64,000 bases of DNA from a virus. A program made the position numbers and the translations under genes. This document shows positions 1 to 64,000 of the stretch, one piece after another (within the stretch, counting starts at the first letter, position 1; each line of letters starts with the position of its first letter). The notes beneath the pieces are model-generated. The model was not told the DNA's origin, ran no database searches, and saw only the letters and a list, made by a program, of their open reading frames with translations. The DNA is taken from IMG/VR virus record IMGVR_UViG_3300045988_074321, positions 1 to 64,000 of that record; one strand, 5' to 3'.

Positions 1-9415: not shown

Positions 9416-9628
9416 TGGAAGACAAATATGAAGGGCTATCTGATGAAGAACTCAAAGAAATCTTCGAAGATATGCAGGCAGACTATTGGATAGATTATTA
9501 TCAATCTATCTATGAATAAAACCCTATTAGCGAGACCTAGGATATGGATTTTAGAAATATGTATACCCACTGCATATAGGTTAGTCATATTTAAATGAGG
9601 AAACCAGGGTTCTCTACTAGGTCGATTC

Positions 9629-9717
9629 GGGATTGTAACCGGTAATTGGTAGCCGCGCAGACTGTAAATCTGCTCTCTTTTGAGACTGGAGGTTCGAGTC
9701 CTCCCAATCCCACACTA
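9629..9717 (+). tRNA. tRNA-Tyr (GTA), type II, second copy
   Basis: anticodon arm gcaga-CTGTAAA-tctgc identical to E. coli tRNA-Tyr; acceptor gggattg/caatccc; T-arm ggagg-TTCGAGT-cctcc; D-arm irregular. Confidence 0.6.
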
Positions 9718-9730
9718 ATTTCAATATATT

Positions 9731-9946
9731 ATGATGATATTTGTATATTCAGCATTTATATACGTAATAAGCACGTACATAGTTGGCCTTTATATGGCAG
9801 TAAATGAACGATTTGTTACAGTTAGAAGACTCGCAATAATGGCATTACCAGTAATAAATACTATATTTGTTATTGTAATACTATTATTTGATATTAAACC
9901 ATTTATAAAAACAGTTATAAACGAATTTAAAGAAATTACAAAATGA
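9731..9946 (+). CDS. small membrane protein
   Basis: ORF track; hydrophobic. Confidence 0.45.
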   Translation: MMIFVYSAFIYVISTYIVGLYMAVNERFVTVRRLAIMALPVINTIFVIVILLFDIKPFIKTVINEFKEITK

Positions 9947-9952
9947 CAAATT

Positions 9953-10204
9953 ATGAGTACGGAGAAGGATACTTACCAGAAATCTGGTACTAGTGTAGTA
10001 TTTCAAAAAGAAATTAAGCAGTGTAGAGAATGTCCGCACTGCTTAATTGTTCCTGACCCAGATCCTAATGACTGGTTCAATGATGACGACGAGAAAGCGC
10101 TCTGTAAGGAGTCTGAGAATAAACTAATTGAAGGAATGTTAAGACCTTACGAAAGGGTATTAATTCCGGATTGGTGTCCATTAAAAACTAATAAACAAAA
10201 ATGA
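9953..10204 (+). CDS. Cys-rich (zinc-ribbon-like) hypothetical protein
   Basis: CRECPHC ... C..C motif. Confidence 0.45.
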   Translation: MSTEKDTYQKSGTSVVFQKEIKQCRECPHCLIVPDPDPNDWFNDDDEKALCKESENKLIEGMLRPYERVLIPDWCPLKTNKQK

Positions 10205-10665
10205 ATAGAATTAAGACAAAAGCCTATCTTGAGGTAACTTTAGAGCAGGCACGCGAATGGTATGAAAGCGGTAATGAAGACTTGAAGAAATTAGCTCTTA
10301 CTGCATTTAGTGAGGAAATGCTAATTCCTTCCTTTAAAGAGATAGTAGAGTCTGAAGAAGATTATGGTTTTTGGAATACATTAGTATGTCCTCCAAGCAT
10401 GACAGAACAACTCAGTTCTCTAGCTAGTTTACAAATAGTTGCTAACTATCTAAATAAAGGATGGATCAAAACAGAAGGTAATACTGGCTATTTTCTTGGA
10501 AGGGGTTCTTCTCTATCTGGAAAGACGGAAACTGATATAAAAGGAGTGTACGTCGTTATGCATCAAAACGTAAAATATCCAGGTGTTGTTTATTTTAGAA
10601 CTGTAGCTGATGTACAGAAAGCGGTGAAGATACTAGGAAAGAAGTTGCTGCCGCTATTCGAATAA
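10201..10665 (+). CDS. hypothetical protein
   Basis: ORF track. Confidence 0.5.
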   Translation: MNRIKTKAYLEVTLEQAREWYESGNEDLKKLALTAFSEEMLIPSFKEIVESEEDYGFWNTLVCPPSMTEQLSSLASLQIVANYLNKGWIKTEGNTGYFLGRGSSLSGKTETDIKGVYVVMHQNVKYPGVVYFRTVADVQKAVKILGKKLLPLFE

Positions 10666-10671
10666 TTTGAT

Positions 10672-10745
10672 GGTGTTATTAGTTCAGTTGGCAGAACGCT
10701 ACATTGTGGCTGTAGAGGTCAGCGGTTCGAGTCCGCTATAACACC
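10672..10745 (+). tRNA. tRNA-His (GTG) with G-1
   Basis: extra 5' G pairing with discriminator C; anticodon stem ctaca/tgtag, loop TTGTGGC; T-arm agcgg-TTCGAGT-ccgct. Confidence 0.85.
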
Positions 10746-10775
10746 CTAATCATGTTTTATTAAATATTATAACGA

Positions 10776-11336
10776 ATGAAAAAGACAATTGAAATTGAAT
10801 GTCCAGATGGTTATAAACCCATCTATAATGCCGAAACTGGCAATGTTGAAATCGTTCCAGAAAACATTATGGGACGGATAAGAACCTATGAGGATGCTGT
10901 AAACTATCTAGGGTGTGTTACTAGAGATACTATTTACTACAATAGATCTGTAAATTCTCTAGCTAAGTTGCAGACAGTCTTGGATGCGCTAAATGAAGGT
11001 CACAAGTTCAATCTGTTAACTGGTACTATATGGTATCCCTGGGTTCGCTTCTTTAGAATGAAATCAGTTCCGAAGGATGCAGAAGTCATTGGTCACTTCC
11101 GTTATCAGGGCGAGAAATTCGCGTTGGTGGGCGGCGGCGCGTATAATGGCGGCCTTGCGGGTCTCGGCTTTTTCGATTCTATCTATGGCGTCGGCGGTGC
11201 CTATTCCTGTGTCGGGATGCTTGCGTGCAAATCTGAAGAGATTGCCAAATACGTATCAACCCAGTTTGGAAAGCTAGTGTTCGATGCTTGTTTTGCAAGA
11301 CATTTCAAGGGTGAAGAATTTGAATGGCTTGACTAA
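10776..11336 (+). CDS. hypothetical protein with GC-rich Gly-repeat segment
   Basis: ORF track; GGGAYNGGLAGLGFFDSIYGVGGAY encoded by an unusually GC-rich stretch 11100-11280. Confidence 0.5.
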   Translation: MKKTIEIECPDGYKPIYNAETGNVEIVPENIMGRIRTYEDAVNYLGCVTRDTIYYNRSVNSLAKLQTVLDALNEGHKFNLLTGTIWYPWVRFFRMKSVPKDAEVIGHFRYQGEKFALVGGGAYNGGLAGLGFFDSIYGVGGAYSCVGMLACKSEEIAKYVSTQFGKLVFDACFARHFKGEEFEWLD

Positions 11337-11814
11337 TGAAAAAGTTCCTTGTAATTATGCTTGCTTGCTCTGGATGAGCGTAGCAGCATTTTCTCAGATA
11401 ACTATATCTCAGGAAGATTATGATAAGTTACCCAATGAGACTAGAACTCAAATTGAGAAGATAACAACAGAGAAGGCTATAAAGGGTGAAATCAAGGAAG
11501 TTTCTGAGTATGCAAATCTCGGTAAGGAGATTGGAGTAGCCGTTAATGAAACTTTGAAGGCAGTTGAAGATTCGGCTATAAGAATATCTGAATCTAATCT
11601 AGGACAAACAGCGATAACTATTGTAGTATGGAAATTACTATATAAGGAGATAGCTGGAGTCGTAATAGGTATACTACTGCTAGGAATATCTCTATTTTTA
11701 CTAATAACTGGAAGAGGAAAACTATCTAAAGACGATGAAGATGCTGGCGGATGGATAAGTGTAGTCGGTGGCGCAGTATTCTTTATTTCTTCTATGATTT
11801 GTGTATTTGGCTGA
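11337..11814 (+). pseudogene. lipoprotein gene with apparent frameshift: signal peptide MKKFLVIMLACSG in one frame (11337..11378), mature part in +1 frame (track ORF 11284..11814)
   Basis: lipobox LAC in frame A ends at TGA; body continues in frame B from ~11374; indel or sequencing error near GCTTGCTTGCTC. Confidence 0.4.
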
Positions 11815-11910
11815 GGAGCAGTCCAGGCTATAGGCTGGTGTATTCTAGCTATATTCTGTGTATTATTGCTTCTTGGATGTATGTTAGGCTAACTAATTGG
11901 TTAGCCCTTT

Positions 11911-11999
11911 GGAAGGGTGGCAGAGTCAGGTTTAATGCAACGGTCTTGAAAACCGTCGGGCGGTAAAACGTCCCCAGGGTTCGAATCCCTGTCCTTCCG
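11911..11999 (+). tRNA. tRNA-Ser (TGA), type II
   Basis: acceptor ggaaggg/tccttcc, anticodon stem acggt/accgt, loop CTTGAAA, long variable arm, T-arm caggg-TTCGAAT-ccctg. Confidence 0.8.
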
Positions 12000-12008
12000 C
12001 AATTAACT

Positions 12009-12081
12009 ATAGGATTGGTGTTAACGGTTAGCACGTCGGTCTCCAAAATCGAAGGTAAGGGTTCGAATCCTTTATCCTATG
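12009..12081 (+). tRNA. tRNA-Trp (CCA)
   Basis: acceptor ataggat/atcctat, anticodon stem tcggt/atcga (G-U), loop CTCCAAA. Confidence 0.75.
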
Positions 12082-12104
12082 CAAATATCAATAACTAAAA
12101 ACTT

Positions 12105-12323
12105 ATGAAGAGAATTAGATTAATTTGTATGATGGCTGTTGTAGCAATAGTTACGGCAGTCTGTTGTTCGTTTACTTCTAGGGAAGACCGAAATCATTTT
12201 TCGGTTATAAAGGTATATACCGACCCTAATAGTCACATGAATGTCTATAGAGTCTCCGTTCCTGGGAGAGTGTATTACGTACTTCATAATACGACTCAAG
12301 GAGGGTTATGTAAATTACAATGA
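12105..12323 (+). CDS. small lipoprotein-like protein
   Basis: N-terminal signal MKRIRLICMMAVVAIVTAVCC. Confidence 0.45.
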   Translation: MKRIRLICMMAVVAIVTAVCCSFTSREDRNHFSVIKVYTDPNSHMNVYRVSVPGRVYYVLHNTTQGGLCKLQ

Positions 12324-12847
12324 GCGAAACTTATTATCTCTTAGCAGCCATTTCGTATGGCATTTTTATTGTTCAGTTCATACTCTCTTGGTTTGGTGGC
12401 GACACTGACTTAGATGTAGATTTAGATGGAGAATTGGACATGGATGTGAGTGATATTGTCTCTTTTAAAGGACTAGTACATTTTGTAATGGGAGCAAGTG
12501 GATGGCTTTGTATTAAGCATTCCGTTTCTCATTCTATAGAATGGTACGATTATTTAATCGCATTAATATGCGGTATTCTTTTTGTGGTTATACTTTACTA
12601 CTTATATAAACTTTGTTTAAAACTCCAACATCAAGTTATTCCTGAAAAGGGTGAAGCCTTAGTTGGGAGAATTGGAACAATCACTATCCCTAATGATATT
12701 TCTGGTGGTAGTTCTGTTATCTTAGTTGAGATAAATGGAATGCTTCAAGAATTGTCAGCTTATGCTGAAGAAGAGCATAAGACGTATAAAAACGGGGACA
12801 AAGTGAGAATTTCAAAATTTGAGAATGGAAAGTATTATTTTAACTAA
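12320..12847 (+). CDS. NfeD-like membrane protein (YqiJ-like partner of SPFH proteins)
   Basis: N-terminal TM helices plus C-terminal OB-fold-like segment GRIGTITIPNDISGGSSVILVEINGM; immediately upstream of flotillin gene; ATGA overlap. Confidence 0.55.
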   Translation: MSETYYLLAAISYGIFIVQFILSWFGGDTDLDVDLDGELDMDVSDIVSFKGLVHFVMGASGWLCIKHSVSHSIEWYDYLIALICGILFVVILYYLYKLCLKLQHQVIPEKGEALVGRIGTITIPNDISGGSSVILVEINGMLQELSAYAEEEHKTYKNGDKVRISKFENGKYYFN

Positions 12848-12862
12848 AAAGAATTTTTAAAG

Positions 12863-14836
12863 ATGACAACAGAAACTCTTATTGTAGCGGGTGTTATTGT
12901 ACTCTTAGTAGTTGTAACTTTTATCGGACTTTTGTCTCGGTATCGTAAGTGTGCTAGTGATGAAATCCTGGTAGTATTTGGTAAGGCAGGAAAGAAGAAG
13001 GTAGTTAACGAGAAGACTGGTAAAACGGAGGAAGTTATACTGCCGTCTAAAATCATCCACGGCGGAGGTACATTCGTAATGCCTGTCATTCAAGACTGGG
13101 CTAAAATGTCCTTGAAACCTATTCAGATTCAGGTAATGGTAGAGGGAGTATCCAGCCAAATGATTAAGGTTAGGATTCCTGTGACATTAACTACTGGTAT
13201 AGGAACCGATCAAGTACTAATGCAAAACGCTGCAAGCAGATTCTTAACAGCTAAAACTTCTGAAATCTCAGACCAAATCAAGGATATTCTCATTGGTGAA
13301 GTGAGAAGCTTGATGGCAACAATGACGATTGAGGAAATAAATGCTGATAGAATCAAATTTATCGGCAAGGCAAAAGAGAATATTGAAACTGAGTTGAACA
13401 AGGTAGGTTTCAGTATTATCAATATTAACAACGCTGATATCTCGGACGATGCAAACTATATCAAGAATCTTGGTCAGAAAGCTGCAACTAAAGCTCTTGC
13501 TCAGGCACAGGCTGACATTGCAGAAGAGAAGAAGAAAGGAGATATTCAGATTGCAGAAACCAACAAACAGCGTGAGATTGCCGTAGCCGATGCTGAAAAG
13601 GAAAGAGAAACTACAGTTGCTCAAACTAAGCAAGAACAGGAAGTAAAGGTTGCTGAGATTAATCAGGAGAAAGCTATTCGCTTGGCAGAAGCAGAAAAGA
13701 ACAAACAAGCTGGTATCGCTGAACAGAAGGCGGAACAAGAAGCTAGTATTGCTCGTGCAAACACTCAAGCAGAATCAGCTAAAGCTGAAGCTGAATCTCA
13801 GAGAATAGCTAATGTAGCGAAATCCGCTTCAGAGGCTGCTTCTAAGAAAGCTGCTGCTGACGCAGAAGCAGAAGCTAATGTAGCTAAAGCTAAGGCAGAA
13901 GCAGATTCTAAGAAAGCTGAAGCTGAAGCTCTGAAGCAAACTCGTATTGCTCAAGCTAAGCAAAAGCAGGAAGCAGACACTCAGAAAGCAATTAATGAGC
14001 AAGAAGCTGCTACTGCAGAGTATGAGTCTCAGAAGAGAATTAAGGCTGCAGAAGCTGACAAGCAAGCTGGAGTAGCTGAGCAGAAAGCAACTATTGAAGT
14101 ATCAAAGGCAAAAGGAGAAGCTGCACAGGCACAAGCTGAAGCAGAAAAGGTAGCTGGTACTTCTAAAGTAGAAGCAAGAATGGCTGTAGCCAAAACAGAA
14201 CAAGAACGCCAGATTGAGGTTAACGAAGCTGCTGCTAAGGCAGAGGAAGCAAAACTTCAAGCTGAAATGATTGTTCCTGCTCAGAAACAAAAAGAGAGAG
14301 TAACTATTGAAGCAGAAGCAATTAAAGCCAAAGCGGTATTGGAAGCAGAAGCAGAAGCTGCAAAGATTTTGAAAGAAGCAGAAGCGAAAGCTGACGCTAC
14401 TAAACTGCAGTTAGAAGCAGAGGCAGAAGGTACTCGCAAGAAATTGCTTGCTGAAGCTGAAGGTAAGAGAGCATCATTGATGGCAGAAGCTGATAAGGTT
14501 CAAGCTATCGAAATGGCTCCAGCCTTGGCAGTTGAGAAGATGATTGAATCTGGCTTGACTCCTGAAATGGTGGTTCAGTACAAGACAGTTGACCAGTTGA
14601 CAGGTATTGCAGAAGCATCTGCTCAGATGTTTGAACACGTTCACCTTGGACAGGTTACTGTTTATGGTAACGAGAATACCGCTGGTAACTTCATGGCTAA
14701 AACTGCTGAGAACTTGAATCCTGCGTTCGACTTGCTTCGCTCTATACCTTTCGCTGATACACTGAAAAGTGTTCTCGGCAAGAAAGAGTTGGAGGAGAAG
14801 AAAGCTGAAACAACTGAGTTTGAAGAAGTGAAGTAA
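12863..14836 (+). CDS. flotillin-like SPFH/band-7 protein (YqiK-like) with long Ala/Glu/Lys-rich coiled coil
   Basis: N-terminal TM, SPFH domain, ~300 aa of EA repeats, C-terminal conserved tail; minus-strand ORFs inside are low-complexity artefacts. Confidence 0.8.
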   Translation: MTTETLIVAGVIVLLVVVTFIGLLSRYRKCASDEILVVFGKAGKKKVVNEKTGKTEEVILPSKIIHGGGTFVMPVIQDWAKMSLKPIQIQVMVEGVSSQMIKVRIPVTLTTGIGTDQVLMQNAASRFLTAKTSEISDQIKDILIGEVRSLMATMTIEEINADRIKFIGKAKENIETELNKVGFSIININNADISDDANYIKNLGQKAATKALAQAQADIAEEKKKGDIQIAETNKQREIAVADAEKERETTVAQTKQEQEVKVAEINQEKAIRLAEAEKNKQAGIAEQKAEQEASIARANTQAESAKAEAESQRIANVAKSASEAASKKAAADAEAEANVAKAKAEADSKKAEAEALKQTRIAQAKQKQEADTQKAINEQEAATAEYESQKRIKAAEADKQAGVAEQKATIEVSKAKGEAAQAQAEAEKVAGTSKVEARMAVAKTEQERQIEVNEAAAKAEEAKLQAEMIVPAQKQKERVTIEAEAIKAKAVLEAEAEAAKILKEAEAKADATKLQLEAEAEGTRKKLLAEAEGKRASLMAEADKVQAIEMAPALAVEKMIESGLTPEMVVQYKTVDQLTGIAEASAQMFEHVHLGQVTVYGNENTAGNFMAKTAENLNPAFDLLRSIPFADTLKSVLGKKELEEKKAETTEFEEVK

Positions 14837-14842
14837 TTCACA

Positions 14843-14893
14843 GCGAAGGGGCTTTACAATTTCAATAGTAAAGTATAACAAAAGCCCCTTCGC
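14843..14893 (+). terminator. 13-bp stem hairpin GCGAAGGGGCTTT...AAAGCCCCTTCGC after flotillin gene
   Basis: perfect 13-bp inverted repeat directly after TAA. Confidence 0.6.
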
Positions 14894-14898
14894 AATTT

Positions 14899-14983
14899 GG
14901 AGGTATGGGTGAGTGGCTTAAACCACCGTCCTGCTAAGACGGAGGGCCTTCGGGTCCCGCTGGTTCGAATCCAGCTGCCTCCG
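14899..14983 (+). tRNA. tRNA-Ser (GCT), type II
   Basis: acceptor ggaggta/tgcctcc, anticodon stem ccgtc/gacgg, loop CTGCTAA, long variable arm, T-arm gctgg-TTCGAAT-ccagc. Confidence 0.8.
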
Positions 14984-14999
14984 CTTAATAAAATTTGTT

Positions 15000-15239
15000 A
15001 TGGAAGAAAGAATTGAAATCTTTAAGTCTCTTCATAAGTCATTTCTTGATATGCTTATGGATGATACTTGGTTAATGGAAGAGCCTATTGACGTAGCTGA
15101 AACAGAAGCTTGCTGGAGATGGGCAATAGAATTAGGAGATGAAACTGTTCCGGTAGAAAAATTTGAGGAAGAATTTAAGTTTTCTTTACAAGATTTAACT
15201 AACTGGTGGAACAAAAAAGTATTAGATTTGAGTATCTAA
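15000..15239 (+). CDS. acidic hypothetical protein
   Basis: ORF track. Confidence 0.45.
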   Translation: MEERIEIFKSLHKSFLDMLMDDTWLMEEPIDVAETEACWRWAIELGDETVPVEKFEEEFKFSLQDLTNWWNKKVLDLSI

Positions 15240-15245
15240 TTACAT

Positions 15246-15322
15246 GGGACGATAGCTCAGTAGGTAGAGCGCTGGACTGAAAATCCAGGACGATAGCGGC
15301 AGTTCGATCCTGCCTCGTCCCA
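15246..15322 (+). tRNA. tRNA-Phe (GAA)
   Basis: acceptor gggacga/tcgtccc, D gctc/gagc, anticodon stem ctgga/tccag, loop CTGAAAA, T-arm ggcag-TTCGATC-ctgcc; 9-nt variable region. Confidence 0.8.
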
Positions 15323-15385
15323 CGCATTGTGTGTTTTTCATGGTAAATATGGGCTTAACGGTTCGAGAGAATAGTTAAGCTAAAC

Positions 15386-15457
15386 TGGGCTATGGTGTAA
15401 TGGTAGTCACATCAGATTTTGGTTCTGAGAGTCCAGGTTCGAGTCCTGGTAGCCCAA
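15386..15457 (+). tRNA. tRNA-Gln (TTG)
   Basis: acceptor tgggcta/tagccca, anticodon stem tcaga/tctga, loop TTTTGGT, T-arm ccagg-TTCGAGT-cctgg. Confidence 0.85.
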
Positions 15458-15618
15458 CTAAATACAGCTTCGCTAGGGAGACCTAGCCTTGCATACCAAG
15501 AGGCGGTAAAGTCAGCTGAATAAATCCGTTGCGGTATTACCTAGTAATAATCTAAAGCTAGCTAAAGAATAACTAGGAACATAAGGGTAGTAAGGCTGTA
15601 TTTCTAAATTATATAATT

Positions 15619-15780
15619 ATGGATAAGAAGAATTATAGAAAAGTAGTTAAAATCTGTGAGAAAGGCAGATGTAAAGTGAGAGAAAATTCATTTGGAGTTT
15701 GTTGGTGTGTAAGATGTGGTAAATTACATTCTGATGCTCCAGCTAAGTTAAAACCTGAAGAGCAAATCATAGTAAAATGA
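15619..15780 (+). CDS. small zinc-ribbon protein (53 aa)
   Basis: own translation MDKKNYRKVVKICEKGRCKVRENSFGVCWCVRCGK... Confidence 0.35.
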   Translation: MDKKNYRKVVKICEKGRCKVRENSFGVCWCVRCGKLHSDAPAKLKPEEQIIVK

Positions 15781-15986
15781 AAGTAATAATTAATAGCTGT
15801 TTACTTACAGAGCTACTGAAGAACTTCCAAACTTCTCTAGATAATATGAGAGTTATTGGAGAGACATATTCTGTAGAAGATATGAATGAGCTGGTTGAGG
15901 AGTTTTCTAAGTTTAATATAAAGCCTGATGATATTATTGGTAAAACTATAATATTTAAATGTCAATCAATAAGTGCTTATGCTTAA
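15777..15986 (+). CDS. hypothetical protein
   Basis: ORF track. Confidence 0.4.
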   Translation: MKVIINSCLLTELLKNFQTSLDNMRVIGETYSVEDMNELVEEFSKFNIKPDDIIGKTIIFKCQSISAYA

Positions 15987-16323
15987 CGTAACTTCTTTCA
16001 ATATTGGGGAGATAACTAGTAAAGTATCTCTAAATACTCCCAGTAGCGGAATAATCCAGAGGTCTCATCCTAGAAGTAAATTCGTAAGATTTCATTCTAG
16101 GTCTCCTATGTCAGAATATGCATTCTCTAGTAGACCAAGACTAAGTAAGGATGGGCCGGAAATTGTGGTATTGCAGATTATGGTATTTGGTAATGATGAA
16201 TTGCTAGTTGAATATGTCTGCGAACAGGAACTAACAGTAGAATAGGTTATTAGACCGGTAAATAACCTTCCGTAGCCAGTCGGACGTTGGGAGCTTATAG
16301 TCCTACGATAGTGAGACTAAATC

Positions 16324-16368
16324 GGACCTATAGCTCAGCCAGGTCAGAGCAGCTAATTATGAGTCAGA
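16324..16368 (+). other. 5' fragment of a tRNA gene (acceptor ggaccta + canonical D-arm TAGCTCAGCCAGGTCAGAGC) lacking an adjacent 3' half
   Basis: 7/7 complement (taggtcc) plus T-arm found 730 bp downstream at 17062..17103. Confidence 0.5.
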
Positions 16369-16369
16369 T

Positions 16370-16446
16370 AGGGACGTATCCCCTCAAGCTTATACCTTGT
16401 AGAAAGGGTAGTTGGTCGCACGTGGGTTCAAACCCCACCGTCCCTA
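16370..16446 (+). tRNA. tRNA-like gene with perfect acceptor (agggacg/cgtccct) and T-arm (gtggg-TTCAAAC-cccac) but aberrant D/anticodon arms (9-10 nt anticodon loop TTGTAGAAAG)
   Basis: hand-folding; anticodon not assignable. Confidence 0.4.
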
Positions 16447-16519
16447 CAACTTCTGGATTGAATTTTTAATTTTGCACCAAAACATTTGGTATTATGATTA
16501 TTTTCATATATATTTGTAT

Positions 16520-17068
16520 ATGAATTACAATGATTATAATACACAGAAGTTAAGAGGTTTAAAGCGCAAATTAGAGCTAGTAAAATCTCGTGGTGGTAAA
16601 TGTGAACTATGCGGCTATGATAGAAACATAGCTGTTCTAGAATTTCACCATATTAATCCAGATGAGAAAGAGTTTCAGTTAGATATGAGACATTTATCTA
16701 ATACAAGTCTAGAAAGGCTTAAAGAGGAAGCAGATAAATGTCAACTTCTATGCGCTAATTGTCATAGAGAAGTACATAACCCTCACTTGGGAATGGACGA
16801 AGTTGAAGATTTAGTTAATACTGAAGCTAAAGATAAGACGTCTTTTGAAAATATGACTGGGTCTGTATGCCCAGTATGCGGCAAAAGATTTCCTAAATCT
16901 AAGGGTAAGATATACTGTTCTAAGGAATGCAGAGATGCTGATAAACATTATCCTTCTCTAGAAGAAGTAAATGAGCAGTACGAAATACTTAAGAATTGGG
17001 AGAAAGTTGCTCAGCATTTTGGATTAACTCGCAGAGTTATTCAAGGAATAAGAAAGAAAGACTCATAA
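16520..17068 (+). CDS. HNH homing endonuclease
   Basis: ELCGYDRNIAVLEFHHINPDEKE ... LLCANCHREVH; first ATG at 16520 (track ORF starts inside tRNA-like sequence). Confidence 0.8.
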   Translation: MNYNDYNTQKLRGLKRKLELVKSRGGKCELCGYDRNIAVLEFHHINPDEKEFQLDMRHLSNTSLERLKEEADKCQLLCANCHREVHNPHLGMDEVEDLVNTEAKDKTSFENMTGSVCPVCGKRFPKSKGKIYCSKECRDADKHYPSLEEVNEQYEILKNWEKVAQHFGLTRRVIQGIRKKDS

Positions 17069-17103
17069 TCAGAAGGTCGGGGGTTCAAAGCCCTCTAGGT
17101 CCA
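17062..17103 (+). other. 3' fragment of a CAU-anticodon tRNA gene (loop CTCATAA, stem tcaga, variable aggtc, T-arm ggggg-TTCAAAG-ccctc, acceptor taggtcc)
   Basis: no matching 5' anticodon stem upstream; acceptor complements 16324 fragment. Confidence 0.5.
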
Positions 17104-17108
17104 CACTT

Positions 17109-17177
17109 GAGCCTACCTAATTGGAATAAAGGTCTAGACGCGTTGGCTAGATTTGGGTTCAAGTCCCAATAGGTTCA
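17109..17177 (+). tRNA. tRNA-like gene, 69 nt, 7-bp anticodon stem with 9-nt loop ACGCGTTGG, no variable region
   Basis: acceptor gagccta/taggttc, T-arm ttggg-TTCAAGT-cccaa; anticodon not assignable. Confidence 0.4.
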
Positions 17178-17315
17178 CATAATCAGATACGGAGAAAGTA
17201 GTACAACCGAAAAGACATATCAAGTAATATAGGTTGCCACGAGTATAGTCGGCTTATATTGCGCTCCATGGAACGGGTATGAGGTCTGATTTCAAATAAT
17301 TAAAAAATAAAACTT

Positions 17316-17726
17316 ATGAATTATCAGTATTTTGGATTGTTCTTAGATGAACCAACTAGAAACAAACTTATGCAAGTTATCATTGGAAATCCCATTATTT
17401 GCAATCTGGTGTTCCAAAGAGGAAGTACTATTTATTTAGATCATTGCACTCTTCTCCATAAAAATCAACATGAAGAAAAGATGGCTAATGACCTACAATA
17501 TCGTATAGATGGTAATTTTCGATTAATTGTAAACAAAATAGGGATTTCTGAGAAAGCAATAGCTTTTGGAGTAGAATTGGGAGACCAATATCTGCCTTGT
17601 GCAAATGCTAAACCTCATATCACTATTTGTACAATCAACAAGGGTAAACCAGTAGATAGCAATGGTATTGCAACTTGGATTCCAATTCCAGAATTTAGTA
17701 TTTATTGCCATCTTAAAGTAGTATAA
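17316..17726 (+). CDS. hypothetical protein
   Basis: ORF track. Confidence 0.5.
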   Translation: MNYQYFGLFLDEPTRNKLMQVIIGNPIICNLVFQRGSTIYLDHCTLLHKNQHEEKMANDLQYRIDGNFRLIVNKIGISEKAIAFGVELGDQYLPCANAKPHITICTINKGKPVDSNGIATWIPIPEFSIYCHLKVV

Positions 17727-17727
17727 T

Positions 17728-18189
17728 ATGTGGGGAAGAAAGAGTCCTATAGAAGAATATCTGGACAAGCATCCAGATAGCTCTCTAAGAGAGTATAATG
17801 AATATGTTAAGGAAGAAGAACGGAAGAGACACCAAGAGAAGGTAGATAGCGATAATAGACATAAAGCACTACTTAAAAGCTATATAGGAAAGTGTTTCAA
17901 GATAGACTTCAATGGTATGTCAACAATGTTTTTCAGACTTACATCCGACCCAACAGATCCACGAAGTAGTAGAATCGAAGAGGATGCCTATTCAGTTTAT
18001 ATTGATTCATCTAAGGTACATATGGAATTAGAAAAGAAGAGATATATTAATGTAATGTGGCTTCCTGGTCAAGAAGAGTGGTATGGAAACTCTCACAAAG
18101 TTTTTCAAATATCTGAAGAAGACTTTAATAAAGTAGTAGAGAAATATAACGAAATGGTTAAGGTTGCTAAAGAAATAAAAGCAACCTAA
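17728..18189 (+). CDS. hypothetical protein
   Basis: ORF track. Confidence 0.5.
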   Translation: MWGRKSPIEEYLDKHPDSSLREYNEYVKEEERKRHQEKVDSDNRHKALLKSYIGKCFKIDFNGMSTMFFRLTSDPTDPRSSRIEEDAYSVYIDSSKVHMELEKKRYINVMWLPGQEEWYGNSHKVFQISEEDFNKVVEKYNEMVKVAKEIKAT

Positions 18190-18194
18190 CAGTT

Positions 18195-18276
18195 GGGGTA
18201 GTGGCGGAATTGGTAGACGCGCTAGACTTAGGATCTAGTGCCGCAAGGCGTGAGGGTTCGAGTCCCTCCTACCCTA
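18195..18276 (+). tRNA. tRNA-Leu (TAG), type II
   Basis: acceptor ggggtag/ctaccct, anticodon stem ctaga/tctag, loop CTTAGGA, long variable arm, T-arm gaggg-TTCGAGT-ccctc. Confidence 0.8.
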
Positions 18277-18298
18277 CAACTTTTATTTATTAAGTAAT

Positions 18299-18463
18299 AT
18301 GAAAGAGTTAAGTGAAATTATTCAGGAGATGGTAGACAATGGCAATTCCATGGGTCAAATGGACCTAAAAACTGCCATAGTGTTTGTTACAGAGGCTTAC
18401 GAATCTGGTATGGAAAAGGCTCGTTCTCTCATAACTAATGAACATAACGAGGAGGATTACTAA
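18299..18463 (+). CDS. small hypothetical protein (54 aa)
   Basis: own translation MKELSEIIQEMVDNGNSMGQ...; TAATG overlap with next gene. Confidence 0.3.
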   Translation: MKELSEIIQEMVDNGNSMGQMDLKTAIVFVTEAYESGMEKARSLITNEHNEEDY

Positions 18464-19875
18464 TGACCGTAGAAGAATTAGAAGGTAAGCTGACTAATAT
18501 CTACCATGAATTTGCTGAAACAATCTCTGAAAATGAGACTGATGAGCAAATAGTTGCCCGTTCTAAAGAGTGGTTTGTAAAAAGACTCTCAGAGGAAACT
18601 GATAACAAAGAAGCTATAGAATCTATAGCTAATCAATTAGTAGGATGTCTCAAACAGGCATCTGTTTTAAGTAACCTAGAAAAAGAAAAAATGAACAAAG
18701 TTTGGATGTGTTCTGGGTCTACATATACCCAGGTAAGCTCAGGCTATAGCGTTGAGCAGTCTCTCCCAGTTGGAATCTACAGTATTTGTCTGACAATGAC
18801 AGGTTATCACCTAGACAGATATGCGGATAAGTTTGTATTCCCGTACAAAATGTATGGTTTGCAGAACGAGTTTATTGACCATGTAATTAAGACGTATCAC
18901 GCTACAGAAGGCAATCTCGGAATTATGCTTACTGGTACAAAGGGCACTGGAAAGACTGTTACCGCTAAGGAACTAGCTAACAAGCTAAATCTGCCCATCA
19001 TTATCGTAAAGGATATGGGAGACCATAATCAATCTATGATTGAGTTCCTTTCTGGTATTGAAGGAGATTGCATTCTGTTCTTGGATGAATTTGAAAAGAA
19101 TTTCAGTGAATCGGATTCTACTATCTTGCAAATCATGGACGGTGTTTACAACTCTAAGTATCGCAAGGTTTTCCTGCTTACTACTAATGCCATGACCATC
19201 AATGAGAATATGGTAGGACGTCCGTCTAGAATCCGTTATGTCAAGGAATTTGGCAACTTGGATTTGAAGGTTGTGAACGAATATCTGGACGACGCACTTC
19301 AAGTGCCGGAAGCTCGTCAAGATTTGCTTGATTTCATTGATTCTTTGACTATATCTACTATTGATATTCTCAAAACTATAGTTAATGAGGTCAATATTCA
19401 CGGTATAGAAGGATTGAGAAGAGCTAAGAGCTTCTTCAATGTAGTAACTAATGAGTATGACTATTCCTGCGTCAGAGGTTATGCATATGCTTATGAGATT
19501 TCTGCCGATAAGAGTAAATTCTCTATTGAGGAGTTCTATAAAGCTGTTGAGAGATTCAACAATCCGATACCGAAGCCTATTGTAGACGATGAGGATAACT
19601 GCACTGTTGAGGAAAGAAAAGCTCTTAACGAGTATTATGAATATCGTCGCCACAATTTCCACAGTCTGTCATATTTCTATGTATCCTCGGATATTAAGTT
19701 CGCAAATCTGTCAGTTGGAGACGACTTCTATGATGAGGAAATCATTGCGATTGACAAAAAGTTGGGAATCGTAGTTACTAAGGAAAATAATGAGGTTAAC
19801 TACTACTGGGTTAAAGATCCAAATAGTAAACCGTCTCTGTATCGTAGAGGTACTTACAACTCTTTGGTACTATAA
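18463..19875 (+). CDS. AAA-type ATPase
   Basis: Walker A GTKGTGKT, Walker B ILFLDEFE. Confidence 0.7.
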   Translation: MTVEELEGKLTNIYHEFAETISENETDEQIVARSKEWFVKRLSEETDNKEAIESIANQLVGCLKQASVLSNLEKEKMNKVWMCSGSTYTQVSSGYSVEQSLPVGIYSICLTMTGYHLDRYADKFVFPYKMYGLQNEFIDHVIKTYHATEGNLGIMLTGTKGTGKTVTAKELANKLNLPIIIVKDMGDHNQSMIEFLSGIEGDCILFLDEFEKNFSESDSTILQIMDGVYNSKYRKVFLLTTNAMTINENMVGRPSRIRYVKEFGNLDLKVVNEYLDDALQVPEARQDLLDFIDSLTISTIDILKTIVNEVNIHGIEGLRRAKSFFNVVTNEYDYSCVRGYAYAYEISADKSKFSIEEFYKAVERFNNPIPKPIVDDEDNCTVEERKALNEYYEYRRHNFHSLSYFYVSSDIKFANLSVGDDFYDEEIIAIDKKLGIVVTKENNEVNYYWVKDPNSKPSLYRRGTYNSLVL

Positions 19876-19880
19876 AACTT

Positions 19881-19897
19881 GGGGAGCTAGTCTCCCC
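19881..19897 (+). terminator. hairpin GGGGAG-ctagt-CTCCCC + TTT
   Basis: follows stop of 18463..19875. Confidence 0.5.
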
Positions 19898-19902
19898 TTT
19901 AT

Positions 19903-19976
19903 GTCTAGATGCCCGAGCGGTCTAAGGGAACGGTCTGCAAAACCGTGTTTCGTGGGTTCGAATCCCACTCTAGATT
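19903..19976 (+). tRNA. tRNA-Cys (GCA)
   Basis: acceptor gtctaga/tctagat, anticodon stem acggt/accgt, loop CTGCAAA, T-arm gtggg-TTCGAAT-cccac. Confidence 0.75.
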
Positions 19977-19996
19977 CTACACTAATCTTATTGCTT

Positions 19997-20425
19997 ATGG
20001 ATAGAGAATTGAGAAGAGAACTTTCTAAAAGAAAGTGGATTTCGAGAGCTAAAAAGGTTTACAACGCTTGCGGTAAATTTTACGTACCTGTTGCCGGGAT
20101 TAAAGCCAATGTAAGGTATAATGTTCCTATAATAAGGAATAAGGCGTTGAAGGTCTGTGAGTCAATTACGGATTTCCTTGATAGTTCTAAATACGCAAAG
20201 ATGCTTAAGAATTGTACTTCTCCTTATAGAAGCAGAATGATGCAATATGAATACAAGAAAGAGAATAGAAAGGACAGATATAAAGCAAAAAGAGATATTC
20301 AAGAAGGTATTCAAGAATATGAATCTAGGGACAATCTTTCGTGTTCATCCTGCATTTTCTATGATAAAGGCTTTTGCGAAAAGGGATTATTAATGACTGA
20401 AAACTGCCCAGAATATTGGGATTAA
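19997..20425 (+). CDS. hypothetical protein, Cys-rich C-terminus (trimmed from track ORF 19790..20425 which overlaps tRNA-Cys)
   Basis: first ATG after tRNA; MDRELRRELSKRKW... Confidence 0.5.
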   Translation: MDRELRRELSKRKWISRAKKVYNACGKFYVPVAGIKANVRYNVPIIRNKALKVCESITDFLDSSKYAKMLKNCTSPYRSRMMQYEYKKENRKDRYKAKRDIQEGIQEYESRDNLSCSSCIFYDKGFCEKGLLMTENCPEYWD

Positions 20426-20428
20426 AGT

Positions 20429-20788
20429 ATGGACAAGTATATTAATGGAAGTTTAGTAAAGAGAGTTTTAGTTTTTAAAACTAGAAAGCATCCTGATTGG
20501 GTACATTATGTGGACGATTACCGATTCTTGTTTTGGAAAATACATCGAGATTATTGGTATTATTGGGACCCATGTTTTGGAACTTATACGGAAGAAAAAA
20601 TGATTTCATCTTTAGAGAAGAGATATGCCTTCTACAAGGATGGAATAGTATATCAGAAACCTCATATCATTTTAGAGTTCTCTAAAAGACATGATGAATC
20701 TATCTATTTTGATAGTGACGAAGAAATGGAGGGATGGTTCGAGTCCTTCATGGAAGAATTTGGAAAACCGTTTATTTACATAGACTAA
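20429..20788 (+). CDS. hypothetical protein
   Basis: ORF track. Confidence 0.5.
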   Translation: MDKYINGSLVKRVLVFKTRKHPDWVHYVDDYRFLFWKIHRDYWYYWDPCFGTYTEEKMISSLEKRYAFYKDGIVYQKPHIILEFSKRHDESIYFDSDEEMEGWFESFMEEFGKPFIYID

Positions 20789-20909
20789 TACCTTTATCCC
20801 AGTTTAGAGCTTAGCTCAAATAGTGAATAATAGTAGCTATTGGTTAAAACGAGGTGGAGTGCCAGACGAAAGACTGGAATTAACATAGTTTAACTTTGAA
20901 TCTCCGACT

Positions 20910-21254
20910 ATGCGGAGTATTATTATGGCAGAATTGATTTTCTTAGCTAATGGAAAATGCGACTTGAAGTTCCACGCTCATCCCAAGAATTTCAAAAGGG
21001 TTGAGAAGTTCAACTACAAAAAGAACTTTTTCAAGGTTTACGTTGACCGAAACGACAGCGTTTACGAGATAACTCGCTGCGAGGTGGTTACATGGAAAAC
21101 CATAGAGAAAGGCAAGAAGAAATTTAACGTCCCTGACGAGGTGAAAGAAACTCGTGATGCTCACTTGTTTGACAAAATCAAGGGGAATCCGTTCAAAATC
21201 GCTATTACTAAGGTAGCTGGCGAGATTGATATGCAGGAGCTGTTATCTGAGTAA
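20910..21254 (+). CDS. hypothetical protein
   Basis: ORF track; hairpin ggagag/ctctcc 21263-21284 follows. Confidence 0.5.
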   Translation: MRSIIMAELIFLANGKCDLKFHAHPKNFKRVEKFNYKKNFFKVYVDRNDSVYEITRCEVVTWKTIEKGKKKFNVPDEVKETRDAHLFDKIKGNPFKIAITKVAGEIDMQELLSE

Positions 21255-21288
21255 TTCGTTTAGGAGAGTATCGTATAACTCTCCTTAT

Positions 21289-21363
21289 GCAGATGTGGTG
21301 TTAATGGTTTGAGCACGTCAGACTTCCAATCTGAAGGGGAGAGTTCGAGTCTCTCTATCTGCA
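21289..21363 (+). tRNA. tRNA-Gly (TCC)
   Basis: acceptor gcagatg/tatctgc, anticodon stem tcaga/tctga, loop CTTCCAA, T-arm gagag-TTCGAGT-ctctc. Confidence 0.8.
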
Positions 21364-21368
21364 CATTT

Positions 21369-21440
21369 GTAGGTATAGCACAACGGTTAGTGCATCGGCT
21401 TGCCATGCCGAGGATGTGAGTTCGATTCTCATTACCTACT
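21369..21440 (+). tRNA. tRNA-Gly (GCC)
   Basis: acceptor gtaggta/tacctac, D gcac/gtgc, anticodon stem tcggc/gccga, loop TTGCCAT. Confidence 0.8.
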
Positions 21441-21455
21441 CAAAATTTAAGTTTT

Positions 21456-21680
21456 ATGAAAATAAAGTGTACAGTATGTAATAAAGAATTTTATTATGGA
21501 GACCATAACTCTCCAATGTTTATTGATGAGGTTTGGAACAAGATAATAAATTACTTTAAGCTAACCAATTTTGAAAAAGAAGCTGCAAAGAAATTCTCCT
21601 CTTATTACAAAGGGGAGGTAAAGATTATTATCCAGACCACCATGTGTTTATCTGTAGCGAATGTGCGGAGAAGGCTCTAG
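21456..21680 (+). CDS. small Cys-containing hypothetical protein
   Basis: ORF track. Confidence 0.4.
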   Translation: MKIKCTVCNKEFYYGDHNSPMFIDEVWNKIINYFKLTNFEKEAAKKFSSYYKGEVKIIIQTTMCLSVANVRRRL

Positions 21681-21757
21681 GTAGGGAAATAACTGATAAG
21701 GATATTAATGATTCATTATTTAATATCCCATTTAGAGAGAAGTACTTTAAATCTTAA

Positions 21758-21842
21758 TATCCGTGTGGGTGAATGGTTTAGCCATCAGTCTGCAAAACTG
21801 AAAAGAGAAATCTTTAATGAGGGTTCGAATCCCTCCACGGAT
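21758..21842 (+). tRNA. type II (long variable arm, Ser-like D-arm) tRNA with anticodon GCA (Cys codons)
   Basis: acceptor atccgtg/cacggat, anticodon stem tcagt/actga, loop CTGCAAA, 17-nt variable arm with internal stem, T-arm gaggg-TTCGAAT-ccctc; D-arm nearly identical to tRNA-Ser(GCT) at 14899. Confidence 0.55.
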
Positions 21843-21863
21843 TCTAATTTTAAATTTAAAAAT

Positions 21864-22499
21864 ATGGCATATATTTATTGCATTACAAATTTAATTAATA
21901 GCAAGCGATACGTAGGAAAAACTACTACTTCTATAGAAGAGCGCTGGAAGGAACATTGTTATGACTTTTAGAAAGAAAGATGCAACAAAAGACCTTTATA
22001 TGATGCCATGAATAAGTATGGTGTTGAGAACTTTATGATAGAGGAATTGGAATATGTAGATAGTAACTCTGAATTATCTGAAAGAGAAATCTATTGGATA
22101 AAAGAGCTAGGAACTTATGGTTCTAATGGGTACAATGCCTCTAAAGGAGGAGATGGCACTATTCTATACAATCATAGTGAAATTGTAGAATTAGCTAGAT
22201 TGGGATATACTAGTTCTTAGATACAAGAAAAAATAGGGTGCTGTAAAGACACTATTTACAAAGTTTTGAAGGCAAATAATATAAAAATTAGAAAAAGTAA
22301 CGCAAAGTTAATTGCTTAGTATGACTTAGCAGGTAATTTTATACAGGTATTCTTTGGTTCCAGAGAAGCTTAGGAATGGTTAATTAATAACGGAATTACT
22401 GACAATAAATCTGCATAGAGTCATATTATAGGATGCTGTAAGAATAAAACCAAATCATAGTATGGCTATATTTGGAAATATCTTCCAGAGCCTATTTAA
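21864..22499 (+). CDS. GIY-YIG homing endonuclease with C-terminal HTH/DNA-binding repeats; 6 in-frame TAG codons (21969, 22218, 22317, 22371, 22416, 22458) read as sense
   Basis: MAYIYCITNLINSKRYVGKT..RW..H + NKYGVENF..EREIYWIKELGT..GYN aligns with I-TevI catalytic domain across the TAG; downstream YDLAGNFIQVFFGSREA-Q-EWLINNGI...YGYIWKY typical HE DNA-binding tail; track splits it into 21708..21971 and 22008..22220; true stop TAA 22497. Confidence 0.65.
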
Positions 22500-22645
22500 T
22501 CTTTAAATCACTGTTTCGACATTTTCAGTCTAAATGCCGTGTCTGGAGACGTTACCAACCAGTCGTGCTATACGGTTAGAATAGTCCGTGCCTCACTGGT
22601 GATAGAGGCATCCCTGGGTAGCGGATGTAAAGTAGCTGCCAATAT

Positions 22646-22724
22646 CGTGGAGTAGAGAAGTGGTCATCTCGCTAGGCTCATAACCTAGAAATCGTCATAA
22701 ACGGTTCGAATCCTACCTCCGCAA
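22646..22724 (+). tRNA. aberrant initiator-like tRNA-Met (CAT): intact acceptor (C1xA72 mismatch), D-arm and anticodon arm but defective/expanded T region
   Basis: cgtggag/ctccgca acceptor, gaga/tctc D-stem, ctagg-CTCATAA-cctag; 28 nt where 22 expected and no T-stem complement. Confidence 0.35.
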
Positions 22725-22968
22725 CGAAACTCCTTTTGTGGCTCTGAATTAGATTAATTATTAACAATTTTAAACTTTGATGTTATGAAGAAAGTAATTA
22801 ATGTTGTGAAGAAAGCTGCTAAGTGGTATTTTGAACAGAGTTCTAAGAGCTATACATGGTTAGTTTCTGGAACTATTCCGCCTCCTTATAGAGGTCTAGA
22901 GTAAAGATACTACTAAAAGGTAAGTACCAAAGGGGTACTTATCTACACCCGTGGAGAAAATTAACTAT

Positions 22969-23040
22969 TGGGGTATAGTTCAAAGGTCAGAACTTTTGAC
23001 TGTTAATCAAAGAATCATGGTTCGAGTCCATGTGCCCCAG
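22969..23040 (+). tRNA. tRNA-Asn (GTT)
   Basis: acceptor tggggta/tgcccca, D gttc/gaac, anticodon stem tttga/tcaaa, loop CTGTTAA, T-arm catgg-TTCGAGT-ccatg. Confidence 0.8.
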
Positions 23041-23569
23041 CTATTGACCTTATATTAGATTATGCATCAGTGTGATTATTGTTGTTGGTACTACAGTGGA
23101 AATTGTGATTGTCCATATGTAATGAAGAAACAAGCGTGTGAAAATGCTTTGAAAACTAAAGAGAGAAATGAAAGACCTATTAGAAAAGTACAAAATGTTT
23201 CAAACTCCAAAACTAGCTAATGAGATTTCATGGAAAGACATGAAGGAATTTAACTCTTATATGAAAGAAGTAGTTCGTGATTATAAGATTAAACAGGCTA
23301 AATCAATTCAGAGTGCTAGAAACGTAATAATATCCTGACCTGGCAAGGTAAAAATCCATTCGGGGTTTAAGTTGAAGCCAGTCCCTGCGGAATCATAAAG
23401 ACCTTTTCTGATACGATAGTCGATGAACTGAGAGAGTAGTATGGTTGCGGACTTATGCTACTAGAACATGATTTAAACAAAAAAAACTTATCTGGTGATG
23501 TTAGGTTATGGAATCCTAACAGTGGAAATTTATGAGTTATGTCACCAATTAAAAAGAAAATCTCAAACA

Positions 23570-23642
23570 TGGGCCGTTAGCTCAAATGGCTAGAGCGCTG
23601 GTTTTGCACACCGGAAGATAGGGTTCGAGTCCCTGCGTGTCC
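23570..23642 (+). tRNA. tRNA-Ala (TGC)-like with G3:U70 but 3 mismatches at base of acceptor stem
   Basis: gggccgt vs cgtgtcc; D gctc/gagc, anticodon stem ctggt/accgg, loop TTTGCAC, T-arm taggg-TTCGAGT-ccctg; looks like a 3-nt inversion (cgt vs acg). Confidence 0.5.
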
Positions 23643-23661
23643 ACAACAAAATTAAATAATT

Positions 23662-23847
23662 ATGAAAGTATACGTAGTCGTAGTGAACCATCATCCAGCT
23701 AATGCGCCTCAGAACTATAAAACTGAGTGTCAGATATTTCTGGATAAAAAGGAAGCCGAAGGCTATAAGAAAGCCAAGGAAGAAGAATATCCCATACGTT
23801 GGGGAGGTGAATACAATCATTGTGAAATATTTAAAAAGCATTTGTAA
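23662..23847 (+). CDS. hypothetical protein
   Basis: ORF track. Confidence 0.4.
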   Translation: MKVYVVVVNHHPANAPQNYKTECQIFLDKKEAEGYKKAKEEEYPIRWGGEYNHCEIFKKHL

Positions 23848-23850
23848 TAT

Positions 23851-23923
23851 CGCGGGGTGTTAGCAGAGGTAGCTAGTCAGGCTCATAACCTGAAGGTCGA
23901 GGGTTCGAGTCCCTCTCCCGCTA
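23851..23923 (+). tRNA. tRNA-Met (CAT), initiator-like (C1 unpaired, CGCGGGG 5' end)
   Basis: 5' CGCGGGGTG as in E. coli tRNA-fMet; anticodon stem tcagg/cctga, loop CTCATAA; T-arm gaggg-TTCGAGT-ccctc. Confidence 0.75.
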
Positions 23924-23956
23924 CTAGTAATTAATTAGATACTTAATTTTTAGATT

Positions 23957-24382
23957 ATGAATTACAAAAATCTTACTAAAGAAACTCTCCCCGTAGAGTT
24001 TCAAAACAGAATCGAACGATTTAATCGTCTATTCTCAGCTGCAACCGACCATTCCTTTGAAGAGGATGACTTGTTTGAGTATGAAATGTTATGTATAAAG
24101 CAGGCTCTTTCATTCTCGGAATTTTTCCAAGATTTCGGTGATGAACAGTATCAAGACTTCTTGAAGCAATATGAGAGCTTATACGACTTAGTTGATGCTA
24201 TTAAGGACAAACTTCAGTTCTTTGATAACGGACATACTGGAAACTCTATGAGCATGAGTTGGCTTTTATTCCGAACTTATCGAGAAAGACCGGAATTAGT
24301 TCCGTATATGCACGGATGCTTGGCTCAGCTCGTTGGGGATGAAGGCTATTATGATGACCGTTCAGATGTTCCAGAACTATGA
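23957..24382 (+). CDS. hypothetical protein
   Basis: ORF track. Confidence 0.5.
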   Translation: MNYKNLTKETLPVEFQNRIERFNRLFSAATDHSFEEDDLFEYEMLCIKQALSFSEFFQDFGDEQYQDFLKQYESLYDLVDAIKDKLQFFDNGHTGNSMSMSWLLFRTYRERPELVPYMHGCLAQLVGDEGYYDDRSDVPEL

Positions 24383-24675
24383 GCGTAATACAACAGGTCT
24401 ACTTAGCTGAATCAGGCAGTTCTATTTACATAAAGGGGATTAAACCTGATAAAGAGAATGAATATTCTGGTGAGATTACTCTAAACGGTAATCCCACTAG
24501 ATTAGAGAGAAAAGAACGTTACCATATAAGTAACGGTATGCTTGTTACAGATAGTTATCATATCCCTATGGAGTTCATTATTAGCTTCTTGCAGGCTAAC
24601 GGATGTGTTCAAGAAGGAGAAGATGGCAAGTCGTATGTTGTTTTAAGAGAAGTAGAATTTAAATTGAATAACTAA
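24379..24675 (+). CDS. hypothetical protein
   Basis: ORF track. Confidence 0.5.
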   Translation: MSVIQQVYLAESGSSIYIKGIKPDKENEYSGEITLNGNPTRLERKERYHISNGMLVTDSYHIPMEFIISFLQANGCVQEGEDGKSYVVLREVEFKLNN

Positions 24676-25256
24676 TGTTATCAGTATTATATAGCGAATA
24701 TGAGCTGTGGGGTTGTCCTAATTGTGGGTGCGATTCCGTTATAAGTAGTGGAGTTTCTGGAGGAGGTCTAACATCTGGAACTTGTAGACATTGCAAGTTA
24801 AAATTTGAAGTTAGAAGCGAAAATCCAATGGGAATAGTCAAATATGGCTGCCATCCAGAAAATCCCTCAGACCCGAAATCTAAATGGGTTATGGAAAGCG
24901 CAATCAGAATTGAACATCCTAGAAAAGGTATTCCTGCATGGAATTGGGAACCAGTTGACGAACGTCCAGAAGAAGGAGAATATTGGAACTCTCGTGGTCC
25001 TGGCTATCCAGATGTTTCTGGCTTTGTAAAGACCAAAGCTGCTGGTGAGCGTATTCTAGCTATGGTGCATGAAGTGTTAGGAACTGACAAGTGTAAGACT
25101 TATCTAGATTTCAGACCAAGTGAACCAACGTGGATTCAATTCAAATTTCATAAAGACGAGTTTGATATAGAGAAACTAGATTCTCTTACTCGTGATAGTG
25201 GAATAATTACTAAAGACATAATCAAACAATGTATTTATGGCAAAAGTAGTAAATAG
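24675..25256 (+). CDS. hypothetical protein with N-terminal zinc ribbon
   Basis: CPNCGC...CRHC. Confidence 0.5.
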   Translation: MLSVLYSEYELWGCPNCGCDSVISSGVSGGGLTSGTCRHCKLKFEVRSENPMGIVKYGCHPENPSDPKSKWVMESAIRIEHPRKGIPAWNWEPVDERPEEGEYWNSRGPGYPDVSGFVKTKAAGERILAMVHEVLGTDKCKTYLDFRPSEPTWIQFKFHKDEFDIEKLDSLTRDSGIITKDIIKQCIYGKSSK

Positions 25257-25488
25257 GGCCTCTGATATAATCCAACTTAAAGACCTAAAGGATGGGGAAT
25301 TTGCAGAAGTGATAGAATGGTTTGAGGATGGAACAGTATCTAACGGAGATATAATTCAAAGATGTGGACTTGCACTATTTATATTAGGAAGTTGTTCTTA
25401 CTATCCTGAGATATTTAGTAAGGGTGCTAGAGACTATACTAATACTAAGTTACGGACACTACCTGAGGGTACAACTATAATGTTATAA
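25237..25488 (+). CDS. hypothetical protein
   Basis: ORF track. Confidence 0.4.
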   Translation: MAKVVNRASDIIQLKDLKDGEFAEVIEWFEDGTVSNGDIIQRCGLALFILGSCSYYPEIFSKGARDYTNTKLRTLPEGTTIML

Positions 25489-25528
25489 TTTCTTTTTCCA
25501 GTTTTCTAATTAAAGATAAACTGGGTAT

Positions 25529-26090
25529 GGGCCTACTTGGATTTGACAGGCGATTACAAATTATAAGGACGTGTAGAGCGCAATCTCTTTAAACGAAGAA
25601 AAAACAATAAATGCTACTTATAGCGAAGTAAGAATGGCAGCCTAAGCTGCTGGCTTGTTGGTAAACACTATTAACTAAGTCGGGTTACGGGAGAGACCTA
25701 GAAACAGAAGAGGTTGAGTATATTGATATAATGGAGAGCTAGGCTCTAATCCTAGTAATATGCTCTTAATCAGAACACTCTAAGAGTTAGTAAGACTGAA
25801 TCTCCTACGTCATAAAACAGATGGAAGATGTGTTCCGTGAGATGTGACGAATCTCTAAAGTATCATCCCGTTCTCCAACGTAAATGGAGTGGTGGAACGT
25901 TGACTTCGGTCAGCCCTATAGTTTGGTAGCTTGTAGATAAGCATCTAGAGAAATACTTAGTATGGACTCTTGTAAGACTTATAAAACTACCTAAATGCTA
26001 GAACTCCCTAGCTGATATAATAAAAATGAGACGCACGTTATCCTTGTAACGAGGGTTGTTTGGACACGGGTTCGACTCCCGTTAGGTCCA
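25529..26090 (+). ncRNA. ssrA: tmRNA (SsrA); tag reading frame 25613..25645 encoding ATYSEVRMAA-stop
   Basis: 5' GGGCCTACTTGGATTTGACAGG parallels E. coli ssrA 5' end; resume GCT preceded by A-rich AAAAAACAATAAAT; tag ends AA+TAA; 3' GGACACGGGTTCGACTCCCGTTAGGTCCA T-arm/acceptor pairing with 5' gggccta; 560-bp ORF-free interval. Confidence 0.7.
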
Positions 26091-26096
26091 CATAAT

Positions 26097-26170
26097 AGGG
26101 CTATAGCTCAACTGGTTAGAGCACCACACTGATAATGTGGAGGTTATCAGTTCAAGTCTGATTAGCCCTA
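26097..26170 (+). tRNA. tRNA-Ile (GAT)
   Basis: acceptor agggcta/tagccct, D gctc/gagc, anticodon stem ccaca/tgtgg, loop CTGATAA, T-arm atcag-TTCAAGT-ctgat. Confidence 0.85.
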
Positions 26171-26247
26171 CAAAACCGCCAGCTCACGCGGTATATAAGA
26201 AAGGATTGCCGGACTCGCAGGTGTAACGAGATAAATACCTGCATTTT

Positions 26248-26286
26248 CGAGGCTGTGGTGTAATGGCTTGCATATCACACTGTCAT
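26248..26286 (+). other. 5' half of a second tRNA-Asp(GTC) gene (acceptor cgaggct, D-arm, anticodon 5' stem tcaca + loop CTGTCA)
   Basis: pairs perfectly with 3' half at 26943..26979 (tgtga anticodon 3' stem; agtctcg acceptor). Confidence 0.6.
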
Positions 26287-26307
26287 TAAAATTAATTAAA
26301 CTTATCT

Positions 26308-26859
26308 GTGAATCGAGAACAATCTCTTAAATTGTATTATGAGAATCCTAACCACTGTAAGGAATGTGGTAAGGTAATCGAAGTACTAGATAATCAGAGG
26401 GTCGCAGATGTGAGGAAGAAACAGTTTTGTAGTCATTCGTGTGCTGCTTCTTACAATAATAGAGGTAGGATAAAGCACGATGAAAACAAGATATGTCCTA
26501 GATGTGGTAAACCTAAGCATAAAGATTCAGAAATGTGTCGTAGTTGCTGGGAAGAACTTAATGGAATTGGTAACAAAACATTAGGTTATTATACATCTGG
26601 GCAGAAGTACTTATCATCTAAATGTCAAGAAATAAGGACTAATGCTCGTAGAGTATTAGAAAGTTCCGAACGTGAGAAAGTATGTCAATATTGTCATAAT
26701 CATGAATTTGATGCAATACTTGAAGTACATCATCTTAAAGGAATATTAGAATTTGACGAAGACACTCTTATTAAGGAGATTAACAACGAGAATAATTTAG
26801 TATGGTTATGTCCGAATCACCATATTATGTTAGAGAAGGGTTTAATTAGTCTGGAGTAA
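26308..26859 (+). CDS. HNH homing endonuclease (GTG start)
   Basis: EVHHLKG ... LVWLCPNHH plus CxxC zinc knuckles. Confidence 0.8.
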   Translation: MNREQSLKLYYENPNHCKECGKVIEVLDNQRVADVRKKQFCSHSCAASYNNRGRIKHDENKICPRCGKPKHKDSEMCRSCWEELNGIGNKTLGYYTSGQKYLSSKCQEIRTNARRVLESSEREKVCQYCHNHEFDAILEVHHLKGILEFDEDTLIKEINNENNLVWLCPNHHIMLEKGLISLE

Positions 26860-26870
26860 TCCAGTTACAC

Positions 26871-26942
26871 CGAGGGTTAGTTCAGTGGTAGAATAGTGCA
26901 CTGTCTATGCGAAGGTCACCAGTTCGAGTCTGGTACTCTCGG
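26871..26942 (+). tRNA. tRNA-Asp (GTC), intact
   Basis: acceptor cgagggt/actctcg, D-arm TAGTTCAGTGGTAGAATA as in E. coli tRNA-Asp, loop CTGTCTA, T-arm accag-TTCGAGT-ctggt. Confidence 0.8.
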
Positions 26943-26979
26943 CACTGTGAAGGTTGGGGTTCGAATCCCCCAGTCTCGG
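26943..26979 (+). other. 3' half of split tRNA-Asp gene (anticodon 3' stem tgtga, variable aggt, T-arm gggg-TTCGAAT-cccc, acceptor agtctcg)
   Basis: complements 26248..26286 fragment. Confidence 0.6.
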
Positions 26980-26986
26980 CATTTAT

Positions 26987-27059
26987 TCCCCTGTAGTTTA
27001 GTTGGTTAGAACACGTGATTTGTAATCTCGAGACCTCGGTTCGAATCCGAGTGGGGGAT
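26987..27059 (+). tRNA. tRNA-Thr (TGT)
   Basis: acceptor tcccctg/tggggga, D gttt/gaac, anticodon stem cgtga/tctcg (central mismatch), loop TTTGTAA, T-arm ctcgg-TTCGAAT-ccgag. Confidence 0.65.
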
Positions 27060-27086
27060 CTTAACCATTAAATTAGATTAATTTTT

Positions 27087-27761
27087 ATGACTAGATTAGA
27101 AAAGTATTTAGTAGCAACTGCTACTGAGATTATCGAAGCGGAAACAACTGTTTCTCGCTACTTTGTCATTGGAAACGTCAAAGTTAGAGTATCAGACCAT
27201 TTAAGTAAAATGAGTGATGCAGACTTACAAGTGATTATTCCATTGAACGGAGGGACTAAGTATATAGTTACTGTTAAGGATAGTCCTGGAAAATTTCTTG
27301 TATGGAATGCAACTCAAATAAAAGACTTTATTCCTTCATTGCAGATTATTAAGGGCTTGAAGGAAGGAGTACAACTTAAGCCAAAACCTAAAGACTCTGC
27401 AGTTCAGAAGATTCAGCTAGCATTAAATAATAGTAATACCGATGGAGGTTCGTTAACGTTCGATGGTACTATTATCGAGTCTAGATTGAAAGAAAAGCAA
27501 CTTACCTCTAAACAGCGGGAAGTTTTCAGGAGAACTAAATCTACTTGGGATATTTCTCAGATTGGAACATTACCCAGTATGATTAAAGTAGATTTGGGAT
27601 TGTCAAATGGTTCTGTAAACGAAGATGTGCAGATATTTCTAACTTGTACATCTTTAACCTACAAAGAAATTCTGAACATTTATAAAATAATAGTTGTTGA
27701 TAACCATATGGTTCCAACTATTAAACTGTTGCAAGAAGCTTATAGCTTAATTGTGCAGTAG
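27087..27761 (+). CDS. hypothetical protein
   Basis: ORF track. Confidence 0.55.
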   Translation: MTRLEKYLVATATEIIEAETTVSRYFVIGNVKVRVSDHLSKMSDADLQVIIPLNGGTKYIVTVKDSPGKFLVWNATQIKDFIPSLQIIKGLKEGVQLKPKPKDSAVQKIQLALNNSNTDGGSLTFDGTIIESRLKEKQLTSKQREVFRRTKSTWDISQIGTLPSMIKVDLGLSNGSVNEDVQIFLTCTSLTYKEILNIYKIIVVDNHMVPTIKLLQEAYSLIVQ

Positions 27762-27764
27762 GAT

Positions 27765-27836
27765 AGCGCCATCATCTAATGGTTAGGATTCAGGCTTTTC
27801 ACGCCTGCCATACGGGTTCGAATCCCGTTGGCGTTA
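27765..27836 (+). tRNA. tRNA-Glu (TTC)
   Basis: acceptor agcgcca/tggcgtt, anticodon stem caggc/gcctg, loop TTTTCAC, T-arm acggg-TTCGAAT-cccgt. Confidence 0.8.
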
Positions 27837-27842
27837 CTATGT

Positions 27843-27876
27843 ACCCCAGCAGCGGAAGTTGTTGGGGTATTTTTTG
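27843..27876 (+). terminator. hairpin accccagc...gttggggt + TATTTTTT
   Basis: stem followed by T-run after tRNA-Glu. Confidence 0.55.
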
Positions 27877-27893
27877 TTTAATATAATTAATAA

Positions 27894-28214
27894 TTGATGA
27901 GAAAAACATTTGAGTTTGTAAAGGTTGGAGGAGTCTGGTTCTATTGGTGGCCAGATTATGACGGAACACCAGAGGAACTAGCAATGGTTGGTGGTGCAGA
28001 TGAACTTCTTGATTCTCTAGATAATAAGTTTGTTAGATTGCAGATGGTTGACCCAGCTGCAGCTAAGATAACGTTGTCTAAAATTGAGGAGGATGAATGT
28101 GGAGCAACTTACTTATGCAAAAGTAAGAATTACAATGACAGGGTATGGATTTGTGCTGTAACTCTATCAGTATTCGGGGAATATCCTCAAAATATTTACC
28201 TAAAAGATATGTAA
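27894..28214 (+). CDS. hypothetical protein
   Basis: ORF track. Confidence 0.5.
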   Translation: MMRKTFEFVKVGGVWFYWWPDYDGTPEELAMVGGADELLDSLDNKFVRLQMVDPAAAKITLSKIEEDECGATYLCKSKNYNDRVWICAVTLSVFGEYPQNIYLKDM

Positions 28215-28217
28215 AAA

Positions 28218-28643
28218 ATGAAAACGTTAAATGAGATTTTAGACAATTACAAAGACTATGCCGTAGTTCTCGATGACCGTTTCGGTTCTAGATTAGCAAA
28301 GTTTTTAACAGAAGAGCAGTTAGAAAAAATAGGCTTCAAGTACGATGGTGATGAGCCTTATCCAGAGCCTAAGGAATGGACTAGAGAGAATATCCTAGAG
28401 CAACTTAAGTCTGACGTGGAGTTTGGTTTTGAGAAGGCTCTAGACCAGAGAGGCATTTCAGCTAGCCTAATGTTCTACGTGGTACTAAGGTGGAATCAAG
28501 TTCTAGAAGAGGGCTTAGAGAATTATCCTGAAGAGAATTATGCTATGTATGGGTTGCCTTTGTTTAAGGCTACTGCTGTAAAGTATGGATGGGAGAATCC
28601 TATAGGCGACGATAATGGGGACGAAGAGTTCTACAATGAGTAG
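28218..28643 (+). CDS. hypothetical protein
   Basis: ORF track. Confidence 0.5.
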   Translation: MKTLNEILDNYKDYAVVLDDRFGSRLAKFLTEEQLEKIGFKYDGDEPYPEPKEWTRENILEQLKSDVEFGFEKALDQRGISASLMFYVVLRWNQVLEEGLENYPEENYAMYGLPLFKATAVKYGWENPIGDDNGDEEFYNE

Positions 28644-28839
28644 CGCTATGAAGGAATCTTCTATACTTAAAGCAATTTCTGACGCTATTGAAGAATACGA
28701 GGAAAATCAACAAAGACGAATAGACCTGTTAGAGAGTAAAATTCTGCTATTTGAGAGAGAAAGGGAGGCTTTTATTCGGCATTTGAGAGAAGGAAACATT
28801 CAATTATTAAAGGATTATCTAGGAATTAAAGATGAGTAA
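28615..28839 (+). CDS. hypothetical protein
   Basis: ORF track. Confidence 0.4.
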   Translation: MGTKSSTMSSAMKESSILKAISDAIEEYEENQQRRIDLLESKILLFEREREAFIRHLREGNIQLLKDYLGIKDE

Positions 28840-29155
28840 GTACTATTTAATTAAGGAATGTAATAATATTCCTTTTATCTTAGGACAGTTCGATAGTATT
28901 GAAGAGGCTGAGGCCGCTCTTCCTTCTACAAATAAGAAGGGAGCTAAGCACTTTGTCGTTTGTTCTACGGAGCAATTAAAGTCAGCAAGGGCGGCTATAT
29001 CCTACTTACAAGAAGAACTTAGAAAGAGTCGAGAGGAGGTACGGCAATGGAGGGATTTAGAACTTAAAACAAGGCTAGATTTCTCAAACCAAATCTGTGA
29101 ATTATCGAAGATAGCTAATCTAACTGTAGAGGACCTAACTAAAGTATTGTTATGA
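28832..29155 (+). CDS. hypothetical protein
   Basis: ORF track. Confidence 0.45.
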   Translation: MSKYYLIKECNNIPFILGQFDSIEEAEAALPSTNKKGAKHFVVCSTEQLKSARAAISYLQEELRKSREEVRQWRDLELKTRLDFSNQICELSKIANLTVEDLTKVLL

Positions 29156-29454
29156 TAGTAAGTTCTCCTTTTGATAAAGATTTGCTTGGACATGAGATAA
29201 GGGGTGTAAATACATCTTACTACGGACTTTCTGCATTGCAGGCTGTAATAAATCATGACGGAATCCGTCAAGATATTGCAAAATATATGTATAGAGACTG
29301 CATTGTAGATGGAGGACGAAAAGGAGTAATCATAGGATTTGAGGATAATAATCAATTCTTTGATTACTACTATATAGTCTATGTGCCAGAGCTAAATACT
29401 ACTGTGTATCAATTAGCTAATGATGCGAGATTTATTAATTCAATTGAGATATGA
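29152..29454 (+). CDS. hypothetical protein
   Basis: ORF track. Confidence 0.45.
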   Translation: MIVSSPFDKDLLGHEIRGVNTSYYGLSALQAVINHDGIRQDIAKYMYRDCIVDGGRKGVIIGFEDNNQFFDYYYIVYVPELNTTVYQLANDARFINSIEI

Positions 29455-29608
29455 AAGTATATTATATTTCAATTCCCACGGCATATGACGGGCAAGTCCC
29501 TATAAACTATGAGAAGATCTCTCCTCTTTTTCTAGAGAAGAAAGACGCTATAGAATGGGCGGTAACTCAAAATTACTGGGATATTAGATTAATAGAAGAA
29601 GAAGTTTT

Positions 29609-30103
29609 ATGAAAAAGAAAGTTTTAATTATCCTTATGATTAGTATTGTATTCGGATTTGCAACTGGTTATTCTTTGCATCATCTGATACATTTCAATCA
29701 GAAACAGGAGGAAATGGTATTGCTGCCAGAGCATCCATTCTACTTATTGGATGAAGTAAACGAAGAAGTATTGTACAATACTTTGAAGCATTACGATTTT
29801 CCAAATCCAGCAATTATAACAGCTCAGGCTGTTCTGGAATCTGGCAATTTTAAATCGAAACTTTGTAAGGATAATAACAATCTGTTCGGGTTGTATAACT
29901 CCAGAACAATGTCTTACTTCAAGTTCGATAGTTGGATAAGCTGCGTGTTCGCTTATAAGCAATTTATCCTTAGTAAGTATAACCCAGAAGAGGATTATTA
30001 CAAATTCCTAGACAGAATTGGCTACGCTGAGGATTCCTTGTATGAAAGTAAAGTTAAGGAATTGGAATTAGATATACTTAATAAATATGGAAGCTCAAAT
30101 TGA
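29609..30103 (+). CDS. membrane-anchored peptidoglycan hydrolase, glucosaminidase (GH73/FlgJ-like) family; candidate endolysin
   Basis: N-terminal TM; AQAVLESGNFKSKLCKDNNNLFGL matches glucosaminidase domain consensus. Confidence 0.6.
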   Translation: MKKKVLIILMISIVFGFATGYSLHHLIHFNQKQEEMVLLPEHPFYLLDEVNEEVLYNTLKHYDFPNPAIITAQAVLESGNFKSKLCKDNNNLFGLYNSRTMSYFKFDSWISCVFAYKQFILSKYNPEEDYYKFLDRIGYAEDSLYESKVKELELDILNKYGSSN

Positions 30104-30219
30104 AGAAGCTATCAAATTTAGAAAGAAAGCTAATTTCAAGATATTAACTAGATTAAGTCAAATCATTGACCAATATCCTTATCTAAGATTTCACCAAATT
30201 CTTATGATATATAAGGTTA

Positions 30220-30783
30220 GTGAACTGGGAGTGGATAAGTTCAATGAGGAGAGTGCATAACTTCTGCAAAAGAGAGCATATAGACTTTGGATTCGAGGTA
30301 GAAATCGAAATCAATGGAGAGCTTCATAAGTTCAACTATGATAAGATGGTGCCAGACAGAGAATATATTACGGTAGCAACTATCAAGGTAGATTCTATTG
30401 GTAATATAACCCTAAGTCCGGTAATTGCCGAAGGTGCAACCTCATATAAGTCTATGAACGAGTGGGGCATTGATACTATGCGTTTCCAAACTGTTTCTTG
30501 CATCATGTATTCTCCAAATTATTGGGAAGGTAATGAAATAGGAAACAAGCACCTATTCTTCATGATTGATGGATGTAAAAATCCTGACCCAGTTCGGGGA
30601 TTCTTCAATGAATATCTGAGACCCGATCTCGAAAAAGATCATAAGAGAGTATTCGAAGCTATTGGCTCTAGAGCTAAAGCAGAATACAACGATAACCAGT
30701 TGAGTGGACTAGGATTCTCTAGTACGTCTCACGACGAGGTTGTAGTTAAAGTTGATAATAAACCATTTAAAATTAAATTCTAA
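30220..30783 (+). CDS. hypothetical protein
   Basis: ORF track. Confidence 0.5.
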   Translation: MNWEWISSMRRVHNFCKREHIDFGFEVEIEINGELHKFNYDKMVPDREYITVATIKVDSIGNITLSPVIAEGATSYKSMNEWGIDTMRFQTVSCIMYSPNYWEGNEIGNKHLFFMIDGCKNPDPVRGFFNEYLRPDLEKDHKRVFEAIGSRAKAEYNDNQLSGLGFSSTSHDEVVVKVDNKPFKIKF

Positions 30784-30785
30784 TT

Positions 30786-31160
30786 ATGTACAAACAAGCG
30801 TCTAAAATGAAGTTGCGCTTTGCAACTAGTAAAGGTAATTTGAGTGTGGAAGATTTGTGGGACTTAAGTCTGCCTGCATTGGACAGACTGGCAGTGTCCT
30901 ATGACGAAGAATTAGCCAAGAGTCCTAGAAAATCTTTCATAACTAATGATACTCCTAGCAATAGCGAACTGGAGTTAAAGTTCAACATTGTGAAAGATGT
31001 TATCACTGATAAGCTGAAAGACAAGGCCGCTAGAGAAGCAGCTAAAGATAAGGCAGCTGAGAAGGCACGCCTGACTGAACTGCTGGCTAAGAAACAGTCT
31101 GAGAAAATGGAAAGTATGTCCGAAGATGAAATCAGACAACGACTTGCAGAACTCGGATAA
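30786..31160 (+). CDS. hypothetical protein, Lys/Ala-rich
   Basis: ORF track. Confidence 0.5.
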   Translation: MYKQASKMKLRFATSKGNLSVEDLWDLSLPALDRLAVSYDEELAKSPRKSFITNDTPSNSELELKFNIVKDVITDKLKDKAAREAAKDKAAEKARLTELLAKKQSEKMESMSEDEIRQRLAELG

Positions 31161-31440
31161 TTGTGTCGTATTGAAAACAGTTAGTCCACAAATCTTAGAT
31201 AAACTAAGGGAAAGTGGATTGACTGTTTGTACGTGTTGTGAATTTCCTGGTACAGCCTGGTTAGTATTCAGACCAAATATGCCTACATCGGATATTCACG
31301 GTGAGGGGTATGATTTCGAAGAGATAGGACTTTTTGGAACAGAGGCTGTTCTCAAATACTTCGAAGCTAACACTCCGAATTATGTAGATTGCGGAACTGA
31401 TGTCGATAAATTTATTAACATTTGTTTGCAGTTTAAATAA
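31126..31440 (+). CDS. hypothetical protein
   Basis: ORF track. Confidence 0.45.
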   Translation: MKSDNDLQNSDNCVVLKTVSPQILDKLRESGLTVCTCCEFPGTAWLVFRPNMPTSDIHGEGYDFEEIGLFGTEAVLKYFEANTPNYVDCGTDVDKFINICLQFK

Positions 31441-31526
31441 GTTAACGGTTTTTAACTTTGAATTTAACACTTGTACTGTTATTATAGTAAGTTGATTAGC
31501 GGTACGTGAGTATAGCTAATTACTAT

Positions 31527-31602
31527 GCCCGAATGGTGGAATTGGTAGACACGTCAGATTTAAGCTCTGATGCCCAGTAATGGGCGTGTGGGTTCGAGTC
31601 CC
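31527..31602 (+). tRNA. tRNA-Leu (TAA), type II
   Basis: acceptor gcccgaa/ttcgggt, anticodon stem tcaga/tctga, loop TTTAAGC, long variable arm, T-arm gtggg-TTCGAGT-cccac. Confidence 0.8.
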
Positions 31603-31631
31603 ACTTCGGGTACTAATTTAATATCAATAAT

Positions 31632-31802
31632 ATGGAAAGATATATAGAAGAACTTATTGAAATATATAGAAAAAATACTCTAAAGTCAGATGAAGAATTA
31701 GAATCTCTGAAGAGTTTACTTAGAAATGTTCATCGTGATGGATTTATAGCAGGAGAAGAATCAATAATTAATGTTGTGGATAAACTAACAAAACGTAACT
31801 AA
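31632..31802 (+). CDS. small hypothetical protein (56 aa)
   Basis: own translation MERYIEELIEIYRKNTLKSDEE... Confidence 0.3.
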   Translation: MERYIEELIEIYRKNTLKSDEELESLKSLLRNVHRDGFIAGEESIINVVDKLTKRN

Positions 31803-31803
31803 T

Positions 31804-32715
31804 ATGAACAGTGTATTTTTTGGAAATGAAGGGTTGACTTCTACGTCAGCAAACTTCTATGCGAACATCGCACAAGAAATGATTCAAGCAGCACAGGAAC
31901 GCTTGAATAATGTGAAATTCTTTCAAGTATCTGTAGCCTCTATCGGTGGAGGAGAAAAGCAGTTAATGACAGTAGGACAAAAGTCCCTTGACTTTATAAA
32001 AGATGATTTGGAAAAGGTCGCTGCCATGAATAGTTTTTGTGCTTGGGTACGAGAAGCTATTAAAGAGAAAGAAGGAATGATTGGCAAAGTATCTGCTACT
32101 ATGCTTGATGATTGGGCAGAAAGTCAGGGAATAGGACTGCCAGAGCAGCCTAAGTATCCAGAAGCTCTACCTTCTCCGACTGAAGAGACTATCATAAAGT
32201 CGTGGGATATTAACAAGAGAAATAAATTCCTAAGATTAGAGGCGTTTGCTTCTACCTATGGAAAGTATATTCATCCAAAAGGAGCCTTTAGTAAAGCACG
32301 AAAAGAAGTTCATGCAGCTGAGAATTGTCCTATCTATAAGGAAGGCTCTGGAAGAGATTTAATTCTCTACTACCAAGACCCTACCATCGAAGTAGAAAAA
32401 GTGGACAATATGTTCATGTCTCTTCAAGACACCTATCGTTCTTACGAGAAGGAGTTAAATGCTCTTAAAGCTGAGCTTAAGGAGGAGGTTAATAAACTTT
32501 CTAACACTCAAGAACAAGAGTATCGTGAGAAAATGGCTGAATTTAAAGCAAAATACGACAAATATACCTCCGAATTAGGAGAGTTGAGAAGTCGTTTCAA
32601 TAGTTGGAAAACTTCTGAAATGGAACGTATTTCCAAACTAAAAATCGCTTTGCCTAAGAATCTTTTAGATATTTTCGAAGAGATTAGGAGACAAGGCGAC
32701 TCTTCCTCTAAGTAA
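31804..32715 (+). CDS. hypothetical protein
   Basis: ORF track. Confidence 0.55.
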   Translation: MNSVFFGNEGLTSTSANFYANIAQEMIQAAQERLNNVKFFQVSVASIGGGEKQLMTVGQKSLDFIKDDLEKVAAMNSFCAWVREAIKEKEGMIGKVSATMLDDWAESQGIGLPEQPKYPEALPSPTEETIIKSWDINKRNKFLRLEAFASTYGKYIHPKGAFSKARKEVHAAENCPIYKEGSGRDLILYYQDPTIEVEKVDNMFMSLQDTYRSYEKELNALKAELKEEVNKLSNTQEQEYREKMAEFKAKYDKYTSELGELRSRFNSWKTSEMERISKLKIALPKNLLDIFEEIRRQGDSSSK

Positions 32716-33149
32716 TTAGAGGACTTCCGTAGGAAGCTAACATAACATACTTAACAGGAATAATTATGAACAGTATATTCTTAAATCCGCATGGATTTAA
32801 TCTTTATTCGCTGGCTACACAAAAATTTACAACCTACTCTCTAATTGAGAGTCTTTGTCTTAGTCTTTGTTAGTGTAGCTAGGTCTTTGACTACGGCTTC
32901 ATCTTTGCCTGCGCGTTAGCTTCCTACATAGCTCGTCAACCACGTGTTGAAGGAGTTACGGAATCCCTTCGGGATTCTAGCCTTTTGCTTCAGTTACAAG
33001 TAATCTTTAAACTTGGTGACTATTATCCCAAATTCTCAACAAGATGAAGAGGGAGGTTGACCAACCTAATAATGGTACAAGCTCTTCGGAGTGATAGGAG
33101 TGGGGAAAGTATCTGGTGAAGCACAGATACTGGAACCACTCTTTTTTTT
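32716..33149 (+). ncRNA. ORF-poor, hairpin-dense segment ending in intrinsic terminator (33098-33149): candidate structured ncRNA or long 3' UTR
   Basis: 13-nt long-range complement gtaggaagctaac (32733) / gttagcttcctac (32916); UUCG-looped hairpin ggaatcccTTCGgggattc; nested GAGTGG..AGTATCTG..CAGATACT..CCACTC + T8. Confidence 0.35.
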
Positions 33150-33189
33150 GATAGATAAAATGATTATTAACTAATTTAAATTAAGAAAA

Positions 33190-33363
33190 ATGAAGAAAGT
33201 ACTATTGCTTTTCGGAATGGTTGCACTGATGTCTGCTTGTGCAGGTAATACAAAGACTCAGGCTCCAGAAAACGATTCTATCGCAATCGTTAAAGAAGTT
33301 GCTGACACAATGAGTGTAGACACTCTAGGTGTGGATAGTCTTGTAATTGATAGTATTCAGTAA
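33190..33363 (+). CDS. small lipoprotein (57 aa)
   Basis: MKKVLLLFGMVALMSACAG lipobox; own translation. Confidence 0.4.
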   Translation: MKKVLLLFGMVALMSACAGNTKTQAPENDSIAIVKEVADTMSVDTLGVDSLVIDSIQ

Positions 33364-33688
33364 TATGGATTTTATCGCAACCAGAGTCAATGAACTCTTA
33401 AGTAGGGTATCTCCTATTAAGCGATGGCTTATTTCTGATGTTGCGAATGAATACTATCGAGCAGGATATCAAGATGGTCAGAAACTAGTCTACAGAAATG
33501 TGTTAAAGGGAAGCGCATTGAGAGAGTTTATCGAAATTCTAAATCATTGCGGAATTAAACTTAGTTACAACTTACGTAAGGGTGGGCTACTGGTCAGTGT
33601 AAGAACTGATAAGTTGTCCAACTTACAGAATCTTGTTAATTGTTACAAAAATGAGCAAAACAAAGAGAACAGTCCTGACAAGGGATGA
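33347..33688 (+). CDS. hypothetical protein
   Basis: ORF track. Confidence 0.45.
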   Translation: MIVFSNMDFIATRVNELLSRVSPIKRWLISDVANEYYRAGYQDGQKLVYRNVLKGSALREFIEILNHCGIKLSYNLRKGGLLVSVRTDKLSNLQNLVNCYKNEQNKENSPDKG

Positions 33689-34031
33689 TTGTCCCCCATT
33701 GGAGGAACAATACAAAAGCATTATGGAGAACTTTGATTTTGATAAGGTTCTGGAGTATATGCAGTGGGACAAGAGTCATAGAGAATATGATGACGAGGGT
33801 CGCTGTATAGGCAAAAGTACATGGAAAATGTATGTAGGTCCGAACGAACACAGAGTTCCCACTCTTTACGAACTATCCAGAAATGCTAGCGTACTACTAA
33901 GAGAAGTAATGAAGCTGTACAATGACAACAAAAGTCCTTATCTTTCTATAGCTACTGGACCATTCAAGGTTATTTGCAGATATGGGATGCTGGAACTTAT
34001 AGCTTGCCTAGAAACTTGGAGTTATGATTGA
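33633..34031 (+). CDS. hypothetical protein
   Basis: ORF track. Confidence 0.5.
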   Translation: MLIVTKMSKTKRTVLTRDDCPPLEEQYKSIMENFDFDKVLEYMQWDKSHREYDDEGRCIGKSTWKMYVGPNEHRVPTLYELSRNASVLLREVMKLYNDNKSPYLSIATGPFKVICRYGMLELIACLETWSYD

Positions 34032-34437
34032 ATTTAATCAGATTTTTTGTGAGGATTTGAAAGATGATTTCGAGGAAGCTGGTAGGCATGAGAGAAATTT
34101 CGAGTTAGACGAGTTTATTCAGAAGGATTTAAGTAGAGCATTTGCGTTTGGTTATTGTCATTTAGACTGGATAAAGGAGAAAATGTGGTTTCCTGTTCCT
34201 ATTAGGAAGGCTTTACGGCATTTAGGAGACGACCTAGAAGATTTTGCTCCTCAGCTTAAATGGCTTAACGAAAAATATGGTGCTATAGGAAAGAGAGTTA
34301 GAATTGTTGATTATGCAAACTATATTTTAGATAATATATTTTGTGACAATCAAGACGATTTGCTAAAGATAGCAATATTACTCGGAACTAACATGAGAGT
34401 AAATACTGCTGATGAGCAGGCTAGAAGTGTTCACTGA
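34024..34437 (+). CDS. hypothetical protein
   Basis: ORF track. Confidence 0.5.
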   Translation: MIEFNQIFCEDLKDDFEEAGRHERNFELDEFIQKDLSRAFAFGYCHLDWIKEKMWFPVPIRKALRHLGDDLEDFAPQLKWLNEKYGAIGKRVRIVDYANYILDNIFCDNQDDLLKIAILLGTNMRVNTADEQARSVH

Positions 34438-34855
34438 TGGAGCTTTTAGCTCGTCTAGAGACACAGGAGGAGTAGGAGTTGTATTCGTAATTGATGGGGA
34501 AAAAGCCTATGAATTTAGTAAGATGATTCCTAATACTACTAATAATAAATGTGAGTTGTTAGCAGTAATTTATGCTCTAAATGCAGTAAGTCGTAAAATC
34601 GAATCTCTGACTATTTACTCAGATTCTCAGTACGTCATAGGATGTGCTACTAAAGGATGGAAAAGAAAGAAGAATGTAGAGTTATGGAATTTATACGACA
34701 AGGTCTTAAATAAGGCAAAGCAATTTTGTCCTAATATAGACTTTTGTTGGGTGAAAGGACATACTTCAAGTTCAGACTTCTTTTCTCAGATGAATAATCT
34801 CGCAGATAAATTAGCAGTTGAAGCAAGTCAGGAATATGAAACTAAGAAAGAATAA
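34412..34855 (+). CDS. rnhA: ribonuclease HI
   Basis: VFTDGA, CELLAV, YSDSQYV, GW, WVKGH, NNLADKLA catalytic motifs. Confidence 0.8.
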   Translation: MSRLEVFTDGAFSSSRDTGGVGVVFVIDGEKAYEFSKMIPNTTNNKCELLAVIYALNAVSRKIESLTIYSDSQYVIGCATKGWKRKKNVELWNLYDKVLNKAKQFCPNIDFCWVKGHTSSSDFFSQMNNLADKLAVEASQEYETKKE

Positions 34856-35252
34856 GAATAAGAAACTTATCAAAGAAGCTATGAAGTTTTATCCATTCGA
34901 TTATGGATTTGTTCTCTCTTTAGAGAAACAAGCCCTAATTAGAATGTATGAATACTTTAAGGTATCTAGAATTGCGGAAGGCAATGAACGTGTCGAAAAA
35001 GAGCTAAATCTAGCACTAAAGCTATTAGATATTGTGCTAGAAATAGATTCTGCGTATCACCATGACTTTAGACCTGGGTCAAAGGGATTTGTAGATAGAC
35101 ACATAAATACTAAAAATTGGAATCGATTCCACTCTAAGGCTGCTGATCTCGATTGGAATACCCCAATCCTTAAAGATTATCTGAGAAGAGAAAAAGCCTG
35201 GTACTTATACAACAAACTAAAGTTTGAACGTATGAGGTCTTGGTGGGATTAA
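34818..35252 (+). CDS. hypothetical protein
   Basis: ORF track. Confidence 0.5.
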   Translation: MKQVRNMKLRKNKNKKLIKEAMKFYPFDYGFVLSLEKQALIRMYEYFKVSRIAEGNERVEKELNLALKLLDIVLEIDSAYHHDFRPGSKGFVDRHINTKNWNRFHSKAADLDWNTPILKDYLRREKAWYLYNKLKFERMRSWWD

Positions 35253-35268
35253 TTTAATTAATAGAATT

Positions 35269-36285
35269 ATGAAGAAAATTTTTAGTATTATTTGTTTGTG
35301 TTTAATGTGCGTGTTTGCTAGCGCACAAGTTGTTGAAACTGGAAGTTTGAAAGATAACTGGTATGTTTCTGGTAATGTAGGTACTACAATTTGGGACAAC
35401 TCAAGAAGTTGGGCTGAACCTCGTGATGTATTAGTAAATATTGCGGTGGGTAAAGAAATTACTCCTATCTTTGGACTAGAGTTAGATATGATGGCAGGTA
35501 TGAATCAAGGCAGTGAAACGTTCTTCGATTCCCATAACCTTACAGCTAATGTAACTACTAATCTAACTAATCTTATTTGTGGATACGAAGGCTCTAGACG
35601 TTTATTTGAGCCTGTATTACTGATAGGTGCTGGTTGGTATCATACTTATGGTGATGTTTATAATAATGTATCTGCAAGAGGTGCAATTAGATGCAACTTT
35701 AATATTACTGATAGTTGGGCATTAAATGTTACTCCTGAGTATATGTTACTTCCCAAGACTTCTCCTCTGAATCATGAGTTTAACGTCTATATTGGTGCTA
35801 CCTATCGCTTTAAGTCTAGCAAGGGGGACTTTCCAATTATGAAGTTGTATAGTGATGCCGAGGTTGAAAGCCTAAACGCTTCTATTAATGAGTTGAGAGC
35901 CAAGAATGAGGAACTTATGGCTCGTAAACCAATAGAAATTGTTAAGACGGACACAATCGAAATTACTAAAGTAGAGCTTTTGACTCCAAAAATTCAATTC
36001 CTTCAAAATTCTTCAGAGATTTCTAAAACTTCCAATGTGGCTGTCTCAGAACTAGCTTCCTATATTTCTAATAGTGGAAAAACTTATGTGATTGAGGGAT
36101 ATGCTTCGGAAGAAGGTCCAGAAGAGTTTAATAATAACCTTGCTGTAGCTAGGGCAGAATCTATGAAGAAGGCTCTGATTAGCTATGGTGCTCCAGAGGA
36201 TAAATTGGTTGTTAAGGGATGTGGAATTACCACTGAATTTGGAGATAATGAATTTAATCGTATCGTAATAATTTCCGAACAATGA
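35269..36285 (+). CDS. OmpA-family protein (signal peptide, coiled coil, C-terminal OmpA/MotB peptidoglycan-binding domain)
   Basis: MKKIFSIICLCLMCVFASAQ signal; YVIEGYASEEGPEEFNNNLAVARAESMKKALISYG OmpA-like motif. Confidence 0.7.
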   Translation: MKKIFSIICLCLMCVFASAQVVETGSLKDNWYVSGNVGTTIWDNSRSWAEPRDVLVNIAVGKEITPIFGLELDMMAGMNQGSETFFDSHNLTANVTTNLTNLICGYEGSRRLFEPVLLIGAGWYHTYGDVYNNVSARGAIRCNFNITDSWALNVTPEYMLLPKTSPLNHEFNVYIGATYRFKSSKGDFPIMKLYSDAEVESLNASINELRAKNEELMARKPIEIVKTDTIEITKVELLTPKIQFLQNSSEISKTSNVAVSELASYISNSGKTYVIEGYASEEGPEEFNNNLAVARAESMKKALISYGAPEDKLVVKGCGITTEFGDNEFNRIVIISEQ

Positions 36286-36526
36286 AGTATAAGAAAAAAG
36301 TAGCTTGGTTAAAAGCAAAGCAAGCATAGTGGGATAAACAAGGAAAAGACTTTCAGGCTGCAACTACCAGACCTGGGTCTATTAAAACTCGATAAATCAT
36401 GATTGCGTTTATAATTGTGTGCATAATGTTTGCCGCGTATATTTATTATGACCCGTATGTAGATATTACAGAGGATAATGTACTACTATGGTATAATAAA
36501 AGCGGCAATAGAGAATATATTATTCT

Positions 36527-36739
36527 ATGGTCGAGAAAAACTTAATTAAGGCATTTGTTGCCGTTCTATTAATCGTTGTAATTTACAACATCAGCTTATG
36601 GTTATTATCCGAATCATTGTATGCTGCAAATATCTTGGGGTTGTTACTATTACTAGTGGCAATCCCAAGTTTAGTTTATAGGATATTCAAATATATTAAG
36701 AAACATTACTTAAATAAGGAAAATGAAGACAATTATTAA
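36527..36739 (+). CDS. small membrane protein
   Basis: ORF track; two TM helices. Confidence 0.45.
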   Translation: MVEKNLIKAFVAVLLIVVIYNISLWLLSESLYAANILGLLLLLVAIPSLVYRIFKYIKKHYLNKENEDNY

Positions 36740-37550
36740 GATTTTGTGCGTATTAACTTTAGTGTTTGGCTTATCTAGTTGTGGCTATGAGAGAATTGAT
36801 GCTGGTTATGAAGGCATCAAGGTAAATCTATACGGAGATGGTAAAGGAGTAGACGATGTGTCTCTTGTTACTGGTGCGGTATGGTACAATCCTGTTACTA
36901 CGGCTGTATATGAATATCCTACATTCGTACAGACTGTGGACTATCCTCCTTTCAGTATTAATGCTAAAGATGGATCATCATTTACTGTAGACCCTACAAT
37001 TTCTTTGAAGATTGTTGACGGGAAATCACCAGAAGTATTTAAGAAGTATAGAAAGGAAGATATTGTAGAGGTAATTAACACTACTTTGTATAATTACGTA
37101 AAGAATGCTTTTCGCATTCAGCTGAATAACTATACTACTGATGAACTAGTAAGTAAACGTGAGGAGTTTGAGAAGTCTATAGAAGATAGACTGTCAAAGG
37201 AACTCTTGGCTGAGAATTTTCAGCTTGAACAAATGACTTCTGGTCTTCAATATCCACAGACGCTAGTCAATTCTATTGATGCTAAGAATGCTGCAATTCA
37301 ACAGGCTTTGAAGGCAGAGAATGAAGTTAAGACTATTGAGGCAGAAGCTAAAAAGAAAGTAGCAGCTGCACAAGGAGAGGCAGAAGCTCTTAAGATTAAG
37401 GGTGATGCAGAAGCTGAATATAATAGAAAGATTTCAGCATCTTTGTCAGTTCTCATAGTTCAGCAGGATATGATTAAGAAGTGGGATGGAAAACTTCCTA
37501 CTTATGGTCAGGTTCCCACCTTATTTAAAGATGTAGCTAATAACAAATGA
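36723..37550 (+). CDS. SPFH/band-7 (prohibitin/HflC-like) lipoprotein
   Basis: lipobox LSSC; SPFH-like core; C-terminal EAEAKKKVAAAQGEAEALKIKGDAEAEYNRK. Confidence 0.6.
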   Translation: MKTIIKILCVLTLVFGLSSCGYERIDAGYEGIKVNLYGDGKGVDDVSLVTGAVWYNPVTTAVYEYPTFVQTVDYPPFSINAKDGSSFTVDPTISLKIVDGKSPEVFKKYRKEDIVEVINTTLYNYVKNAFRIQLNNYTTDELVSKREEFEKSIEDRLSKELLAENFQLEQMTSGLQYPQTLVNSIDAKNAAIQQALKAENEVKTIEAEAKKKVAAAQGEAEALKIKGDAEAEYNRKISASLSVLIVQQDMIKKWDGKLPTYGQVPTLFKDVANNK

Positions 37551-37894
37551 TGTATCTAGTAATATGCACTGTGATGGTAATCATCACGGTGCTTATCTTG
37601 AAAGATACCCATGTAACCGTTTATTACAATGGGTATAGCAGAAGTGTGGCACTTATAGAAGAAGACTATGACCTTAAAGTTCCAGTGTGGCTAGTTTTAG
37701 TAATACTAATCCTAGGATTTATCCCAGTACTGAACATTATGCTATACACAGTAGGATATTTATTCTATATAGTTCATGCTGTGTGGAATCCAGATAAGTT
37801 GTCTGGATATACACATAAGTTCAATCTAAGAGGAAATAATTTTCTAACTAGAATAGTGAAGAAGATATGGAAATTCTTAAATGTATGTGTATAA
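37547..37894 (+). CDS. membrane protein
   Basis: ORF track; 3 hydrophobic segments. Confidence 0.5.
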   Translation: MMYLVICTVMVIITVLILKDTHVTVYYNGYSRSVALIEEDYDLKVPVWLVLVILILGFIPVLNIMLYTVGYLFYIVHAVWNPDKLSGYTHKFNLRGNNFLTRIVKKIWKFLNVCV

Positions 37895-38391
37895 CACTGA
37901 AACATCTTAGGCGAATACTTAGACATAAGTTTTGGGTAGCTTATTACTGTTTTCAGTTAGGTTTATACAAACAGGGCATCTTGCACGACTTATCTAAATT
38001 CGGATGGTATGAGTTCTCTCGTTCTGTAAAATTTTACGATGATGACACATCTCCCTTAAACAAGGAAAAAGAAATTCTAGGATATTCTAGGTCTTATTTA
38101 CATCACAGAGGAAGAAATCCACACCATTATGAATACTGGGTAACTAAGCTAGACATTGGCGGTGTTCCAGTGAAGATGCCTAAAGAGTATGCTCTAGAAT
38201 TGGTATGCGATTATCTGGCTGCTGGTAAAGTATACAACGGTAATAGTTTTCAAGGAGAATATAACTGGTGGATTAAGTATATAAATTCTCCTAGGGCTAT
38301 CCATCCAGAAACGAAGGAATTTATCACTCAGTGTTTTAAGAATTTAGCTAGTGGTAAAGGCATGAAAAGTTTATTAACAATTAGTTATTAA
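37867..38391 (+). CDS. hypothetical protein
   Basis: ORF track. Confidence 0.45.
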   Translation: MEILKCMCITLKHLRRILRHKFWVAYYCFQLGLYKQGILHDLSKFGWYEFSRSVKFYDDDTSPLNKEKEILGYSRSYLHHRGRNPHHYEYWVTKLDIGGVPVKMPKEYALELVCDYLAAGKVYNGNSFQGEYNWWIKYINSPRAIHPETKEFITQCFKNLASGKGMKSLLTISY

Positions 38392-38404
38392 AATAATTTT
38401 TAGA

Positions 38405-39955
38405 ATGGAAATAATTAATGCTACAGATGGTTACAAGTTGGGCCATCACAGAATGTACCCCGAAGGTACTGAACAAGTTTATAGTAACTGGACTCCTAGA
38501 AGTAATAAATACTTCCCAGAAGCAACCGAAGGTTCAGTAGTATTTGGTATTCAATACCTAATCAAAGAATATCTCATTAAACAGTTTGAGAAAAACTTCT
38601 TTAATCTACCAAAGAAGGAAGCTGTGGAGATGTTCTATCGTAGAGTAAACAACTTTGTTGGTATTGAATCCGTTGGGTACAGACATATTGAAGCTTTATA
38701 TGACCTTGGGTATCTACCAATTCGCATAAAGGCTCTTCCTGAAGGTTCTGTGTGCCCTATTCGGGTTCCCATGATGACCATTACAAATACTCTACCCGAG
38801 TTCTTTTGGTTAACTAACTACTTAGAGACTATTATCAGCTGTACCTTGTGGATGCCATGCACATCTGCTACTAGAGCTAGGCTTTATAAGAAAGAGCTAC
38901 ATCGTCATGCTTGCAAGACTGGTTTTCCAACAGATGTAAATCTTGGTTTTTGTTGTCATGATTTCTCAATGCGAGGTATGGCGGGAATGGAAGCCGCAAT
39001 TATATCTGGTATGGCGCATATGACTTCTTTTGTGGGAAGTGAAACTATTCCAGCTATTGCTGCTTTGGAAGAATATTATGGAGCTAATTCAGACGAGGAA
39101 TTGATTGCTGCTACAGTTCCAGCAACAGAACACTCTGTAATGTGTGCTGGAGGGGAGGAAGATGAGCTGGGCACTTTCAAACGTCTAATTAATGATTTGT
39201 ATCCTTCTGGGTTTGTTTCTATTGTATCTGATACTTGGGATTTCTGGAATGTAATTGAAAATTTCTTGCCCAAGCTGAAGAAAGACATTATGGCTCGTGA
39301 TGGTAGAGTAGTAATCCGTCCTGATAGTGGAGACCCAGTAGATATAATCTGCGGGTTGAGAACTAATCCTCACTTCAATACCAGAATGAAAGAAGGTAAG
39401 TATTATTGCTGCTATGCTCCGTTTAACGACGATGCAGAGTATGTTGAAGTGTCCGAAGGTCAATATTATGGGGCATATTATATGCTTGGTAAAATCTTCG
39501 GATGGAATACTACTTCAAAGGATTACCGTTATCCTAGCACTAAGGTTGGTCTGCTTTATGGAGATTCTATTACTCTGGAACGTCAAAAGCAAATCTACTT
39601 GAGATTAGAAAACGCTCATATGGCGGCTTGTAATCTCGTTCTGGGAGTAGGTTCATATTCCTATCAGTATGCAAGTAGAGATAGTCTTGGGTTTGCTATT
39701 AAGGCTACTGCTTGCGTAGTAAATGGCGAATTGAAAGAAATCTTCAAACATCCTAAAACTGATGATGGTACTAAGAACTCTTTGAAAGGTTTGATTGCTG
39801 TCTATAAATGTCTGGATGGGAAGTATACTGCTACCGACCAGGTCTCAATCGAGGAGGAAAAAGAGGGATGCTTAGAGACTGTCTTTGAAGATGGTATCTT
39901 GAAGAAAGAATATTCTCTTGAAGAAATCAGACAAAGAATTGACCATGGACTTTAA
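38405..39955 (+). CDS. nadV: nicotinamide phosphoribosyltransferase (NadV/NAMPT)
   Basis: 516 aa; N-term TDGYKLGHHRMYP, GF..HDFS.RG, GDSITLER typical of NAMPT. Confidence 0.85.
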   Translation: MEIINATDGYKLGHHRMYPEGTEQVYSNWTPRSNKYFPEATEGSVVFGIQYLIKEYLIKQFEKNFFNLPKKEAVEMFYRRVNNFVGIESVGYRHIEALYDLGYLPIRIKALPEGSVCPIRVPMMTITNTLPEFFWLTNYLETIISCTLWMPCTSATRARLYKKELHRHACKTGFPTDVNLGFCCHDFSMRGMAGMEAAIISGMAHMTSFVGSETIPAIAALEEYYGANSDEELIAATVPATEHSVMCAGGEEDELGTFKRLINDLYPSGFVSIVSDTWDFWNVIENFLPKLKKDIMARDGRVVIRPDSGDPVDIICGLRTNPHFNTRMKEGKYYCCYAPFNDDAEYVEVSEGQYYGAYYMLGKIFGWNTTSKDYRYPSTKVGLLYGDSITLERQKQIYLRLENAHMAACNLVLGVGSYSYQYASRDSLGFAIKATACVVNGELKEIFKHPKTDDGTKNSLKGLIAVYKCLDGKYTATDQVSIEEEKEGCLETVFEDGILKKEYSLEEIRQRIDHGL

Positions 39956-40382
39956 TCATCCTTTTGGGAAAGAAGCTTGCAAGAAACGACTATTAGAAGA
40001 GTATCATAAATACGGAAAGCTAATAGTCGCTTTCGATTTTGATAATACTATTTTCGATTACCATAATACTGGCGGAGATTATAGTTGCGTTATAGAACTA
40101 CTTAAAGAATGCTCACTTCTAGGTTTTGAAATGATTTTATTCACCACTGATGAAGATGATTATAAAATTATGGCAAAGCAGACAATTTGTATGCGATTAG
40201 GAATAGCAAATATTACTTCTAATACTTTATCTGCTCCAAACATTAGTAGTTCTATATTCTCTAAATCTAAGAAACCTTATTACAATATCCTCCTAGATGA
40301 TAGGGCAGGTCTGGAAGAAAGTTATGAAATCTTAAAATATGTAGTAGATGAAATTAAACTTAATCAACAAGGAAATCAGTGA
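39918..40382 (+). CDS. HAD-superfamily hydrolase (phosphatase)
   Basis: DFDNT (DxDxT) motif near N-terminus. Confidence 0.5.
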   Translation: MKKSDKELTMDFNHPFGKEACKKRLLEEYHKYGKLIVAFDFDNTIFDYHNTGGDYSCVIELLKECSLLGFEMILFTTDEDDYKIMAKQTICMRLGIANITSNTLSAPNISSSIFSKSKKPYYNILLDDRAGLEESYEILKYVVDEIKLNQQGNQ

Positions 40383-41157
40383 AATTAAGTACGATGTTAC
40401 TAGATTTCCTGATGGAGAGCCTCAGTTTTTCCTTACTGAGGAATTAAACAGAAAGGAATCTATTGATGTCATTTGTAGAATATCTAATACTGAGGATTTA
40501 TTCCTCTTAGTGCAAGTAGGAGATATTTTAGATAGACAAGAAGTAGAATGGGATTTACACATTACTTATTTAATGTCTATGCGTATGGATAGAGTAATGA
40601 GTTTTAATCGTCCATTCTCCTTGAAAGTAGTATGTAATATGTTAAATAGCTTAGGCTATAGAAACATATATGTTCTTGAGGCACATTCTAGTAGAACTTT
40701 TCATCTTCTTGGTGACAGATGTTTACCTTGGGAATTTGGACACCACTCTTGGATTCCAGCCCAAAGTAATATCGTGTTCCCAGACCATGGGGCGAAGGAC
40801 AGATATGGAAGTAACTATTCTCACTATGGTTATTTAGTCTTCAAAAAGGAAAGAAATCTAGAGACTGGAAGAATTGAGTCCTTTGAAATAGAGGAGTCTA
40901 AGAATTGCTACTATTCTACATTTGTGTTCATTGATGACTTGTGTGATGCCGGAGGAACTTTCCTAGGAGAGCTTAAGGTTCTCAAAGAGAGATATCCAAA
41001 TAGCAAGTTTATCATAATCGTATGTCACGCAGTTAATGATAAAGGTCTGATTAATATGTGTAATAATTTTGACCAGGTTATTGTATCTAATTCTCATAGG
41101 GATATTAATTATCGTCCCAGCAACGAGAACTTAACTGTAATAGACGTTTGTAAATAA
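40348..41157 (+). CDS. ribose-phosphate pyrophosphokinase (Prs)-like PRTase-fold protein
   Basis: PRPP-binding loop FIDDLCDAGGT; size/N-terminal region Prs-like. Confidence 0.6.
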   Translation: MKLNLINKEISEIKYDVTRFPDGEPQFFLTEELNRKESIDVICRISNTEDLFLLVQVGDILDRQEVEWDLHITYLMSMRMDRVMSFNRPFSLKVVCNMLNSLGYRNIYVLEAHSSRTFHLLGDRCLPWEFGHHSWIPAQSNIVFPDHGAKDRYGSNYSHYGYLVFKKERNLETGRIESFEIEESKNCYYSTFVFIDDLCDAGGTFLGELKVLKERYPNSKFIIIVCHAVNDKGLINMCNNFDQVIVSNSHRDINYRPSNENLTVIDVCK

Positions 41158-41167
41158 CAAAATAAAA

Positions 41168-41470
41168 ATGGTAATTGAAGGTCCTTTTTACAGACTTACT
41201 CCCATTAGTGAATCTTCTCCGAGGTTTGACTTGGAATTGTTGTATGATATTGGTGGGAAAAATCCGAGAAAAGAATTTAAAGTGGAAGGCTATGGCTATC
41301 CCCTAGAAGCTGCTATAGAGCGATGTCGCCATTATGCAGTAAGAAAAAAGTTCGGAAAAGATGAAGTTATAACTTTAGGTAGGTACTTAGATGAGTTTAA
41401 AAAGGCAAAGGAGGAAATTAAACTCGAAGTCTCAGGAGATTCAGGAGATTCTAGCGGAGAGGCTGAATAA
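41168..41470 (+). CDS. hypothetical protein
   Basis: ORF track. Confidence 0.45.
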   Translation: MVIEGPFYRLTPISESSPRFDLELLYDIGGKNPRKEFKVEGYGYPLEAAIERCRHYAVRKKFGKDEVITLGRYLDEFKKAKEEIKLEVSGDSGDSSGEAE

Positions 41471-41864
41471 GCTTTGTAGATTCTTAGATGAGGAATATGA
41501 CGTTAATTGTGGAGGGTGTTGCTATATAGCATACTGTCTAGCTAGGCTACTAAGTAGAGATAAATTCAAGTTCAAAGTCATTATTTACGAGGATTATGAA
41601 CTAGAAGAAAAGTTTAGCGAAGTAGCGAGAAGTCATTATCATTATGCGATTTCTATTGGAAAGTACACCATAAACGCAGCAGATTGTGATGATGACGATA
41701 GCTTTTGCAGAAATGTGTATACTGGCGTAAAAGCTTCCGAACTACTATCTCACTATCAGAAATGTAGCTGGAATGACTGTTATAATACTCAAAAGAATCA
41801 ATTCATTTTTAAGACTATAAAGGTGTTTTATGACGACCTCACGGAGGACTTACGAGAAGGATAA
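41391..41864 (+). CDS. hypothetical protein
   Basis: ORF track. Confidence 0.45.
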   Translation: MSLKRQRRKLNSKSQEIQEILAERLNKLCRFLDEEYDVNCGGCCYIAYCLARLLSRDKFKFKVIIYEDYELEEKFSEVARSHYHYAISIGKYTINAADCDDDDSFCRNVYTGVKASELLSHYQKCSWNDCYNTQKNQFIFKTIKVFYDDLTEDLREG

Positions 41865-42114
41865 ACAAATTGTGCATACGCACGATAAGTTTATCTACTG
41901 TAGTTCAGTATATCAAATATGGAGCTGGGGAGCTGCTCTAATGGAAGAAAAATACTACTCTTCTAATAAACCTATTGTATTGAAAAAGAATCAACTATGT
42001 TGTAAGAGGAAGAAGTACTCTTTGCATAGATTCTTTGAATTACAATTTGCTCCCGAAGAATATTTAATTAATAACGGTTTTAAAATTGTAGAAAATGAAA
42101 CAGGATGTGATTGA
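41830..42114 (+). CDS. hypothetical protein
   Basis: ORF track. Confidence 0.4.
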   Translation: MTTSRRTYEKDKQIVHTHDKFIYCSSVYQIWSWGAALMEEKYYSSNKPIVLKKNQLCCKRKKYSLHRFFELQFAPEEYLINNGFKIVENETGCD

Positions 42115-42679
42115 GTACATGGTAGACTCATTTGTAGACTTTAAGGGTGAAGAACGTAAAATTGTAGCTTGTGCTTTAAGTCAGGCTGCTGAAGTAAGTG
42201 AGGATGATTGTGTCTTAGCAGTAGGTTGGGTAGCTCCCGATGAATACATATGCACAAATGATCCGGACTATGCTAGAATCTGTAGAGTAGTAACCGTTGG
42301 TATTGCAGTATGTAATCCTAGTGATACCTTCGATTTGGCTAAGGGACAGAAGAAGGCTTACGATAAGGCTCTTCATGATCCAAAGTGTCCAGCTATTTAT
42401 ACTACATCTAGAGGTGTAGCAGGTAAAGTGCTGGTAAAAGCATTCTTGGAACAGGAGCTTACTTTCTTGAAAGAAAATCCAGAGCGTATCATTAAGGGGT
42501 ATAACCAAATGAAAGCTCGATTCGAAAGAAAAGAAGCCCTCAAGAACGAAATCAAAAATCTCTCTGATAAAGAGAAGCAAGCTTTGAATCTAGCTAAAGA
42601 AGGTATAGATGTAGTTAAATGCGCTGAACTGGTAACTAAAGCCAAGGCAATAGGCGTTGAGCTAAATGAACAGGACTAA
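42095..42679 (+). CDS. hypothetical protein
   Basis: ORF track. Confidence 0.5.
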   Translation: MKQDVIEYMVDSFVDFKGEERKIVACALSQAAEVSEDDCVLAVGWVAPDEYICTNDPDYARICRVVTVGIAVCNPSDTFDLAKGQKKAYDKALHDPKCPAIYTTSRGVAGKVLVKAFLEQELTFLKENPERIIKGYNQMKARFERKEALKNEIKNLSDKEKQALNLAKEGIDVVKCAELVTKAKAIGVELNEQD

Positions 42680-42971
42680 GTTTTGCTATATCTTAATAGC
42701 CTTGATGGGATTGCTAATTATTTATTTGCTAATACCTAAGAAGGAAACCGCAGTTTCTCCGCCTAATGTGCAGGAAATAGTAAGGGATTCTATAATTAGA
42801 GATAGCATCTATATAGTTAACGATTCCATCGTGGAGAAAATTAAGTATATAGACAAAGAGTATGATGAGAAAGTATCTACTATTATGTCTAGTTCTGATA
42901 GCATCAATTTGTGCTTTTTCTCAGAATACATCGACCGTTACAATAACCAGCGAGCAACTAAAAACAACTAA
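42666..42971 (+). CDS. membrane-anchored hypothetical protein
   Basis: ORF track; N-terminal TM. Confidence 0.45.
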   Translation: MNRTKFCYILIALMGLLIIYLLIPKKETAVSPPNVQEIVRDSIIRDSIYIVNDSIVEKIKYIDKEYDEKVSTIMSSSDSINLCFFSEYIDRYNNQRATKNN

Positions 42972-43236
42972 TCTGATATTTGCCGAGCATCAGAAGTTGT
43001 CTGAAACTGTTCCGTTATTGAATAAGCGAATAACTAATCTAGAACTAATAAATAAGAGTTGGGAAAAAACGGATTCTCTTCGTAGAGTTCAGTTACTGTA
43101 TTATGGAAACATAATTGAAGATAAAAATAGATCTATTGAAGGTCTTAATAAGTCTTTAAAAAAGAAGCAGAATGTCATTAAATATGGCGCTGCTGGTTCA
43201 TGTGTATTAATATTATTATGCCTATTACTGAAGTAA
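42862..43236 (+). CDS. hypothetical protein with signal peptide and C-terminal TM
   Basis: ORF track. Confidence 0.4.
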   Translation: MMRKYLLLCLVLIASICAFSQNTSTVTITSEQLKTTNLIFAEHQKLSETVPLLNKRITNLELINKSWEKTDSLRRVQLLYYGNIIEDKNRSIEGLNKSLKKKQNVIKYGAAGSCVLILLCLLLK

Positions 43237-43390
43237 TGTTTAAGGACAAAGATGGTTTTCACTACAAACATCCTGAACGTAGCTGCACTAGGTGTAAGAA
43301 TTACCCTTGCTTGCCTAACATGGATAAGCTGCAAGGAGACTTCGCTTCTTATGGTTGTAGGAAGTTCGAGGATATTAATACATTTGAAGT

Positions 43391-43714
43391 GTGGAAACCA
43401 AAGAAGTAACTTACCATGTCAAATTTGTTGCTGAATGTGAGGACGGGATGGGATACGCTAATTATGTCTTTGAAAGGCTAGAATATGATAATCTAGATTA
43501 CAAGGATATAATGTGTGTTCGATTCCCGAATTGGAACCAGTGTTCTATGAAATTAGGAGATGTCGGCTATGTTTCACTAAGATACGTAGAAGAAGGCATC
43601 GATAGATGGTACGATGGTAAAGATTTTGTTCCATACAAGGATAGTAATATAATTTTCTTGAAATTTATTCATGAAAAGCCTATCATTGAAGATGGACAAA
43701 TATTATTAGATTAA
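43391..43714 (+). CDS. hypothetical protein
   Basis: ORF track. Confidence 0.45.
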   Translation: METKEVTYHVKFVAECEDGMGYANYVFERLEYDNLDYKDIMCVRFPNWNQCSMKLGDVGYVSLRYVEEGIDRWYDGKDFVPYKDSNIIFLKFIHEKPIIEDGQILLD

Positions 43715-43759
43715 CATTAAAAAGGAGATAAACTATGAAGTATTTTTAAAGAATAATTT

Positions 43760-44623
43760 ATGACTGTATTAGGAGATAAGCTGAGAGAGGCTTTGAGCGA
43801 TAAGGCAAACGACGTTAATAGCTATGTATGGAAAGGACCTAAGGTAAATGGGGTCCAGGAGGAAATTAAATTGGTAGACGCAGGTTATGACCAGCTGAGA
43901 CGATTCTACAATCATTGTGAACAAATGTTGTACAACTCTGATACCAAGAATCCGGGTCGTGTAACATTACTCGGAATTGTGTCCGACCAAATACAAAGAT
44001 GTCGTGCAGAGCTTCTTATTAGATGGCTTAGAGCTGAAAAGCAATACACAAACACACGTTGTTTGGAAGACTTGAAAGCTGTTATCAAAAACAATAAGGA
44101 AGTGTTAACTAATGAGGCTATTAAGGTCTATCCAATTGGAGAGATTCTTAATGGAATCCCTGTAGAGTTTAGAGAAGTACCAGTAAGTTTAGTTATGGAT
44201 GCTTGTTTAGATTCCTTGGGATTGTTTGACAACTCTCATTTGACGCTTAACTTCATTGTAAAAATGGGACTGTGGTTTACACAGCAAGAAATGCAGAAAG
44301 ACTTGTATCGTAAAGACCCAGTGACAGGTAAAGCTGTTAACAGACTGTTAGTAGTAAGTAAGGAACTTCGTTTGAATCCTTCTATAGCTCTGAAAATCTG
44401 TGATACTGGATTAAGTTATGCTGAGTTTAGATCTATGTGTAGATTGAAACGAGATAAATATGCTAACTTAACTAGTGATCAGCTCAGACTGCTATCAAAC
44501 AAAGTTCTTTATCGCTTCCAAAATCAATGCGAGAACCAGGCTAAACAATGGAAGGATAAGATGGAAGAAATCAAGAAAGTTGCAGAACTTAAAGGATGGG
44601 ACATCACTAGGAATATAGATTGA
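43760..44623 (+). CDS. hypothetical protein
   Basis: ORF track. Confidence 0.55.
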   Translation: MTVLGDKLREALSDKANDVNSYVWKGPKVNGVQEEIKLVDAGYDQLRRFYNHCEQMLYNSDTKNPGRVTLLGIVSDQIQRCRAELLIRWLRAEKQYTNTRCLEDLKAVIKNNKEVLTNEAIKVYPIGEILNGIPVEFREVPVSLVMDACLDSLGLFDNSHLTLNFIVKMGLWFTQQEMQKDLYRKDPVTGKAVNRLLVVSKELRLNPSIALKICDTGLSYAEFRSMCRLKRDKYANLTSDQLRLLSNKVLYRFQNQCENQAKQWKDKMEEIKKVAELKGWDITRNID

Positions 44624-45897
44624 TGAAAGACCTCTTTACTCCTGTTACTCGTGATGAGCGACAGGAGCAATGTAAGAGAGCCTGGTTATTACATAAAGGA
44701 AGAGGCACCATAGAAGCCTGTACAGGCTTTGGTAAAACACGATGTGCTATTAATTGTTTAAAGGCTGTTCTATCTAAATATCCTACTATTAGAGCATTGG
44801 TAGTAGTCCCCACGGAACTTTTAAAGAATCAGTGGATAGATATATTAGATAAGGAAGGTCTAGGGTTAAATACAGAGGTGCAAGTTGTAAATACTACAGC
44901 AAAGAATGGATACGAATGTGACTTTTTAATCATTGATGAAATCCATAGAACTGCTGCTGAGACTTTACAATTTGTATTTAGTAAGGTTAAATACAAGTTA
45001 ATTCTTGGACTAACTGCTACTCTGGAAAGACTTGACGGTAGACATACTATAGTCGAGAAATATTGCCCTGTAGTTGATAGTGTAACTATTGAAGTAGCCA
45101 AAGCCAATGGTTGGGTATCTGATTTTACTGAATATCAAGTAATTATCACAGCAGAAGACATCGAAAGCTATCGAGAGCAAAATAGGGAATTTATAAGACA
45201 TTTTGAATTCTTTAACTTTGATTTTGGACTCGCAATGAGTATGGTTGGTAAAGACGGCCTCAGAAATAGGCTTAATTACAGAAATCAGATTTGTAGTAGT
45301 TCGGATAAAGCTGAGCTGTCTAATGCTTTGAAGCAGATTACCTTTCATTCTACGGCTTTTATGAGAGCTTTACAAGCTAGAAAAAAGTTTATCCATAATC
45401 ATCCGGCTAAATTAGAAGTGGCTAGGGAGATTATTGCTCACAGAGCAGACAAGAAAATTATTACATTCTCTGCCAACACTGCAATGGCAGAGAAGATAGG
45501 AGTAGGATATGTTTACACTGGCAAAGAAAGTAAAAAACAAAACAGAATTACACTTGAGGAGTTCGCCCTACTAGACAAGGGCGTGATTAATAGCTGTAAA
45601 TTGGCTATTGAAGGTTTTGATTGTCCCGGTCTATCGGTCGGGATAATGCTTGGAGTTGACTCTAGTAGCACAAAAAGCACTCAAGCCGCTGGTAGGGTCA
45701 TTAGAAAAGAAGGTTCTAAATACTCTGAAATATTCACATTAGTGCTAGAAGATACCGTTGAACAAGAATGGTTTAAGAAGTCTCATCAAAAGAGCGAGTA
45801 TGTTACTATTGATGTAGATAACTTACGAAAGTTACTTAATGGAGAGCCTTGGGAACCTTACAAGAAAAAATTGCAGAATTTTACCTATCGTTTTTAA
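44620..45897 (+). CDS. superfamily-2 DNA/RNA helicase (UvsW-like)
   Basis: motif I TGFGKT, motif II IIDEIH (DExH), motif VI-like QAAGRVIR. Confidence 0.75.
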   Translation: MMKDLFTPVTRDERQEQCKRAWLLHKGRGTIEACTGFGKTRCAINCLKAVLSKYPTIRALVVVPTELLKNQWIDILDKEGLGLNTEVQVVNTTAKNGYECDFLIIDEIHRTAAETLQFVFSKVKYKLILGLTATLERLDGRHTIVEKYCPVVDSVTIEVAKANGWVSDFTEYQVIITAEDIESYREQNREFIRHFEFFNFDFGLAMSMVGKDGLRNRLNYRNQICSSSDKAELSNALKQITFHSTAFMRALQARKKFIHNHPAKLEVAREIIAHRADKKIITFSANTAMAEKIGVGYVYTGKESKKQNRITLEEFALLDKGVINSCKLAIEGFDCPGLSVGIMLGVDSSSTKSTQAAGRVIRKEGSKYSEIFTLVLEDTVEQEWFKKSHQKSEYVTIDVDNLRKLLNGEPWEPYKKKLQNFTYRF

Positions 45898-46153
45898 TTA
45901 TGGAAACTTATTACACTAAAAAGAGTTTAATGAGATGAAGTCTGCTTTGACTAAGAAGTGCAAAGCATTGGAAACTAAAGTTAGTAAGCTTACCGCTGAA
46001 TTGAAGGAATTAAAGAAGGACTATGCAGTACTTCTTGAAACTGCCAGCGAAAAAGTTGAGGACTAAAGTTTATCACGTAACCAAGTTTTAACGCTTTAAC
46101 AAGTAAACTAGACTTGGTGTATAGATTAGTAGAAAATCTATTAATTTGTACAC

Positions 46154-46759
46154 GTGAAAAATCTTGAACTGAAACAGCAACTTTTGTTTTGTGAAAAATA
46201 TAGCATAAACCCAAGTGAGCTGTTGTTGTTAGAAATTCTTCTTATCGCCCAAGAGGGTGATGAACCCGAAATTGTCCACGAGTATTTCTCTTCTAGAGTA
46301 TGCGCTCGTGGTTTTACAATAGAACTATTAACTGGACTTCGCGATGCTGGAGTTATTCATAAATCCTATAAGATTCCTGAGAAAGGGTCTGTATTTAACC
46401 CACTAGATGTTCCTCTAAATAAGTTAGTTGTGAAAGACTTTTATAAGTGTTCATTCGACTTAGGTAAGGAATTGTGGGATACTTATCCATTATTTGGAAT
46501 AGTTAATAATACACAAGTGGGTCTGAAAAGCGTATCTAAGAAATTTGATACAATTGAAGACTTCTATAGGTTTTATGGTAAAACTATCAGATGGAAGCCA
46601 GAAACTCATAACCATATTATAGAGTTAGTTAAGTGGGCTAATGAACACAATATATTGTGTACCACAATAGCTAATTTTGTAATAGACCATAAGTGGGAAG
46701 AACTAGAGGCATTAAAGAATGAAGGCGGAGTTAATTATGATTCTATGAGATTACTATGA
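46154..46759 (+). CDS. hypothetical protein
   Basis: ORF track. Confidence 0.5.
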   Translation: MKNLELKQQLLFCEKYSINPSELLLLEILLIAQEGDEPEIVHEYFSSRVCARGFTIELLTGLRDAGVIHKSYKIPEKGSVFNPLDVPLNKLVVKDFYKCSFDLGKELWDTYPLFGIVNNTQVGLKSVSKKFDTIEDFYRFYGKTIRWKPETHNHIIELVKWANEHNILCTTIANFVIDHKWEELEALKNEGGVNYDSMRLL

Positions 46760-47850
46760 TTTCTGATAAACTTCTCAATGAAATTGATAGAGGTAGACAG
46801 GGACTAAATCATGGTATTTCTATGAAACTTCCTAAGCTAGAGAGTATTATTGATGGAGTTACTAGGGAAACCTATACTTTAATTCTATCAAACTCTGGTG
46901 CAGGTAAGACTTCGTTTGCCTTATATGCTTATGTATATCGACCACTAATGGAACATCTTGATGATGATGATTTTAAGGTATTGTATTTCAGTCTTGAAAT
47001 GGGAGAAGTAGCTTTGTATATTAAGCTGTTATCCATATATATATTTGAGACCTATGGAATCCAACTATCTTTTAAGAAGATATTGTCAAGAGAAAAAGAA
47101 TATATTTTATCTGATGAGCATTATGACTTAGTTAAGCAATGTATGCCTTGGATAGATAAGATTAGTAAGAAGTTAGAAATCTATGACAAGAAGGTAACTC
47201 CGAAGAAGGTATATGCCATCTTGAAAACTAGGTTGGAGGAAATGGGAACCTTTTCTGAAAGTGAAACCCGCCTCGTCTATACTCCAAATAATCCTAATCT
47301 TATTTATAATGTAGTCGTAGACCATATTGGTCTTGTTGGTACAAAGCCTGATATTGATTTGTTGTCTAGCTATCTTCTTTTTCTTAGAGATAAGTGTTTT
47401 ATTAGTCCTGTAGTAATACAGCAAGCTAATAGAGAGCAAGGAAATATTGAGAGGTTTAAACAAGGCAAAAGTGCGTTTACTATTCACGATGCTAAGGATT
47501 CAGGTAATACTGTGCAAGATTGTAATATCATGATTGCATTGTATAATCCTCACAGAGATGGATTGAAGACTTATAAACATTACAATATTGAGTATCTAGG
47601 CTCTTATTATAGGAGTATTATGGTACTTAAGAACCGATATGGGGATTGCGATGTTGAGGTTGGAGTAAACTTCTTTGGATGGATTAATATGTTCTACGAG
47701 CTGCCGAAGCCCGATGAAATTTATGATTATGAGAGATATACAAGTCCAAACTATATATTAGAAGATAATAGTTCTATTGTAGAACAGGAGCTAGATGATA
47801 TTACAGAATTAGATAATTCAAATTCGAATTTTAATTTTGCATTAGAATAA
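46756..47850 (+). CDS. DnaB-like replicative helicase / RecA-fold ATPase
   Basis: Walker A NSGAGKTSF, VVDHIGLV, C-terminal DnaB-like segment. Confidence 0.6.
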   Translation: MISDKLLNEIDRGRQGLNHGISMKLPKLESIIDGVTRETYTLILSNSGAGKTSFALYAYVYRPLMEHLDDDDFKVLYFSLEMGEVALYIKLLSIYIFETYGIQLSFKKILSREKEYILSDEHYDLVKQCMPWIDKISKKLEIYDKKVTPKKVYAILKTRLEEMGTFSESETRLVYTPNNPNLIYNVVVDHIGLVGTKPDIDLLSSYLLFLRDKCFISPVVIQQANREQGNIERFKQGKSAFTIHDAKDSGNTVQDCNIMIALYNPHRDGLKTYKHYNIEYLGSYYRSIMVLKNRYGDCDVEVGVNFFGWINMFYELPKPDEIYDYERYTSPNYILEDNSSIVEQELDDITELDNSNSNFNFALE

Positions 47851-48545
47851 TGGCTGCTGAAACAATTGCTATCGTAGGTGAATCAGGTACTGGAAAAAGT
47901 ACAAGTTTAAGAAATCTTAATCCCGAAACTACTTTTATTATAAGTACTACGGGTAAACCCCTTCCCTTCCGTGCATGGAAGAAGAAGTATATTCCCATCA
48001 AAATCGAAGGAAAGAACGTGAGTGGTAACTACTATGTAAGTTCAAAGTGGGACCAAATACTGAAAATTCTTCAAATTATTGATAAGATGATGCCACACAT
48101 CAAGCAGGTAATCATTGATGACTTCCAATATGTTCTCTCTTATGAGTTCGTTGATAGAGCAACTGAAGTTGGTTATACTAAGTTTAGTGAATTAGCTCAA
48201 CACGCTATGGAAATTCTGAGATATTCAGAAAAGATGAGAGAGGATTGCAAAATGATCTTCTTGACTCACTCAGAAAATGTTGGAGACAACGTTAATCCTA
48301 AGTATGTTATCAAGACTGTTGGTAAGTTGCTGTCTGAAAAAGTAACCTTGGAAGGTTTGTTTACATATATCTTCTTTACTAAAGTAAACGAAGGAGACTC
48401 CGGTAGAATGGAGTATAAGCTTATCACTAACAATGATGGTAGCTGTGTAGCAAAGACTTCTTTGGGAATGTTTGAAGACTTAGAAATTGATAATGATTTG
48501 GATGAGATTATTAAAGTTATTGACGCTTATAACGAAGGGGAATAA
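47850..48545 (+). CDS. P-loop ATPase (possible helicase loader or annealing-associated ATPase)
   Basis: Walker A GESGTGKST. Confidence 0.5.
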   Translation: MAAETIAIVGESGTGKSTSLRNLNPETTFIISTTGKPLPFRAWKKKYIPIKIEGKNVSGNYYVSSKWDQILKILQIIDKMMPHIKQVIIDDFQYVLSYEFVDRATEVGYTKFSELAQHAMEILRYSEKMREDCKMIFLTHSENVGDNVNPKYVIKTVGKLLSEKVTLEGLFTYIFFTKVNEGDSGRMEYKLITNNDGSCVAKTSLGMFEDLEIDNDLDEIIKVIDAYNEGE

Positions 48546-49120
48546 TGAAATTAGACATACTGTTTCACTATGATGTGAATGAGCAAACGGGTGAAATCAC
48601 CTATATTGGTAAAGAAGAAATCCATGTTGACACCGTAGCTACTAAGAAAGCTGCAAGTAGTAAATCTTCATCTGCTAAGGTAGATGAAAATCCTGAACCT
48701 ATTATTACGCTTGATTCTAACAAGTTGATTTTGACCCAAGGGGCAGTAGACTTGTTACAAGTCTGTGCAGATTGTCGTGTAGACATCAAGTATAAGAAAA
48801 AGGATAAGAAGGCAGTTCCTATTATTGGAACCGATGCTGCTTTCGGTACTAAGGCTGGAAACAAGCTGACTAAAAGTAATACTGTAAGTTATAGAGGAGC
48901 TGCTAACGAAAAGCTTTCTGCTTACGGTACTGTCTTTAAGTTGGAACCTACAGAGGATAAAGGAATTTATTATCTGATAGGAGACAAGGTACAGGAGTCA
49001 AATCCTGTGCCGGAAGAGATAATTGATATCGAAAAAGAACTCGATATAGAAGCATTAGATAATTTAAACATAGACGAAGATGACAAAAACTTAGAAAAAT
49101 TTGATTTTAATTTGAATTAA
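48545..49120 (+). CDS. hypothetical protein with acidic C-terminal tail
   Basis: ORF track. Confidence 0.45.
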   Translation: MKLDILFHYDVNEQTGEITYIGKEEIHVDTVATKKAASSKSSSAKVDENPEPIITLDSNKLILTQGAVDLLQVCADCRVDIKYKKKDKKAVPIIGTDAAFGTKAGNKLTKSNTVSYRGAANEKLSAYGTVFKLEPTEDKGIYYLIGDKVQESNPVPEEIIDIEKELDIEALDNLNIDEDDKNLEKFDFNLN

Positions 49121-49122
49121 TT

Positions 49123-49818
49123 ATGGCATTTAATTTTGGTATATCAGCAGACTCAGCAGTAAGAAACACACGTCGTCCTTTAACCCCTTGGAATATCCAT
49201 GATGTAAAATTCATGGGTTGCGAAATCAAGGAATTTGATGGGAAGAAGGACCCAACAGCCCACTATAAAGTTTTGTCTATCAATTTTGAGAACGAAGATG
49301 GTTACTTCTCAGTAACTCAATTCTTCCCGAAAGCTGGTGATGATGAGAGACGAGAATTTGATAGTAAGAATGGTGGAAAGGTAGTGATGCCCTCCAACTT
49401 CGAAACTTTGATGGCTGTAGTTAAACAGACTGCGCAGGTTCTTAACCCTGCAGGATTCGAAAAGATGCAAGCAGCTAGCTCTAAGTTTAAGAGCTTCGAT
49501 GATGTAGCTAAGGCTCTGATTACTATAACTGAAAAAGTTAAAGGTACAGAGACTAAGTTGAAGTTGATTGGTAGAAACCGTGATGGTAAAGTAGTTGCTG
49601 ATATACCTCGTATCGTAGGTATTAACAAACAAGGTGAGTCGTTCATCTCTGATAACTATATTGGTGACAAGCTGTTCTTCTCTGACTATGAGGAGGGAGA
49701 ACGTCAGAAGTATCTGAAAGCTAAGCCTACCGAAATGAAGTCAGAAGACCCGATTGCAGATGTTGCCGGTGTAGATGCTGCACCAGGAAATGACTTCGAT
49801 CTTGACAACTTGCTATAA
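49123..49818 (+). CDS. possible single-stranded DNA-binding protein
   Basis: position between helicase and primase; acidic C-terminal tail DFDLDNLL reminiscent of SSB tails. Confidence 0.3.
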   Translation: MAFNFGISADSAVRNTRRPLTPWNIHDVKFMGCEIKEFDGKKDPTAHYKVLSINFENEDGYFSVTQFFPKAGDDERREFDSKNGGKVVMPSNFETLMAVVKQTAQVLNPAGFEKMQAASSKFKSFDDVAKALITITEKVKGTETKLKLIGRNRDGKVVADIPRIVGINKQGESFISDNYIGDKLFFSDYEEGERQKYLKAKPTEMKSEDPIADVAGVDAAPGNDFDLDNLL

Positions 49819-49852
49819 TGATTTGTTAGTAGAGTAATTCATAAATTCCTTA

Positions 49853-50872
49853 GTGACTATGTTTGATTATACTTTTGAACCCAAAATTACTAAGGAATTT
49901 CTTCTATCTAAGAACAATGAGGAGACTTACATGACTTATTATCTGGGTATTCCAGTTAAGAAAGGACTGTTCAAGTCTCCTTTGCGTAGTGACAGTCATG
50001 TCACCTGCAGCTTTTTTAGAGGAAAATCTGGAAACTTATATTTTAAGGACTTTGCTTCCGGAAAATGTTTGACATTCGAAGGGGTAGTTATGGAAAAGTA
50101 TAATTGTAACTATCACACTGCTTTAAAGATTATAGCTAAGGACTTTGGATATACTAAGGATTCTCCTGTAAAGAAGATTGCAGTAAAAATCCAGCCGAAA
50201 TTTGAGGAAGAAAAACAAACCTTCATCCAAATAGAAGCTAAGGAGTTCTCAGAACCTGAGTTGAAGTGGTGGGGAAGCTTTGGTATTACTAAAGATATTC
50301 TACATAGGTTTAAGGTATACAGTTGTAGTACTGTATTCTTAAATGGAAATATATATGCACAGTCTGCCCAACATAGTCCTATCTATGGATATTATTTTGG
50401 GAAGAAAGAGAACATCGAGCAATGGCGTATTTATATGCCAAAACGAAAGGAGTTTAGATTCATAGGTAATGTTTCTACTAAGACTATTCAAGGCTATAAA
50501 CAATTAGCTAAGACTGGAAAACTGGTAGTAATAACTAAGTCTATGAAAGATGTAATGTGTTTATATTCTTTAGGAATACCAGCTATAGCTCCCAACTCTG
50601 AGACTCAGTTTGTTTCTGACAAAGTTTTAGAAGAATTAAAGCAGAGATTCAAATACATTGTGTTGCTATATGATAATGACCTAACTGGAGTTCGTTTTAC
50701 TAATAAGATTAGGAAACAACATCCAGAATTAATCGTATCAATGATTCCCAGAAACACAGGAGCTAAGGATATAAGTGATTACTATAGGGACTATGGAAGA
50801 AAAGCTACTCAGGAGTTGATTAAGTTAACTATTGACAAATTTAAAAGAAATGGTATTTTACGTAGTAATTAA
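49853..50872 (+). CDS. DNA primase (zinc finger + TOPRIM)
   Basis: CSFFRGKSGNLYFKDFASGKC zinc-binding region; TOPRIM-like KSMKD...LYDNDLTG. Confidence 0.65.
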   Translation: MTMFDYTFEPKITKEFLLSKNNEETYMTYYLGIPVKKGLFKSPLRSDSHVTCSFFRGKSGNLYFKDFASGKCLTFEGVVMEKYNCNYHTALKIIAKDFGYTKDSPVKKIAVKIQPKFEEEKQTFIQIEAKEFSEPELKWWGSFGITKDILHRFKVYSCSTVFLNGNIYAQSAQHSPIYGYYFGKKENIEQWRIYMPKRKEFRFIGNVSTKTIQGYKQLAKTGKLVVITKSMKDVMCLYSLGIPAIAPNSETQFVSDKVLEELKQRFKYIVLLYDNDLTGVRFTNKIRKQHPELIVSMIPRNTGAKDISDYYRDYGRKATQELIKLTIDKFKRNGILRSN

Positions 50873-51337
50873 TGATACTGGAGAAAACTTTATTTCTGGA
50901 GACGAAGAAGCACTAATATCCAAATTTCCTAGACAGACAGTATATAGGTGTGAGCTTCCAGCCGGAGCGTGTGTAAATACACAAGACTTATTGGACTTTA
51001 TAAATGAGCAACTCGTTATTGACTAGAGAAACCCTAGAGATGTAAAGTTAATGAAAAAATAAATAGAATAAACGGAATGAAAAAGTAGACTAATACAAGT
51101 GTTACAGCTACATTTAAAAATGGAGAAAAGAAAACCTTCGAAACTATAGAAGAAGCCTCAGAAGTAACTGGCTTAGAGATAAACTCTATTAAAGCTAGGG
51201 CTAATAAACCTGGCTCTGGAGCTAAATCGAAAGATGGAATTACCTTTGAATGGGCAGATCCTGCAGTTAGAAGAAGTAAGCAAGCGAAGAAAAGTAAACA
51301 AAAAGGTTCTCAATATGAGTTAGAAATAATTCATAAA

Positions 51338-51622
51338 TTGAGAGATGTTGGATATGAAGGATGTGTATCTAGTAGAAGCCAGAACAAACTGGCTGATGCT
51401 GACAAAATAGATATTGTTGATATGAACAATGAACTTCCAGTTAATATCCAAGCCAAGTTTACCCAAAATATGCCAAACTATTTTGACATTAGGGACGCTT
51501 GTAGTGATAAATCTAAACCGTTCTGTATATGTTGGAAGAAGGCAGGAAAGAACGGGGCACCTAGCGTGGGTCAAGTAGCTGTAATACCTATAGAATATTT
51601 TTATGAATTGCTTAAGAAATGA
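51338..51622 (+). CDS. hypothetical protein
   Basis: ORF track. Confidence 0.45.
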   Translation: MRDVGYEGCVSSRSQNKLADADKIDIVDMNNELPVNIQAKFTQNMPNYFDIRDACSDKSKPFCICWKKAGKNGAPSVGQVAVIPIEYFYELLKK

Positions 51623-51867
51623 AAAAGTTAATAGTTAAAGGTCCAATTCCTACGATTAAGAACTGTGTAGTTAATGACTTTGATGACGAGTATGCCCTCT
51701 ATTTGAGGACAGCTAAGAAGAATTGGAGAACTGAGGAAGCATTTTCTCTAGAATTTGACTCTACATTATCTGATTTGAAAAAGAGTCACTTTGTCTACGT
51801 GGATAGAGAAGACCTTGAACTTTTAATTAAGAAGCGATTAAATGTTATTGAAGTAATCGAGTTATGA
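51619..51867 (+). CDS. hypothetical protein
   Basis: ORF track. Confidence 0.45.
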   Translation: MKKLIVKGPIPTIKNCVVNDFDDEYALYLRTAKKNWRTEEAFSLEFDSTLSDLKKSHFVYVDREDLELLIKKRLNVIEVIEL

Positions 51868-52085
51868 ACACATATTTATTTCCATGGCATACAGATGAAG
51901 TCTGTAGAATTGGTAAAGTGGTAGCTAGAAGCTACGAGGATTGTGAAGAAAAAATAAAGAGTATGTATATAAATAAGTACGACGATTTAGATGATCTTCT
52001 GGATTATGATGATTTCTGCGAAGAACTTGCCGATAAACATGGGATATATTTAGGAGAAGTATCTGAGATAAATGAATTTATGTAA
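51864..52085 (+). CDS. hypothetical protein
   Basis: ORF track. Confidence 0.4.
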   Translation: MNTYLFPWHTDEVCRIGKVVARSYEDCEEKIKSMYINKYDDLDDLLDYDDFCEELADKHGIYLGEVSEINEFM

Positions 52086-52590
52086 TCCATTAAGGATAGC
52101 GTTAGACTTGGATGACACTATCTTTGACTTTTGGGGAGCTTACAAGGCTCTATTTCCAAGGGAATCTGATTTAGTTGAACACGTAATTACACGGAACGTA
52201 GTAAGTCTTCGCTATAATAAGGAGTTTTGGGAAAATTTACCCTTGCTAGAGAAACCAAATTTTGAACCATATATTTATGCCACAAAGAGAATAAACAGTA
52301 AGGTTTATACTAGGAATTGTCTAGCTAAATACAATTTACCCATAAGACCTATTTATCAAATGTATTATCAGCATGGAAATAAGGCTGACTTGATAAAAGG
52401 CAAATGCGATGTATTAATCGACGACAGTATTAGTAATGTGACTATGGCAATAAACTCTGGACTTCCAGCATTGCTAATAGATAGGCCACATAACCAGAAT
52501 GGAGATCCTTTATTCCGCATTTATAGTTTAGATATTGACGAAATTAGATTTGCATATGAATTAGAATTAGCAACTTTAGGATGGAATTAA
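52072..52590 (+). CDS. HAD-family 5'(3')-deoxyribonucleotidase-like protein
   Basis: N-terminal LDLDDT (DxDxT) motif. Confidence 0.5.
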   Translation: MNLCNPLRIALDLDDTIFDFWGAYKALFPRESDLVEHVITRNVVSLRYNKEFWENLPLLEKPNFEPYIYATKRINSKVYTRNCLAKYNLPIRPIYQMYYQHGNKADLIKGKCDVLIDDSISNVTMAINSGLPALLIDRPHNQNGDPLFRIYSLDIDEIRFAYELELATLGWN

Positions 52591-53630
52591 AAGATATCAA
52601 GCTTAGGCCGCTGCTAGACACACTAAGATTGGAGAAGATAAGTGATAAGGTATATTTTTCTGAACAGTACAGTGGATACGTTAGTAATTCCCGTTTAGGA
52701 TTAATTAATCCTCGGCAGGATGGTAATCCAGATAAATTCTTTACTGGGTTTAAAAATACTTTCTCTTCTGCTCTGGAACTTGGAAGTGCTGTACACGAAT
52801 TGGTGCTACAGCCAGATAGTTTTGAACTGTCAGAAGACATTGGTAAACCTACTGCAAAGTTAGGAGCAATGGCTAATGAACTCTATCCCGTTTTTCTAAA
52901 AGGAGAAGTGACATTTGACGATGTAAAGAAAGCATCAGACAAGGTCGAATATTATAAGGGAAAGCTTACCAAGGAACTAGCTAAATCTGTGATTGAAGCT
53001 TCTACTAACTATTGGAAGAATAGACAGCTAAAAGAATTTGATTTAACACAAGATAAGGAAATTATATATCTTGACAACAAATCACTAGAAATCGTAAAGT
53101 CTTGTGTATCAGCATTAAATAGCAATAAGCAAGTGCAGAAACTTTTACATCCTGAAGGGATAACTAAAACACCTATTTCTGAAAATGAGCAAGCTATTTT
53201 ATTGGACGTGGAGGCGACCTGCCCTAATGGAAAAAAGTTTATCTTACACCTGAAGTCCAAACTAGATAATTATACAATAGATACAGAAACTAACACTATT
53301 GTAGTGAATGATATTAAGACGATTGGAAAAATCGTTAGTGAAATTGATACCAATATCAATAAGTATCACTATAGTAGGGAGTTTGCGATGTATTTATACC
53401 TTCTGAAGTTGTGTGCTGAAAAGTTCTATAACTTGGAGAATCCAAAATTGCAAGCTAATTACTTAGTAGTTTCTACCATTCCGAACTTTTATAGTAAGGT
53501 TAGGCCAGTTACTTATTTGGAATTGCGACAAGGATTTCATGAGTTCAAGACTCTTTTGAAGTATGTAGCCTATCAGATAGGTTATAGAGACTATTCTCTT
53601 GATGAACGACCTTCAAAATATCAGCTTTGA
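52581..53630 (+). CDS. possible PD-(D/E)XK (RecB-family) exonuclease
   Basis: LGSAVHELVLQ-type motif; weak. Confidence 0.3.
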   Translation: MELKDIKLRPLLDTLRLEKISDKVYFSEQYSGYVSNSRLGLINPRQDGNPDKFFTGFKNTFSSALELGSAVHELVLQPDSFELSEDIGKPTAKLGAMANELYPVFLKGEVTFDDVKKASDKVEYYKGKLTKELAKSVIEASTNYWKNRQLKEFDLTQDKEIIYLDNKSLEIVKSCVSALNSNKQVQKLLHPEGITKTPISENEQAILLDVEATCPNGKKFILHLKSKLDNYTIDTETNTIVVNDIKTIGKIVSEIDTNINKYHYSREFAMYLYLLKLCAEKFYNLENPKLQANYLVVSTIPNFYSKVRPVTYLELRQGFHEFKTLLKYVAYQIGYRDYSLDERPSKYQL

Positions 53631-53952
53631 ACAATTGTCATCAATTTACTCAAAATACTTTACCTTAAACTACCTAGGGAGCAATATGGGTGATAAACTA
53701 GCCTGTATTGCTCTTACTTGTTATATAACTAATGAGTTAAAGAAAAAAGGTCAAAAGGTAACGTGTTATGATGTTTTATTGAAAGTCGGAAAAGATTTTA
53801 GGGAGGGAGAAAAAAATACCTTTCTGAAGTCTTTAGGGGCTATCTGTGAGGATTTAATGTATGGGTGTACCACTTTTCTTGACTTTGGTATTAAGCCGAA
53901 AGATATGCCCAAACAGCTCCAGATTTTGCTCGACAATTATGTACCATTTTAA
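53599..53952 (+). CDS. hypothetical protein
   Basis: ORF track. Confidence 0.4.
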   Translation: MMNDLQNISFEQLSSIYSKYFTLNYLGSNMGDKLACIALTCYITNELKKKGQKVTCYDVLLKVGKDFREGEKNTFLKSLGAICEDLMYGCTTFLDFGIKPKDMPKQLQILLDNYVPF

Positions 53953-54133
53953 GAGATTTTTAGTTAAGAGGATTTTAACGTCCTTTAACATAAAATTAAC
54001 ATTTGAAGATTAGGGTTTCTATGTATGATGTAGTATAATTGATTACATCAGTAAGGGAAACAATACTGATTAGATACGGAAAAATAATTTCAGATTATAT
54101 GTTAATGATTTATGTTTAAAAATTTTATTTATT

Positions 54134-54691
54134 ATGAGTACAACGATTTTGAATTTTAAGAAAGTAGAAGTAGTAGCAGAAAGCAAAGAAGCAGCAATCG
54201 CACAAGTTGAAAGTACATTATTCCATGTAAATGGTGATGCAACTCAGGCTTACAAAAATTGGAAAGCTAAACAGACTAAGGGTATTACTGAGCGTGATGT
54301 AAAAGAGTTTATGCTTGAATATCTCGCTAAGAAAGGCAAGAACTGCCCCGGTGCTGGTTATCTGATTACTATCGAATCGTCTGTTGCAGACACTCGTGAG
54401 CGTCCGTACAAGATTGACGATGTTAAAGGTGATGGAAAGCGTAAGTTTAAGACTTTCTACAAGTGGATTGACAAAGAAACTAAGACTGTTGTTTGCCAAG
54501 TTGATACTAACAAAGCTGACGCTAAGAACGCAATCAAAGAATTGTATAAGAGCGGTAAGTATAAAGGAAATGCTGAGTTGGTGAAAACTAAGGATGTTGT
54601 TGAAGGACAGGCAGTAGTAGCAACTGCACAATATACTCCTTCTAAGAATACCAAGAATGGTACTTGGTTAGCTTTCGGTATCGAAGCCTAA
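54134..54691 (+). CDS. hypothetical protein (strong flanking hairpins; probably abundantly expressed)
   Basis: ORF track; terminator hairpin 54709-54750 aggaaga...tcttcct + T-run. Confidence 0.55.
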   Translation: MSTTILNFKKVEVVAESKEAAIAQVESTLFHVNGDATQAYKNWKAKQTKGITERDVKEFMLEYLAKKGKNCPGAGYLITIESSVADTRERPYKIDDVKGDGKRKFKTFYKWIDKETKTVVCQVDTNKADAKNAIKELYKSGKYKGNAELVKTKDVVEGQAVVATAQYTPSKNTKNGTWLAFGIEA

Positions 54692-54824
54692 TTTCTTGAA
54701 AGATATACGTTTAAAAGGAAGATTGCCTAAGGGTGGTCTTCCTTTTTTATTTTGAGATAAGCAATATTTAATAGATATTAAACGTAATTTAATTATGGAA
54801 GTGTAACAACTAATTAACAATTAA

Positions 54825-55415
54825 ATGGAATTTACTCCTATAACAGGACTTCAGATTAGAATTAATTTCTATACAAACAGAGGTTGTGTGCTTGAAGATG
54901 TAATAGAAAATCATTTCTATAACTATTTTAGCTTAGTTAATCCTCTAATAATCGGAAGAAAAGAATCCATCGCGGGAAAACCTACAGATGGAATAGTTAG
55001 GTTCTATGATGAAAACCGGAATGTCAAGTTCTGGATTCTTCAAGAAACTAAAAGAGATATAGGTATTAACTCTGTTTTCGTACATAGGTCTTTATTACAG
55101 GCTATGATGTATTTAGGAAACGTATATTATGATACTAGTACTCATTTAGGAGTAGATAATTTCAATGGAGTATTCCTCGATTCGGCAAGGTATTTTTGCT
55201 ACATTCCGAGAAAGGAAATAGATACTCTAATGGAAAAATTTGAACCTTTATGGCGCAAATATTTTCGAGTTTCACCTTCCAAAGCATACAAAGAACCAGA
55301 ATTAGAGAGTTTTGCAGAATTAGCTATGTATTCTCTAAGGCATAGGGTTAAAGCATTGGATGAACACTTTAGATTAGACCTCCTATTAAAGGAGATTTAC
55401 TATAATAATGTTTAA
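54825..55415 (+). CDS. hypothetical protein
   Basis: ORF track. Confidence 0.5.
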   Translation: MEFTPITGLQIRINFYTNRGCVLEDVIENHFYNYFSLVNPLIIGRKESIAGKPTDGIVRFYDENRNVKFWILQETKRDIGINSVFVHRSLLQAMMYLGNVYYDTSTHLGVDNFNGVFLDSARYFCYIPRKEIDTLMEKFEPLWRKYFRVSPSKAYKEPELESFAELAMYSLRHRVKALDEHFRLDLLLKEIYYNNV

Positions 55416-55417
55416 AT

Positions 55418-56185
55418 ATGGAATTGACGATTGAACAATTGATGCAAGGGAAAGCAACTAGAATTAAGGATAAAGAGTATTTTACTACTGAAGCCTATGT
55501 AACTCCGTTTATAGACAGAGTATCTAAAATGACTGATAATTTTATCATTAATGCTAAGCCTGCTGACCAAATATCGCTTACTAAAGATGGGGAGATTAAT
55601 TTTGATGATGTAATATACAATAGAGTTTGGATTCAAGGTGTTTTGCCAGACGAATATGCTTGGGATAATCATAAAAGAGTGATTAGTATGATTTATGCCC
55701 TTGACACTCGTAAACCATTAGTTAAGTTCTATGTAGGAGCTTTAAATATGGCTTGTCTAAACTTGTGTGTATTTAATCCAGAAATGTTAAATGTTTCTGA
55801 GCTAGAGCCAGAATCTGCTATTAACTATAGCTTCTTAAGAAATGCTATGTCGATGACAGATGAAACCAACTTAATGCTTAAGAAACTTTCAGAGATAGAG
55901 TATAAGAAAGATGATATATATGCTGACCTAGGTCACTGGGTTGACAACTGCATCAATTCTAAAATCAACATGGGATTTGGTTCTGTAAAATTAGCTGAAT
56001 CTGCTCCGATTGATGTTTATAAAGATTTGTTTTATGATGAAAAATCTAAGTATTATACAACAGACAATGTTGTAGATGGATTTACCGTGTATAACGCATT
56101 TACTGACTTGATTACCCAGGATAAGAGAGACTTAGTAAATAAATTCGAGAAGACATTGTTAATTAAGGACGTAATGGGTATTTAA
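55418..56185 (+). CDS. hypothetical protein
   Basis: ORF track. Confidence 0.5.
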   Translation: MELTIEQLMQGKATRIKDKEYFTTEAYVTPFIDRVSKMTDNFIINAKPADQISLTKDGEINFDDVIYNRVWIQGVLPDEYAWDNHKRVISMIYALDTRKPLVKFYVGALNMACLNLCVFNPEMLNVSELEPESAINYSFLRNAMSMTDETNLMLKKLSEIEYKKDDIYADLGHWVDNCINSKINMGFGSVKLAESAPIDVYKDLFYDEKSKYYTTDNVVDGFTVYNAFTDLITQDKRDLVNKFEKTLLIKDVMGI

Positions 56186-56186
56186 T

Positions 56187-58355
56187 ATGCAAGTAGTAAA
56201 GAGAGACGGAAGTTTACAGGAATTTGACGGTAATAAGATAGTAGAAGCAATATCTAAAGCATTTAATGCTTGCTGTCCTGAAGAAAATAAAGAAGTCATT
56301 ACAGCTATGGTGGCTGATATGCATTTATGGGACGGCATTACTATAGAAGAGATTCAAGACGTAGTAATAGAAACCTTGAGGGACTATGGTTACGACGATG
56401 TAGCCTCAGCATATTCTCAGTATAGAAGTGAACAATCTAGACTTAGAGAAATCATAGCTAAGATTAGTTACCAAGATAACTATATTAATAGTTCCGAAAA
56501 TGCAGCTACTTCATCTGAAACAGATGGAAATGCTAATGTTGTATCTAAGAACGTTGCTACATTAGAGAGTGAAGATAGAAAGCGCGAGAACAGAGAAATT
56601 CAGCGCTATCGTATGAAGAAGAAATTAAAGCTTCTTTATCCCGAACTCTCTTCTCAATATTCTAAAGACCTAGACAGTCATATTATTTATACCCACGATG
56701 AGGCTTCTACGTCAGTACTTAAACAGTATTGTATGGCAGTCTCGTTATACCCCCTAATGTTAGAGGGAGTAGGTAATATTGATGGAGTTACTCCTGGCCC
56801 TCCTAATGATTTGCAGTCATTCAGTGGACAAGTTACTAACTTAGTATTTCTATTGTCCTCTCAATGTAAAGGAGCAGTTGCTGTAGGTAGCTATTTTATT
56901 GCACTTAACTATTATATTATTGCTGAATACGGAGAAAAGTGGTATGAGAAGCTCGATTGTATATGTACTTCGGAACATTCTCTTATTAAGAGAACTATCG
57001 AAGACTCCATCCTTAAAGCTTTTAAACAGTTTGTTTGGGGAATTAATCAACCTGCTGGAAACAGAAGTTATCAATCTCCCTTTACTAATGTTTCGTACTA
57101 CGATAAGACCTATTTTGAATCTCTATTTGGAGAATTTTACTATCCAGACGGAACTAAGCCAGAATGGGTAGCAATTGATACTTTACAGAGATTGTTCATG
57201 TCTTGGTTTAATAAACTTCGCTTGAAACAAGTTCTGACATTTCCAGTAGAAACCTTTGCTATGGTGCATGACGGTAAAGACATTATAGATAAGAACTATA
57301 AAGACTTATGTGCAGAAATGTATTCTCAAGGTCATAGTTTCTTTACCTATATCTCAGACAGTGCAGATAGTCTTGCATCTTGTTGTCGTCTTCGTAATGA
57401 ATTAGCTGAAAATACATTTAGTCCTACCTCTGGTATGACTGGTGTAAAGACAGGTTCTTGTAATGTTATTACTCTGAATATTAACAGAATTGTCCAAGAT
57501 TGGGCTAGACAAGAAACTACTTGGTGGAGTGAAGATGGAGACAAAAATCTCTTGCATTGTAAAGATAATGTTGCCCTACTCAAAAAATATCTAATAGATA
57601 TTCTAGAGAGAGTATACAAGTATCACATTACCTATAAGACCATGCTCTATGAGTGGGAGGATAAGAAGATGTTTGCTTCTTCAAATGGAGGTTATATAAA
57701 CATCAAAGACCTATATAGTACTATTGGGCTAAATGGTCTGAATGAAGCTGCTGAGTTCTTAGGAATGAAGGTATCTAATAATCCAGAATATTTTGAGTTT
57801 TTACAGCTCATACTTGGAACAATAAAAGAGCAGAATAAACTTCATTCTATCCATGACAAAAAGCGCCCCTTCTTATTTAATTCTGAAGTCGTTCCAGCAG
57901 AGGGACTTGGTGGTAAGAATTATAAATGGGATAAAGCAGATGGCTATTGGGTTCCTGAAGATAGGAATCTATACAATAGTTACTTCTATAATGCCCATGA
58001 TGATACATCAGTGTTGGATAAGTTTATACTTCATGGAAGGCAGACTTATCAGTATACAGATGGAGGTAGTGCAGCTCACATTAACTTGGAGGAACATCTG
58101 TCTAAGGAGCAATACTTGAAGCTTATAGACTTTGCTATTCAGCAAGGAACTAATTACTTCACGTTCAATATTCCTAATAGTAAGTGCGAGGATTGTAAAC
58201 ATATTGTGAAAGCTCCCATTAAGGTATGTCCTAAATGTGGAAGTGAACATATTACTCAATATACCAGAATTATTGGCTATCTAAGACCTATCACTGCTTT
58301 TGGTAAGGATAGAAGAATAGAAGCTGAAAGAAGAACATATTCAAAAAATGTATAA
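56187..58355 (+). CDS. nrdD: anaerobic ribonucleoside-triphosphate reductase
   Basis: 722 aa; N-terminal ATP-cone, C-terminal zinc ribbon CEDCKH...CPKCGSEH and glycyl-radical motif RIIGYLRP. Confidence 0.85.
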   Translation: MQVVKRDGSLQEFDGNKIVEAISKAFNACCPEENKEVITAMVADMHLWDGITIEEIQDVVIETLRDYGYDDVASAYSQYRSEQSRLREIIAKISYQDNYINSSENAATSSETDGNANVVSKNVATLESEDRKRENREIQRYRMKKKLKLLYPELSSQYSKDLDSHIIYTHDEASTSVLKQYCMAVSLYPLMLEGVGNIDGVTPGPPNDLQSFSGQVTNLVFLLSSQCKGAVAVGSYFIALNYYIIAEYGEKWYEKLDCICTSEHSLIKRTIEDSILKAFKQFVWGINQPAGNRSYQSPFTNVSYYDKTYFESLFGEFYYPDGTKPEWVAIDTLQRLFMSWFNKLRLKQVLTFPVETFAMVHDGKDIIDKNYKDLCAEMYSQGHSFFTYISDSADSLASCCRLRNELAENTFSPTSGMTGVKTGSCNVITLNINRIVQDWARQETTWWSEDGDKNLLHCKDNVALLKKYLIDILERVYKYHITYKTMLYEWEDKKMFASSNGGYINIKDLYSTIGLNGLNEAAEFLGMKVSNNPEYFEFLQLILGTIKEQNKLHSIHDKKRPFLFNSEVVPAEGLGGKNYKWDKADGYWVPEDRNLYNSYFYNAHDDTSVLDKFILHGRQTYQYTDGGSAAHINLEEHLSKEQYLKLIDFAIQQGTNYFTFNIPNSKCEDCKHIVKAPIKVCPKCGSEHITQYTRIIGYLRPITAFGKDRRIEAERRTYSKNV

Positions 58356-58692
58356 AATAGAAGAGTTTGTAGGAACAGCTGCTGAGCTGGAGAAGTTCCT
58401 TAATGAAATGCAAGTTATTAAACATTTTAATCTATCTCATATAGTATCTAGACAAGCTAAAACTTTTGCAGGACCTGGATGCTCAGTTGATAGAACCGTT
58501 TATACCTTAGTATTTTATGGGAATGACGAAGAAAAGAAGAGACAAATATATCTTGAATATGCTAAAGAAAACTTATGTAAAGATTGCTTGACTTGTGCAG
58601 ACTTCGGGTATTATTGTAGAGGAAATAAAGAAAGATGTAATGCGTGGAAATACGATGAAAAAGCACATTATAGAATTGATAAAGTTGTATGA
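58348..58692 (+). CDS. Cys-rich hypothetical protein
   Basis: ORF track. Confidence 0.45.
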   Translation: MYKIEEFVGTAAELEKFLNEMQVIKHFNLSHIVSRQAKTFAGPGCSVDRTVYTLVFYGNDEEKKRQIYLEYAKENLCKDCLTCADFGYYCRGNKERCNAWKYDEKAHYRIDKVV

Positions 58693-59354
58693 GTAAAGTT
58701 TTAATTATTCCAGATGTTCACGGTAGACCATTCTGGAGAAAAGCAAAAGAGAAGATTAATAGTGTGGATAAGGTAGTCTTTTTAGGGGACTACCTCGACC
58801 CATATGGTTATGAAGGTATTACTAGAGAGAATGCGATAGAGGAGTTTAAAGAGATTATCCAATTCAAAGTTGATAATCCCGATAAGGTAATACTACTCCT
58901 TGGAAATCACGACTGTGCTTATTGCTATGATTTCGGAAGTGCTTCTAGGTATGATTACGCTAATGCAGAGCTAATTAAGGAAATGTTTGAGAATTTCAAG
59001 TCTCTATTCCAACTCAAATACTTCTCGGAAGGTATTCTATATACTCATGCTGGAGTTACTAATGATTGGTTAAAGAGTATGGATTTTACTATTACTGACC
59101 TAATTACTAAGCCTGAGGACTCTCTAGTTGGCTTCCTATGGGAAGTATCTCGTATGAGAGGAGGGTGGTCTAATACAGGCAGTATGGTATGGAGCGATGT
59201 CAGAGAAGGAGATAGAGAGTCTACATATTATCAAATATTTGGGCATACTCAATTGGAATCAGAACCCATTATTACTGACAAGTTTGCTTGCTTAGACGTA
59301 AGAAGACCTTTTATATTAGATACAGAAACTAAAAAGATTGAGGAGTATGCTTAA
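58689..59354 (+). CDS. calcineurin-like metallophosphoesterase
   Basis: PDVHG, FLGDYLD, LGNHD motifs. Confidence 0.7.
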   Translation: MSKVLIIPDVHGRPFWRKAKEKINSVDKVVFLGDYLDPYGYEGITRENAIEEFKEIIQFKVDNPDKVILLLGNHDCAYCYDFGSASRYDYANAELIKEMFENFKSLFQLKYFSEGILYTHAGVTNDWLKSMDFTITDLITKPEDSLVGFLWEVSRMRGGWSNTGSMVWSDVREGDRESTYYQIFGHTQLESEPIITDKFACLDVRRPFILDTETKKIEEYA

Positions 59355-59841
59355 ATATGTTGATGCCAGAGTAGTCTTTCAGGAAATTCCGGATGAGATT
59401 ACATTAGCTATAAATATATCTAACTGTCCTTGTCATTGTAAAGGATGTCATAGTCAATACCTAGCCGAAGATATAGGTAAACCATTAATTGAATATCCGC
59501 AGGGGTTCTCTGATGATTACATTATTCATCTAGACGAACTAATTACAGATGGTATTTCGTGTATAGCATTTATGGGAGGGGATTCTGACCCTCACTTAGT
59601 AAATGTGTTAGCTAGTTTTGTTAAAGATTATTATCCGAATTTAAAAGTGGCATGGTACTCAGGTAGACAAGAACTATCAGAGCACGTGAATATGAAGCAT
59701 TTCGATTATATCAAGCTAGGTCCATATATTGAAGAAAACGGGCCTTTAAATAGTAAGACAACTAATCAAGTTATGCTTCATATAGATAATAGCTGTGGAA
59801 AACCCATAGTTAAAGACATAACATCACGTTTTTGGAAATGA
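59338..59841 (+). CDS. nrdG: anaerobic ribonucleotide reductase activating protein
   Basis: CPCHCKGCH radical-SAM-type cluster; adjacent to nrdD. Confidence 0.8.
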   Translation: MRSMLKYVDARVVFQEIPDEITLAINISNCPCHCKGCHSQYLAEDIGKPLIEYPQGFSDDYIIHLDELITDGISCIAFMGGDSDPHLVNVLASFVKDYYPNLKVAWYSGRQELSEHVNMKHFDYIKLGPYIEENGPLNSKTTNQVMLHIDNSCGKPIVKDITSRFWK

Positions 59842-60137
59842 TTCTTAAGGTTGCATATGATGATAACAGTCAACATCTGGTTGACGAATTAAAAAAGGTT
59901 CTTTCTAAATATCCTTTAGTAGAATTACAAACTTACCATGAAGGCTTGTTTAAGGAACGTAAAAACGCCTTCAAGCTTAAGGGAGGTTTTAGCGCTAGAC
60001 ATACTCCATTTGCTGTATTAATTGATAATGATGCAGCTCCAGTAATGGCATTCTACGGTGAAGCTAATACTTGTACCATAGAAGAGATAATGAAAGCATT
60101 AAATAATCCTGTAGTGTATGGTAGAATTGAAGGTTAA
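59832..60137 (+). CDS. hypothetical protein
   Basis: ORF track. Confidence 0.45.
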   Translation: MEMILKVAYDDNSQHLVDELKKVLSKYPLVELQTYHEGLFKERKNAFKLKGGFSARHTPFAVLIDNDAAPVMAFYGEANTCTIEEIMKALNNPVVYGRIEG

Positions 60138-60459
60138 AGATATTATTGAAAGGAAGAAACTTCTGATAAAAGGACTTGAAGAGAATATCTTCAAGGACTT
60201 TACTGAAGAAGAAGAAAATCTCTTGCACTCCAAGCACGGAATGATTAAAGTTAGTCATAGGTCAGGCGCTGGTAAAGTGTACGAAGGGATAACTGGAGCG
60301 TTTAAGGTTGGGCTTCCTCTAATTATTGATAGTGAGCCGACTAAGATAATACAGAGAATTACCATGATAGATTGGGACTCTAGTATGTTCCAGGATGCAG
60401 ATGGAGAGTGGTTTATATTTGAATTTACTCCAATAAGACTCTACGAATTAAGTGTATGA
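60118..60459 (+). CDS. hypothetical protein
   Basis: ORF track. Confidence 0.45.
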   Translation: MVELKVKDIIERKKLLIKGLEENIFKDFTEEEENLLHSKHGMIKVSHRSGAGKVYEGITGAFKVGLPLIIDSEPTKIIQRITMIDWDSSMFQDADGEWFIFEFTPIRLYELSV

Positions 60460-60761
60460 TAAGAAAATTTACTAACATCGTTTGTGTATATTACAACGAC
60501 AAAAATTATATTCCAGCTAAGTATAATTGTCCAGACTTAGAGATTGATGATGTAATTCTCAACCTGACTACAAACAAGGAACAGAATTATGAAAAGATTT
60601 CTGAGATTATTGTTGATTATGCCTTTGCTTTGTTTTGTAATAAATCTGATTTAAAGGATTTTGCACAAGACCATAAGAAGTATAAGAGGCAGAACTGGAA
60701 ATTGCTCGACTTTAGGGAAATAATTAAAACAACAGAGATAAAACCAAAAGATCAGAAATGA
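60456..60761 (+). CDS. hypothetical protein
   Basis: ORF track. Confidence 0.45.
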   Translation: MIRKFTNIVCVYYNDKNYIPAKYNCPDLEIDDVILNLTTNKEQNYEKISEIIVDYAFALFCNKSDLKDFAQDHKKYKRQNWKLLDFREIIKTTEIKPKDQK

Positions 60762-61312
60762 AATATGGAGTTATTTTAGCTAGGTTTCAGCCCATTCACA
60801 ATGGGCACCTAGCTTTAATTAAAAAAGCTTGTTCAGAGAACGATAAGGTTCTTTTGTTAGTTGGTAGTGCTGATAAAGTAAACAAGCGTAATCCTATTCC
60901 TATAAAGGTTAGGATAAAATTACTAGAAACTGCCTTAGAGGACGAAGGTTTACTTAGTAGATGTATCATTCAGCCTCTTAATGATTTGACTGATGAGTCT
61001 GATAACTCTCAGGATTGGGGATTCTATTTATATGCTAACATAGTTAGTATTATAAAAGAGTCCCATTTTAATATCTACTATAGCGATGGATACGAAATTA
61101 TTACAACATGGTTTCCAAAGTTTATGCTGAAGGGTTATATATCAATGACTCTCATGGCAAGAGAACAGGTAGAAGAAGGTATATCGGCTACTGTTGTAAG
61201 AGATGCCCTAAGATCTAATTTAAGCCTAGAAGGACTAGTTCCTAAGTGTGTTATAGATGCAAGATTTTATTTAACTGAATTTATTTTATTACATGAAAGT
61301 ACTCATAATTAA
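60758..61312 (+). CDS. nicotinamide/nicotinate mononucleotide adenylyltransferase (NMNAT, NadM/NadR-type nucleotidyltransferase)
   Basis: [14 protein letters not shown] (HxGH) motif. Confidence 0.6.
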
Positions 61313-61874
61313 TAAATCAAGACATCAACTTCCTCAGTATGAAACTCCCTTATCAGCAGGTATGGATATTAGAGGAGACTTTAGTAGAATTAAGTTAGTA
61401 GACAATAAGCCTGAGAAATTCTTTTTCGATGCTGATGTTGTAGCTATTAGTAAAATTGAAGATCCAAATGGTCCATTTGTGGTAGACAAGGAAGGAAATC
61501 TTACTGATAGAAGAGTTCCTAGTATTCCCGTTGCTTCTACTATTGAAATAAAGCCCGGAGGTAGATGTTTGATTCCGACTGGATTGTTTATAGCTTTACC
61601 TAAGGGTTACGAGGCGCAAGTTCGACCACGAAGCGGTCTTGCATTAAAATTGGGACTTACTGTCCTTAATTCACCTGGAACCATTGACGCCGACTACAGA
61701 GGAGAGATTGGAGTTGTATTAGTGAACACTTCTAATGTCCCAGTTAGAATTACTGATGGAGAAAGAATTGCCCAAATAGTTATTGCTAAGCATGAAACTA
61801 TAGAATGGGAAGTTGTTGAAGAATTACCTTCCACTGAACGAGGAGAAGGGGGATTTGGACATACCGGAGTATGA
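61293..61874 (+). CDS. dut: dUTP diphosphatase
   Basis: [29 protein letters not shown] motifs. Confidence 0.85.
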
Positions 61875-62116
61875 TATGGATATTAATGGTATTGGGGTTA
61901 TGTAATTTAGCCCTAATACTTTGTCTCATGCGGAGAGTTGAGGACATTAGTAATCAAATCAAAACTAATTATCACTTTATTGATGATACAAGAGACAAAG
62001 TCAAGTATCTAACTTCTCTAATGGATATACGAGTGAATATTCCAGAAGAAATCGAGAAGCAATTTGGTAAGATGAAAAAGGAAATTGTTGTTAAAAATGT
62101 ATTAAAAGTACCATGA
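61871..62116 (+). CDS. small membrane protein
   Basis: ORF track. Confidence 0.4.
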
Positions 62117-62433
62117 CTAAAGAGGAATTGAGGTCTAAAATATTAGAACTCGAAGAAGCTATGAGAGAAGAAGACAGCAAGTCTACCACAGCTAAACTAA
62201 GTGATGAATGGGATGAATTAATGAGTAAGTTGGAAGATGTTATCTATGACGAACTCGAAGGTGTTGCAGTTAAGATAGTCACTGAAAGAATTGTTGATAA
62301 ATACGATGTAGACACTGATATATTAATTGCAGAGTATATGGAAAGTGGAGACCTAGAGGAATCATTTAAGATAGCAGCCGAGGAGTGCGATTGCGGTTGG
62401 AAGACAGATATTACAAAAAGAATATTAAAATAA
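62113..62433 (+). CDS. acidic hypothetical protein
   Basis: ORF track. Confidence 0.45.
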   Translation: MTKEELRSKILELEEAMREEDSKSTTAKLSDEWDELMSKLEDVIYDELEGVAVKIVTERIVDKYDVDTDILIAEYMESGDLEESFKIAAEECDCGWKTDITKRILK

Positions 62434-62753
62434 TTACTACTATGACTAAAGAAGGATTTGTAAAGCTTATTGAAAATGCCCAGAACTATTCTAAGGAATT
62501 GGATAGATGGTCTGATTTTGGAATTGATTTGTTTGAACTTCCTATATCCGAACTCGGTTGGGGATTCTTAAATACAGTACTTCCGGAATTGTTCTCTGAT
62601 GAAGGAGTGGACTGGGTTAATTGGTGGTTGTTTGAGAAGCCTGGACTATTCAAAAATAGTCTTCCTAATGAAGCTTATGATGAAGACGGAAATATAATTC
62701 CTACTGATACTATAGATGATTTGTGGAACTTAGTTAAGGACTATCAGAAATGA
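62385..62753 (+). CDS. hypothetical protein
   Basis: ORF track. Confidence 0.45.
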   Translation: MRLRLEDRYYKKNIKIITTMTKEGFVKLIENAQNYSKELDRWSDFGIDLFELPISELGWGFLNTVLPELFSDEGVDWVNWWLFEKPGLFKNSLPNEAYDEDGNIIPTDTIDDLWNLVKDYQK

Positions 62754-62971
62754 CACTAGAAGAACTTAAAAAGAAAGTAGTCACTATTACAGTACACAAA
62801 AATATTGTATTAGGAGAAGATTTACAGGAAGAATGGCTAAAGAAATATATAGAGGAAGAGTTCGTTAGCGATGAAGAGCTTTTGAAAACCTTAATCGAGA
62901 ATGAATATGACTACAGTGGACTAGATGATGTATTAGACTATGATGATTATAAGGTAACTATTCATGATTAA
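62750..62971 (+). CDS. acidic hypothetical protein
   Basis: ORF track. Confidence 0.4.
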   Translation: MTLEELKKKVVTITVHKNIVLGEDLQEEWLKKYIEEEFVSDEELLKTLIENEYDYSGLDDVLDYDDYKVTIHD

Positions 62972-64000
62972 ATATTTGTTAAGCAAAGCCTCAACTGGCA
63001 AATTTAGAGTTGTATATTTATCTACTACAGAACAGTGGGATGAAGAAAAAGCTGGATTTGTAATTAATAGAGTTACAGGACAGCTACATGGAAAGATGAC
63101 AGAGCAACCAGAAATAGTCATTACTAAAGGAAAAGCTGGTAGAACGCATAGAGAACAACTTGAGTTGCAGTTTAAGTCTGAGCTTAAGAAATATTTAGAT
63201 AAGGGTTACAAGGAGCTAGAGAACGATCCCGAAACTTATAGCGAAACTCAATTGGAAGAATTTTATGGAGACATTAAAACCGACCAGAATGGATTTGCAA
63301 AGCACATGCTTGCAAAATCTGCAGATAAAGTTAAGGAATCCTCAATCAATAAGGTTAAGTATTGGTATGCTAGCAGAAAAATTGATGGAGTTAGGTGTTC
63401 CTTCTACTATAAGGACGGTGAGATTCTATCTGCTTCCAGAGGTGGGGGAAATTATGACTATTCAACAAGCCATATCCGAAACAATGAGAGATTGCTTGAG
63501 TTCTTCAGGAATCATCCCACTTACATTCTTGATGGAGAGTTGTATAGACATGGTAAAAGTCTCCAACAAATCAGTGGAGCAGCTCGTCTTGAGAAAAACG
63601 CAGTTGACTGCGACTGGCTTGAATATTATGTTTACGACATCATGATTCCTGGAATGAAGTTCTCAGATAGATTAGAGATTCTTAAGCAGTTGCAAAAGGA
63701 ACTTAATCTTGGATTTGACCCAAATAGAGAATGGGAAGAAGGAGAACTTCAAATGCAATTAGTTCCACAGGAGAAGGTTTCTGGATATGAGAATATAATG
63801 AAACTCCATGACCAGTATGTATCAGAAGGTTGGGAAGGTGTAGTGTGTAGAAATCCTGATAAGGAGTATGGCTTCGGAAAACGTACTAATGATATGCTTA
63901 AATTTAAATTCTATAAAGATGCAGAGTTTGAAATTACTGGCTTATCAGAAGGTCTTCGAGAAGAGGATATGTGTTTTACGTTAATAACTGAAGATGGTAT
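62964..64000 (+). CDS. ATP-dependent DNA ligase, 5' portion (ORF runs off window end; absent from ORF track)
   Basis: open frame from ATG 62964 to window end; motif I KIDGVR (KxDGxR), ILDGELY, EGVVCRNPD, KFK. Confidence 0.7.
   Translation, partial: MIKYLLSKASTGKFRVVYLSTTEQWDEEKAGFVINRVTGQLHGKMTEQPEIVITKGKAGRTHREQLELQFKSELKKYLDKGYKELENDPETYSETQLEEFYGDIKTDQNGFAKHMLAKSADKVKESSINKVKYWYASRKIDGVRCSFYYKDGEILSASRGGGNYDYSTSHIRNNERLLEFFRNHPTYILDGELYRHGKSLQQISGAARLEKNAVDCDWLEYYVYDIMIPGMKFSDRLEILKQLQKELNLGFDPNREWEEGELQMQLVPQEKVSGYENIMKLHDQYVSEGWEGVVCRNPDKEYGFGKRTNDMLKFKFYKDAEFEITGLSEGLREEDMCFTLITEDG

Follow-up and report, generated by a model that had tools for sequence, protein, structure and literature searches.

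What bacterial flotillins and their NfeD partners do is still poorly understood, and mutants lacking them frequently have only slight phenotypes (PMC13086221). NfeD partners are exclusive to prokaryotes (PMC13086221), and NfeD has been proposed as a promoter of SPFH oligomerization (PMC13086221, PMC12478178). For E. coli QmcA-YbbJ (PDB 8z5g), the same two papers describe 26 heterodimers that together form a cage projecting into the cytoplasm. The wall of flotillin cages is a right-handed single-layer helical barrel (PMC11260169). Lists of SPFH proteins from T4-like and Vi01-like phages go back to 2006.

Here, we describe an NfeD-flotillin gene pair in a 64,000-nt stretch of viral DNA (the window). 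The source genome is a crAss-like gut phage of ~187 kb; its primase and NrdD are crAss-like, and the genes flanking the pair are phage genes. Bacteroidales are the likely hosts. On Bacteroidota chromosomes, NfeD and flotillin genes form a two-gene operon, of which the pair is a copy carried by the phage. Its homology, architecture, synteny and host-type origin, and the selection acting on it, are established with very high confidence.

The nearest relatives are chromosomal Bacteroidota operons, including those of Bacteroides salyersiae (L052), B. finegoldii (L064), Parabacteroides faecis (L056) and Prevotella (L059), which have the same gene order and spacing as the phage. Their NfeD-like proteins are homologous to the phage 175-aa protein (E 1e-46 to 1e-10 with a profile of its family, A1) and share with it an acidic DxDxD loop followed by an SFKGL-HF motif. 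The phage version differs in being phage-encoded, with tRNA genes and small phage ORFs as its neighbors. Its flotillin wall is 41-85 residues longer than the Bacteroidales wall (297-341 versus 256-267), and its N-terminal region is ~12 residues longer than in the Bacteroidota operons. E. coli YqiJ-YqiK is likewise a pair of membrane protein and flotillin genes with the same overall logic, but the label "YqiJ/YqiK-like" from the preliminary description is imprecise: Pfam scans of the 175-aa protein and 37 homologues at E <= 1 yield no YqiJ-specific family, the closest operons are those of Bacteroidota rather than Enterobacteria, and the best NCBIfam model for the flotillin is FloT (E 1.2e-40). 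The phage protein is a member of the flotillin family and no orthologue of Bacillus subtilis FloT (YuaG, paired with the NfeD2 protein YuaF), scoring 140 bits against the equivalog cut-off of 700. The third gene of the B. subtilis operon, yuaI, has no counterpart in the phage.

More distant comparisons separate the pair from the structurally described cages. QmcA belongs to the stomatin-type SPFH proteins rather than the flotillins and has a short wall, and the sequence identity is 12-14%. Eukaryotic flotillin-1/2 (PDB 9bq2, 9l3g), the human proteins among them, match in sequence from the SPFH domain into the first part of the wall helix (E ~1e-18). Their walls, like that of the phage, are rich in Ala and Glu and lack a heptad pattern, as fits a right-handed helical barrel. 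The wall helix comprises 186 residues in human flotillin (PMC11260169) versus ~341 in the phage. Flotillin-1/2 are anchored by lipidation and have no NfeD partner, whereas the phage flotillin has an N-terminal hydrophobic segment and is encoded beside an NfeD protein. Among phages, the SPFH family phrog_200 ("lipoprotein") matches weakly (E 6e-5). The T4-like phages 44RR, Aeh1 and RB43 and the Vi01-like phage PhiSH19 also encode an SPFH/Band 7 domain, but these entries are domain matches alone, with no NfeD partner reported, and the PhiSH19 protein has 263 aa. In Vibrio phage KIT04, the 82-aa TM protein upstream of the flotillin has no OB domain.

Such pairs had been called unusual in phages. 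This holds for deposited phage records, of which 8 in 50,697 carry flotillin-like genes, but not once phrog_200, the T4-like and Vi01-like entries, and the presence of the pair in at least 230 IMG/VR stretches are considered. Nor is the identification of the pair new, as JGI names the 657-aa protein "flotillin" and JGI and UniProt already name both proteins. Literature searches on crAss-like phages with flotillin and on phage csAssE-Sib returned nothing.

Organization of the locus

The module is enclosed by tRNA genes on both sides, according to ARAGORN and Rfam:

11911-12082, + strand: tRNA-Ser(TGA) and tRNA-Trp(CCA), directly upstream of the module (ARAGORN; Rfam tRNA 52.7 and 57 bits)
12105-12323, + strand: 72-aa ORF, predicted small exported protein with an N-terminal hydrophobic signal
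12320-12847, + strand: 175-aa ORF, short NfeD-family membrane protein (fold comparison, synteny)
12863-14836, + strand: 657-aa ORF, flotillin (PF01145, PDB, NCBIfam, full-length alignments)
14843-14893, + strand: hairpin with a 13-bp stem and a 25-nt loop (folding, compensatory changes)
14899-14984, + strand: tRNA-Ser(GCT), directly downstream of the module (ARAGORN; Rfam tRNA 55.8 bits)

The three ORFs lie where the preliminary description had placed them. It had called all three overlapping, which is correct for the first junction (4 nt, ATGA), while the second is a 15-nt gap. An Rfam scan of the locus recovered only the tRNAs and sub-threshold matches overlapping them. A sigma-70 promoter search gave no canonical site that stands out, with a number of matches close to that expected from shuffled sequence.

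The 657-aa flotillin

The 657-aa product is, by its sequence, a flotillin with four regions:

Residues 1-29 (12863-12949, + strand): hydrophobic N-terminal membrane anchor
Residues 47-223 (13001-13531, + strand): SPFH/Band 7 domain (PF01145)
Residues ~205-545 (13475-14497, + strand): 11-residue-periodic, Ala/Glu-rich helical wall
Residues 546-657 (14498-14833, + strand): conserved C-terminal region

These are the elements expected of the family, and the predicted TM segment, SPFH domain and long EA-rich helical region are all present, the last being ~340 aa of helix rich in Ala, Glu, Lys and Gln. PF01145 (Band_7) matches residues 47-223 with an E-value of 2.1e-17 and 64.2 bits, above its gathering cut-off of 23.6, which places the protein in the SPFH superfamily. 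A PDB search finds flotillin-1/2 (E 1.9e-18 to 9e-17), and full-length alignments with flotillins of Bacteroides, Parabacteroides and Prevotella give 36-39% identity. The AlphaFold model of the monomer, built from a shallow alignment (identity >=73%), is poor (pLDDT 51.7) and was used for secondary structure alone; its helices span residues 197-562.

The wall measures 297-341 aa in phages, compared with 212-267 in the Bacteroidota genome loci sampled. Within each series its lengths differ by steps of 11 residues, the periodicity also seen in the sequence, and it amounts to ~31 hendecads in the phage versus ~23 in Bacteroides. The 11-residue geometry fits a right-handed single-layer helical barrel.

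The 175-aa NfeD-like protein

The 175-aa product is a short-form NfeD, without a ClpP-like protease domain:

Residues 4-24: TM1
Residues 26-45 (12395-12454, + strand): acidic DxDxDG loop
Residues 49-70: TM2
Residues 75-102: TM3
Residues ~112-175 (12653-12844, + strand): C-terminal OB-like β-barrel (structure model)

The structure model (pLDDT 79.5) has three TM helices and a C-terminal β-barrel, and fold comparison returns NfeD proteins as its best matches among solved structures. The NfeD-like OB-fold proposed for the C-terminus is thus upheld. The three TM helices and the position of the gene directly beside an SPFH gene also agree with an NfeD operon partner. In the Pfam search suggested by the preliminary description, PF01957 gives the protein 13 bits with an E-value of 0.13, under its cut-off of 29.1, and 4 of 38 close homologues have weak matches. 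Membership in the NfeD family therefore rests on a two-step link, in which the A1 profile matches an Epilithonimonas protein (E 3.8e-22) that itself passes the Pfam NfeD cut-off with 29.8 bits. Four other Bacteroidota homologues match Pfam NfeD at the same C-terminal position with E-values of 0.001-0.02. These bacterial synteny partners are more informative than the ten distant members obtained by a profile search of 1.84 billion proteins, which yielded a single weak NfeD match. Sequence searches of the PDB with the single protein and with a 38-sequence profile did not recover NfeD, which was found by fold comparison alone, and PHROGs and NCBIfam contain no family for the protein. The acidic DxDxDG loop may bind Ca2+.

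The 72-aa gene and the 3' hairpin

The 72-aa gene is a variable accessory gene outside the conserved pair. It occurs in only ~11 of 45 related viral loci, and in sister genomes a non-homologous ORF fills its slot, so that the three-gene operon proposed at first was rejected as a functional unit; the conserved unit is NfeD plus flotillin. Sister genomes carry in its place a 74-76 aa ORF with a canonical lipobox (LLFSC or LLYSC), and elsewhere the slot is occupied by unrelated genes. The product has a hydrophobic segment (residues 1-26) and a conserved mature part of ~40 aa. A search of 5.8 billion proteins gives only 19 close homologues for it, and PHROGs has no matching family. The proposal that it is a lipoprotein was not borne out. 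Its signal reads ...AIVTAVCCSF, so the candidate sites TAVC and AVCC have V or C at position -1 and do not conform to the lipobox rule [LVI][ASTVI][GAS]C; the relatives P0367, P0371 and P0372 have a Cys-free signal peptide ending in AFSQ.

The hairpin begins 6 nt past the flotillin stop codon and ends 5 nt ahead of tRNA-Ser. Its stem is a perfect 13 bp (14843-14855 paired with 14881-14893), and the fold (dG -23.5 kcal/mol, z = -4.9) was equalled in 0 of 200 shuffles. The stem is unique in the window and thus no repeated element. Among relatives, L016 and L036 show a double compensatory change (GCGAAGG/CCTTCGC to GCAAAGG/CCTTTGC), L007 and L035 have a G-U change, and most sampled lineages have another hairpin in the same position. 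The structure had been described as a terminator with a 13-bp stem. The stem stands, but the 25-nt loop and the AATTTGG tail without a T-run depart from a canonical intrinsic terminator, for which a G+C-rich stem, a loop of 3-8 nt and a 3' T-run are expected; of these, the stem alone qualifies, and a terminator scan did not call the hairpin. It is likely a non-canonical 3'-end, terminator or processing structure.

Conservation and origin of the pair

The NfeD and flotillin genes are adjacent in 44 of 45 and in 80 of 80 viral loci, and the pair is retained across viral lineages down to 38% identity. It lies within viral contigs of ~170-193 kb and is also found in the deposited phage csAssE-Sib. 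The dN/dS of the pair is about 0.05-0.3 (0.05-0.23 for unsaturated comparisons), with 0.06-0.21 for the flotillin. In ~78 of 80 Bacteroidota genome loci, the A1 profile finds an NfeD gene immediately 5' of flotillin. A rough neighbor-joining tree without support values places the phage clade as the sister group of Bacteroidales. In the nearly complete genome L036, a deletion takes out NfeD and the N-terminus of the flotillin, indicating that the module can be lost. Taken with the Band_7 and flotillin-1/2 matches and the NfeD fold, this synteny upholds the core reading of a phage-borne NfeD-flotillin pair.

That the pair is host DNA placed on the contig by mis-assembly or mis-binning, or a functionless passenger in decay, retains next to no probability and is largely refuted: its genes are host-like, one relative (L036) has an inactivating deletion, and near-identical copies occur in two "bacterial MAG" loci (L048, L049), but these 140-153 kb contigs group with the phage clade, the pair recurs in viral contigs and IMG/VR stretches between phage flanks, identity to any cellular flotillin found is only 36-39%, and dN/dS is far under 1.

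Proposed function and alternatives

The explanation we favor, with a probability of roughly 0.55, is that a captured host-type operon is kept as a membrane-maintenance module in the host inner membrane. The operon would have been captured long ago by an ancestor of the ~170-190 kb crAss-like gut phage clade and then held by purifying selection. During infection, both proteins would be made and inserted into the host inner membrane, with the flotillin tethered by its N-terminal hydrophobic segment and reaching into the cytoplasm with its SPFH domain and helical region; NfeD would be tethered by its three TM helices, with the OB domain likewise cytoplasmic. The flotillin would then oligomerize into an SPFH-type cage walled by a right-handed barrel of parallel helices, and by analogy with QmcA-YbbJ, NfeD would be the operon partner that supports assembly. 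Because the wall has 297-341 residues in phages, 212-267 in the sampled Bacteroidota and 186 in humans, the phage cage should be taller or larger than that of the host. Given the poor flotillin model, the formation and size of the cage are extrapolated from homologues. The cage would probably fence off or stabilize a patch of host membrane, preserving membrane integrity, fluidity and protein quality control through a long productive infection, and the pair would thus act as an auxiliary host-maintenance module. We put expression timing, topology, cage formation and benefit to the phage at about even odds. Phenotypes of bacterial flotillin mutants are often mild (PMC13086221), and the phage may gain from the pair only narrowly or under certain conditions.

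A bolder version of this proposal, which we consider rather unlikely, is that the phage does more than supplement the flotillin of its host. It would construct an oversized SPFH compartment of its own in the inner membrane of Bacteroidales, with a dedicated NfeD taking part in assembly. As a virus-specific membrane organelle, this compartment would sequester selected host membrane proteins such as proteases, defense effectors or receptors, or would anchor phage processes.

Superinfection exclusion or competition between phages, in which the cage, perhaps with a small exported protein, would alter the envelope against DNA injection or receptor use by later phages, is improbable. Swappable small exported or lipoprotein-type ORFs do occupy the slot directly upstream of the pair, and such cassette behavior is typical of phage exclusion and moron loci. 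Every product of the locus is a membrane or envelope protein, and the SPFH gene of PhiSH19 adjoins an annotated superinfection exclusion gene (PMC3220722). Nevertheless, conservation of the pair does not extend to the small ORF, which speaks against three genes acting together. The conserved pair simply reproduces a housekeeping operon of the host, and none of the three proteins matches a PADLOC defense model (E <= 0.01).

A role in controlling a membrane protease or the timing of lysis is also quite improbable. Here the cage would sequester a host protease or the phage holin, stabilizing phage proteins or delaying lysis. This rests on the analogy with SPFH cages of HflK/C, which enclose FtsH as cited in PMC12478178 and PMC13086221, and on the NfeD structure 3cp0, described under "regulation of membrane protease activity". 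Against it, Pfam and PHROGs place no holin, endolysin or protease gene among the immediate neighbors screened, the larger ORFs screened in the window have functions in replication and nucleotide metabolism, and the NfeD is the short form lacking the protease domain.

A role in counter-defense, with the scaffold reinforcing or repairing the membrane against membrane-disrupting abortive-infection effectors of the host, is unlikely. SPFH proteins and flotillins of bacteria take part in responses to envelope stress, in that an SPFH protein of B. subtilis links PspA to the membrane (PMC8581546), S. aureus FloA-NfeD stabilizes unfolded proteins under stress (PMC13086221), and strong purifying selection keeps the pair in many phage lineages, but the idea is purely inferential, and no known anti-defense family was matched.

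Significance

A lytic phage retains a gene only when infection gains from it. Several lineages of the abundant human-gut crAss-like phages have retained both genes, on which purifying selection is strong, and have lengthened the wall, which points to a concrete, selectable membrane function for the captured operon. The membrane-scaffold module is an addition to the host-derived auxiliary genes of large gut phages, and it comes with natural variants for comparison, namely walls of differing length, NfeD and flotillin in recombinant combinations, and a single deletion that arose naturally. If the oversized phage compartment proves true, it would be the first example of a virus that employs a flotillin cage for infection, and it would offer a natural handle on the role of bacterial flotillin-NfeD cages.

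Locus organization and source

The NfeD-flotillin pair is embedded, together with a small upstream ORF, in an array of 26 tRNA genes. The features are as follows.

11911-12082, tRNA-Ser and tRNA-Trp, upstream flank of the three-ORF block
12105-12323, + strand, ORF call, 72 aa
12320-12847, + strand, ORF call, 175 aa, NfeD-like
12863-14836, + strand, ORF call, 657 aa, flotillin
14843-14855 / 14881-14893, hairpin with a perfect 13-bp stem, six bases past the flotillin stop codon
14899-14984, tRNA-Ser, downstream flank of the three-ORF block

The preliminary description of three overlapping, co-oriented genes holds for strand and for the first junction, a 4-nt overlap (ATGA), but the second junction is a 15-nt gap.

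The flotillin is 100% identical to the copy on IMG/VR contig 3300007184_000001 (187,677 bp), and its relatives lie, shorter fragments aside, on viral contigs of ~165-193 kb. The best annotated relatives of the primase and NrdD in the window belong to crAss-like phages (cr85_1, IAS virus, cr56_1, and Bacteroides crAss phages), and the PHROG matches within the window fall on genes for replication and nucleotide metabolism. Together, these sequence features mark the source as a large crAss-like gut phage. The window also encodes two tRNAs of suppressor type, one with anticodon CTA (reading TAG; 1939-2011, - strand) and one with TTA (reading TAA; 5196-5266, + strand), which suggest that stop codons are recoded in some of the phage's genes; the NfeD-flotillin locus genes are intact under the standard code. 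Downstream, the ORF at 16412-17068 carries an HNH-endonuclease-like Cys/His pattern and is patchy among relatives: five loci match it at 98-99% in tblastn, over much or most of the ORF, and the others lack it or have fragments. It probably encodes a homing endonuclease, a mobile element inside the tRNA region.

Identity of the two proteins

The 657-aa product is an SPFH flotillin with a hydrophobic N-terminus, as originally proposed. Residues 47-223 match Pfam Band_7 far over the cut-off (E 2.1e-17), human flotillin-1 and -2 match with E 1.9e-18 to 9e-17, and the NCBIfam FloT model matches with E 1.2e-40, at 140 bits, well under its 700-bit equivalog cut-off. Residues 1-29 are strongly hydrophobic, and a predicted helical region, residues ~197-562, has a high content of Ala, Glu, Lys, and Gln. 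The AlphaFold monomer is poor (pLDDT 51.7) and was therefore used solely for secondary structure. JGI labels the identical protein, present on 206 contigs, as "flotillin."

Sequence tools by themselves give the 175-aa protein no name; Pfam NfeD scores E 0.13, and PDB sequence searches return zero matches. The model (38 homologues, pLDDT 79.5) predicts three transmembrane helices, an acidic loop, and a five-strand barrel at the C-terminus. The best three Foldseek matches in the PDB are all NfeD proteins, namely YbbJ of the QmcA-YbbJ complex (138 aligned columns), 3cp0, and 3wwv, bearing out the NfeD-like C-terminus first suggested for this product. A 99% identical protein in BFVD is already called "NfeD-like C-terminal domain-containing protein"; both proteins are correctly named in JGI and UniProt-derived resources. 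The acidic loop GGDTDLDVDLDGELDMDVSD (window 12395-12454, residues 26-45), between TM1 and TM2 and disordered in the model, bears DxDxDG, a classical Ca2+-binding pattern. Phage and Bacteroidales homologues conserve a DxDxD run and, after it, SFKGL-HF; in more distant Bacteroidota proteins an acidic loop persists, along with a related motif, F(K/R)N(L/I)xxF.

A two-gene unit of host type

NfeD-flotillin adjacency is found in 44 of 45 close viral loci and in all 80 loci of a wider scan (at least 230 matching stretches), reaching lineages at 56-58% and 38% flotillin identity. In the deposited phage csAssE-Sib, too, a gene annotated "transmembrane protein" directly precedes one annotated "flotillin family protein" (hhalign E 5e-28). 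SPFH-NfeD pairs had been considered unusual in phages. That holds in part: flotillin-like genes are rare among deposited phages, with matches in 8 of 50,697 records, but the pair recurs in the viral stretches scanned here, and phage genomes with SPFH genes have been listed, without function, since 2006 (PMC1524935, PMC3220722, PMC13239085). Our literature search returned no paper connecting crAss-like phages with flotillin. In the unrelated Vibrio phage KIT04 (Demerecviridae), an 82-aa transmembrane protein (2680-2928 of the compared locus) precedes the flotillin gene; it has an acidic "TDLDD" and no OB domain, in contrast to the C-terminal barrel of the 175-aa protein, and may be a truncated NfeD-like partner.

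The three-gene operon proposed earlier was rejected. The 72-aa ORF occurs in ~11 of the 45 related loci, and its protein has 19 close homologues only. In sister genomes the slot is filled by an ORF of 74-76 aa that is not homologous to it and has a canonical lipobox, and more distant lineages carry unrelated genes there, leaving two genes as the conserved unit. Nor does its sequence support the first product as a lipoprotein: the residues around its Cys (TAVC or AVCC) do not conform to the lipobox rule, and some family members have a Cys-free signal peptide. A 176-aa membrane protein encoded upstream (orf176, 11284-11814) and the 72-aa protein resemble each other in their N-terminal signal and an "S(Q/R)ED" segment, and some relatives (among proteins P0367, P0371, P0372) fuse an orf176-type signal peptide to the mature part of the 72-aa protein. 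Their sequences suggest two small exported paralogues that undergo recombination; orf176 probably starts downstream of the listed ATG.

Among the species-representative genomes scanned, the nearest cellular flotillins are those of Bacteroides, Parabacteroides, Prevotella, and related genera (36-39% full-length identity). The ORF directly 5' of flotillin matches the phage 175-aa profile in ~78 of 80 Bacteroidota loci (E 1e-46 to 1e-10). Several of these upstream proteins match NfeD at the same C-terminal position, and the one from Epilithonimonas clears the Pfam NfeD threshold. Since the same NfeD-type ORF stands beside the Bacteroidota flotillins, sequence comparison identifies the phage pair as a diverged copy of their native operon. 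In rough neighbor-joining trees without support values, the window clade is monophyletic and sister to Bacteroidales, and csAssE-Sib-type copies are nearer Bacteroidaceae, which hints at more than one capture by phages. Two 140-153 kb contigs binned as "Gastranaerophilales" and "Clostridium sp." MAGs (L048, L049), with flotillins 82-90% identical to that of the window, appear to be phage contigs wrongly binned with bacterial genomes.

Selection, recombination, and loss

Values of dN/dS are 0.05-0.23 among pairs with unsaturated dS. Comparison of 12105-14836 with related loci L001, L005, L009, L018, and L033 shows a mosaic module: from strain to strain, the type of NfeD (99-100% or 74-76% identity), the type of flotillin (97% or 89-91%), and whether the 72-aa ORF is there vary independently of one another. 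Between flotillin gene segments, dS varies up to ~50-fold; against L001 it is 0.007-0.010 over the first 545 codons and 0.40 in the C-terminal part. Independent assortment and segment-wise dS differences point to frequent recombination of the module. In the near-complete relative L036 (5890-6060 of that locus; IMGVR_UViG_3300045988_058602, 185,891 bp), a ~770-nt deletion at a 9-nt microhomology (gctgccgtc) takes out NfeD entirely, together with the first ~56 codons of flotillin and its membrane anchor. The small lipobox ORF now runs, out of frame, into flotillin at codon ~57. Whether natural knock-out or minor variant, this deletion shows that the module can be dispensed with at least sometimes.

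The 3' hairpin

The 13-bp-stem terminator said to end the operon is confirmed as a perfect stem (-23.5 kcal/mol, z = -4.9), but its loop is 25 nt, its tail (AATTTGG) has no T-run, and a terminator scan of the window does not call it. Close relatives keep the hairpin with a double compensatory change, and most sampled lineages have another stem-loop in the same place, one of them a classical terminator; because of this, the structured 3' end is under selection. It could serve termination or shield the 3' end after tRNA processing. The loop motif TAGTAAAGTATAACAA (loop 14856-14880) is conserved downstream of flotillin even in the related locus L020, despite a different stem sequence, so the loop itself may carry a signal, for example for the tRNA-Ser starting 5 nt past the stem.

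The helical wall

Wall length was taken between aligned landmarks (window 13475-14497, flotillin residues ~205-545; loci L020-L126). Among the sampled cellular Bacteroidota the wall measures 212, 223, 234, 245, 256, or 267 residues; it is 289 in csAssE-Sib, and the phage clade of the window has walls of 297, 308, 319, or 341. Inside the cellular and phage-clade series, the steps are multiples of 11. The window flotillin has an 11-residue hydrophobic periodicity (peak power 2.24; shuffle 95th percentile 1.97) and a repeat of approximately x-I/V-x-I/V-A-E-x-x-K-x-x. Human flotillin, whose parallel helices are 186 residues long, forms a right-handed single-layer barrel without heptads; according to the authors of that study, the size of the complex is determined by the length of the helix (PMC11260169). 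By analogy, we infer that the phage cage would be taller or larger than that of the host. The steps and periodicity fit a right-handed helical barrel tuned in size by gain or loss of hendecads.

Proposed function

By analogy with cellular systems, the locus most likely encodes an SPFH cage that, with its NfeD partner, would sit in the host inner membrane and stabilize or partition it during infection. By the positive-inside rule, judged by eye, the SPFH domain, wall, and NfeD OB domain would all be cytoplasmic. The QmcA-YbbJ cage consists of 26 heterodimers (PMC13086221, PMC12478178). NfeD has been proposed to promote SPFH oligomerization, and S. aureus FloA-NfeD stabilizes unfolded proteins under stress (PMC13086221); in Bacillus, PspA is tethered to the membrane through an SPFH protein (PMC8581546). 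Superinfection exclusion is an improbable alternative; no PADLOC model matches any of the three proteins. Control of a protease or of lysis is slightly less probable again, with no lysis or protease gene identified among the screened neighbors. Protection against membrane-targeting abortive infection is the least probable of these.

For the phage NfeD-flotillin pair, the new elements are its origin from a host operon, a unit of two genes rather than three, the breadth of conservation of the pair and the selection on it, a longer wall that changes in 11-residue steps, and the existence of natural deletion and recombinant variants.

Follow-up and report, generated by a model that had tools for sequence, protein, structure and literature searches.

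In phage T4, the free-standing GIY-YIG endonuclease gene segB lies between the tRNA-Arg and tRNA-Ile genes, its target is a tRNA intergenic region, and it causes the tRNA region to be inherited preferentially (review, PMC2988022). segB is translated only late, and T4 endonucleases including SegB are delayed until late infection by hairpins that sequester the ribosome-binding site (PMC2988022). Translational control likewise confines I-TevI, encoded in the td intron of the same phage, to late infection (PMC2988022). For the Agate phages, Borges et al. (bioRxiv 10.1101/2021.08.26.457843) describe a TGA-recoded endonuclease of a group I intron and propose gating by stop codons. Recoding and the idea of stop-gated homing endonucleases are thus both on record already.

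Here we analyse a GIY-YIG gene with six in-frame TAG codons in a 64,000-nucleotide stretch of viral DNA (IMG/VR record IMGVR_UViG_3300045988_074321, positions 1 to 64,000; hereafter the window). Like T4 segB, the gene is free-standing among tRNA genes, and alleles that carry it differ from those that lack it in their flanking tRNA content; the likeness concerns family label and setting, and the crAss-like lineage and the host group are different. The means of delay would differ as well, being a late promoter and a hairpin that hides the ribosome-binding site in T4 and six reassigned stops here. With I-TevI the product shares its catalytic fold and residues, a modular build with a C-terminal DNA-binding region and, as we infer, late appearance, whereas I-TevI is intron-encoded by a gene without reassigned codons. 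As with the Agate endonuclease, the in-frame reassigned stops lie within an early gene or early region, in a phage with stop recoding. The Agate case, however, concerns TGA-to-Trp recoding (code 4) in an intron-encoded gene of another clade, and ours TAG-to-Gln recoding (code 15) in a free-standing gene that a crAss-like phage carries in its tRNA cluster.

The phage, a crAss-like gut phage of about 146–187 kb, is very common in the gut and has turned up in thousands of gut samples from humans. Its likeness to code-15 crAss-like phages, among them the 'zeta' group of the Echekviridae proposal (PMC12386605), extends to its forward block of nucleic-acid-metabolism and tRNA genes, its reverse virion block and its suppressor tRNAs; a place in the 'zeta' group was judged from terminase similarity, at 26–29% to crAss-like terminases. 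Further points in common with that proposal are a set of several homing endonuclease ORFs, not the same in close relatives, and ORFs that end in TAG with a second stop nearby. In contrast, the proposal reports no TAGs inside endonuclease genes, and its phage Lera has TGA suppression and no amber use. Our overall reading, which we consider probable, is that the TAGs of the endonuclease gene are decoded as glutamine, that the full-length enzyme would appear with the late proteins, and that the gene is part of a mobile cassette; the late timing and the homing steps are the inferential part of this reading.

Reading frame and protein family

The frame runs on the forward strand from an ATG through 211 codons to a TAA (22497–22499), with no in-frame TAA or TGA within it and six in-frame TAGs (Table 1). 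Each of 20,000 mononucleotide shuffles made from the region contained TAA or TGA. An in-frame ATG further upstream, at 21708, overlaps the tRNA(GCA) gene, as had been noticed from the sequence; homologues start with M-[GA]-Y-I-Y, and the real start is therefore 21864. Gene callers using the standard code split the gene into pieces of 35–87 and 70 aa, or run across the tRNA. In eight comparisons limited to non-chimeric homologues, pN was 0.20–0.38 and pS 0.60–0.86, both 3' of TAG 1 and 3' of TAG 2; because synonymous sites are saturated in most comparisons, we claim only that pN is far below pS and give no dN/dS. These patterns indicate that the frame is translated.

Homology and profile searches placed the read-through product in a homing endonuclease family. 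The Pfam GIY-YIG profile (PF01541) matched residues 1–91 (E=6e-13, 49.3 bits against a cut-off of 22.6), PHROG 314, a homing endonuclease family, matched residues 1–206 (E=4e-31), and 994 database homologues were found at E<=1e-10. Standard-code phages of Enterococcus and Staphylococcus carry full-length homologues, with 31–34% identity over 97–98% of the length, which their depositors named SegB-like. The catalytic domain aligned to I-TevI straight across the first TAG, as the earlier note had proposed (residues 4–93, PDB 1MK0/1LN0, E=1.4e-9). Its GIY motif reads Y-I-Y (residues 3–5) and its YIG motif Y-V-G (residues 16–18), aligning with GIY and YVG of I-TevI. The catalytic Arg, R27, and the metal-binding Glu, E75, align with positions mutated in I-TevI crystal constructs, and R27, H31, E75 and N91 were invariant in 43 homologues.

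An AlphaFold model, built on the near-identical database protein P0001 with its spurious 52-residue N-terminal extension, predicts three folded domains. In keeping with an alpha/beta GIY-YIG fold, its best Foldseek match was I-TevI (1LN0; target-normalised TM 0.82, rmsd 2.6, probability 1.0, 36% identity), and its C-terminal domain (pLDDT 91–97) matched I-HmuI (1U3E, probability 0.99), the one structural match beyond the catalytic domain. The DNA-binding region differs from that of I-TevI in this respect, and its helix-turn-helix and NUMOD1 profile matches are sub-threshold. It was also correctly anticipated that the helix-turn-helix and the YGYIWKY tail are reached only past further TAGs: TAG 2 falls in the former and TAGs 3 to 6 lie within the C-terminal domain, with YGYIWKY coming after the sixth. 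Sequence and predicted structure mark the gene as an intact, free-standing member of the I-TevI/Seg type of GIY-YIG homing endonuclease genes, with predicted activity.

Table 1. Features of the endonuclease locus and of related genes in the window. Positions are those of the window.
Feature	Positions	Strand	Basis or remark
Suppressor tRNA(CUA), Gln-like, presumed TAG decoder	1939..2011	-	ARAGORN; Rfam 66.3 bits
Second endonuclease, PD-(D/E)XK, I-Ssp6803I family	8114..8575	+	In tRNA cluster; three TAGs, no CAA/CAG; Pfam PDDEXK_5 E=2e-23
HNH endonuclease ORF, no TAG	16522..17068	+	Inside 705-bp insertion splitting a tRNA-Met gene
tRNA-Gly(GCC)	21369..21441	+	3' end is left cassette border
Polymorphic 1.1-kb cassette (Zn-ribbon ORF, class II tRNA(GCA), endonuclease gene)	21442..22537	+	blastn breakpoints against L090, L091, L094, L095, L096, L098
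Zn-ribbon ORF of cassette	21456..21757	+	Frameshifted in window; intact, 100 aa, in L004
tRNA, anticodon GCA, 86 nt, long variable arm	21759..21844	+	ARAGORN; Rfam tRNA 56.3 bits
GIY-YIG homing endonuclease gene	21864..22499	+	Code 15; 211 codons plus TAA; translation
GIY-YIG catalytic domain (residues 1–91)	21864..22136	+	Pfam, I-TevI alignment, invariant columns, Foldseek to 1LN0
TAG 1, codon 36	21969..21971	+	Inside catalytic domain; same column TAG in L009, L014, L016, L017, CAA/CAG in L008
Helix-turn-helix (residues 104–137)	22173..22274	+	Sub-threshold Pfam HTH_23, HTH_28, HTH_7; three helices in model
TAG 2, codon 119	22218..22220	+	Inside helix-turn-helix; TAG in L009, CAA/CAG in L008, L014
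C-terminal NUMOD1-like DNA-binding domain (residues 148–206), ends YGYIWKY	22305..22481	+	Weak Pfam NUMOD1 match
TAG 3, codon 152	22317..22319	+	Nearly invariant Gln, C-terminal domain
TAG 4, codon 170	22371..22373	+	L009 has TAG as well; distant homologues mostly have Ala
TAG 5, codon 185	22416..22418	+	Variable column, S/R/K/Q
TAG 6, codon 199	22458..22460	+	Just before YGYIWKY; column mostly Ala, Cys or Ala in closest relatives shown
tRNA-Met(CAT), downstream of endonuclease gene	22646..22725	+	ARAGORN

Homing endonuclease genes decay frequently, and the six TAGs might be read as nonsense mutations in a dead gene, the more so as relative L031 is frameshifted, L014 has one in-frame TGA and the adjoining Zn-ribbon ORF is frameshifted in the window strain. 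We regard such a decaying pseudogene as hardly credible. All six stops are TAG although TAA is the commonest stop triplet in the genome, the endonuclease gene itself is free of frameshifts, and R27 and E75, aligned to I-TevI catalytic residues, are conserved together with H31 and N91. Against decay, too, stand the excess of pS over pN 3' of the TAGs, the identical positions of all six TAGs in copies from other assemblies (L001, L004–L007 and L093), the 267 member sequences in the database cluster of the protein, and the 20 TAGs that the terminase and the portal of the same phage each carry.

Probable decoding of TAG as glutamine

The earlier note had described the gene as requiring six amber read-throughs. 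A full-length in-frame product does need all six to be decoded; what the comparisons point to, however, is genome-level reassignment of TAG to glutamine and not occasional read-through. The phage suppressor tRNA that had been postulated is present as a tRNA(CUA) gene (Table 1). Of the 13 other window tRNAs compared, tRNA-Gln(UUG) is the closest to it, at 71% identity, and a reading of the two sequences shows that they have U1:A72 and the D-arm in common.

At the TAG columns homologues show glutamine codons or more TAGs, not unrelated sequence. TAG exchanges with CAA/CAG at positions 36, 119, 152 and 161 among the window and L002, L008 and L009, and glutamine is 2.6-fold enriched in alignment columns that hold a TAG. 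The 18 non-redundant TAG-bearing homologues together contain 72 TAGs, one TGA and no TAA. The expectation that the six sites would be conserved as glutamine held for some of them. Support is strong at column 152, which is the invariant Q of alignment A3, has Gln in 31 of 40 other homologues and TAG in four sequences including the window's. Most of the closest relatives have Gln in columns 36, 119 and 170, and among the 43 closest proteins at least 90% have it in column 119; these counts come from database proteins, where Q stands for TAG as well as for CAA/CAG. The expectation failed at columns 185 and 199, which vary or mostly have Ala, and in most distant homologues none of columns 170, 185 and 199 is Gln.

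The same use of TAG is seen in late genes. In strain L085, a 438-aa protein has 16 TAGs, the 788-aa terminase 20 and the portal 20, all without in-frame TAA or TGA; overall, TAG makes up 61 of 126 late-gene Gln codons (48%), figures that cover genes beside the window, up to 10 kb to its left.

Two other readings of the codon would be that TAG specifies an amino acid other than glutamine, or that only standard-code fragments are made, such as the 70-aa ORF at 22008–22220. ARAGORN labels the tRNA(CUA) 'Pyl', several TAG columns are mainly E, K or A and not Q, and in homologue L035 TAGs occupy positions where Tyr is conserved, all of which could suggest a different amino acid. Set against this are the resemblance of the tRNA(CUA) to the phage's tRNA-Gln, and the placing of TAG at the invariant Gln 152 and, in the PD-(D/E)XK enzyme, at codon 56, whose aligned counterpart in I-Ssp6803I (2OST) is the Q of its 'QVK' motif. 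Peters et al. 2022 (PMC9523058) also give metaproteomic evidence for the use of code 15 by a pair of crAss-like phages. Fragments would part the catalytic residues from the DNA-binding domain, and termination at TAG 1 would leave a 35-residue peptide without the Glu aligned to I-TevI E75. We therefore judge both readings very improbable, and the combined comparisons indicate that TAG in the endonuclease gene is a Gln sense codon of genetic code 15.

The cassette and its tRNA neighbours

The gene proved to be embedded in the tRNA cluster, as had been recognized, and is placed between two complete tRNA genes. The upstream tRNA(GCA), which has the discriminator U73 by our reading of its sequence, ends 19 nt before the endonuclease start codon. 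Six strains with a 98% identical left flank lacked the cassette that holds both, and strains without the endonuclease gene have in its place about 280 bp with two other tRNA genes. In strains L093 and L097, a paralogous endonuclease gene lies on the far side of tRNA-Met(CAT), so that L093 has two paralogues in tandem, and chimeric endonuclease alleles were found in L017, L089 and P0019. With the cassette missing in close strains and chimeras formed with the paralogue, the gene therefore behaves as mobile DNA.

A self-splicing intron in a tRNA gene could in principle carry such an endonuclease gene, and in the same cluster the HNH ORF does lie in an insertion of 705 bp by which a tRNA-Met gene is interrupted. 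For the GIY-YIG gene this has very little probability. Rfam intron families gave no match at the gathering threshold over the whole window and none at E<=1 over 21200–23200, both flanking tRNAs are complete, and strains without the gene hold different whole tRNA genes and no rejoined tRNA. A group I or group II intron hosting the gene was accordingly rejected for want of an Rfam match, and the gene is classed as free-standing, save for the slight chance of an unrecognised intron type.

The surroundings of the gene were also scanned for expression signals. A sigma-70 promoter scan of 21200–23000 returned 10 promoter-like sites against 6.6 expected, an uninformative outcome from a model that does not represent Bacteroidota-type promoters. 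Terminator-like matches in the same interval include tRNA acceptor and T-arm sequence. Downstream of the gene, folding energies gave no evidence of a structured RNA in 22500–22730 (z-score 0.01). The stretch is conserved all the same, and alleles carrying the endonuclease gene differ in it from those lacking the gene.

Coding styles and possible gating by stop codons

The genes around the endonuclease avoid TAG. Across 53 window ORFs, 11,130 codons include 335 CAA/CAG and no internal TAG; the exceptions among the early genes are the GIY-YIG gene and the PD-(D/E)XK gene, in which 9 of the 11 Gln codons are TAG, compared with 0 of 335 for the 53 neighbouring ORFs (Fisher p=3e-16). The same pattern was seen in 16 other code-15 loci, where the 18 TAG-bearing endonuclease homologues have TAG and CAA/CAG in a ratio of 72:87 and the neighbouring ORFs in one of 45:504. 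An additional enrichment of the endonuclease family over late genes was not supported (72/159, 45%, against 61/126, 48%; Fisher p=0.63). Since the family's TAG share equals that of late genes, there is no sign of selection for TAGs beyond late-style codon use. In the Agate phages the preference for the recoded stop was significant, whereas here it is significant relative to neighbouring genes and not relative to late genes.

These frequencies bear on whether the TAGs serve a regulatory purpose at all. With the same decoding, they could have accumulated by passive, late-style codon drift in a family long resident in code-15 phages, unopposed by selection in an enzyme that the phage can do without, or that is of use only once replicated genomes exist. 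The equal TAG shares of family and late genes would fit such drift, as would TAG positions that vary widely among homologues and often fall in variable columns. The neighbouring HNH endonuclease fits it as well, having no TAG among its 6 Gln codons, and TAG gating is therefore not universal for the selfish nucleases of this phage. On the other side, the pattern recurs in many independent loci in which all neighbouring genes avoid TAG, and the TAG share of the two window endonucleases taken alone (9/11) exceeds that of the late genes (48%), though marginally (p=0.056). Moreover, several independent mechanisms delay endonuclease translation in T4, which suggests that delay itself is selected (PMC2988022). 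We consider drift without regulation possible but unlikely.

The phage's own Gln-like tRNA(CUA) presumably decodes the six TAGs as glutamine. Nearby early and replication genes avoid TAG completely, and in packaging and structural genes it makes up about half of the Gln codons, so ribosomes that terminate at TAG would release a 35-residue fragment. With its six TAGs read as Gln, the enzyme is therefore probably made only once the phage suppressor tRNA works, and full-length enzyme would appear only after suppression is set up, along with the late proteins. That near-identical strains have the cassette, lack it or show it recombined would be expected of an enzyme that cuts alleles without the gene, with recombinational repair copying the gene in along with flanking tRNA sequence. 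The timing or toxicity control suggested in the earlier note would follow logically from the coding pattern, and it has precedent in the literature.

A broader generalization is tentative, and we rate it as doubtful at present: selfish endonuclease genes of crAss-like and other code-15 gut phages may systematically use the reassigned stop as a lock while residing in early tRNA and replication modules, closed until replicated targets are present, and may travel as cassettes with their own replacement tRNAs, here the unusual long-arm tRNA(GCA). If this is true, endonuclease homing would be one driver of turnover of the tRNA repertoire in these phages.

The locus extends the idea of stop-gated endonucleases from TGA in intron-encoded genes to TAG in free-standing genes. 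It may also provide a natural reporter for the onset and efficiency of TAG suppression and is suited as a test case, as the gene encodes a short, non-essential enzyme with a predicted activity that can be assayed and has six TAGs among genes with none. For the phage, expression of the endonuclease gene should hinge entirely on the change of genetic code in mid-infection.

Reading frame and product of the GIY-YIG gene

The endonuclease gene in the tRNA cluster reads across six in-frame TAGs, as the earlier note had described; it runs from ATG to TAA with no internal in-frame TAA or TGA, and shuffling the region 20,000 times never gave a frame free of TAA and TGA. The standard-code ORF list splits the gene into an 87-aa piece (ATG 21708) and a 70-aa piece (22008-22220). 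The 21708 start crosses the tRNA with anticodon GCA, an overlap that the note had correctly pointed out, and is also where the gene caller began the database protein P0001 (263 aa). Every other homologue begins with M-[GA]-Y-I-Y, equivalent to a start at 21864. The GIY-YIG gene of a code-15 phage, in which TAG is read as Gln, is an annotation pitfall.

Features of the window and its endonuclease genes
Feature	Position	Strand	Detail
Nextera transposase adapter (TCGTCGGCAGCGTCAGATGTGTATAAGAGACAG)	1-47		Untrimmed library sequence at contig end, not phage DNA
tRNA, anticodon CUA, presumed TAG decoder	1939-2011	-	ARAGORN, Rfam
RAGATH-14 RNA, then tRNA(UUA) 26 nt on	4963-5266	+	RAGATH-14, 156.6 bits
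PD-(D/E)XK endonuclease, I-Ssp6803I family	8114-8575	+	Pfam E=2e-23
tRNA-Met(CAT), split	16324-17105	+	705-bp insertion at 16355-17059
D-arm-less tRNA-like element	16370-16446		Inside the 705-bp insertion
HNH endonuclease ORF	16522-17068	+	No TAG; within the 705-bp insertion; PHROG 2255 E=7e-26
Zn-ribbon ORF (CxxC...CxxC)	21456-21757	+	Frameshift at G-run in window and L093
tRNA, anticodon GCA, 86 nt, long variable arm	21759-21844	+	Part of endonuclease cassette
GIY-YIG endonuclease gene, 211 sense positions	21864-22499	+	ATG start, TAA end
Six in-frame TAGs	21969, 22218, 22317, 22371, 22416, 22458 (starts)	+	Codons 36, 119, 152, 170, 185, 199
~110-nt conserved stretch upstream of tRNA-Met	22538-22645	+	Differences between gene-bearing and gene-less alleles cluster here; no Rfam match; folding energy ordinary
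tmRNA, within tRNA cluster	25529-26093	+	Rfam 62.6 bits

We searched the product with TAG translated as Gln. Matches were to Pfam GIY-YIG (residues 1-91, E=6e-13), PHROG 314 'homing endonuclease' (residues 1-206, E=4e-31) and the I-TevI catalytic domain (residues 4-93, E=1.4e-9), the last uninterrupted through the first TAG and bearing out the alignment that had been proposed there. R27, H31, E75 and N91 are invariant across 43 homologues, and by alignment R27 and E75 are the two positions mutated in I-TevI crystal constructs. Standard-code Enterococcus and Staphylococcus phages encode homologues (31-34% identity by tblastn), labeled by their depositors as SegB-like or intron-associated endonucleases; because these match over 97-98% of the length, the C-terminal similarity reached through the later TAGs is in frame and genuine, as the note had proposed. 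An AlphaFold model, made from a near-identical database protein and not from the window sequence itself, has a GIY-YIG domain (pLDDT mostly 74-88), a three-helix HTH and a C-terminal beta-beta-alpha-alpha-beta domain (pLDDT 91-97) containing four of the six TAG positions. Foldseek returned I-TevI as the top match (TM 0.82 on target), followed by the DNA-binding part of I-HmuI.

Rfam gave no intron family match at gathering threshold in the whole window, nor in 21200-23200 at E<=1, and the tRNA genes on both sides of the ORF are complete; the gene is free-standing. Elsewhere in the cluster, the split tRNA-Met(CAT) has an unbroken counterpart in relatives L004 and L090, and its 705-bp insertion matched no Rfam intron family.

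TAG as a glutamine codon

Late genes lie past the window start, on ~186-kb contigs found via the window's left-end protein. There, in-frame TAGs number 16 in the gene for a 438-aa protein, 20 in that for the large terminase (788 aa; 26-29% identical to crAss-like phage terminases) and 20 in the portal gene, and TAA and TGA do not occur in frame; of the 126 Gln codons in the five consecutive late genes counted, 61 are TAG. Of the 13 other window tRNAs compared with tRNA(CUA), tRNA-Gln(UUG) is the nearest, at 71% identity, and shares with it a U1:A72 pair and the D-arm (read by eye). We read the phage genome as recoded, with TAG as Gln. The window also encodes a tRNA(UUA) of ochre-suppressor type with a Gln-like U1:A72 pair (read by eye); even so, TAA terminates more of the window's ORFs than either other stop, and none appeared in frame within the late genes examined.

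We built an alignment of 44 non-redundant homologues for which the DNA was also retrieved. Columns holding TAG are enriched 2.6-fold for Gln, and TAG exchanges with CAA/CAG at positions 36, 119, 152 and 161 among the window and relatives L002, L008 and L009. The expectation that homologues carry Gln at the TAG sites held strongly at codon 152, the only strongly conserved Gln of the six (Gln in 31 of 40 other homologues, TAG in four sequences including the window's). It also held in most of the closest relatives at 36, 119 and 170, by a database-protein consensus that writes both TAG and CAA/CAG as Q, but failed at 185 and 199, which are variable or usually Ala. Stop triplets in the 18 TAG-bearing homologues comprise 72 TAG, one TGA and no TAA. 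Downstream of the first and second TAGs, pN is 0.20-0.38 against a pS of 0.60-0.86 (eight comparisons, non-chimeric homologues), and the frame appears to be under selection past both. In the PD-(D/E)XK gene, one TAG lies opposite the Q of the 'QVK' motif in I-Ssp6803I (2OST). Judged by these comparisons, the TAGs of the GIY-YIG gene are Gln codons.

In a homologue from another phage (L028, 4001-4630), four conserved Trp positions are occupied by in-frame TGA, as would be predicted for a code-4 phage, in which TGA is read as Trp; family members therefore follow whichever code their resident genome uses. In L035 (4001-4642), two conserved Tyr positions hold TAG, which suggests another reassignment, or else decay.

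Alleles and mobility in the tRNA cluster

Six strains match the window up to 21441, where tRNA-Gly(GCC) has its 3' end, and again from 22538. Between these points the window has a 1,096-bp cassette in which the endonuclease gene follows the Zn-ribbon ORF and the long-arm tRNA(GCA); the gene-less strains have instead ~280 bp with two other tRNA genes. Alleles with and without the gene are 98% identical in the left flank and 89% in the right, with differences concentrated in the ~110 nt after the junction, a divergence that co-conversion or target-site immunity could explain. A locus from one relative, L093 (4955-6535), carries two paralogous GIY-YIG genes, with six and three TAGs, on either side of tRNA-Met. 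Chimeras of both paralogue types occur in L017 (4001-4636), in L089 (4948-5583), where the intervening tRNA-Met is lost, and in the database protein P0019. Copies from other assemblies (L001, L004-L007, L093) have six TAGs at identical positions, the database cluster of the protein has 267 member sequences, and the protein just upstream of the cassette is present in thousands of assemblies.

Within the cassette, the frameshifted Zn-ribbon ORF is 100% identical between L093 and the window, and the L004 copy is intact (100 aa). The tRNA(GCA) has discriminator U73 (read by eye) and a body closest to tRNA-Ser(GCU), at 64% identity; cassette-less strains have a 76-nt tRNA(GCA) and a 'tRNA-Tyr(ATA)' call at its site. 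The PD-(D/E)XK gene sits between tRNA-Lys and tRNA-Pro, a location that is strain-dependent (e.g. L085 versus L087).

TAG use across the genome and proposed timing

The window is a nucleotide-metabolism and replication arm encoding NrdD, nicotinamide phosphoribosyltransferase, helicases and primase, with at least 26 tRNAs and one tmRNA. We surveyed its ORFs of at least 100 codons, bounded by TAA or TGA only. Fifty-three are TAG-free, totalling 11,130 codons with 335 CAA/CAG, and the remainder, bar two endonucleases, have TAGs upstream of the likely start or within ten codons of the end. Those two are the GIY-YIG gene (six TAGs, two CAA/CAG) and the PD-(D/E)XK gene (three TAGs, no CAA/CAG), so that TAG accounts for 9 of 11 Gln codons in the two endonucleases versus 0 of 335 in the 53 ORFs (Fisher p=3e-16). 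Across relatives, TAG and CAA/CAG number 72 and 87 in the endonuclease genes of the 18 homologues with TAG, and 45 and 504 in the neighbouring ORFs, some probably spurious, of 16 other code-15 loci. By codon use, the GIY-YIG gene reads as a late-coded island within an early-coded region, with the cautions that TAG takes the same share of Gln codons in the family (45%) as in late genes (48%, p=0.63) and that none of the six Gln codons in the HNH ORF, from the same tRNA cluster, is TAG. Where an early ORF does end in TAG, as a few do (2876-3343, 24675-25265, 27087-27779 and 28218-28670, all +), TAA or TGA follows 2-8 codons beyond; such backup stops would curb harm from late TAG suppression.

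Read from the DNA, an intact GIY-YIG endonuclease is encoded under code 15 only, the phage carries the matching tRNA, and TAG is avoided by early genes and used by late genes. Until suppression takes effect, ribosomes would halt at codon 36, and the resulting peptide should be inactive because it lacks E75 and any DNA-binding part; full-length enzyme would emerge alongside late proteins once suppression works. The start codon lies 19 nt past tRNA(GCA), and a sigma-70 scan of 21200-23000, which did not model Bacteroidota-type promoters, found no convincing promoter. Transcription is therefore probably shared with the tRNA cluster, and translation would be the controlling step. The enzyme would cut gene-less alleles within or close to the stretch between tRNA-Gly and tRNA-Met, and repair would copy the gene in, as described for T4 SegB. 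Together, the frame, domain, in-frame C-terminus, decoder tRNA and Gln in homologues confirm the observation in the earlier note and support its interpretation. That the TAGs serve adaptive 'timing or toxicity control' we infer; their neutral origin is a plausible alternative.

The case is not conceptually new. In T4, the free-standing GIY-YIG gene segB lies among tRNA genes and favours inheritance of the tRNA region, and segB and I-TevI are translated late, with the ribosome-binding site hidden in early transcripts (PMC2988022). In the TGA-recoded Agate phages, a group I intron endonuclease within an early gene is reported to prefer TGA (Borges et al., 10.1101/2021.08.26.457843), and gating by stop codons was proposed for it there; the window gene uses TAG and is free-standing. 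Zeta crAss-like phages described in 2025 resemble this phage in genome layout, encode suppressor tRNAs and vary in their homing endonuclease ORFs (PMC12386605). The window gene joins these known elements as a free-standing, TAG-using gene in the tRNA cluster of a crAss-like phage, and is a good natural reporter of the phage code switch.

Follow-up and report, generated by a model that had tools for sequence, protein, structure and literature searches.

Results

A complete tmRNA gene lies directly upstream of a phage tRNA-Ile

Within the 64-kb window (the entire stretch of viral DNA analyzed here), an interval of about 560 bp had been described in an initial annotation as free of ORFs and as encoding a tmRNA (ssrA) with the tag peptide ATYSEVRMAA. 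The longest ORF overlapping positions 25529–26090 comprises only 33 amino acids, and the 5′ end that had been likened to E. coli ssrA, GGGCCTACTTGGATTTGACAGG, begins at position 25529. The gene and its immediate neighbors are as follows.

25498–25524, + strand: hairpin CCAGUUU-13 nt-AAACUGG, read from the sequence, its end lying 4 nt upstream of the first tmRNA base
25529–26090, + strand: entire tmRNA (ssrA) gene of 562 nt, G1 through the discriminator A, matching Rfam family RF00023
26097–26171, + strand: tRNA-Ile(GAU), called by ARAGORN and by Rfam (74.3 bits), 6 nt downstream of the tmRNA

A search with the Rfam tmRNA covariance models had been proposed as a check, and RF00023 matches the gene over its full length (model positions 1–374 of 374) with 62.6 bits versus a gathering score of 47. 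The corresponding E value of 4.4e-22 was computed for the entire 64-kb window against all 4227 Rfam families. Note that the 140-bit criterion of PMC11915505 would class a score of 62.6 bits as "weak." The model for two-piece permuted tmRNA (RF04321) yields 24.5 and 14.8 bits on the gene versus a gathering score of 47, and the permuted form was ruled out on the basis of these sub-threshold scores and the standard order of domains. No group I intron (Intron_gpI) or other Rfam family was found between 25450 and 26180 with E values of up to 1; the Rfam matches in this region are the tmRNA, the tRNA and sub-threshold noise.

Positions 25529–26090 are a genuine phage-encoded, one-piece, intron-less tmRNA. 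The proposed identity, including the tag ATYSEVRMAA, is borne out by the full-length RF00023 match, a tag frame that is kept, helices that covary and the phage context. Also as originally placed, the gene is directly upstream of tRNA-Ile, which begins at 26097, and this arrangement is kept in most relatives.

The tRNA-like domain and helix 2 are preserved by compensatory changes

The two ends of the gene provide the tRNA-like domain and the long helix 2, whose elements are listed below.

25529–25535, + strand: acceptor stem 5′ strand GGGCCUA, pairing with 26083–26089 (7 bp)
25536–25546, + strand: D-loop analogue CUUGGAUUUGA, aligned to the GGAUUCGAC region of the RF00023 consensus
25547–25574, + strand: helix 2 5′ strands (2a, 25547–25555; 2b, 25561–25569; 2c, 25570–25574)
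26033–26062, + strand: helix 2 3′ strands (2a, 26054–26062; 2b, 26041–26049; 2c, 26033–26037)
26066–26082, + strand: T-arm ACGGG-UUCGACU-CCCGU, 5 bp, 100% paired, two compensatory pairs
26083–26090, + strand: acceptor stem 3′ strand UAGGUCC plus the discriminator A at 26090

The 3′ T-arm and acceptor strand pair with the 5′ end as predicted earlier, wherein GGACACGGGTTCGACTCCCGTTAGGTCCA supplies the T-arm (26066–26082) and the acceptor strand (26083–26089). All seven acceptor pairs are 100% paired in an alignment of 15 sequences; G3:U70 is invariant, and pair 7 changes from A:U to G:C, with compensation, in the relative L212. A G3:U pair is the identity element for alanine charging. The T stem changes in a compensatory manner from ACGGG/CCCGU to GAGGG/CCCUC, and the T-loop UUCGACU is uninterrupted. 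Helices 2a through 2c contribute 23 pairs, all of which are 100% paired in the 15-sequence alignment, with four compensatory pairs in 2b. Relatives are close to one another in the tRNA-like domain, and the acceptor and T-stem compensation derives mostly from two lineages (L212 and L180).

The D-loop analogue is nearly invariant across related copies, and the gene's GGAUUUGAC and GGAC are aligned with GGAUUCGAC and GGAC of the RF00023 consensus. Together with the T-arm, this D-loop analogue, which lacks a D stem, is predicted to form the SmpB-binding elbow. CCA is not encoded, as the bases that follow the discriminator A are CAU, and no relative encodes it. An encoded CCA is missing from many bacterial tRNA and tmRNA genes, to whose transcripts it is added enzymatically.

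The tag frame is conserved, and pseudoknot 1 appears reduced

Between helix 2 and the middle domain lie the pk1 position, the A-rich spacer and the tag-encoding segment.

25575–25588, + strand: hairpin AGAG-CGCAAU-CUCU at the pk1 position, 4 bp, invariant
25589–25612, + strand: single-stranded A-rich spacer with AUAAAU as its last bases; U(−5)A(−4) precedes the resume codon
25613–25645, + strand: tag frame with resume codon GCU, tag ATYSEVRMAA and stop UAA (25643–25645), read from the sequence and by ARAGORN on a shortened construct
25636–25651, + strand: helix 5, GGCAGC-CUAA-GCUGCU, whose loop holds the stop codon; its 6 bp are 100% paired across the 15 sequences

The A-rich pre-resume region, the resume codon GCT at 25613 and the tag ending in AA-TAA are all present as initially described, and the codons read GCT ACT TAT AGC GAA GTA AGA ATG GCA GCC TAA. 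The tag frame is intact in all 28 full copies, among which five variants of 9 to 10 codons occur (ATYSEVRMAA, AAYSEVRMAA, AEIAPVRMAA, AEIDYNRMAA and GNTTYRMAA). Each variant ends in RMAA, the N-terminal part varies, and U(−5)A(−4) is found upstream of the resume codon with all five. Changes in the tag region among relatives include a synonymous GCC to GCG and a change of the stop from UAA to UGA; the tag stop is UAA or UGA and never UAG. By the pattern of these changes, the tag frame evolves as a translated coding frame would.

The usual Bacteroidota tags are of the G..NYALAA type. The tag is no copy of these, its VRMAA end differing from the usual ALAA, and it provides only a weak prediction of the host when taken alone. 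Endings in MAA were also seen in other viral tmRNAs detected in the analysis.

At the pk1 position, helix 3 (AGAG/CUCU) is present, and no helix-4 partner (the second pk1 stem) was found in the lineage of the window. Likewise, the Rfam alignment flags the pk1 helix-4 columns as noncanonical. In L180 and L212, the hairpin is lengthened to 8 bp (AGAGUUGG-CA-CCAACUCU), and an alternative for these two sequences is a weak pseudoknot that pairs UUGGCA with UGC(A)CAA. Pk1 is present in nearly all tmRNAs and absent from a few natural ones (PMC1168896).

The additional length is an expanded, modular pseudoknot domain

The initial annotation had noted that the RNA is longer than typical tmRNAs and might carry an insertion. 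The first part holds, given the length of 562 nt, but the excess belongs to several middle-domain modules rather than to a single insertion. This domain spans ∼380 nt and forms at least 10 helices, of which the principal elements are listed here.

25652–25681, + strand: long A/U-rich hairpin right after helix 5, 12 pairs, 96.6% paired, three compensatory
25682–25806, + strand: H-type pseudoknot with a third loop of 101 nt (stem 1, 25682–25686/25695–25699; stem 2, 25689–25694/25801–25806)
25716–25765, + strand: lineage-specific arm in the pseudoknot loop, with a 9-bp closing stem (25716–25724/25757–25765) and an inner hairpin (25739–25743/25751–25755)
25777–25798, + strand: pair of short conserved hairpins, ACUC-UAA-GAGU and UAGU-AAG-ACUG, 87.5% and 98.3% paired
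25807–25868, + strand: second lineage-specific segment, with alignment gaps and a replacement of ∼27 nt in L081, L083, L212 and L180 types
25869–25913, + strand: stem-loop CGUU/CUCCA...UGGAG/AACG followed by hairpin UGAC-UUCG-GUCA, 77–89% paired, three compensatory
25921–25996, + strand: long-range helix GUUUGGUAG..UU / AA..CUACCUAAAU, 11 pairs, 97.6% paired, closing a third lineage-specific arm (25935–25982)
25997–26012, + strand: hairpin GCUAG-AACUCC-CUAGC at the end of the middle domain, 94.4% paired, with an invariant AACUC in its loop

A recoverable pseudoknot had been named as a hallmark to look for, and at least one H-type pseudoknot with compensatory changes is present. In gene numbering, it is formed by 154–158/167–171 crossing 161–166/273–278. 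Pairing reaches 100% in stem 1 and 85% in stem 2, which has four compensatory pairs and occurs as GGGAGA/UCUCCU, as GGAAGG/CCUUUC in L212 and as GGAGAA/UUCUCC in L081. A minimum free energy (MFE) fold offered CUCCC (476–480) as another partner for GGGAG (161–165). This candidate was rejected because it exhibits no covariation in L212 and L081, whereas 273–278 does covary.

The lineage-specific arms vary in different ways. The closing stem of the 25716–25765 arm is 100% paired where present and includes four compensatory pairs, and other lineages carry different arms of 29–75 nt at this place, each with its own closing stem. Within the second segment (25807–25868), a helix named at 280–284/316–320, which is indexed one base off, is 39% paired. 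The third arm is swapped between lineages, such that the L180/L212 type is found in L095. Among the small conserved hairpins, ACUC/GAGU becomes AGCC/GGUU in L081-type sequences. Apart from this H-type pseudoknot of canonical design, the other ∼220 nt consist of covarying helices, to which pk3 and pk4 could not be assigned one to one. As judged from the alignment, the extra ∼200 nt come from a modular expansion of the pseudoknot domain, including arms particular to each lineage, and represent neither an intron nor a single insertion. The pseudoknot domain of known tmRNAs tolerates the addition or splitting of modules without loss of function (PMC1168896).

Covariation across viral relatives supports the structural model

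Relatives were found on at least 30 viral contigs, mostly of 93–192 kb and many from a human gut dataset. Six divergent relatives score 63.5–96.4 bits with RF00023. Over the 15-sequence alignment, 93.4% of the cells of the named structure are paired versus 37–49% with slid partners, and there are 23 compensatory pairs versus 2–8 in controls. None of 500 shuffles reaches the observed values. Note that the helix model was built by hand. Since the variable arms fail to align, an automatic covariation finder applied to the global alignment gave chiefly G-U-rich noise. Predicted folding of the middle domain is only slightly better than that of shuffles (z = −1.38).

A 20-nt motif of the tmRNA family gave one match in 185,579 species genomes, which proved to be a mis-binned collinear phage contig, and the motif search therefore yielded no bacterial counterpart in this collection. 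No tmRNA was found on L141, a suppressor-bearing contig that carries the 5′ motif.

ARAGORN misses the gene because of its expanded middle domain

ARAGORN, which had also been proposed as a check, did not concur: no tmRNA was called on the native sequence, either in the window or on the isolated gene. However, when gene positions 200–340 (141 nt of the middle domain) were deleted, ARAGORN called a tmRNA with the tag ATYSEVRMAA* at 85–117. Deletions of 21–81 nt still gave no call, and family members of 547 nt and longer are invisible to the program. The gene is thus missed because of its expanded middle domain, and the negative result reflects a limit of the tool and is no evidence against a tmRNA. 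Surveys of phage tmRNAs that rely on ARAGORN, as Pharokka and most virome pipelines do, are blind to overlong genes, and therefore the reported value of ∼2% of phages with a tmRNA is probably an underestimate.

Phage context, host and SmpB

The tmRNA belongs to a phage tRNA array and is flanked on either side by phage genes; a replication module is also part of the context. HNH-like and GIY-YIG-like ORFs are located near the tmRNA. The phage looks crAss-like, and helicase relatives together with an OmpA-type outer-membrane protein suggest that the host is probably a member of the Bacteroidota. Among the viruses of the human gut, crAss-like phages are the most abundant.

The phage carries ∼28 tRNAs, including amber and ochre suppressors; the amber suppressor of these phages is tRNA-Gln-like, and the ochre suppressor is located in the window. 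Late genes (terminase and portal) of close relatives contain 16–32 in-frame TAG codons. Within the window, no recoding of TAG, TAA or TGA was found, and all three serve as stops.

The hairpin at 25498–25524 is possibly a processing or terminator element, and hairpins of differing sequence occupy the same place in two other upstream contexts. A scan for sigma-70 promoters revealed promoter-like sites no more commonly than in shuffles. Predicted "terminators" were discarded as candidates, being helix 5 and an internal tmRNA hairpin.

No SmpB was found by Pfam among ORFs of at least 70 aa in the 64-kb window, nor by tblastn in the flanks of the 28 family copies. The tblastn query was an E. coli SmpB sequence, which as a positive control gave matches beside tmRNAs in nine unrelated loci. 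Therefore, the tmRNA probably works with the SmpB protein of the host. Neither a phage protease nor an adaptor was seen in the window.

Discussion

A probable role in ribosome rescue

We consider it highly probable, on sequence grounds, that the locus is a functional standard tmRNA gene in a large crAss-like phage whose host is a Gram-negative anaerobe that probably belongs to the Bacteroidota. In our proposed mechanism, the precursor would be transcribed jointly with the adjoining tRNA-Ile, and RNase P would cleave at G25529 and at the tRNA 5′ end, such that the latter cut would set the 3′ trailer of the tmRNA. The 6-nt trailer would then be trimmed, CCA would be added by a host enzyme and alanine would be charged by host AlaRS via G3:U70. 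Host SmpB and EF-Tu would deliver the RNA to ribosomes stalled at mRNA 3′ ends, where translation would resume at GCU (25613), add (A)ATYSEVRMAA and stop at the UAA in the helix-5 loop, leaving the ribosome freed and the protein marked. The pseudoknot domain, which is replaceable in known tmRNAs, may have grown as lineage-specific arms were inserted into helices and into the loops of pseudoknots. For the phage, the likely gain is additional ribosome-rescue capacity during infection. The points that count against a functional tmRNA are the silence of ARAGORN on the native sequence, the modest Rfam score, the apparent lack of pk1 in this lineage, the failure to find SmpB in the window or the family flanks, the missing encoded CCA, a tag end that host proteases may not recognize, the near-shuffle folding of the middle domain and the closeness of the relatives in the tRNA-like domain.

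It is also conceivable, though unlikely, that the tmRNA is part of a genetic-code-switch toolkit of the phage. Suppressor tRNAs would cause readthrough of UAG (perhaps also UAA) stops in standard-code messages of the host and the early phage, and the phage tmRNA would recycle the readthrough ribosomes that stall at mRNA 3′ ends. If so, the presence of tmRNA should track stop-codon recoding across crAss-like phages. Here TAG-recoding phages carry suppressor tRNAs together with a ribosome-rescue RNA, which makes this link between code switching and rescue testable.

Another proposal retains a working tmRNA and holds that its main task is to redirect the tagged proteins. The phage RNA would compete with host tmRNA, and host proteases or adaptors would read VRMAA differently, which might protect the products or send them to another protease; the larger middle domain might aid competition or resistance to host RNases. 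Retention of RMAA in all five variants while the N-terminal part is free is consistent with this idea, as are the inhibition of endogenous tmRNA in E. coli by a tag-less tmRNA-like RNA of mycobacteriophage DS6A (PMC11915505) and the selective tagging of host proteins proposed by the Melnitz authors (PMC9004378). Nevertheless, the tag still has the general form of a degradation tag, namely a hydrophobic residue plus Ala-Ala, the MAA ending recurs in other viral tmRNAs and the window revealed no phage protease or adaptor. Redirection as the main task is accordingly quite improbable.

Could the length be due to a mobile insertion, such as a self-splicing group I intron? The smallest known intron-form tmRNA gene is 545 bp (PMC11915505), which places 562 nt within their range, genomes of the crAss-like Zeta group are intron-rich and the nearby HNH-like and GIY-YIG-like ORFs would fit. 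However, known tmRNA introns reside in the T-loop (PMC11915505), which is unbroken here, and the Rfam search gave no intron match. Moreover, the excess is distributed over at least three separate segments that vary independently, each closed by its own covarying stem, and the shortest relatives (514–515 nt) differ by several small indels and not by one block. We therefore regard an interrupted tmRNA as very improbable.

That the gene is a decaying, nonfunctional remnant (a host tmRNA acquired by imprecise excision, or an attP-like fragment) is hardly credible: tmRNA genes are common prophage integration sites whose fragments occur in phage genomes (PMC9004378), pk1 appears degenerate and the acceptor stem is broken in one relative (L098), but the gene is complete and no 3′ fragment, it is retained across 30 contigs, its acceptor, helix 2 and T stem show compensatory changes, its tag frame is intact in every full copy, its 20-nt motif had no bacterial counterpart in the 185,579 species genomes searched and the L098 defect is a lone case explained by fusion to a tRNA-Glu 3′ end.

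Comparison with known tmRNAs

The functional tmRNA favored here resembles bacterial one-piece tmRNAs (RF00023; 363 nt in E. coli) in the G3:U70 pair, T-arm and discriminator A of its tRNA-like domain, its long helix 2, its A-rich spacer with U(−5)A(−4), its GCN resume codon, its 10-codon tag ending in Ala-Ala, its stop in the helix-5 loop and a pseudoknot/helix domain that would close the ring. It differs in its length (562 nt versus ∼350–360 nt typically), in the apparent reduction of pk1 to a hairpin in the lineage of the window, in its ∼380-nt middle domain with lineage-specific arms, in its VRMAA tag and in being phage-encoded with no adjacent smpB. Among the 274 sequences aligned in tmRDB in 2005, the maximum length is 425 nt (PMC1168896, PMC8012679).

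Intron-form tmRNA genes (T-loop group I intron; 545–1116 bp) likewise exceed 500 bp and are missed or mis-called by standard tools (PMC11915505), whereas here the mature RNA is expected to retain the extra sequence, which is part of the pseudoknot domain. Structural precedents are the tandem pk4a/pk4b of cyanobacterial one-piece tmRNAs and helix 6d of beta-proteobacteria, in which modules of the pseudoknot domain have been added or split (PMC1168896). Those modules are a few tens of nucleotides, unlike the ∼200 nt added here, and the present ones are exchanged between closely related phages.

Phage tmRNAs are already documented, with proposed roles in keeping up translation or tagging proteins during infection (PMC9004378, PMC7162821). 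Like those of huge phages, mycobacteriophages and marine myophages such as Melnitz, the present gene is complete and resides in a large phage with many tRNAs and translation-related genes (PMC7162821, PMC9004378). Those tmRNAs were detected by ARAGORN, which misses the present family. In addition, the Melnitz tmRNA is two-piece, permuted and associated with a glutamine riboswitch, whereas this RNA is one-piece with no Rfam element inside, and huge phages often carry SmpB, which was not found here. In the literature searched, no tmRNA had been described from any crAss-like phage; papers with both terms list ARAGORN in the methods only, and the main comparative paper on large-genome crAss-like groups mentions no tmRNA.

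The RNA is thus a new and unusually large member of the documented phage tmRNAs. Its conserved RMAA tag end offers a peptide signature for gut metaproteomes, and its architecture, in which a tmRNA apparently tolerates a pseudoknot domain of twice the usual size together with a reduced pk1, is informative about where the molecule is under constraint.

Identification of the tmRNA gene

The initial annotation had proposed a phage-encoded tmRNA gene (ssrA) at window positions 25529–26090 (+), and this identity was borne out by a covariance search of the 64-kb window against 4227 Rfam families. RF00023 matched at 25529–26093 over model positions 1–374, its entire length, with a score of 62.6 bits (gathering threshold 47) and E = 4.4e-22. 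The permuted-form tmRNA model scored under threshold on the interval, and no other Rfam family was found inside it at E values up to 1. When aligned to RF00023, GGAUUUGAC of the tmRNA falls on the consensus GGAUUCGAC, the acceptor stem, helix 2, and T-arm are each in the expected place, GCU coincides with the consensus resume codon, and the stop codon lies in the loop of helix 5. One 213-nt stretch occupies a place where the model expects 26 nt. The hallmarks described earlier are also present: the 5′ end reads GGGCCUACUUGGAUUUGACAGG and the 3′ end GGACACGGGUUCGACUCCCGUUAGGUCCA, the interval has no ORF longer than 33 aa, and an A-rich stretch ending AUAAAU precedes the resume codon and tag frame GCU ACU UAU AGC GAA GUA AGA AUG GCA GCC UAA (25613–25645). 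Directly downstream, tRNA-Ile(GAU) starts at 26097, a gap of 6 nt.

ARAGORN, the second check that had been proposed, called 26 tRNAs and 0 tmRNAs on the window, and likewise no tmRNA on the isolated native gene. After removal of nucleotides 200–340 (421 nt left), the construct was called as a tmRNA with the tag ATYSEVRMAA* at 85–117. Among the fetched loci, 515-nt relatives were detected with an implausible tag, all relatives of at least 547 nt were missed, and the other one-piece viral tmRNAs called were 152–491 nt long. The deletion rescue and this length pattern indicate that the negative result is due to the size of the middle domain rather than to an absent tmRNA feature.

An expanded, modular middle domain

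The RNA had been described as longer than typical and perhaps carrying an insertion. Its length of 562 nt indeed exceeds the typical ∼350–360 nt and the 425 nt of the longest of 274 tmRNAs in a 2005 alignment (PMC1168896, PMC8012679), but the excess is neither one insertion nor an intron. Known tmRNA introns interrupt the T-loop, with intron-form genes from 545 bp upward (PMC11915505); the present T-loop is uninterrupted, and none of the group I models gives a match. The ∼380 nt from helix 5 to the 3′ strand of helix 2 alternate between conserved blocks and lineage-specific arms.

Elements of the middle domain (+ strand; nucleotide 1 = window position 25529)
154–158/167–171, pseudoknot stem 1, GGGUU/GACCU
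161–166/273–278, pseudoknot stem 2, GGGAGA/UCUCCU
188–237, variable arm within the third pseudoknot loop
279–340, second variable segment
393–468, conserved long-range helix enclosing a third variable arm

Support is strongest for an H-type pseudoknot built in the manner usual for tmRNAs, in which two of the connecting regions are short and one is long. Stem 2 covaries, reading GGAAGG/CCUUUC in the relative at locus L212 and GGAGAA/UUCUCC in that at L081, and the third loop measures 101 nt in the window. The 9-bp closing stem of arm 188–237 is fully compensated in another lineage, and further lineages have swapped this arm for unrelated ones of 29–75 nt, each with its own closing stem. Segment 279–340 and the arm inside helix 393–468 undergo the same lineage-by-lineage replacement. 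Furthermore, the relative at L208 joins a middle domain of the window type to a different tag module, and that at L095 joins a 5′ half of the window type to a distal arm of the L180/L212 type (the two most divergent relatives); tmRNA modules are exchanged between lineages.

Compared with 25529–26090, L208 and L095 read as recombination mosaics within the gene, with tag module and distal arms shuffled, and what lies downstream (tRNA-Ile or other sequence) changes precisely at the tmRNA 3′ end. An HNH-endonuclease-like ORF (26308–26859, +) follows straight after tRNA-Ile, and a GIY-YIG domain is split over two neighboring ORFs (21708–22220, +) in the tRNA array, where it overlaps a tRNA-Cys call. 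Possibly these ORFs encode homing endonucleases and are behind the mosaicism.

Conserved structure

An explicit structure was named and its pairs were counted on an alignment of 15 sequences (A2), with partners slid by 1–3 columns and 500 shuffles as controls. Standard pairs filled 93.4% of cells versus 37–49% with slid partners, 23 pairs were changed on both sides versus 2–8, and none of the 500 shuffles reached the observed pairing or covariation. Pairing is 100% in the acceptor stem, where G3:U is invariant and pair 7 turns from A:U to G:C in L212, in helix 2a–c, where 2b has four compensatory pairs, in helix 5, and in the T stem, which has two such pairs. Because the tRNA-like domain is near-invariant in most members, its compensatory evidence comes from two lineages (L212 and L180/L127). 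The thermodynamic stability of the middle domain is unremarkable against shuffles (z = −1.38), and the case for structure therefore rests on covariation. The position of pseudoknot 1 (pk1) holds only a 4-bp hairpin in the window lineage, with no helix 4 partner there; L180 and L212 have an 8-bp hairpin at this position, which might alternatively be a weak pseudoknot.

The tag frame

Five tags occur among the 28 full-length copies of the family.

Tag census
AEIAPVRMAA, 14 copies
ATYSEVRMAA, 10 copies, three of them ending in UGA and carrying a synonymous GCC-to-GCG change
AEIDYNRMAA, 2 copies
AAYSEVRMAA, 1 copy
GNTTYRMAA, 1 copy, resume codon GGA

The frame, the length of 9–10 codons, and the C-terminal RMAA are common to all five, and UAG serves as tag stop in 0 of 28 copies. 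Every copy has U at −5 and A at −4 before the resume codon, which we take to correspond to the frame-setting U85 and A86 of E. coli. This pattern is what would be expected for a translated tag under selection.

Relatives and flanking sequences

Family copies were gathered by two IMG/VR pattern scans, a BLAST screen, and end-anchored extraction; partial copies included, they occupy 30 viral contigs, mostly of 93–192 kb and many from a human gut dataset. Lengths range from 514 to 574 nt, and RF00023 matched all six representatives spanning the diversity at full length (63.5–96.4 bits). In the annotated phage collection, similarity was confined to two unannotated human-fecal contigs, MT837398 and MT836666. 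A 20-nt family motif occurred once in 185,579 species-representative bacterial and archaeal genomes, on a 29.8-kb contig (L215, CALEBD010000016.1) of a ‘Clostridium sp.’ metagenome bin. Since this contig is collinear with window 22991–28801, it is a wrongly binned phage contig, an artifact that could mislead host assignment, and the family is thus restricted to phages as far as seen.

Three unrelated hairpins, at 25498–25524 in the window, CCCGTC-TAATT-GACGGG in L044 and L208, and GGCATGA-GAGTATAA-TCATGCC in L212, each end 4–5 nt before the mature tmRNA 5′ end, which suggests a conserved processing or termination element set by position, not sequence. One copy (L098:7390–7960) has CCCGTTGGCGTTAC in place of the 3′ acceptor strand, a sequence that also forms the 3′ end of the window tRNA-Glu (27765–27837). 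This identity points to a deletion between the two similar T-arms or to an assembly chimera, and the copy would lack an intact acceptor stem. RAGATH-34 RNAs lie within ∼1.5 kb of the tmRNA in L180 (324–430, −; 120.6 bits) and L212 (10331–10435, +; 70.3 bits), with none in the window.

Phage genes and probable host

The window encodes a replication module (DnaB-like helicase, Toprim primase, RNase H, helicases), NrdD, dUTPase, and possible NAD-salvage enzymes.

Selected window genes
38405–39955 (+), nicotinamide phosphoribosyltransferase
40348–41157 (+), PRTase-like protein
60758–61312 (+), cytidylyltransferase-like protein
35269–36285 (+), OmpA-family outer-membrane beta-barrel protein with signal peptide
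12863–14836 (+), SPFH/Band-7 (flotillin-like) protein
36723–37550 (+), SPFH/Band-7 (flotillin-like) protein

The first three form a possible NAD-salvage set, in which the cytidylyltransferase-like protein is possibly an NMN adenylyltransferase, an identity read from the sequence rather than from a family match. Beside the 26 ARAGORN tRNAs, several of which exceed the length usual for their type (Cys 86 nt, Met 80 nt), the Rfam tRNA model gives 28 matches; those at 23571–23643 and 16370–16446 (+), of 39.5 and 31.7 bits, have no ARAGORN call. A small ORF in the tRNA-rich region (17316–17726, +) matches a 2H-phosphoesterase/tRNA-ligase CPD domain (27.7 bits, cutoff 23) and may function in RNA repair.

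The nearest characterized helicase relatives, at 24–29% identity, belong to crAss-like Bacteroides phages and Flavobacterium/Cellulophaga phages. We infer membership in the large-genome (‘Zeta’) crAss-like group described by Yutin et al. (PMC7886860), with which genome sizes of 178–193 kb, the rich set of replication and nucleotide-metabolism genes, and the abundance of tRNAs, suppressors among them, agree; tmRNA is not mentioned in that paper. The best reading of the host is a Gram-negative anaerobe, probably of the Bacteroidota.

Suppressor tRNAs and TAG recoding

Suppressor-region features of the window
1939–2011 (−), tRNA-Gln-like amber suppressor, tRNA(CUA)
5196–5266 (+), ochre suppressor, tRNA(UUA)
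4963–5169 (+), RAGATH-14 RNA, 156.6 bits, 26 nt upstream of the ochre suppressor

All three stops terminate window genes (TAA 59, TGA 31, TAG 11). With TAA closing 59 of the 101 ORFs, the presence of an ochre suppressor is odd. Only six viral contigs bear its exact anticodon arm, and no mention of RAGATH-14 was found in the literature searched. In relatives with loci reaching past the amber suppressor, long-ORF content rises 4–6-fold once TAG is translated as sense, with no such rise for TGA. In-frame TAGs number 16–19 in the terminase large subunit and 28–32 in the portal protein (L239:6519–11260; L227:2247–6991), and these recoded late genes adjoin the amber suppressor. Together with the stops used in the window, this indicates a genome split between two codes.

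A possible, though unlikely, link of the tmRNA to code switching takes as its basis that nonsense suppression is a known source of the non-stop ribosome complexes that tmRNA handles (PMC8012679, citing Ueda et al. 2002). The exact amber suppressor is present on 29 contigs, 21 of which are among the 30 tmRNA contigs, although the relatedness of these genomes means that the co-occurrence does not independently support a functional link.

Proposed mechanism and comparison with known systems

The analysis shows that the gene carries what alanine charging and entry as a tRNA mimic require, together with a conserved tag frame that has a stop codon, and that selection maintains it in a phage lineage. 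By established tmRNA biology, it would be co-transcribed with tRNA-Ile, processed by RNase P, given its CCA, and charged by host AlaRS. Host SmpB and EF-Tu would deliver it, followed by tagging with (A)ATYSEVRMAA and ribosome release. No SmpB gene was found among window ORFs of at least 70 aa, nor by tblastn near family copies; the same screen was positive beside tmRNAs in nine unrelated loci.

Phages are already known to encode tmRNAs: ARAGORN detected such genes in ∼2.3% of 18,146 phage genomes, and both tmRNA and SmpB occur in huge phages (PMC9004378, PMC7162821). Several traits set the present family apart: large size, a middle domain that is modular and recombines, a reduced pk1, RMAA tags, occurrence in gut phages that look crAss-like, and invisibility to the standard detection tool.

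Follow-up and report, generated by a model that had tools for sequence, protein, structure and literature searches.

Organization of the split tRNA-Asp locus

The window, i.e. the whole 64,000-nt stretch of viral DNA analysed, contains a tRNA-Asp gene interrupted in its anticodon loop by an insert with an HNH endonuclease gene and a second tRNA-Asp gene, all on the forward strand. The 5' remnant of the interrupted host gene (Asp1) lies at 26248–26285 and corresponds to tRNA positions 1–37, with the acceptor strand CGAGGCT, the D arm, the anticodon stem strand TCACA and the loop nucleotides CTGTCA. The 3' remnant (26945–26979, positions 38–73) comprises C38, the anticodon stem strand TGTGA, the variable loop AGGT, the T arm (TGGGG TTCGAAT CCCCC), the acceptor strand AGTCTCG and G73. 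The first-pass annotation had recognized both halves, but extended the 5' half to 26286 and began the 3' half at 26943; direct reading of the sequence places T26286 outside the tRNA and identifies 26943–26944 as an extra CA. ARAGORN applied to the explicit join of 26248–26285 and 26945–26979 (...AUCACACUGUCACUGUGAAGG... across the junction) called a tRNA-Asp(gtc) with the loop CTGTCAC, as the annotation had proposed. Three loci in related phage contigs (L004, L018 and L010) have uninterrupted genes with exactly the sequence of this join, an agreement well beyond chance; ARAGORN called all three, and the intact L004 copy (L004 11537–11610) scored 54.7 bits with the Rfam tRNA model. ARAGORN in intron mode missed the split gene when run on the whole window, and a promoter and terminator scan around the locus yielded nothing informative.

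The mobile insert (26286–26944) is 659 bp long, and not 656 bp as initially reported. It consists, in order, of an AT-rich leader (TTAAAATTAATTAAACTTATCT, 26286–26307) preceding a GTG start codon, the HNH gene (26308–26859, 183 aa), an 11-nt spacer, an intact nested tRNA-Asp(GTC) gene (Asp2, 26871–26942, with the diagnostic stretch …GUGCACUGUCUAUGCGA…) and a terminal CA. The sequence that belongs to neither the ORF nor the tRNA therefore amounts to 22 + 11 + 2 = 35 nt (659 − 552 − 72). The CA dinucleotide is present as a direct repeat (26284–26285 and 26943–26944), whereas the intact Asp1 gene has a single CA, as seen by comparing the occupied window with the empty loci L004 and L018. The borders can thus also be read as a 657-bp insert (26286–26942) ending exactly at G73 of Asp2 and flanked by a 2-bp CA repeat. 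Because CA occurs at both borders, the insertion point is ambiguous, from 35/36 to 37/38, and the repeat may have arisen as a 2-bp duplication of the target or represent microhomology at the junction. CA/CA borders were also found in the diverged cassettes of L038, L068 and L070, which begin with TTAAAATTAG, TTAAAATTAA and TTAAAAGAAA, respectively. The leader motif TTAAAA..ATTAA is kept across these diverged cassettes, and the leader is presumed to act as a translation-initiation region.

The HNH protein and its homologues

In the encoded protein, two zinc ribbons at the N-terminus are followed by an HNH (beta-beta-alpha-Me) nuclease domain at the C-terminus (aa 126–182). The gene had been correctly delimited and assigned in the first-pass annotation: the product passed the Pfam HNH_2 cutoff marginally (22.0 bits, cutoff 21), with additional Zn_ribbon matches, it matched PHROG HNH families at E about 3e-4, and the motif CQYC...EVHH...NENN...CPNHH is visible in it and conserved among its homologues. 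The score for Pfam HNH (16.1 bits) was below the cutoff of 21.4. We collected 175 homologues, several of which carry a precomputed PF13391 assignment. Searched against PDB sequences, the HNH protein gave weak zinc-ribbon matches only, with no informative solved relative, and tblastn against annotated phage genomes identified only distant HNH genes (26–33% identity) in unrelated phages.

Homologues with 56–81% amino acid identity occur in the same nested architecture in L038, L068 and L070, directly 5' of a tRNA-Asp gene in L067 and just 3' of one in L073. Differences at codon positions 1, 2 and 3 number 11, 10 and 57 relative to L026, and 29, 13 and 83 relative to L068, so that third positions have changed in up to 45% of codons (83 of the 184 aligned with L068). 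Across cassettes differing by up to 40% in protein sequence, these comparisons clearly point to purifying selection on the HNH ORF. Truncated or frameshifted copies of the gene are nonetheless present in L031, L036 and L016.

The nested tRNA-Asp

The second complete tRNA-Asp gene reported at 26871–26942 was corroborated by ARAGORN, which called it tRNA-Asp(gtc), and by Rfam (RF00005, 53.4 bits against a gathering score of 29). It is the sole intact tRNA-Asp gene in the window. Asp2 has the acceptor stem CGAGGGU/ACUCUCG, the discriminator G73 and the anticodon loop CUGUCUA, with U37 and A38. It shares only the acceptor stem with Asp1, in which the loop is CUGUCAC and the anticodon stem and D loop are different. 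A simple tandem duplication was considered and rejected on these grounds, and because empty sites contain one intact gene.

Asp2 is intact in every occupied locus. In the diverged cassettes, it shows compensatory changes at the acceptor pairs 6-67 and 7-66 and in the T stem (ACCAG/CTGGT to ATCGG/CCGAT), while the loop CTGTCTA is invariant and the GUC anticodon and G73 are kept in all cassettes. This pattern indicates structural selection on Asp2. tRNAs very rarely have a pyrimidine at position 37, and in model systems AspRS uses C38 as an identity element; U37 and A38 thus make the efficiency of Asp2 as a tRNA-Asp uncertain. Asp2 would take over tRNA-Asp function, including aminoacylation. It is also presumed to be immune to the cassette nuclease, given the insertion site and the consistent contrast between the CTGTCAC loop of the invaded tRNAs and the CTGTCTA loop of the nested tRNA. 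However, the tRNA-Asp gene that holds a related cassette in L069 has a CTGTCTA loop itself; immunity can therefore not be explained by the loop alone.

Empty and occupied alleles

Comparison with related phages lacking the HNH gene, as the first-pass annotation had suggested, revealed both states of the site. The empty loci L004 and L018 are syntenic with the window (tmRNA, tRNA-Ile, a 74-nt element and tRNA-Thr downstream) and carry a single uninterrupted tRNA-Asp gene. A second pair of alleles was identified in another genomic background, with L010 empty and L021 occupied. The insert occupies the identical position in about 30 contigs; its exact spacing in the window recurs at 23 further IMG/VR loci and in MT836666, and length variants of 649 and 663 bp were found. 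The same structure occurs in this GenBank record and, across several datasets, in about 30 IMG/VR contigs, which led us to reject an assembly artefact or chimera.

In most loci the inserts are 96–100% identical (86.9% in L026), whereas the homologous flanks, including the 3' flank, are only 73–80% identical or could not be aligned. At least five different 5' contexts and at least five different 3' contexts were distinguished, and identity ends precisely at the edges of the tRNA gene. The replacement of tRNA-Asp genes is one-for-one: empty loci contain only the host-type gene over a tRNA cluster of about 14 kb, and occupied loci contain only the nested gene as an intact copy. Occupied contigs of this tRNA variant number about 30, compared with three intact genes, two syntenic and one in the other background. 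Presence/absence polymorphism at one precise site, and an element more conserved than its surroundings and found in unrelated backgrounds, are features by which homing endonuclease genes are recognized. The comparison of contigs thus indicates that the cassette has spread horizontally. Of the two interpretations initially offered for the locus, a homing-endonuclease cassette is strongly supported by the empty and occupied alleles in near-isogenic genomes, the near-identical insert in unrelated flanks and the repeated linkage of HNH relatives to tRNA-Asp genes; the other, a tRNA intron with a nested tRNA, found no support (see below).

Fate of the interrupted tRNA-Asp

The halves of Asp1 were located across loci by local alignment. 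L031, L036 and L035 have lost the 5' half; in the 3' half, L037 lacks 6 nt of the T loop and L021 has only a truncated form; and the host anticodon loop of L069 is mutilated. Disrupted halves were seen in 4–5 of about 26 loci versus none of 26 for the nested tRNA, a difference that is suggestive but statistically not strong. Most occupied loci keep perfect halves, as predicted by recent invasion, but equally by selection on the halves. Compensatory differences between L038, L068 and the window had suggested such selection. However, for each host variant that has been invaded, an identical intact gene exists in other contigs; matching halves therefore require no selection after insertion, since repeated invasion accounts for the match, and we rejected this explanation. 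The split tRNA is best regarded, from these comparisons, as a pair of young pseudogene fragments that are not rejoined by splicing.

A second cassette in the same window

At 16324–17103, an unrelated HNH gene and a nested tRNA-like element split a tRNA(CAT) gene. The insertion point of this second cassette is in the anticodon stem (29/30) and is accompanied by a small inverted duplication; the tRNA-like element lies 15 nt past the 5' fragment, and empty sites exist elsewhere. The split gene was resolved with the intact L004 copy, as brute-force joins gave many spurious ARAGORN calls. The combination of an HNH gene and a nested tRNA or tRNA-like element is thus found twice in one phage, with unrelated nucleases.

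Alternative explanations

If the insert were a self-splicing group I intron with a homing ORF and an incidentally nested tRNA, its removal from the transcript would restore the host tRNA-Asp. Such introns occur in bacterial tRNA anticodon loops, including position 35/36 of Patescibacteria tRNA-Asp and tRNA-Asn, and some carry HNH ORFs (PMC13011429). The perfect halves of most occupied loci are consistent with this possibility, as is the group I rule at the 35/36 border, where the 5' exon would end in U (26283) and the insert in G (26942), but this fit holds for one of three equivalent border placements and its chance expectation is not small. However, no intron family was found by Rfam in a permissive scan of 25900–27200 (E ≤ 10), which returned only tRNAs, the 3' end of the tmRNA and noise, with no ribozyme or other family in the insert, nor in the whole window at the gathering threshold. 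The 35 nt of spare sequence, compared with 184 nt for the shortest reported tRNA group I introns (PMC13011429), provide no room for a ribozyme core. Nor would a conserved RNA core overlap the ORF, because its third codon positions, at which it mainly diverges (up to 45%), vary freely, as expected of a protein-coding sequence. The 5' half is missing, or the 3' half broken, in extant genomes whose nested tRNA is intact, and the anticodon-stem site and inverted duplication of the second cassette are unlike an intron. We consider a group I intron extremely improbable.

The split tRNA might instead be functional through protein-dependent processing, in which RNase P, RNase Z and another nuclease would release the halves, to be joined by an RNA ligase or used as a two-piece tRNA. 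Archaeal split and BHB-intron tRNAs and the anticodon-loop repair of T4 provide analogies, and 37/38, one of the possible readings of the border, is the canonical position of archaeal and eukaryal introns. As the insert may end at G73 of Asp2, 3' processing of Asp2 would leave a 5' end at host C36, and the tRNA-like element of the second cassette is only 15 nt from its 5' fragment. However, nothing defines the other cut, and the 10 largest ORFs of the 64-kb window include no RNA ligase. To our knowledge, no tRNA splicing endonuclease, and no archaeal/eukaryal-type tRNA splicing endonuclease with its ligase, has been described in bacteria or their phages. Several lineages have also lost or damaged the halves and kept the nested tRNA, and the retention of GUC and G73 in all cassettes would be needed by a replacement tRNA, but not by a mere processing signal. 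RNA joining is, in our view, highly unlikely.

A further explanation is passive spread in mosaic phage genomes, with tRNA genes serving as general hot spots of recombination and the HNH gene being a decaying passenger or performing some other task, for example in packaging or competition. Conserved tRNA genes that recombine with each other could produce the flank mosaicism that breaks at tRNA borders, in L021 neighbouring tRNAs have recombined in their T loops, and the HNH gene is damaged in the three loci mentioned above. This is difficult to reconcile with the purifying selection apparent on the HNH ORF, with the consistent position of homologues next to tRNA-Asp genes, in three different arrangements, in unrelated phages, with an insert far more conserved than the homologous flanking DNA, and with an occupied allele that far outnumbers the empty one. 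Passive spread is therefore unlikely.

Proposed mechanism

We propose, with a probability of about 0.8, that the locus is a DNA-level mobile element of a gut crAss-like phage, in which a free-standing HNH homing gene travels with its own tRNA-Asp, destroys the target tRNA and supplies a substitute isoacceptor, with no intron involved. The cleavage specificity, target site and present cutting ability of the HNH enzyme are predictions. At co-infection, the enzyme would cut or nick, in or close to the anticodon loop, a tRNA-Asp gene of the resident type that is still intact. The break would then be repaired from the cassette-bearing genome, the tRNA halves and shared flanks acting as homology arms, and the population pattern suggests that this repair copies in the HNH gene and the nested tRNA. 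Insertion would wreck both the target site and the host tRNA, while Asp2, with its different anticodon arm, would presumably remain uncut and take over tRNA-Asp function, making invasion cheap for the phage. Once the cassette is fixed, both the host halves and the HNH gene would decay, and such decay is seen in the loci described above. As for the origin of the first insertion, only the 2-bp CA microhomology is visible.

More tentatively, the two cassettes may represent an undescribed class of "cut-and-replace" elements, in which different HNH families carry substitute tRNAs and rewrite the phage tRNA set with altered anticodon arms. The altered loops might confer self-immunity and possibly make the tRNAs more or less sensitive to anticodon nucleases or modification enzymes of the host. 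The replacement of A37/C38 by U37/A38 in tRNA-Asp would be one example. Another might be a tRNA-like RNA with a UAU anticodon that stands in for a CAU tRNA, the latter potentially requiring lysidine modification. If this holds, a selfish element would also alter phage translation or defence evasion.

Implications and relationship to known systems

For annotation, tRNA halves beside an HNH gene in phage tRNA arrays should be read as fossils of invasion and not as introns, with the nested tRNA as the functional copy; the split gene is silently missed by standard tools. Selfish nucleases may also turn over the tRNA repertoire of abundant crAss-like phages of the human gut, and confirmation of the cleavage site would provide a naturally tRNA-gene-specific HNH enzyme. 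The cassette is a new form of free-standing homing endonuclease biology, and no earlier description of this arrangement was found in the literature, the coverage of which was incomplete.

Archaeal split and BHB-intron tRNAs are likewise interrupted in the anticodon loop, at a site compatible with 37/38. They require a splicing endonuclease and an RtcB-type ligase, and their halves are kept by selection, whereas archaeal-type splicing enzymes are not evident at the cassette locus and halves are missing in some genomes. A review covers these archaeal tRNA genes (PMC3400036). In Aeromonas phage Aeh1, mobE reportedly splits nrdA ("genes in pieces"). There too, a free-standing HNH gene lies inside a host gene, which it splits, but the protein fragments reassemble and function, whereas here the fragments appear to be dead and a nested gene replaces them. 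Other work has also dealt with mobE (PMC2790892).

The GIY-YIG nuclease SegB of T4 is also encoded among phage tRNA genes, without an intron or intein (PMC2330249). It recognizes a T-psi-C stem-loop motif of tRNA-gene DNA and drives the preferential inheritance of itself and neighbouring tRNA genes into related phages lacking it (PMC2330249). However, the SegB gene is intergenic, and co-conversion is the means by which the homologous region is replaced, whereas here a gene for an HNH nuclease with Zn ribbons and a complete substitute tRNA lie inside the target tRNA gene, both halves of which are left as flanking fossils. With the group I introns of bacterial tRNAs (cyanobacterial tRNA-fMet and tRNA-Arg, and Patescibacteria tRNA-Asn and tRNA-Asp at 35/36; PMC13011429), the cassette shares an anticodon-loop site, which may be 35/36 as well, an HNH ORF and presence/absence polymorphism. 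Unlike them, it lacks a ribozyme; function is preserved by a second tRNA gene and not by splicing, and the halves decay.

Homing genes usually spare their host by residing in a self-splicing intron or intein, by using an intergenic site, or by splitting proteins that can reassemble. The cassette appears to be a fourth solution, suited to an RNA gene, in which the target is broken and a spare is brought along. The same logic underlies HomeR synthetic gene drives (PMC7968924), in which a homing nuclease disrupts a needed gene and carries a cleavage-resistant rescue copy. HomeR is an engineered CRISPR system in diploid insects, whereas here the element is a natural phage HNH cassette, and a divergent, paralogous tRNA acts as the rescue in place of a recoded copy; "home-and-rescue" drives as engineered would thus have a natural parallel.

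The interrupted tRNA-Asp gene

The window derives from a crAss-like phage of the human gut. With 1.5 kb around the split tRNA-Asp as query, GenBank MT836666 ('Bacteriophage sp.', human faeces) matched at 98%, and many IMG/VR contigs of 97-192 kb matched too. The region carries a long tRNA array (26 genes by ARAGORN, 28 tRNA hits by Rfam), in which the host tRNA-Asp is cut into a 5' fragment (26248-26285, CGAGGCT GT GGTG.. TCACA CTGTCA) and a 3' fragment (26945-26979, C TGTGA AGGT TGGGG TTCGAAT CCCCC AGTCTCG G). Once joined, the fragments were called by ARAGORN as tRNA-Asp(gtc) with the canonical CTGTCAC loop, in agreement with the first-pass annotation. The outer borders proposed there (26248 and 26979) hold, the inner ends move from 26286 and 26943 to 26285 and 26945, and the insert measures 659 bp rather than 656 bp. 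In an alternative reading it is 657 bp long, ends exactly at G73 of the nested tRNA and is flanked by a 2-bp CA repeat. Since each border carries a CA, the insertion could lie anywhere from tRNA positions 35/36 to 37/38.

Between the halves lie an HNH ORF of 183 aa with a GTG start (26308-26859) and a nested, intact tRNA-Asp (26871-26942; ARAGORN call, Rfam 53.4 bits), both already located correctly in the first pass. The HNH assignment is supported by Pfam HNH_2 at residues 126-182 (22 bits, cutoff 21), PHROGs matches to HNH endonuclease families and the motif CQYC...EVHH...NENN...CPNHH; the N-terminal half of the protein gave Pfam zinc-ribbon hits. A large protein collection yielded 175 homologues. 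Differences at codon positions 1/2/3 were 11/10/57, 29/13/83 and 66/43/88 between the window and the related phage loci L026, L068 and L070 (L-numbers hereafter denote such loci), a pattern that bears the signature of purifying selection on the protein and also means that the ORF hides no conserved RNA structure.

Empty and occupied loci

IMG/VR was scanned for exact matches to a 22-mer of the 5' fragment and a 24-mer of the 3' fragment. The two probes were contiguous, as expected of an empty site, in three loci (L004, L018 and L010), and 659 bp apart in 23 loci besides the window and MT836666; single loci had spacings of 649 and 663 bp. L004 and L018 share the context of the window upstream (tmRNA, tRNA-Ile and a 74-nt element) and downstream (tRNA-Thr, then the same ORF), the sole difference being one uninterrupted tRNA-Asp (54.7 bits on the Rfam tRNA model). 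It is the only tRNA-Asp in the 14-kb tRNA arrays of these two loci, from which the nested-type tRNA and the HNH gene are both absent; in occupied loci, the nested copy is the sole intact tRNA-Asp. The two genes have therefore been exchanged one for one, through a precise insertion for which empty alleles exist. The comparison with related phages lacking the HNH gene, suggested by the first-pass annotation, thus provided uninterrupted genes at the site, and L010 (empty) and L021 (occupied), with a common 5' flank, form a second such pair in another background.

The insert itself was 96-100% identical to that of the window in most occupied loci (86.9% in L026), in different surrounding DNA. When the 150-nt flanks were clustered, they fell into at least five unrelated contexts on the 5' side and five on the 3' side, and flank similarity begins and ends at the tRNA gene borders. 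In L003, L014 and L025, a homologous but diverged 3' flank is 73-80% identical, versus 99-100% for the insert. These sequence comparisons establish the insert as mobile and spread horizontally.

The same nested architecture was found for more distant HNH homologues (L068, 81% aa identity; L038, 72%; L070, 60%): a 5' half with ...CTGTCA at its end, a leader that begins with TTAAAA, then the HNH gene, a nested tRNA-Asp (loop CTGTCTA, end ...CTCGG) and a 3' half starting CAC. The cassette of L069 (65% homologue) lies within another type of tRNA-Asp, the anticodon loop of which is mutilated there and which is intact in L089 and L114. Two homologues were found next to tRNA-Asp genes: that of L067 (71%, with a different N-terminus) is free-standing and precedes an ordinary tRNA-Asp by 8 nt, and that of L073 (56%, on a 375-kb contig) follows a CTGTCTA-loop tRNA-Asp at a distance of 73 nt. 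Judging by these positions, the HNH family is tied to tRNA-Asp genes.

Intron or insertion

The first-pass annotation left a choice between a tRNA intron with a nested tRNA and a homing-endonuclease cassette that had invaded a tRNA gene. Restoration of the host tRNA-Asp by RNA splicing would fit position 35/36, a known group I site in tRNA-Asp, and one border placement with a U at the end of the 5' exon and a G at that of the insert, a coincidence of little weight. However, Rfam at a permissive threshold (E<=10) detected no family of introns or ribozymes in 25900-27200, a scan that covers the group I fold search proposed earlier. Outside the ORF and the tRNA, the insert has only 35 nt, and the shortest tRNA group I intron in a recent survey has 184 nt (PMC13011429), so there is no room for a ribozyme. 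The protein-only evolution of the ORF also speaks against an intron, as do the dispensable halves and the nested tRNA, always kept and under structural selection. Splicing is thus a very unlikely explanation, and the empty alleles, the mobile, near-identical insert and the selected HNH ORF strongly favor the homing-endonuclease cassette.

The fate of the halves was followed in 26 close loci, a sample unbiased for the halves because it was chosen through the HNH protein. The host tRNA could not be rebuilt in 4-5 of these loci and the nested tRNA was intact in all 26, a statistical contrast based on few events. Two independent deletions, in L031 and L036, reach from an upstream ORF into the HNH gene, so that the 5' half is lost; L037 has lost 6 nt from the T loop of its 3' half; and recombination with the T loop of the neighboring tRNA downstream has shortened the 3' half of L021. 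In L035 (IMGVR_UViG_3300045988_058553), tRNA-Ile, the 74-nt element, the 5' half and most of the HNH gene have given way to a GIY-YIG-like gene, apparently a case of one homing nuclease overwriting another at a single hot spot. This gene, ~300-1000 nt upstream of the nested tRNA-Asp, has the motif GYIYCITN...YVGKT and in-frame TAG codons. Decay thus affects the halves and, in some lineages, the nuclease gene.

Substitutions in the nested tRNA keep pairing (U28 to C gives C28-G42; A49 to G gives G-U), compensatory changes occur at 6-67, 7-66 and in the T stem, and the CTGTCTA loop is invariant across cassettes, all of which points to structural selection. The host halves differ among cassettes, yet they still pair: the anticodon stems read TCACA/TGTGA, CCACA/TGTGG and CCTCC/GGAGG, and the acceptor changes match as well. 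A functional split tRNA kept by selection was rejected as the cause, since identical intact forms were found elsewhere. A degenerate scan for intact genes of the host family recovered 69 loci with 37 distinct sequences, including exact intact forms of the hosts of L038 (L102 and L107, with seven more near-identical), L068 (L089, L094, L109, L119 and L125) and the window (L004, L010 and L018). The cassettes have therefore repeatedly entered already-diverged intact genes, and the halves are, by this comparison, young and not maintained.

The CUGUCUA-loop tRNA-Asp, with U37 and A38 in place of the usual purine-37 and C38, forms a distinct class in large phages, comprising all nested copies, those of L073 and L074, and free-standing genes in L089 and L114, each accompanied by a tRNA-Asp of the normal CTGTCAC type. 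Pyrimidine-37 may have been retained for nuclease immunity or for resistance to host anticodon nucleases.

We propose that the element is a homing endonuclease gene of the free-standing kind, carrying along a replacement for the gene that it disrupts. The HNH enzyme would cleave the intact host-type gene close to the anticodon loop, and a 2-nt stagger in the cut may account for the CA repeat. A different anticodon arm and D loop would protect the nested tRNA from cleavage, the tRNA halves would serve as homology arms for repair, and the nested U37/A38 tRNA would be charged with Asp. Cleavage, immunity, expression and the lack of splicing are all inferred from comparisons at the DNA level.

A second split tRNA and other features of the array

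A tRNA(CAT) gene (5' part 16324-16354, 3' part 17060-17103) is split within its anticodon stem (29/30) by an insert of 705 bp. The insert holds an inverted 12-nt copy of the anticodon stem-loop, a tRNA-like element lacking the D arm (16370-16446; Rfam tRNA 31.7 bits; loop CUUAUAC, anticodon UAU) and a second HNH gene (16520-17068; PHROG HNH 92 bits), the stop codon of which lies within the anticodon loop of the split tRNA(CAT) itself. The HNH proteins of the two cassettes are not close relatives and have opposite domain orders. The tRNA(CAT) gene is occupied in the window, L012 and L134, and intact in L004, L018, L032, L094, L109, L114 and L119; the two cassettes move independently, because L032 is occupied at Asp and empty at CAT. 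The identity and function of the tRNA-like element are uncertain; speculatively, it could be a replacement if the host tRNA(CAT) were a lysidine-dependent tRNA-Ile2. A tRNA-like sequence 3' of the split gene (17108-17178, GAGCCTA...GGGTTCAAGTCCCAATAGGTTCA; acceptor GAGCCTA/TAGGTTC, good T arm) received no tRNA call from ARAGORN or Rfam and is conserved in L004 (1195-1268).

A tmRNA (25529-26093; Rfam RF00023, 62.6 bits, gathering score 47) without an ARAGORN call lies directly upstream of tRNA-Ile and is kept in related contigs; the interval between them is 83 nt longer in MT836666 and L004. The 74-nt element (26174-26247), which separates tRNA-Ile from the split tRNA-Asp, matches positions 3001-3074 of L002 (NC_055898, Birpovirus cr115_1) at 97% identity, a stretch upstream of tRNA-Leu(TAA) in a crAss-like phage otherwise unrelated to the window. 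It contains two hairpins (CCGC..GCGG; GCAGGTGT..ACCTGC) followed by TTTT, with a fold z-score of only -1.6, and has a 22-nt deletion in MT836666; possible identities are a terminator and a small RNA element, either mobile or regulatory. Suppressor-type tRNAs with anticodons CTA (1939-2011, minus strand) and TTA (5196-5266, plus strand) suggest stop-codon recoding in this phage, and a RAGATH-14 RNA (4963-5169; 156.6 bits) lies directly upstream of the latter. Two tRNA-Tyr(GTA) genes (8933-9017, Rfam 31.3 bits; 9629-9713, 47.4 bits), separated by ~610 nt containing a 123-aa ORF without a Pfam match, may represent a further duplication or replacement event.

Comparison with known systems

Zeta crAss-like phages are reported to carry an abundance of homing endonuclease genes, which vary from one near-identical genome to another; that report does not describe split tRNAs (PMC12386605). 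No earlier description of an HNH gene with a nested tRNA in a split tRNA was found in the literature searched. Among natural systems, the nearest is T4 SegB, a GIY-YIG homing enzyme encoded by a free-standing gene within a tRNA cluster; it recognizes tRNA-gene DNA and drags neighboring tRNA genes along (PMC2330249). Unlike SegB, the tRNA-Asp cassette is nested inside its target gene and carries a complete replacement tRNA, a logic equal to that of engineered home-and-rescue gene drives (PMC7968924).
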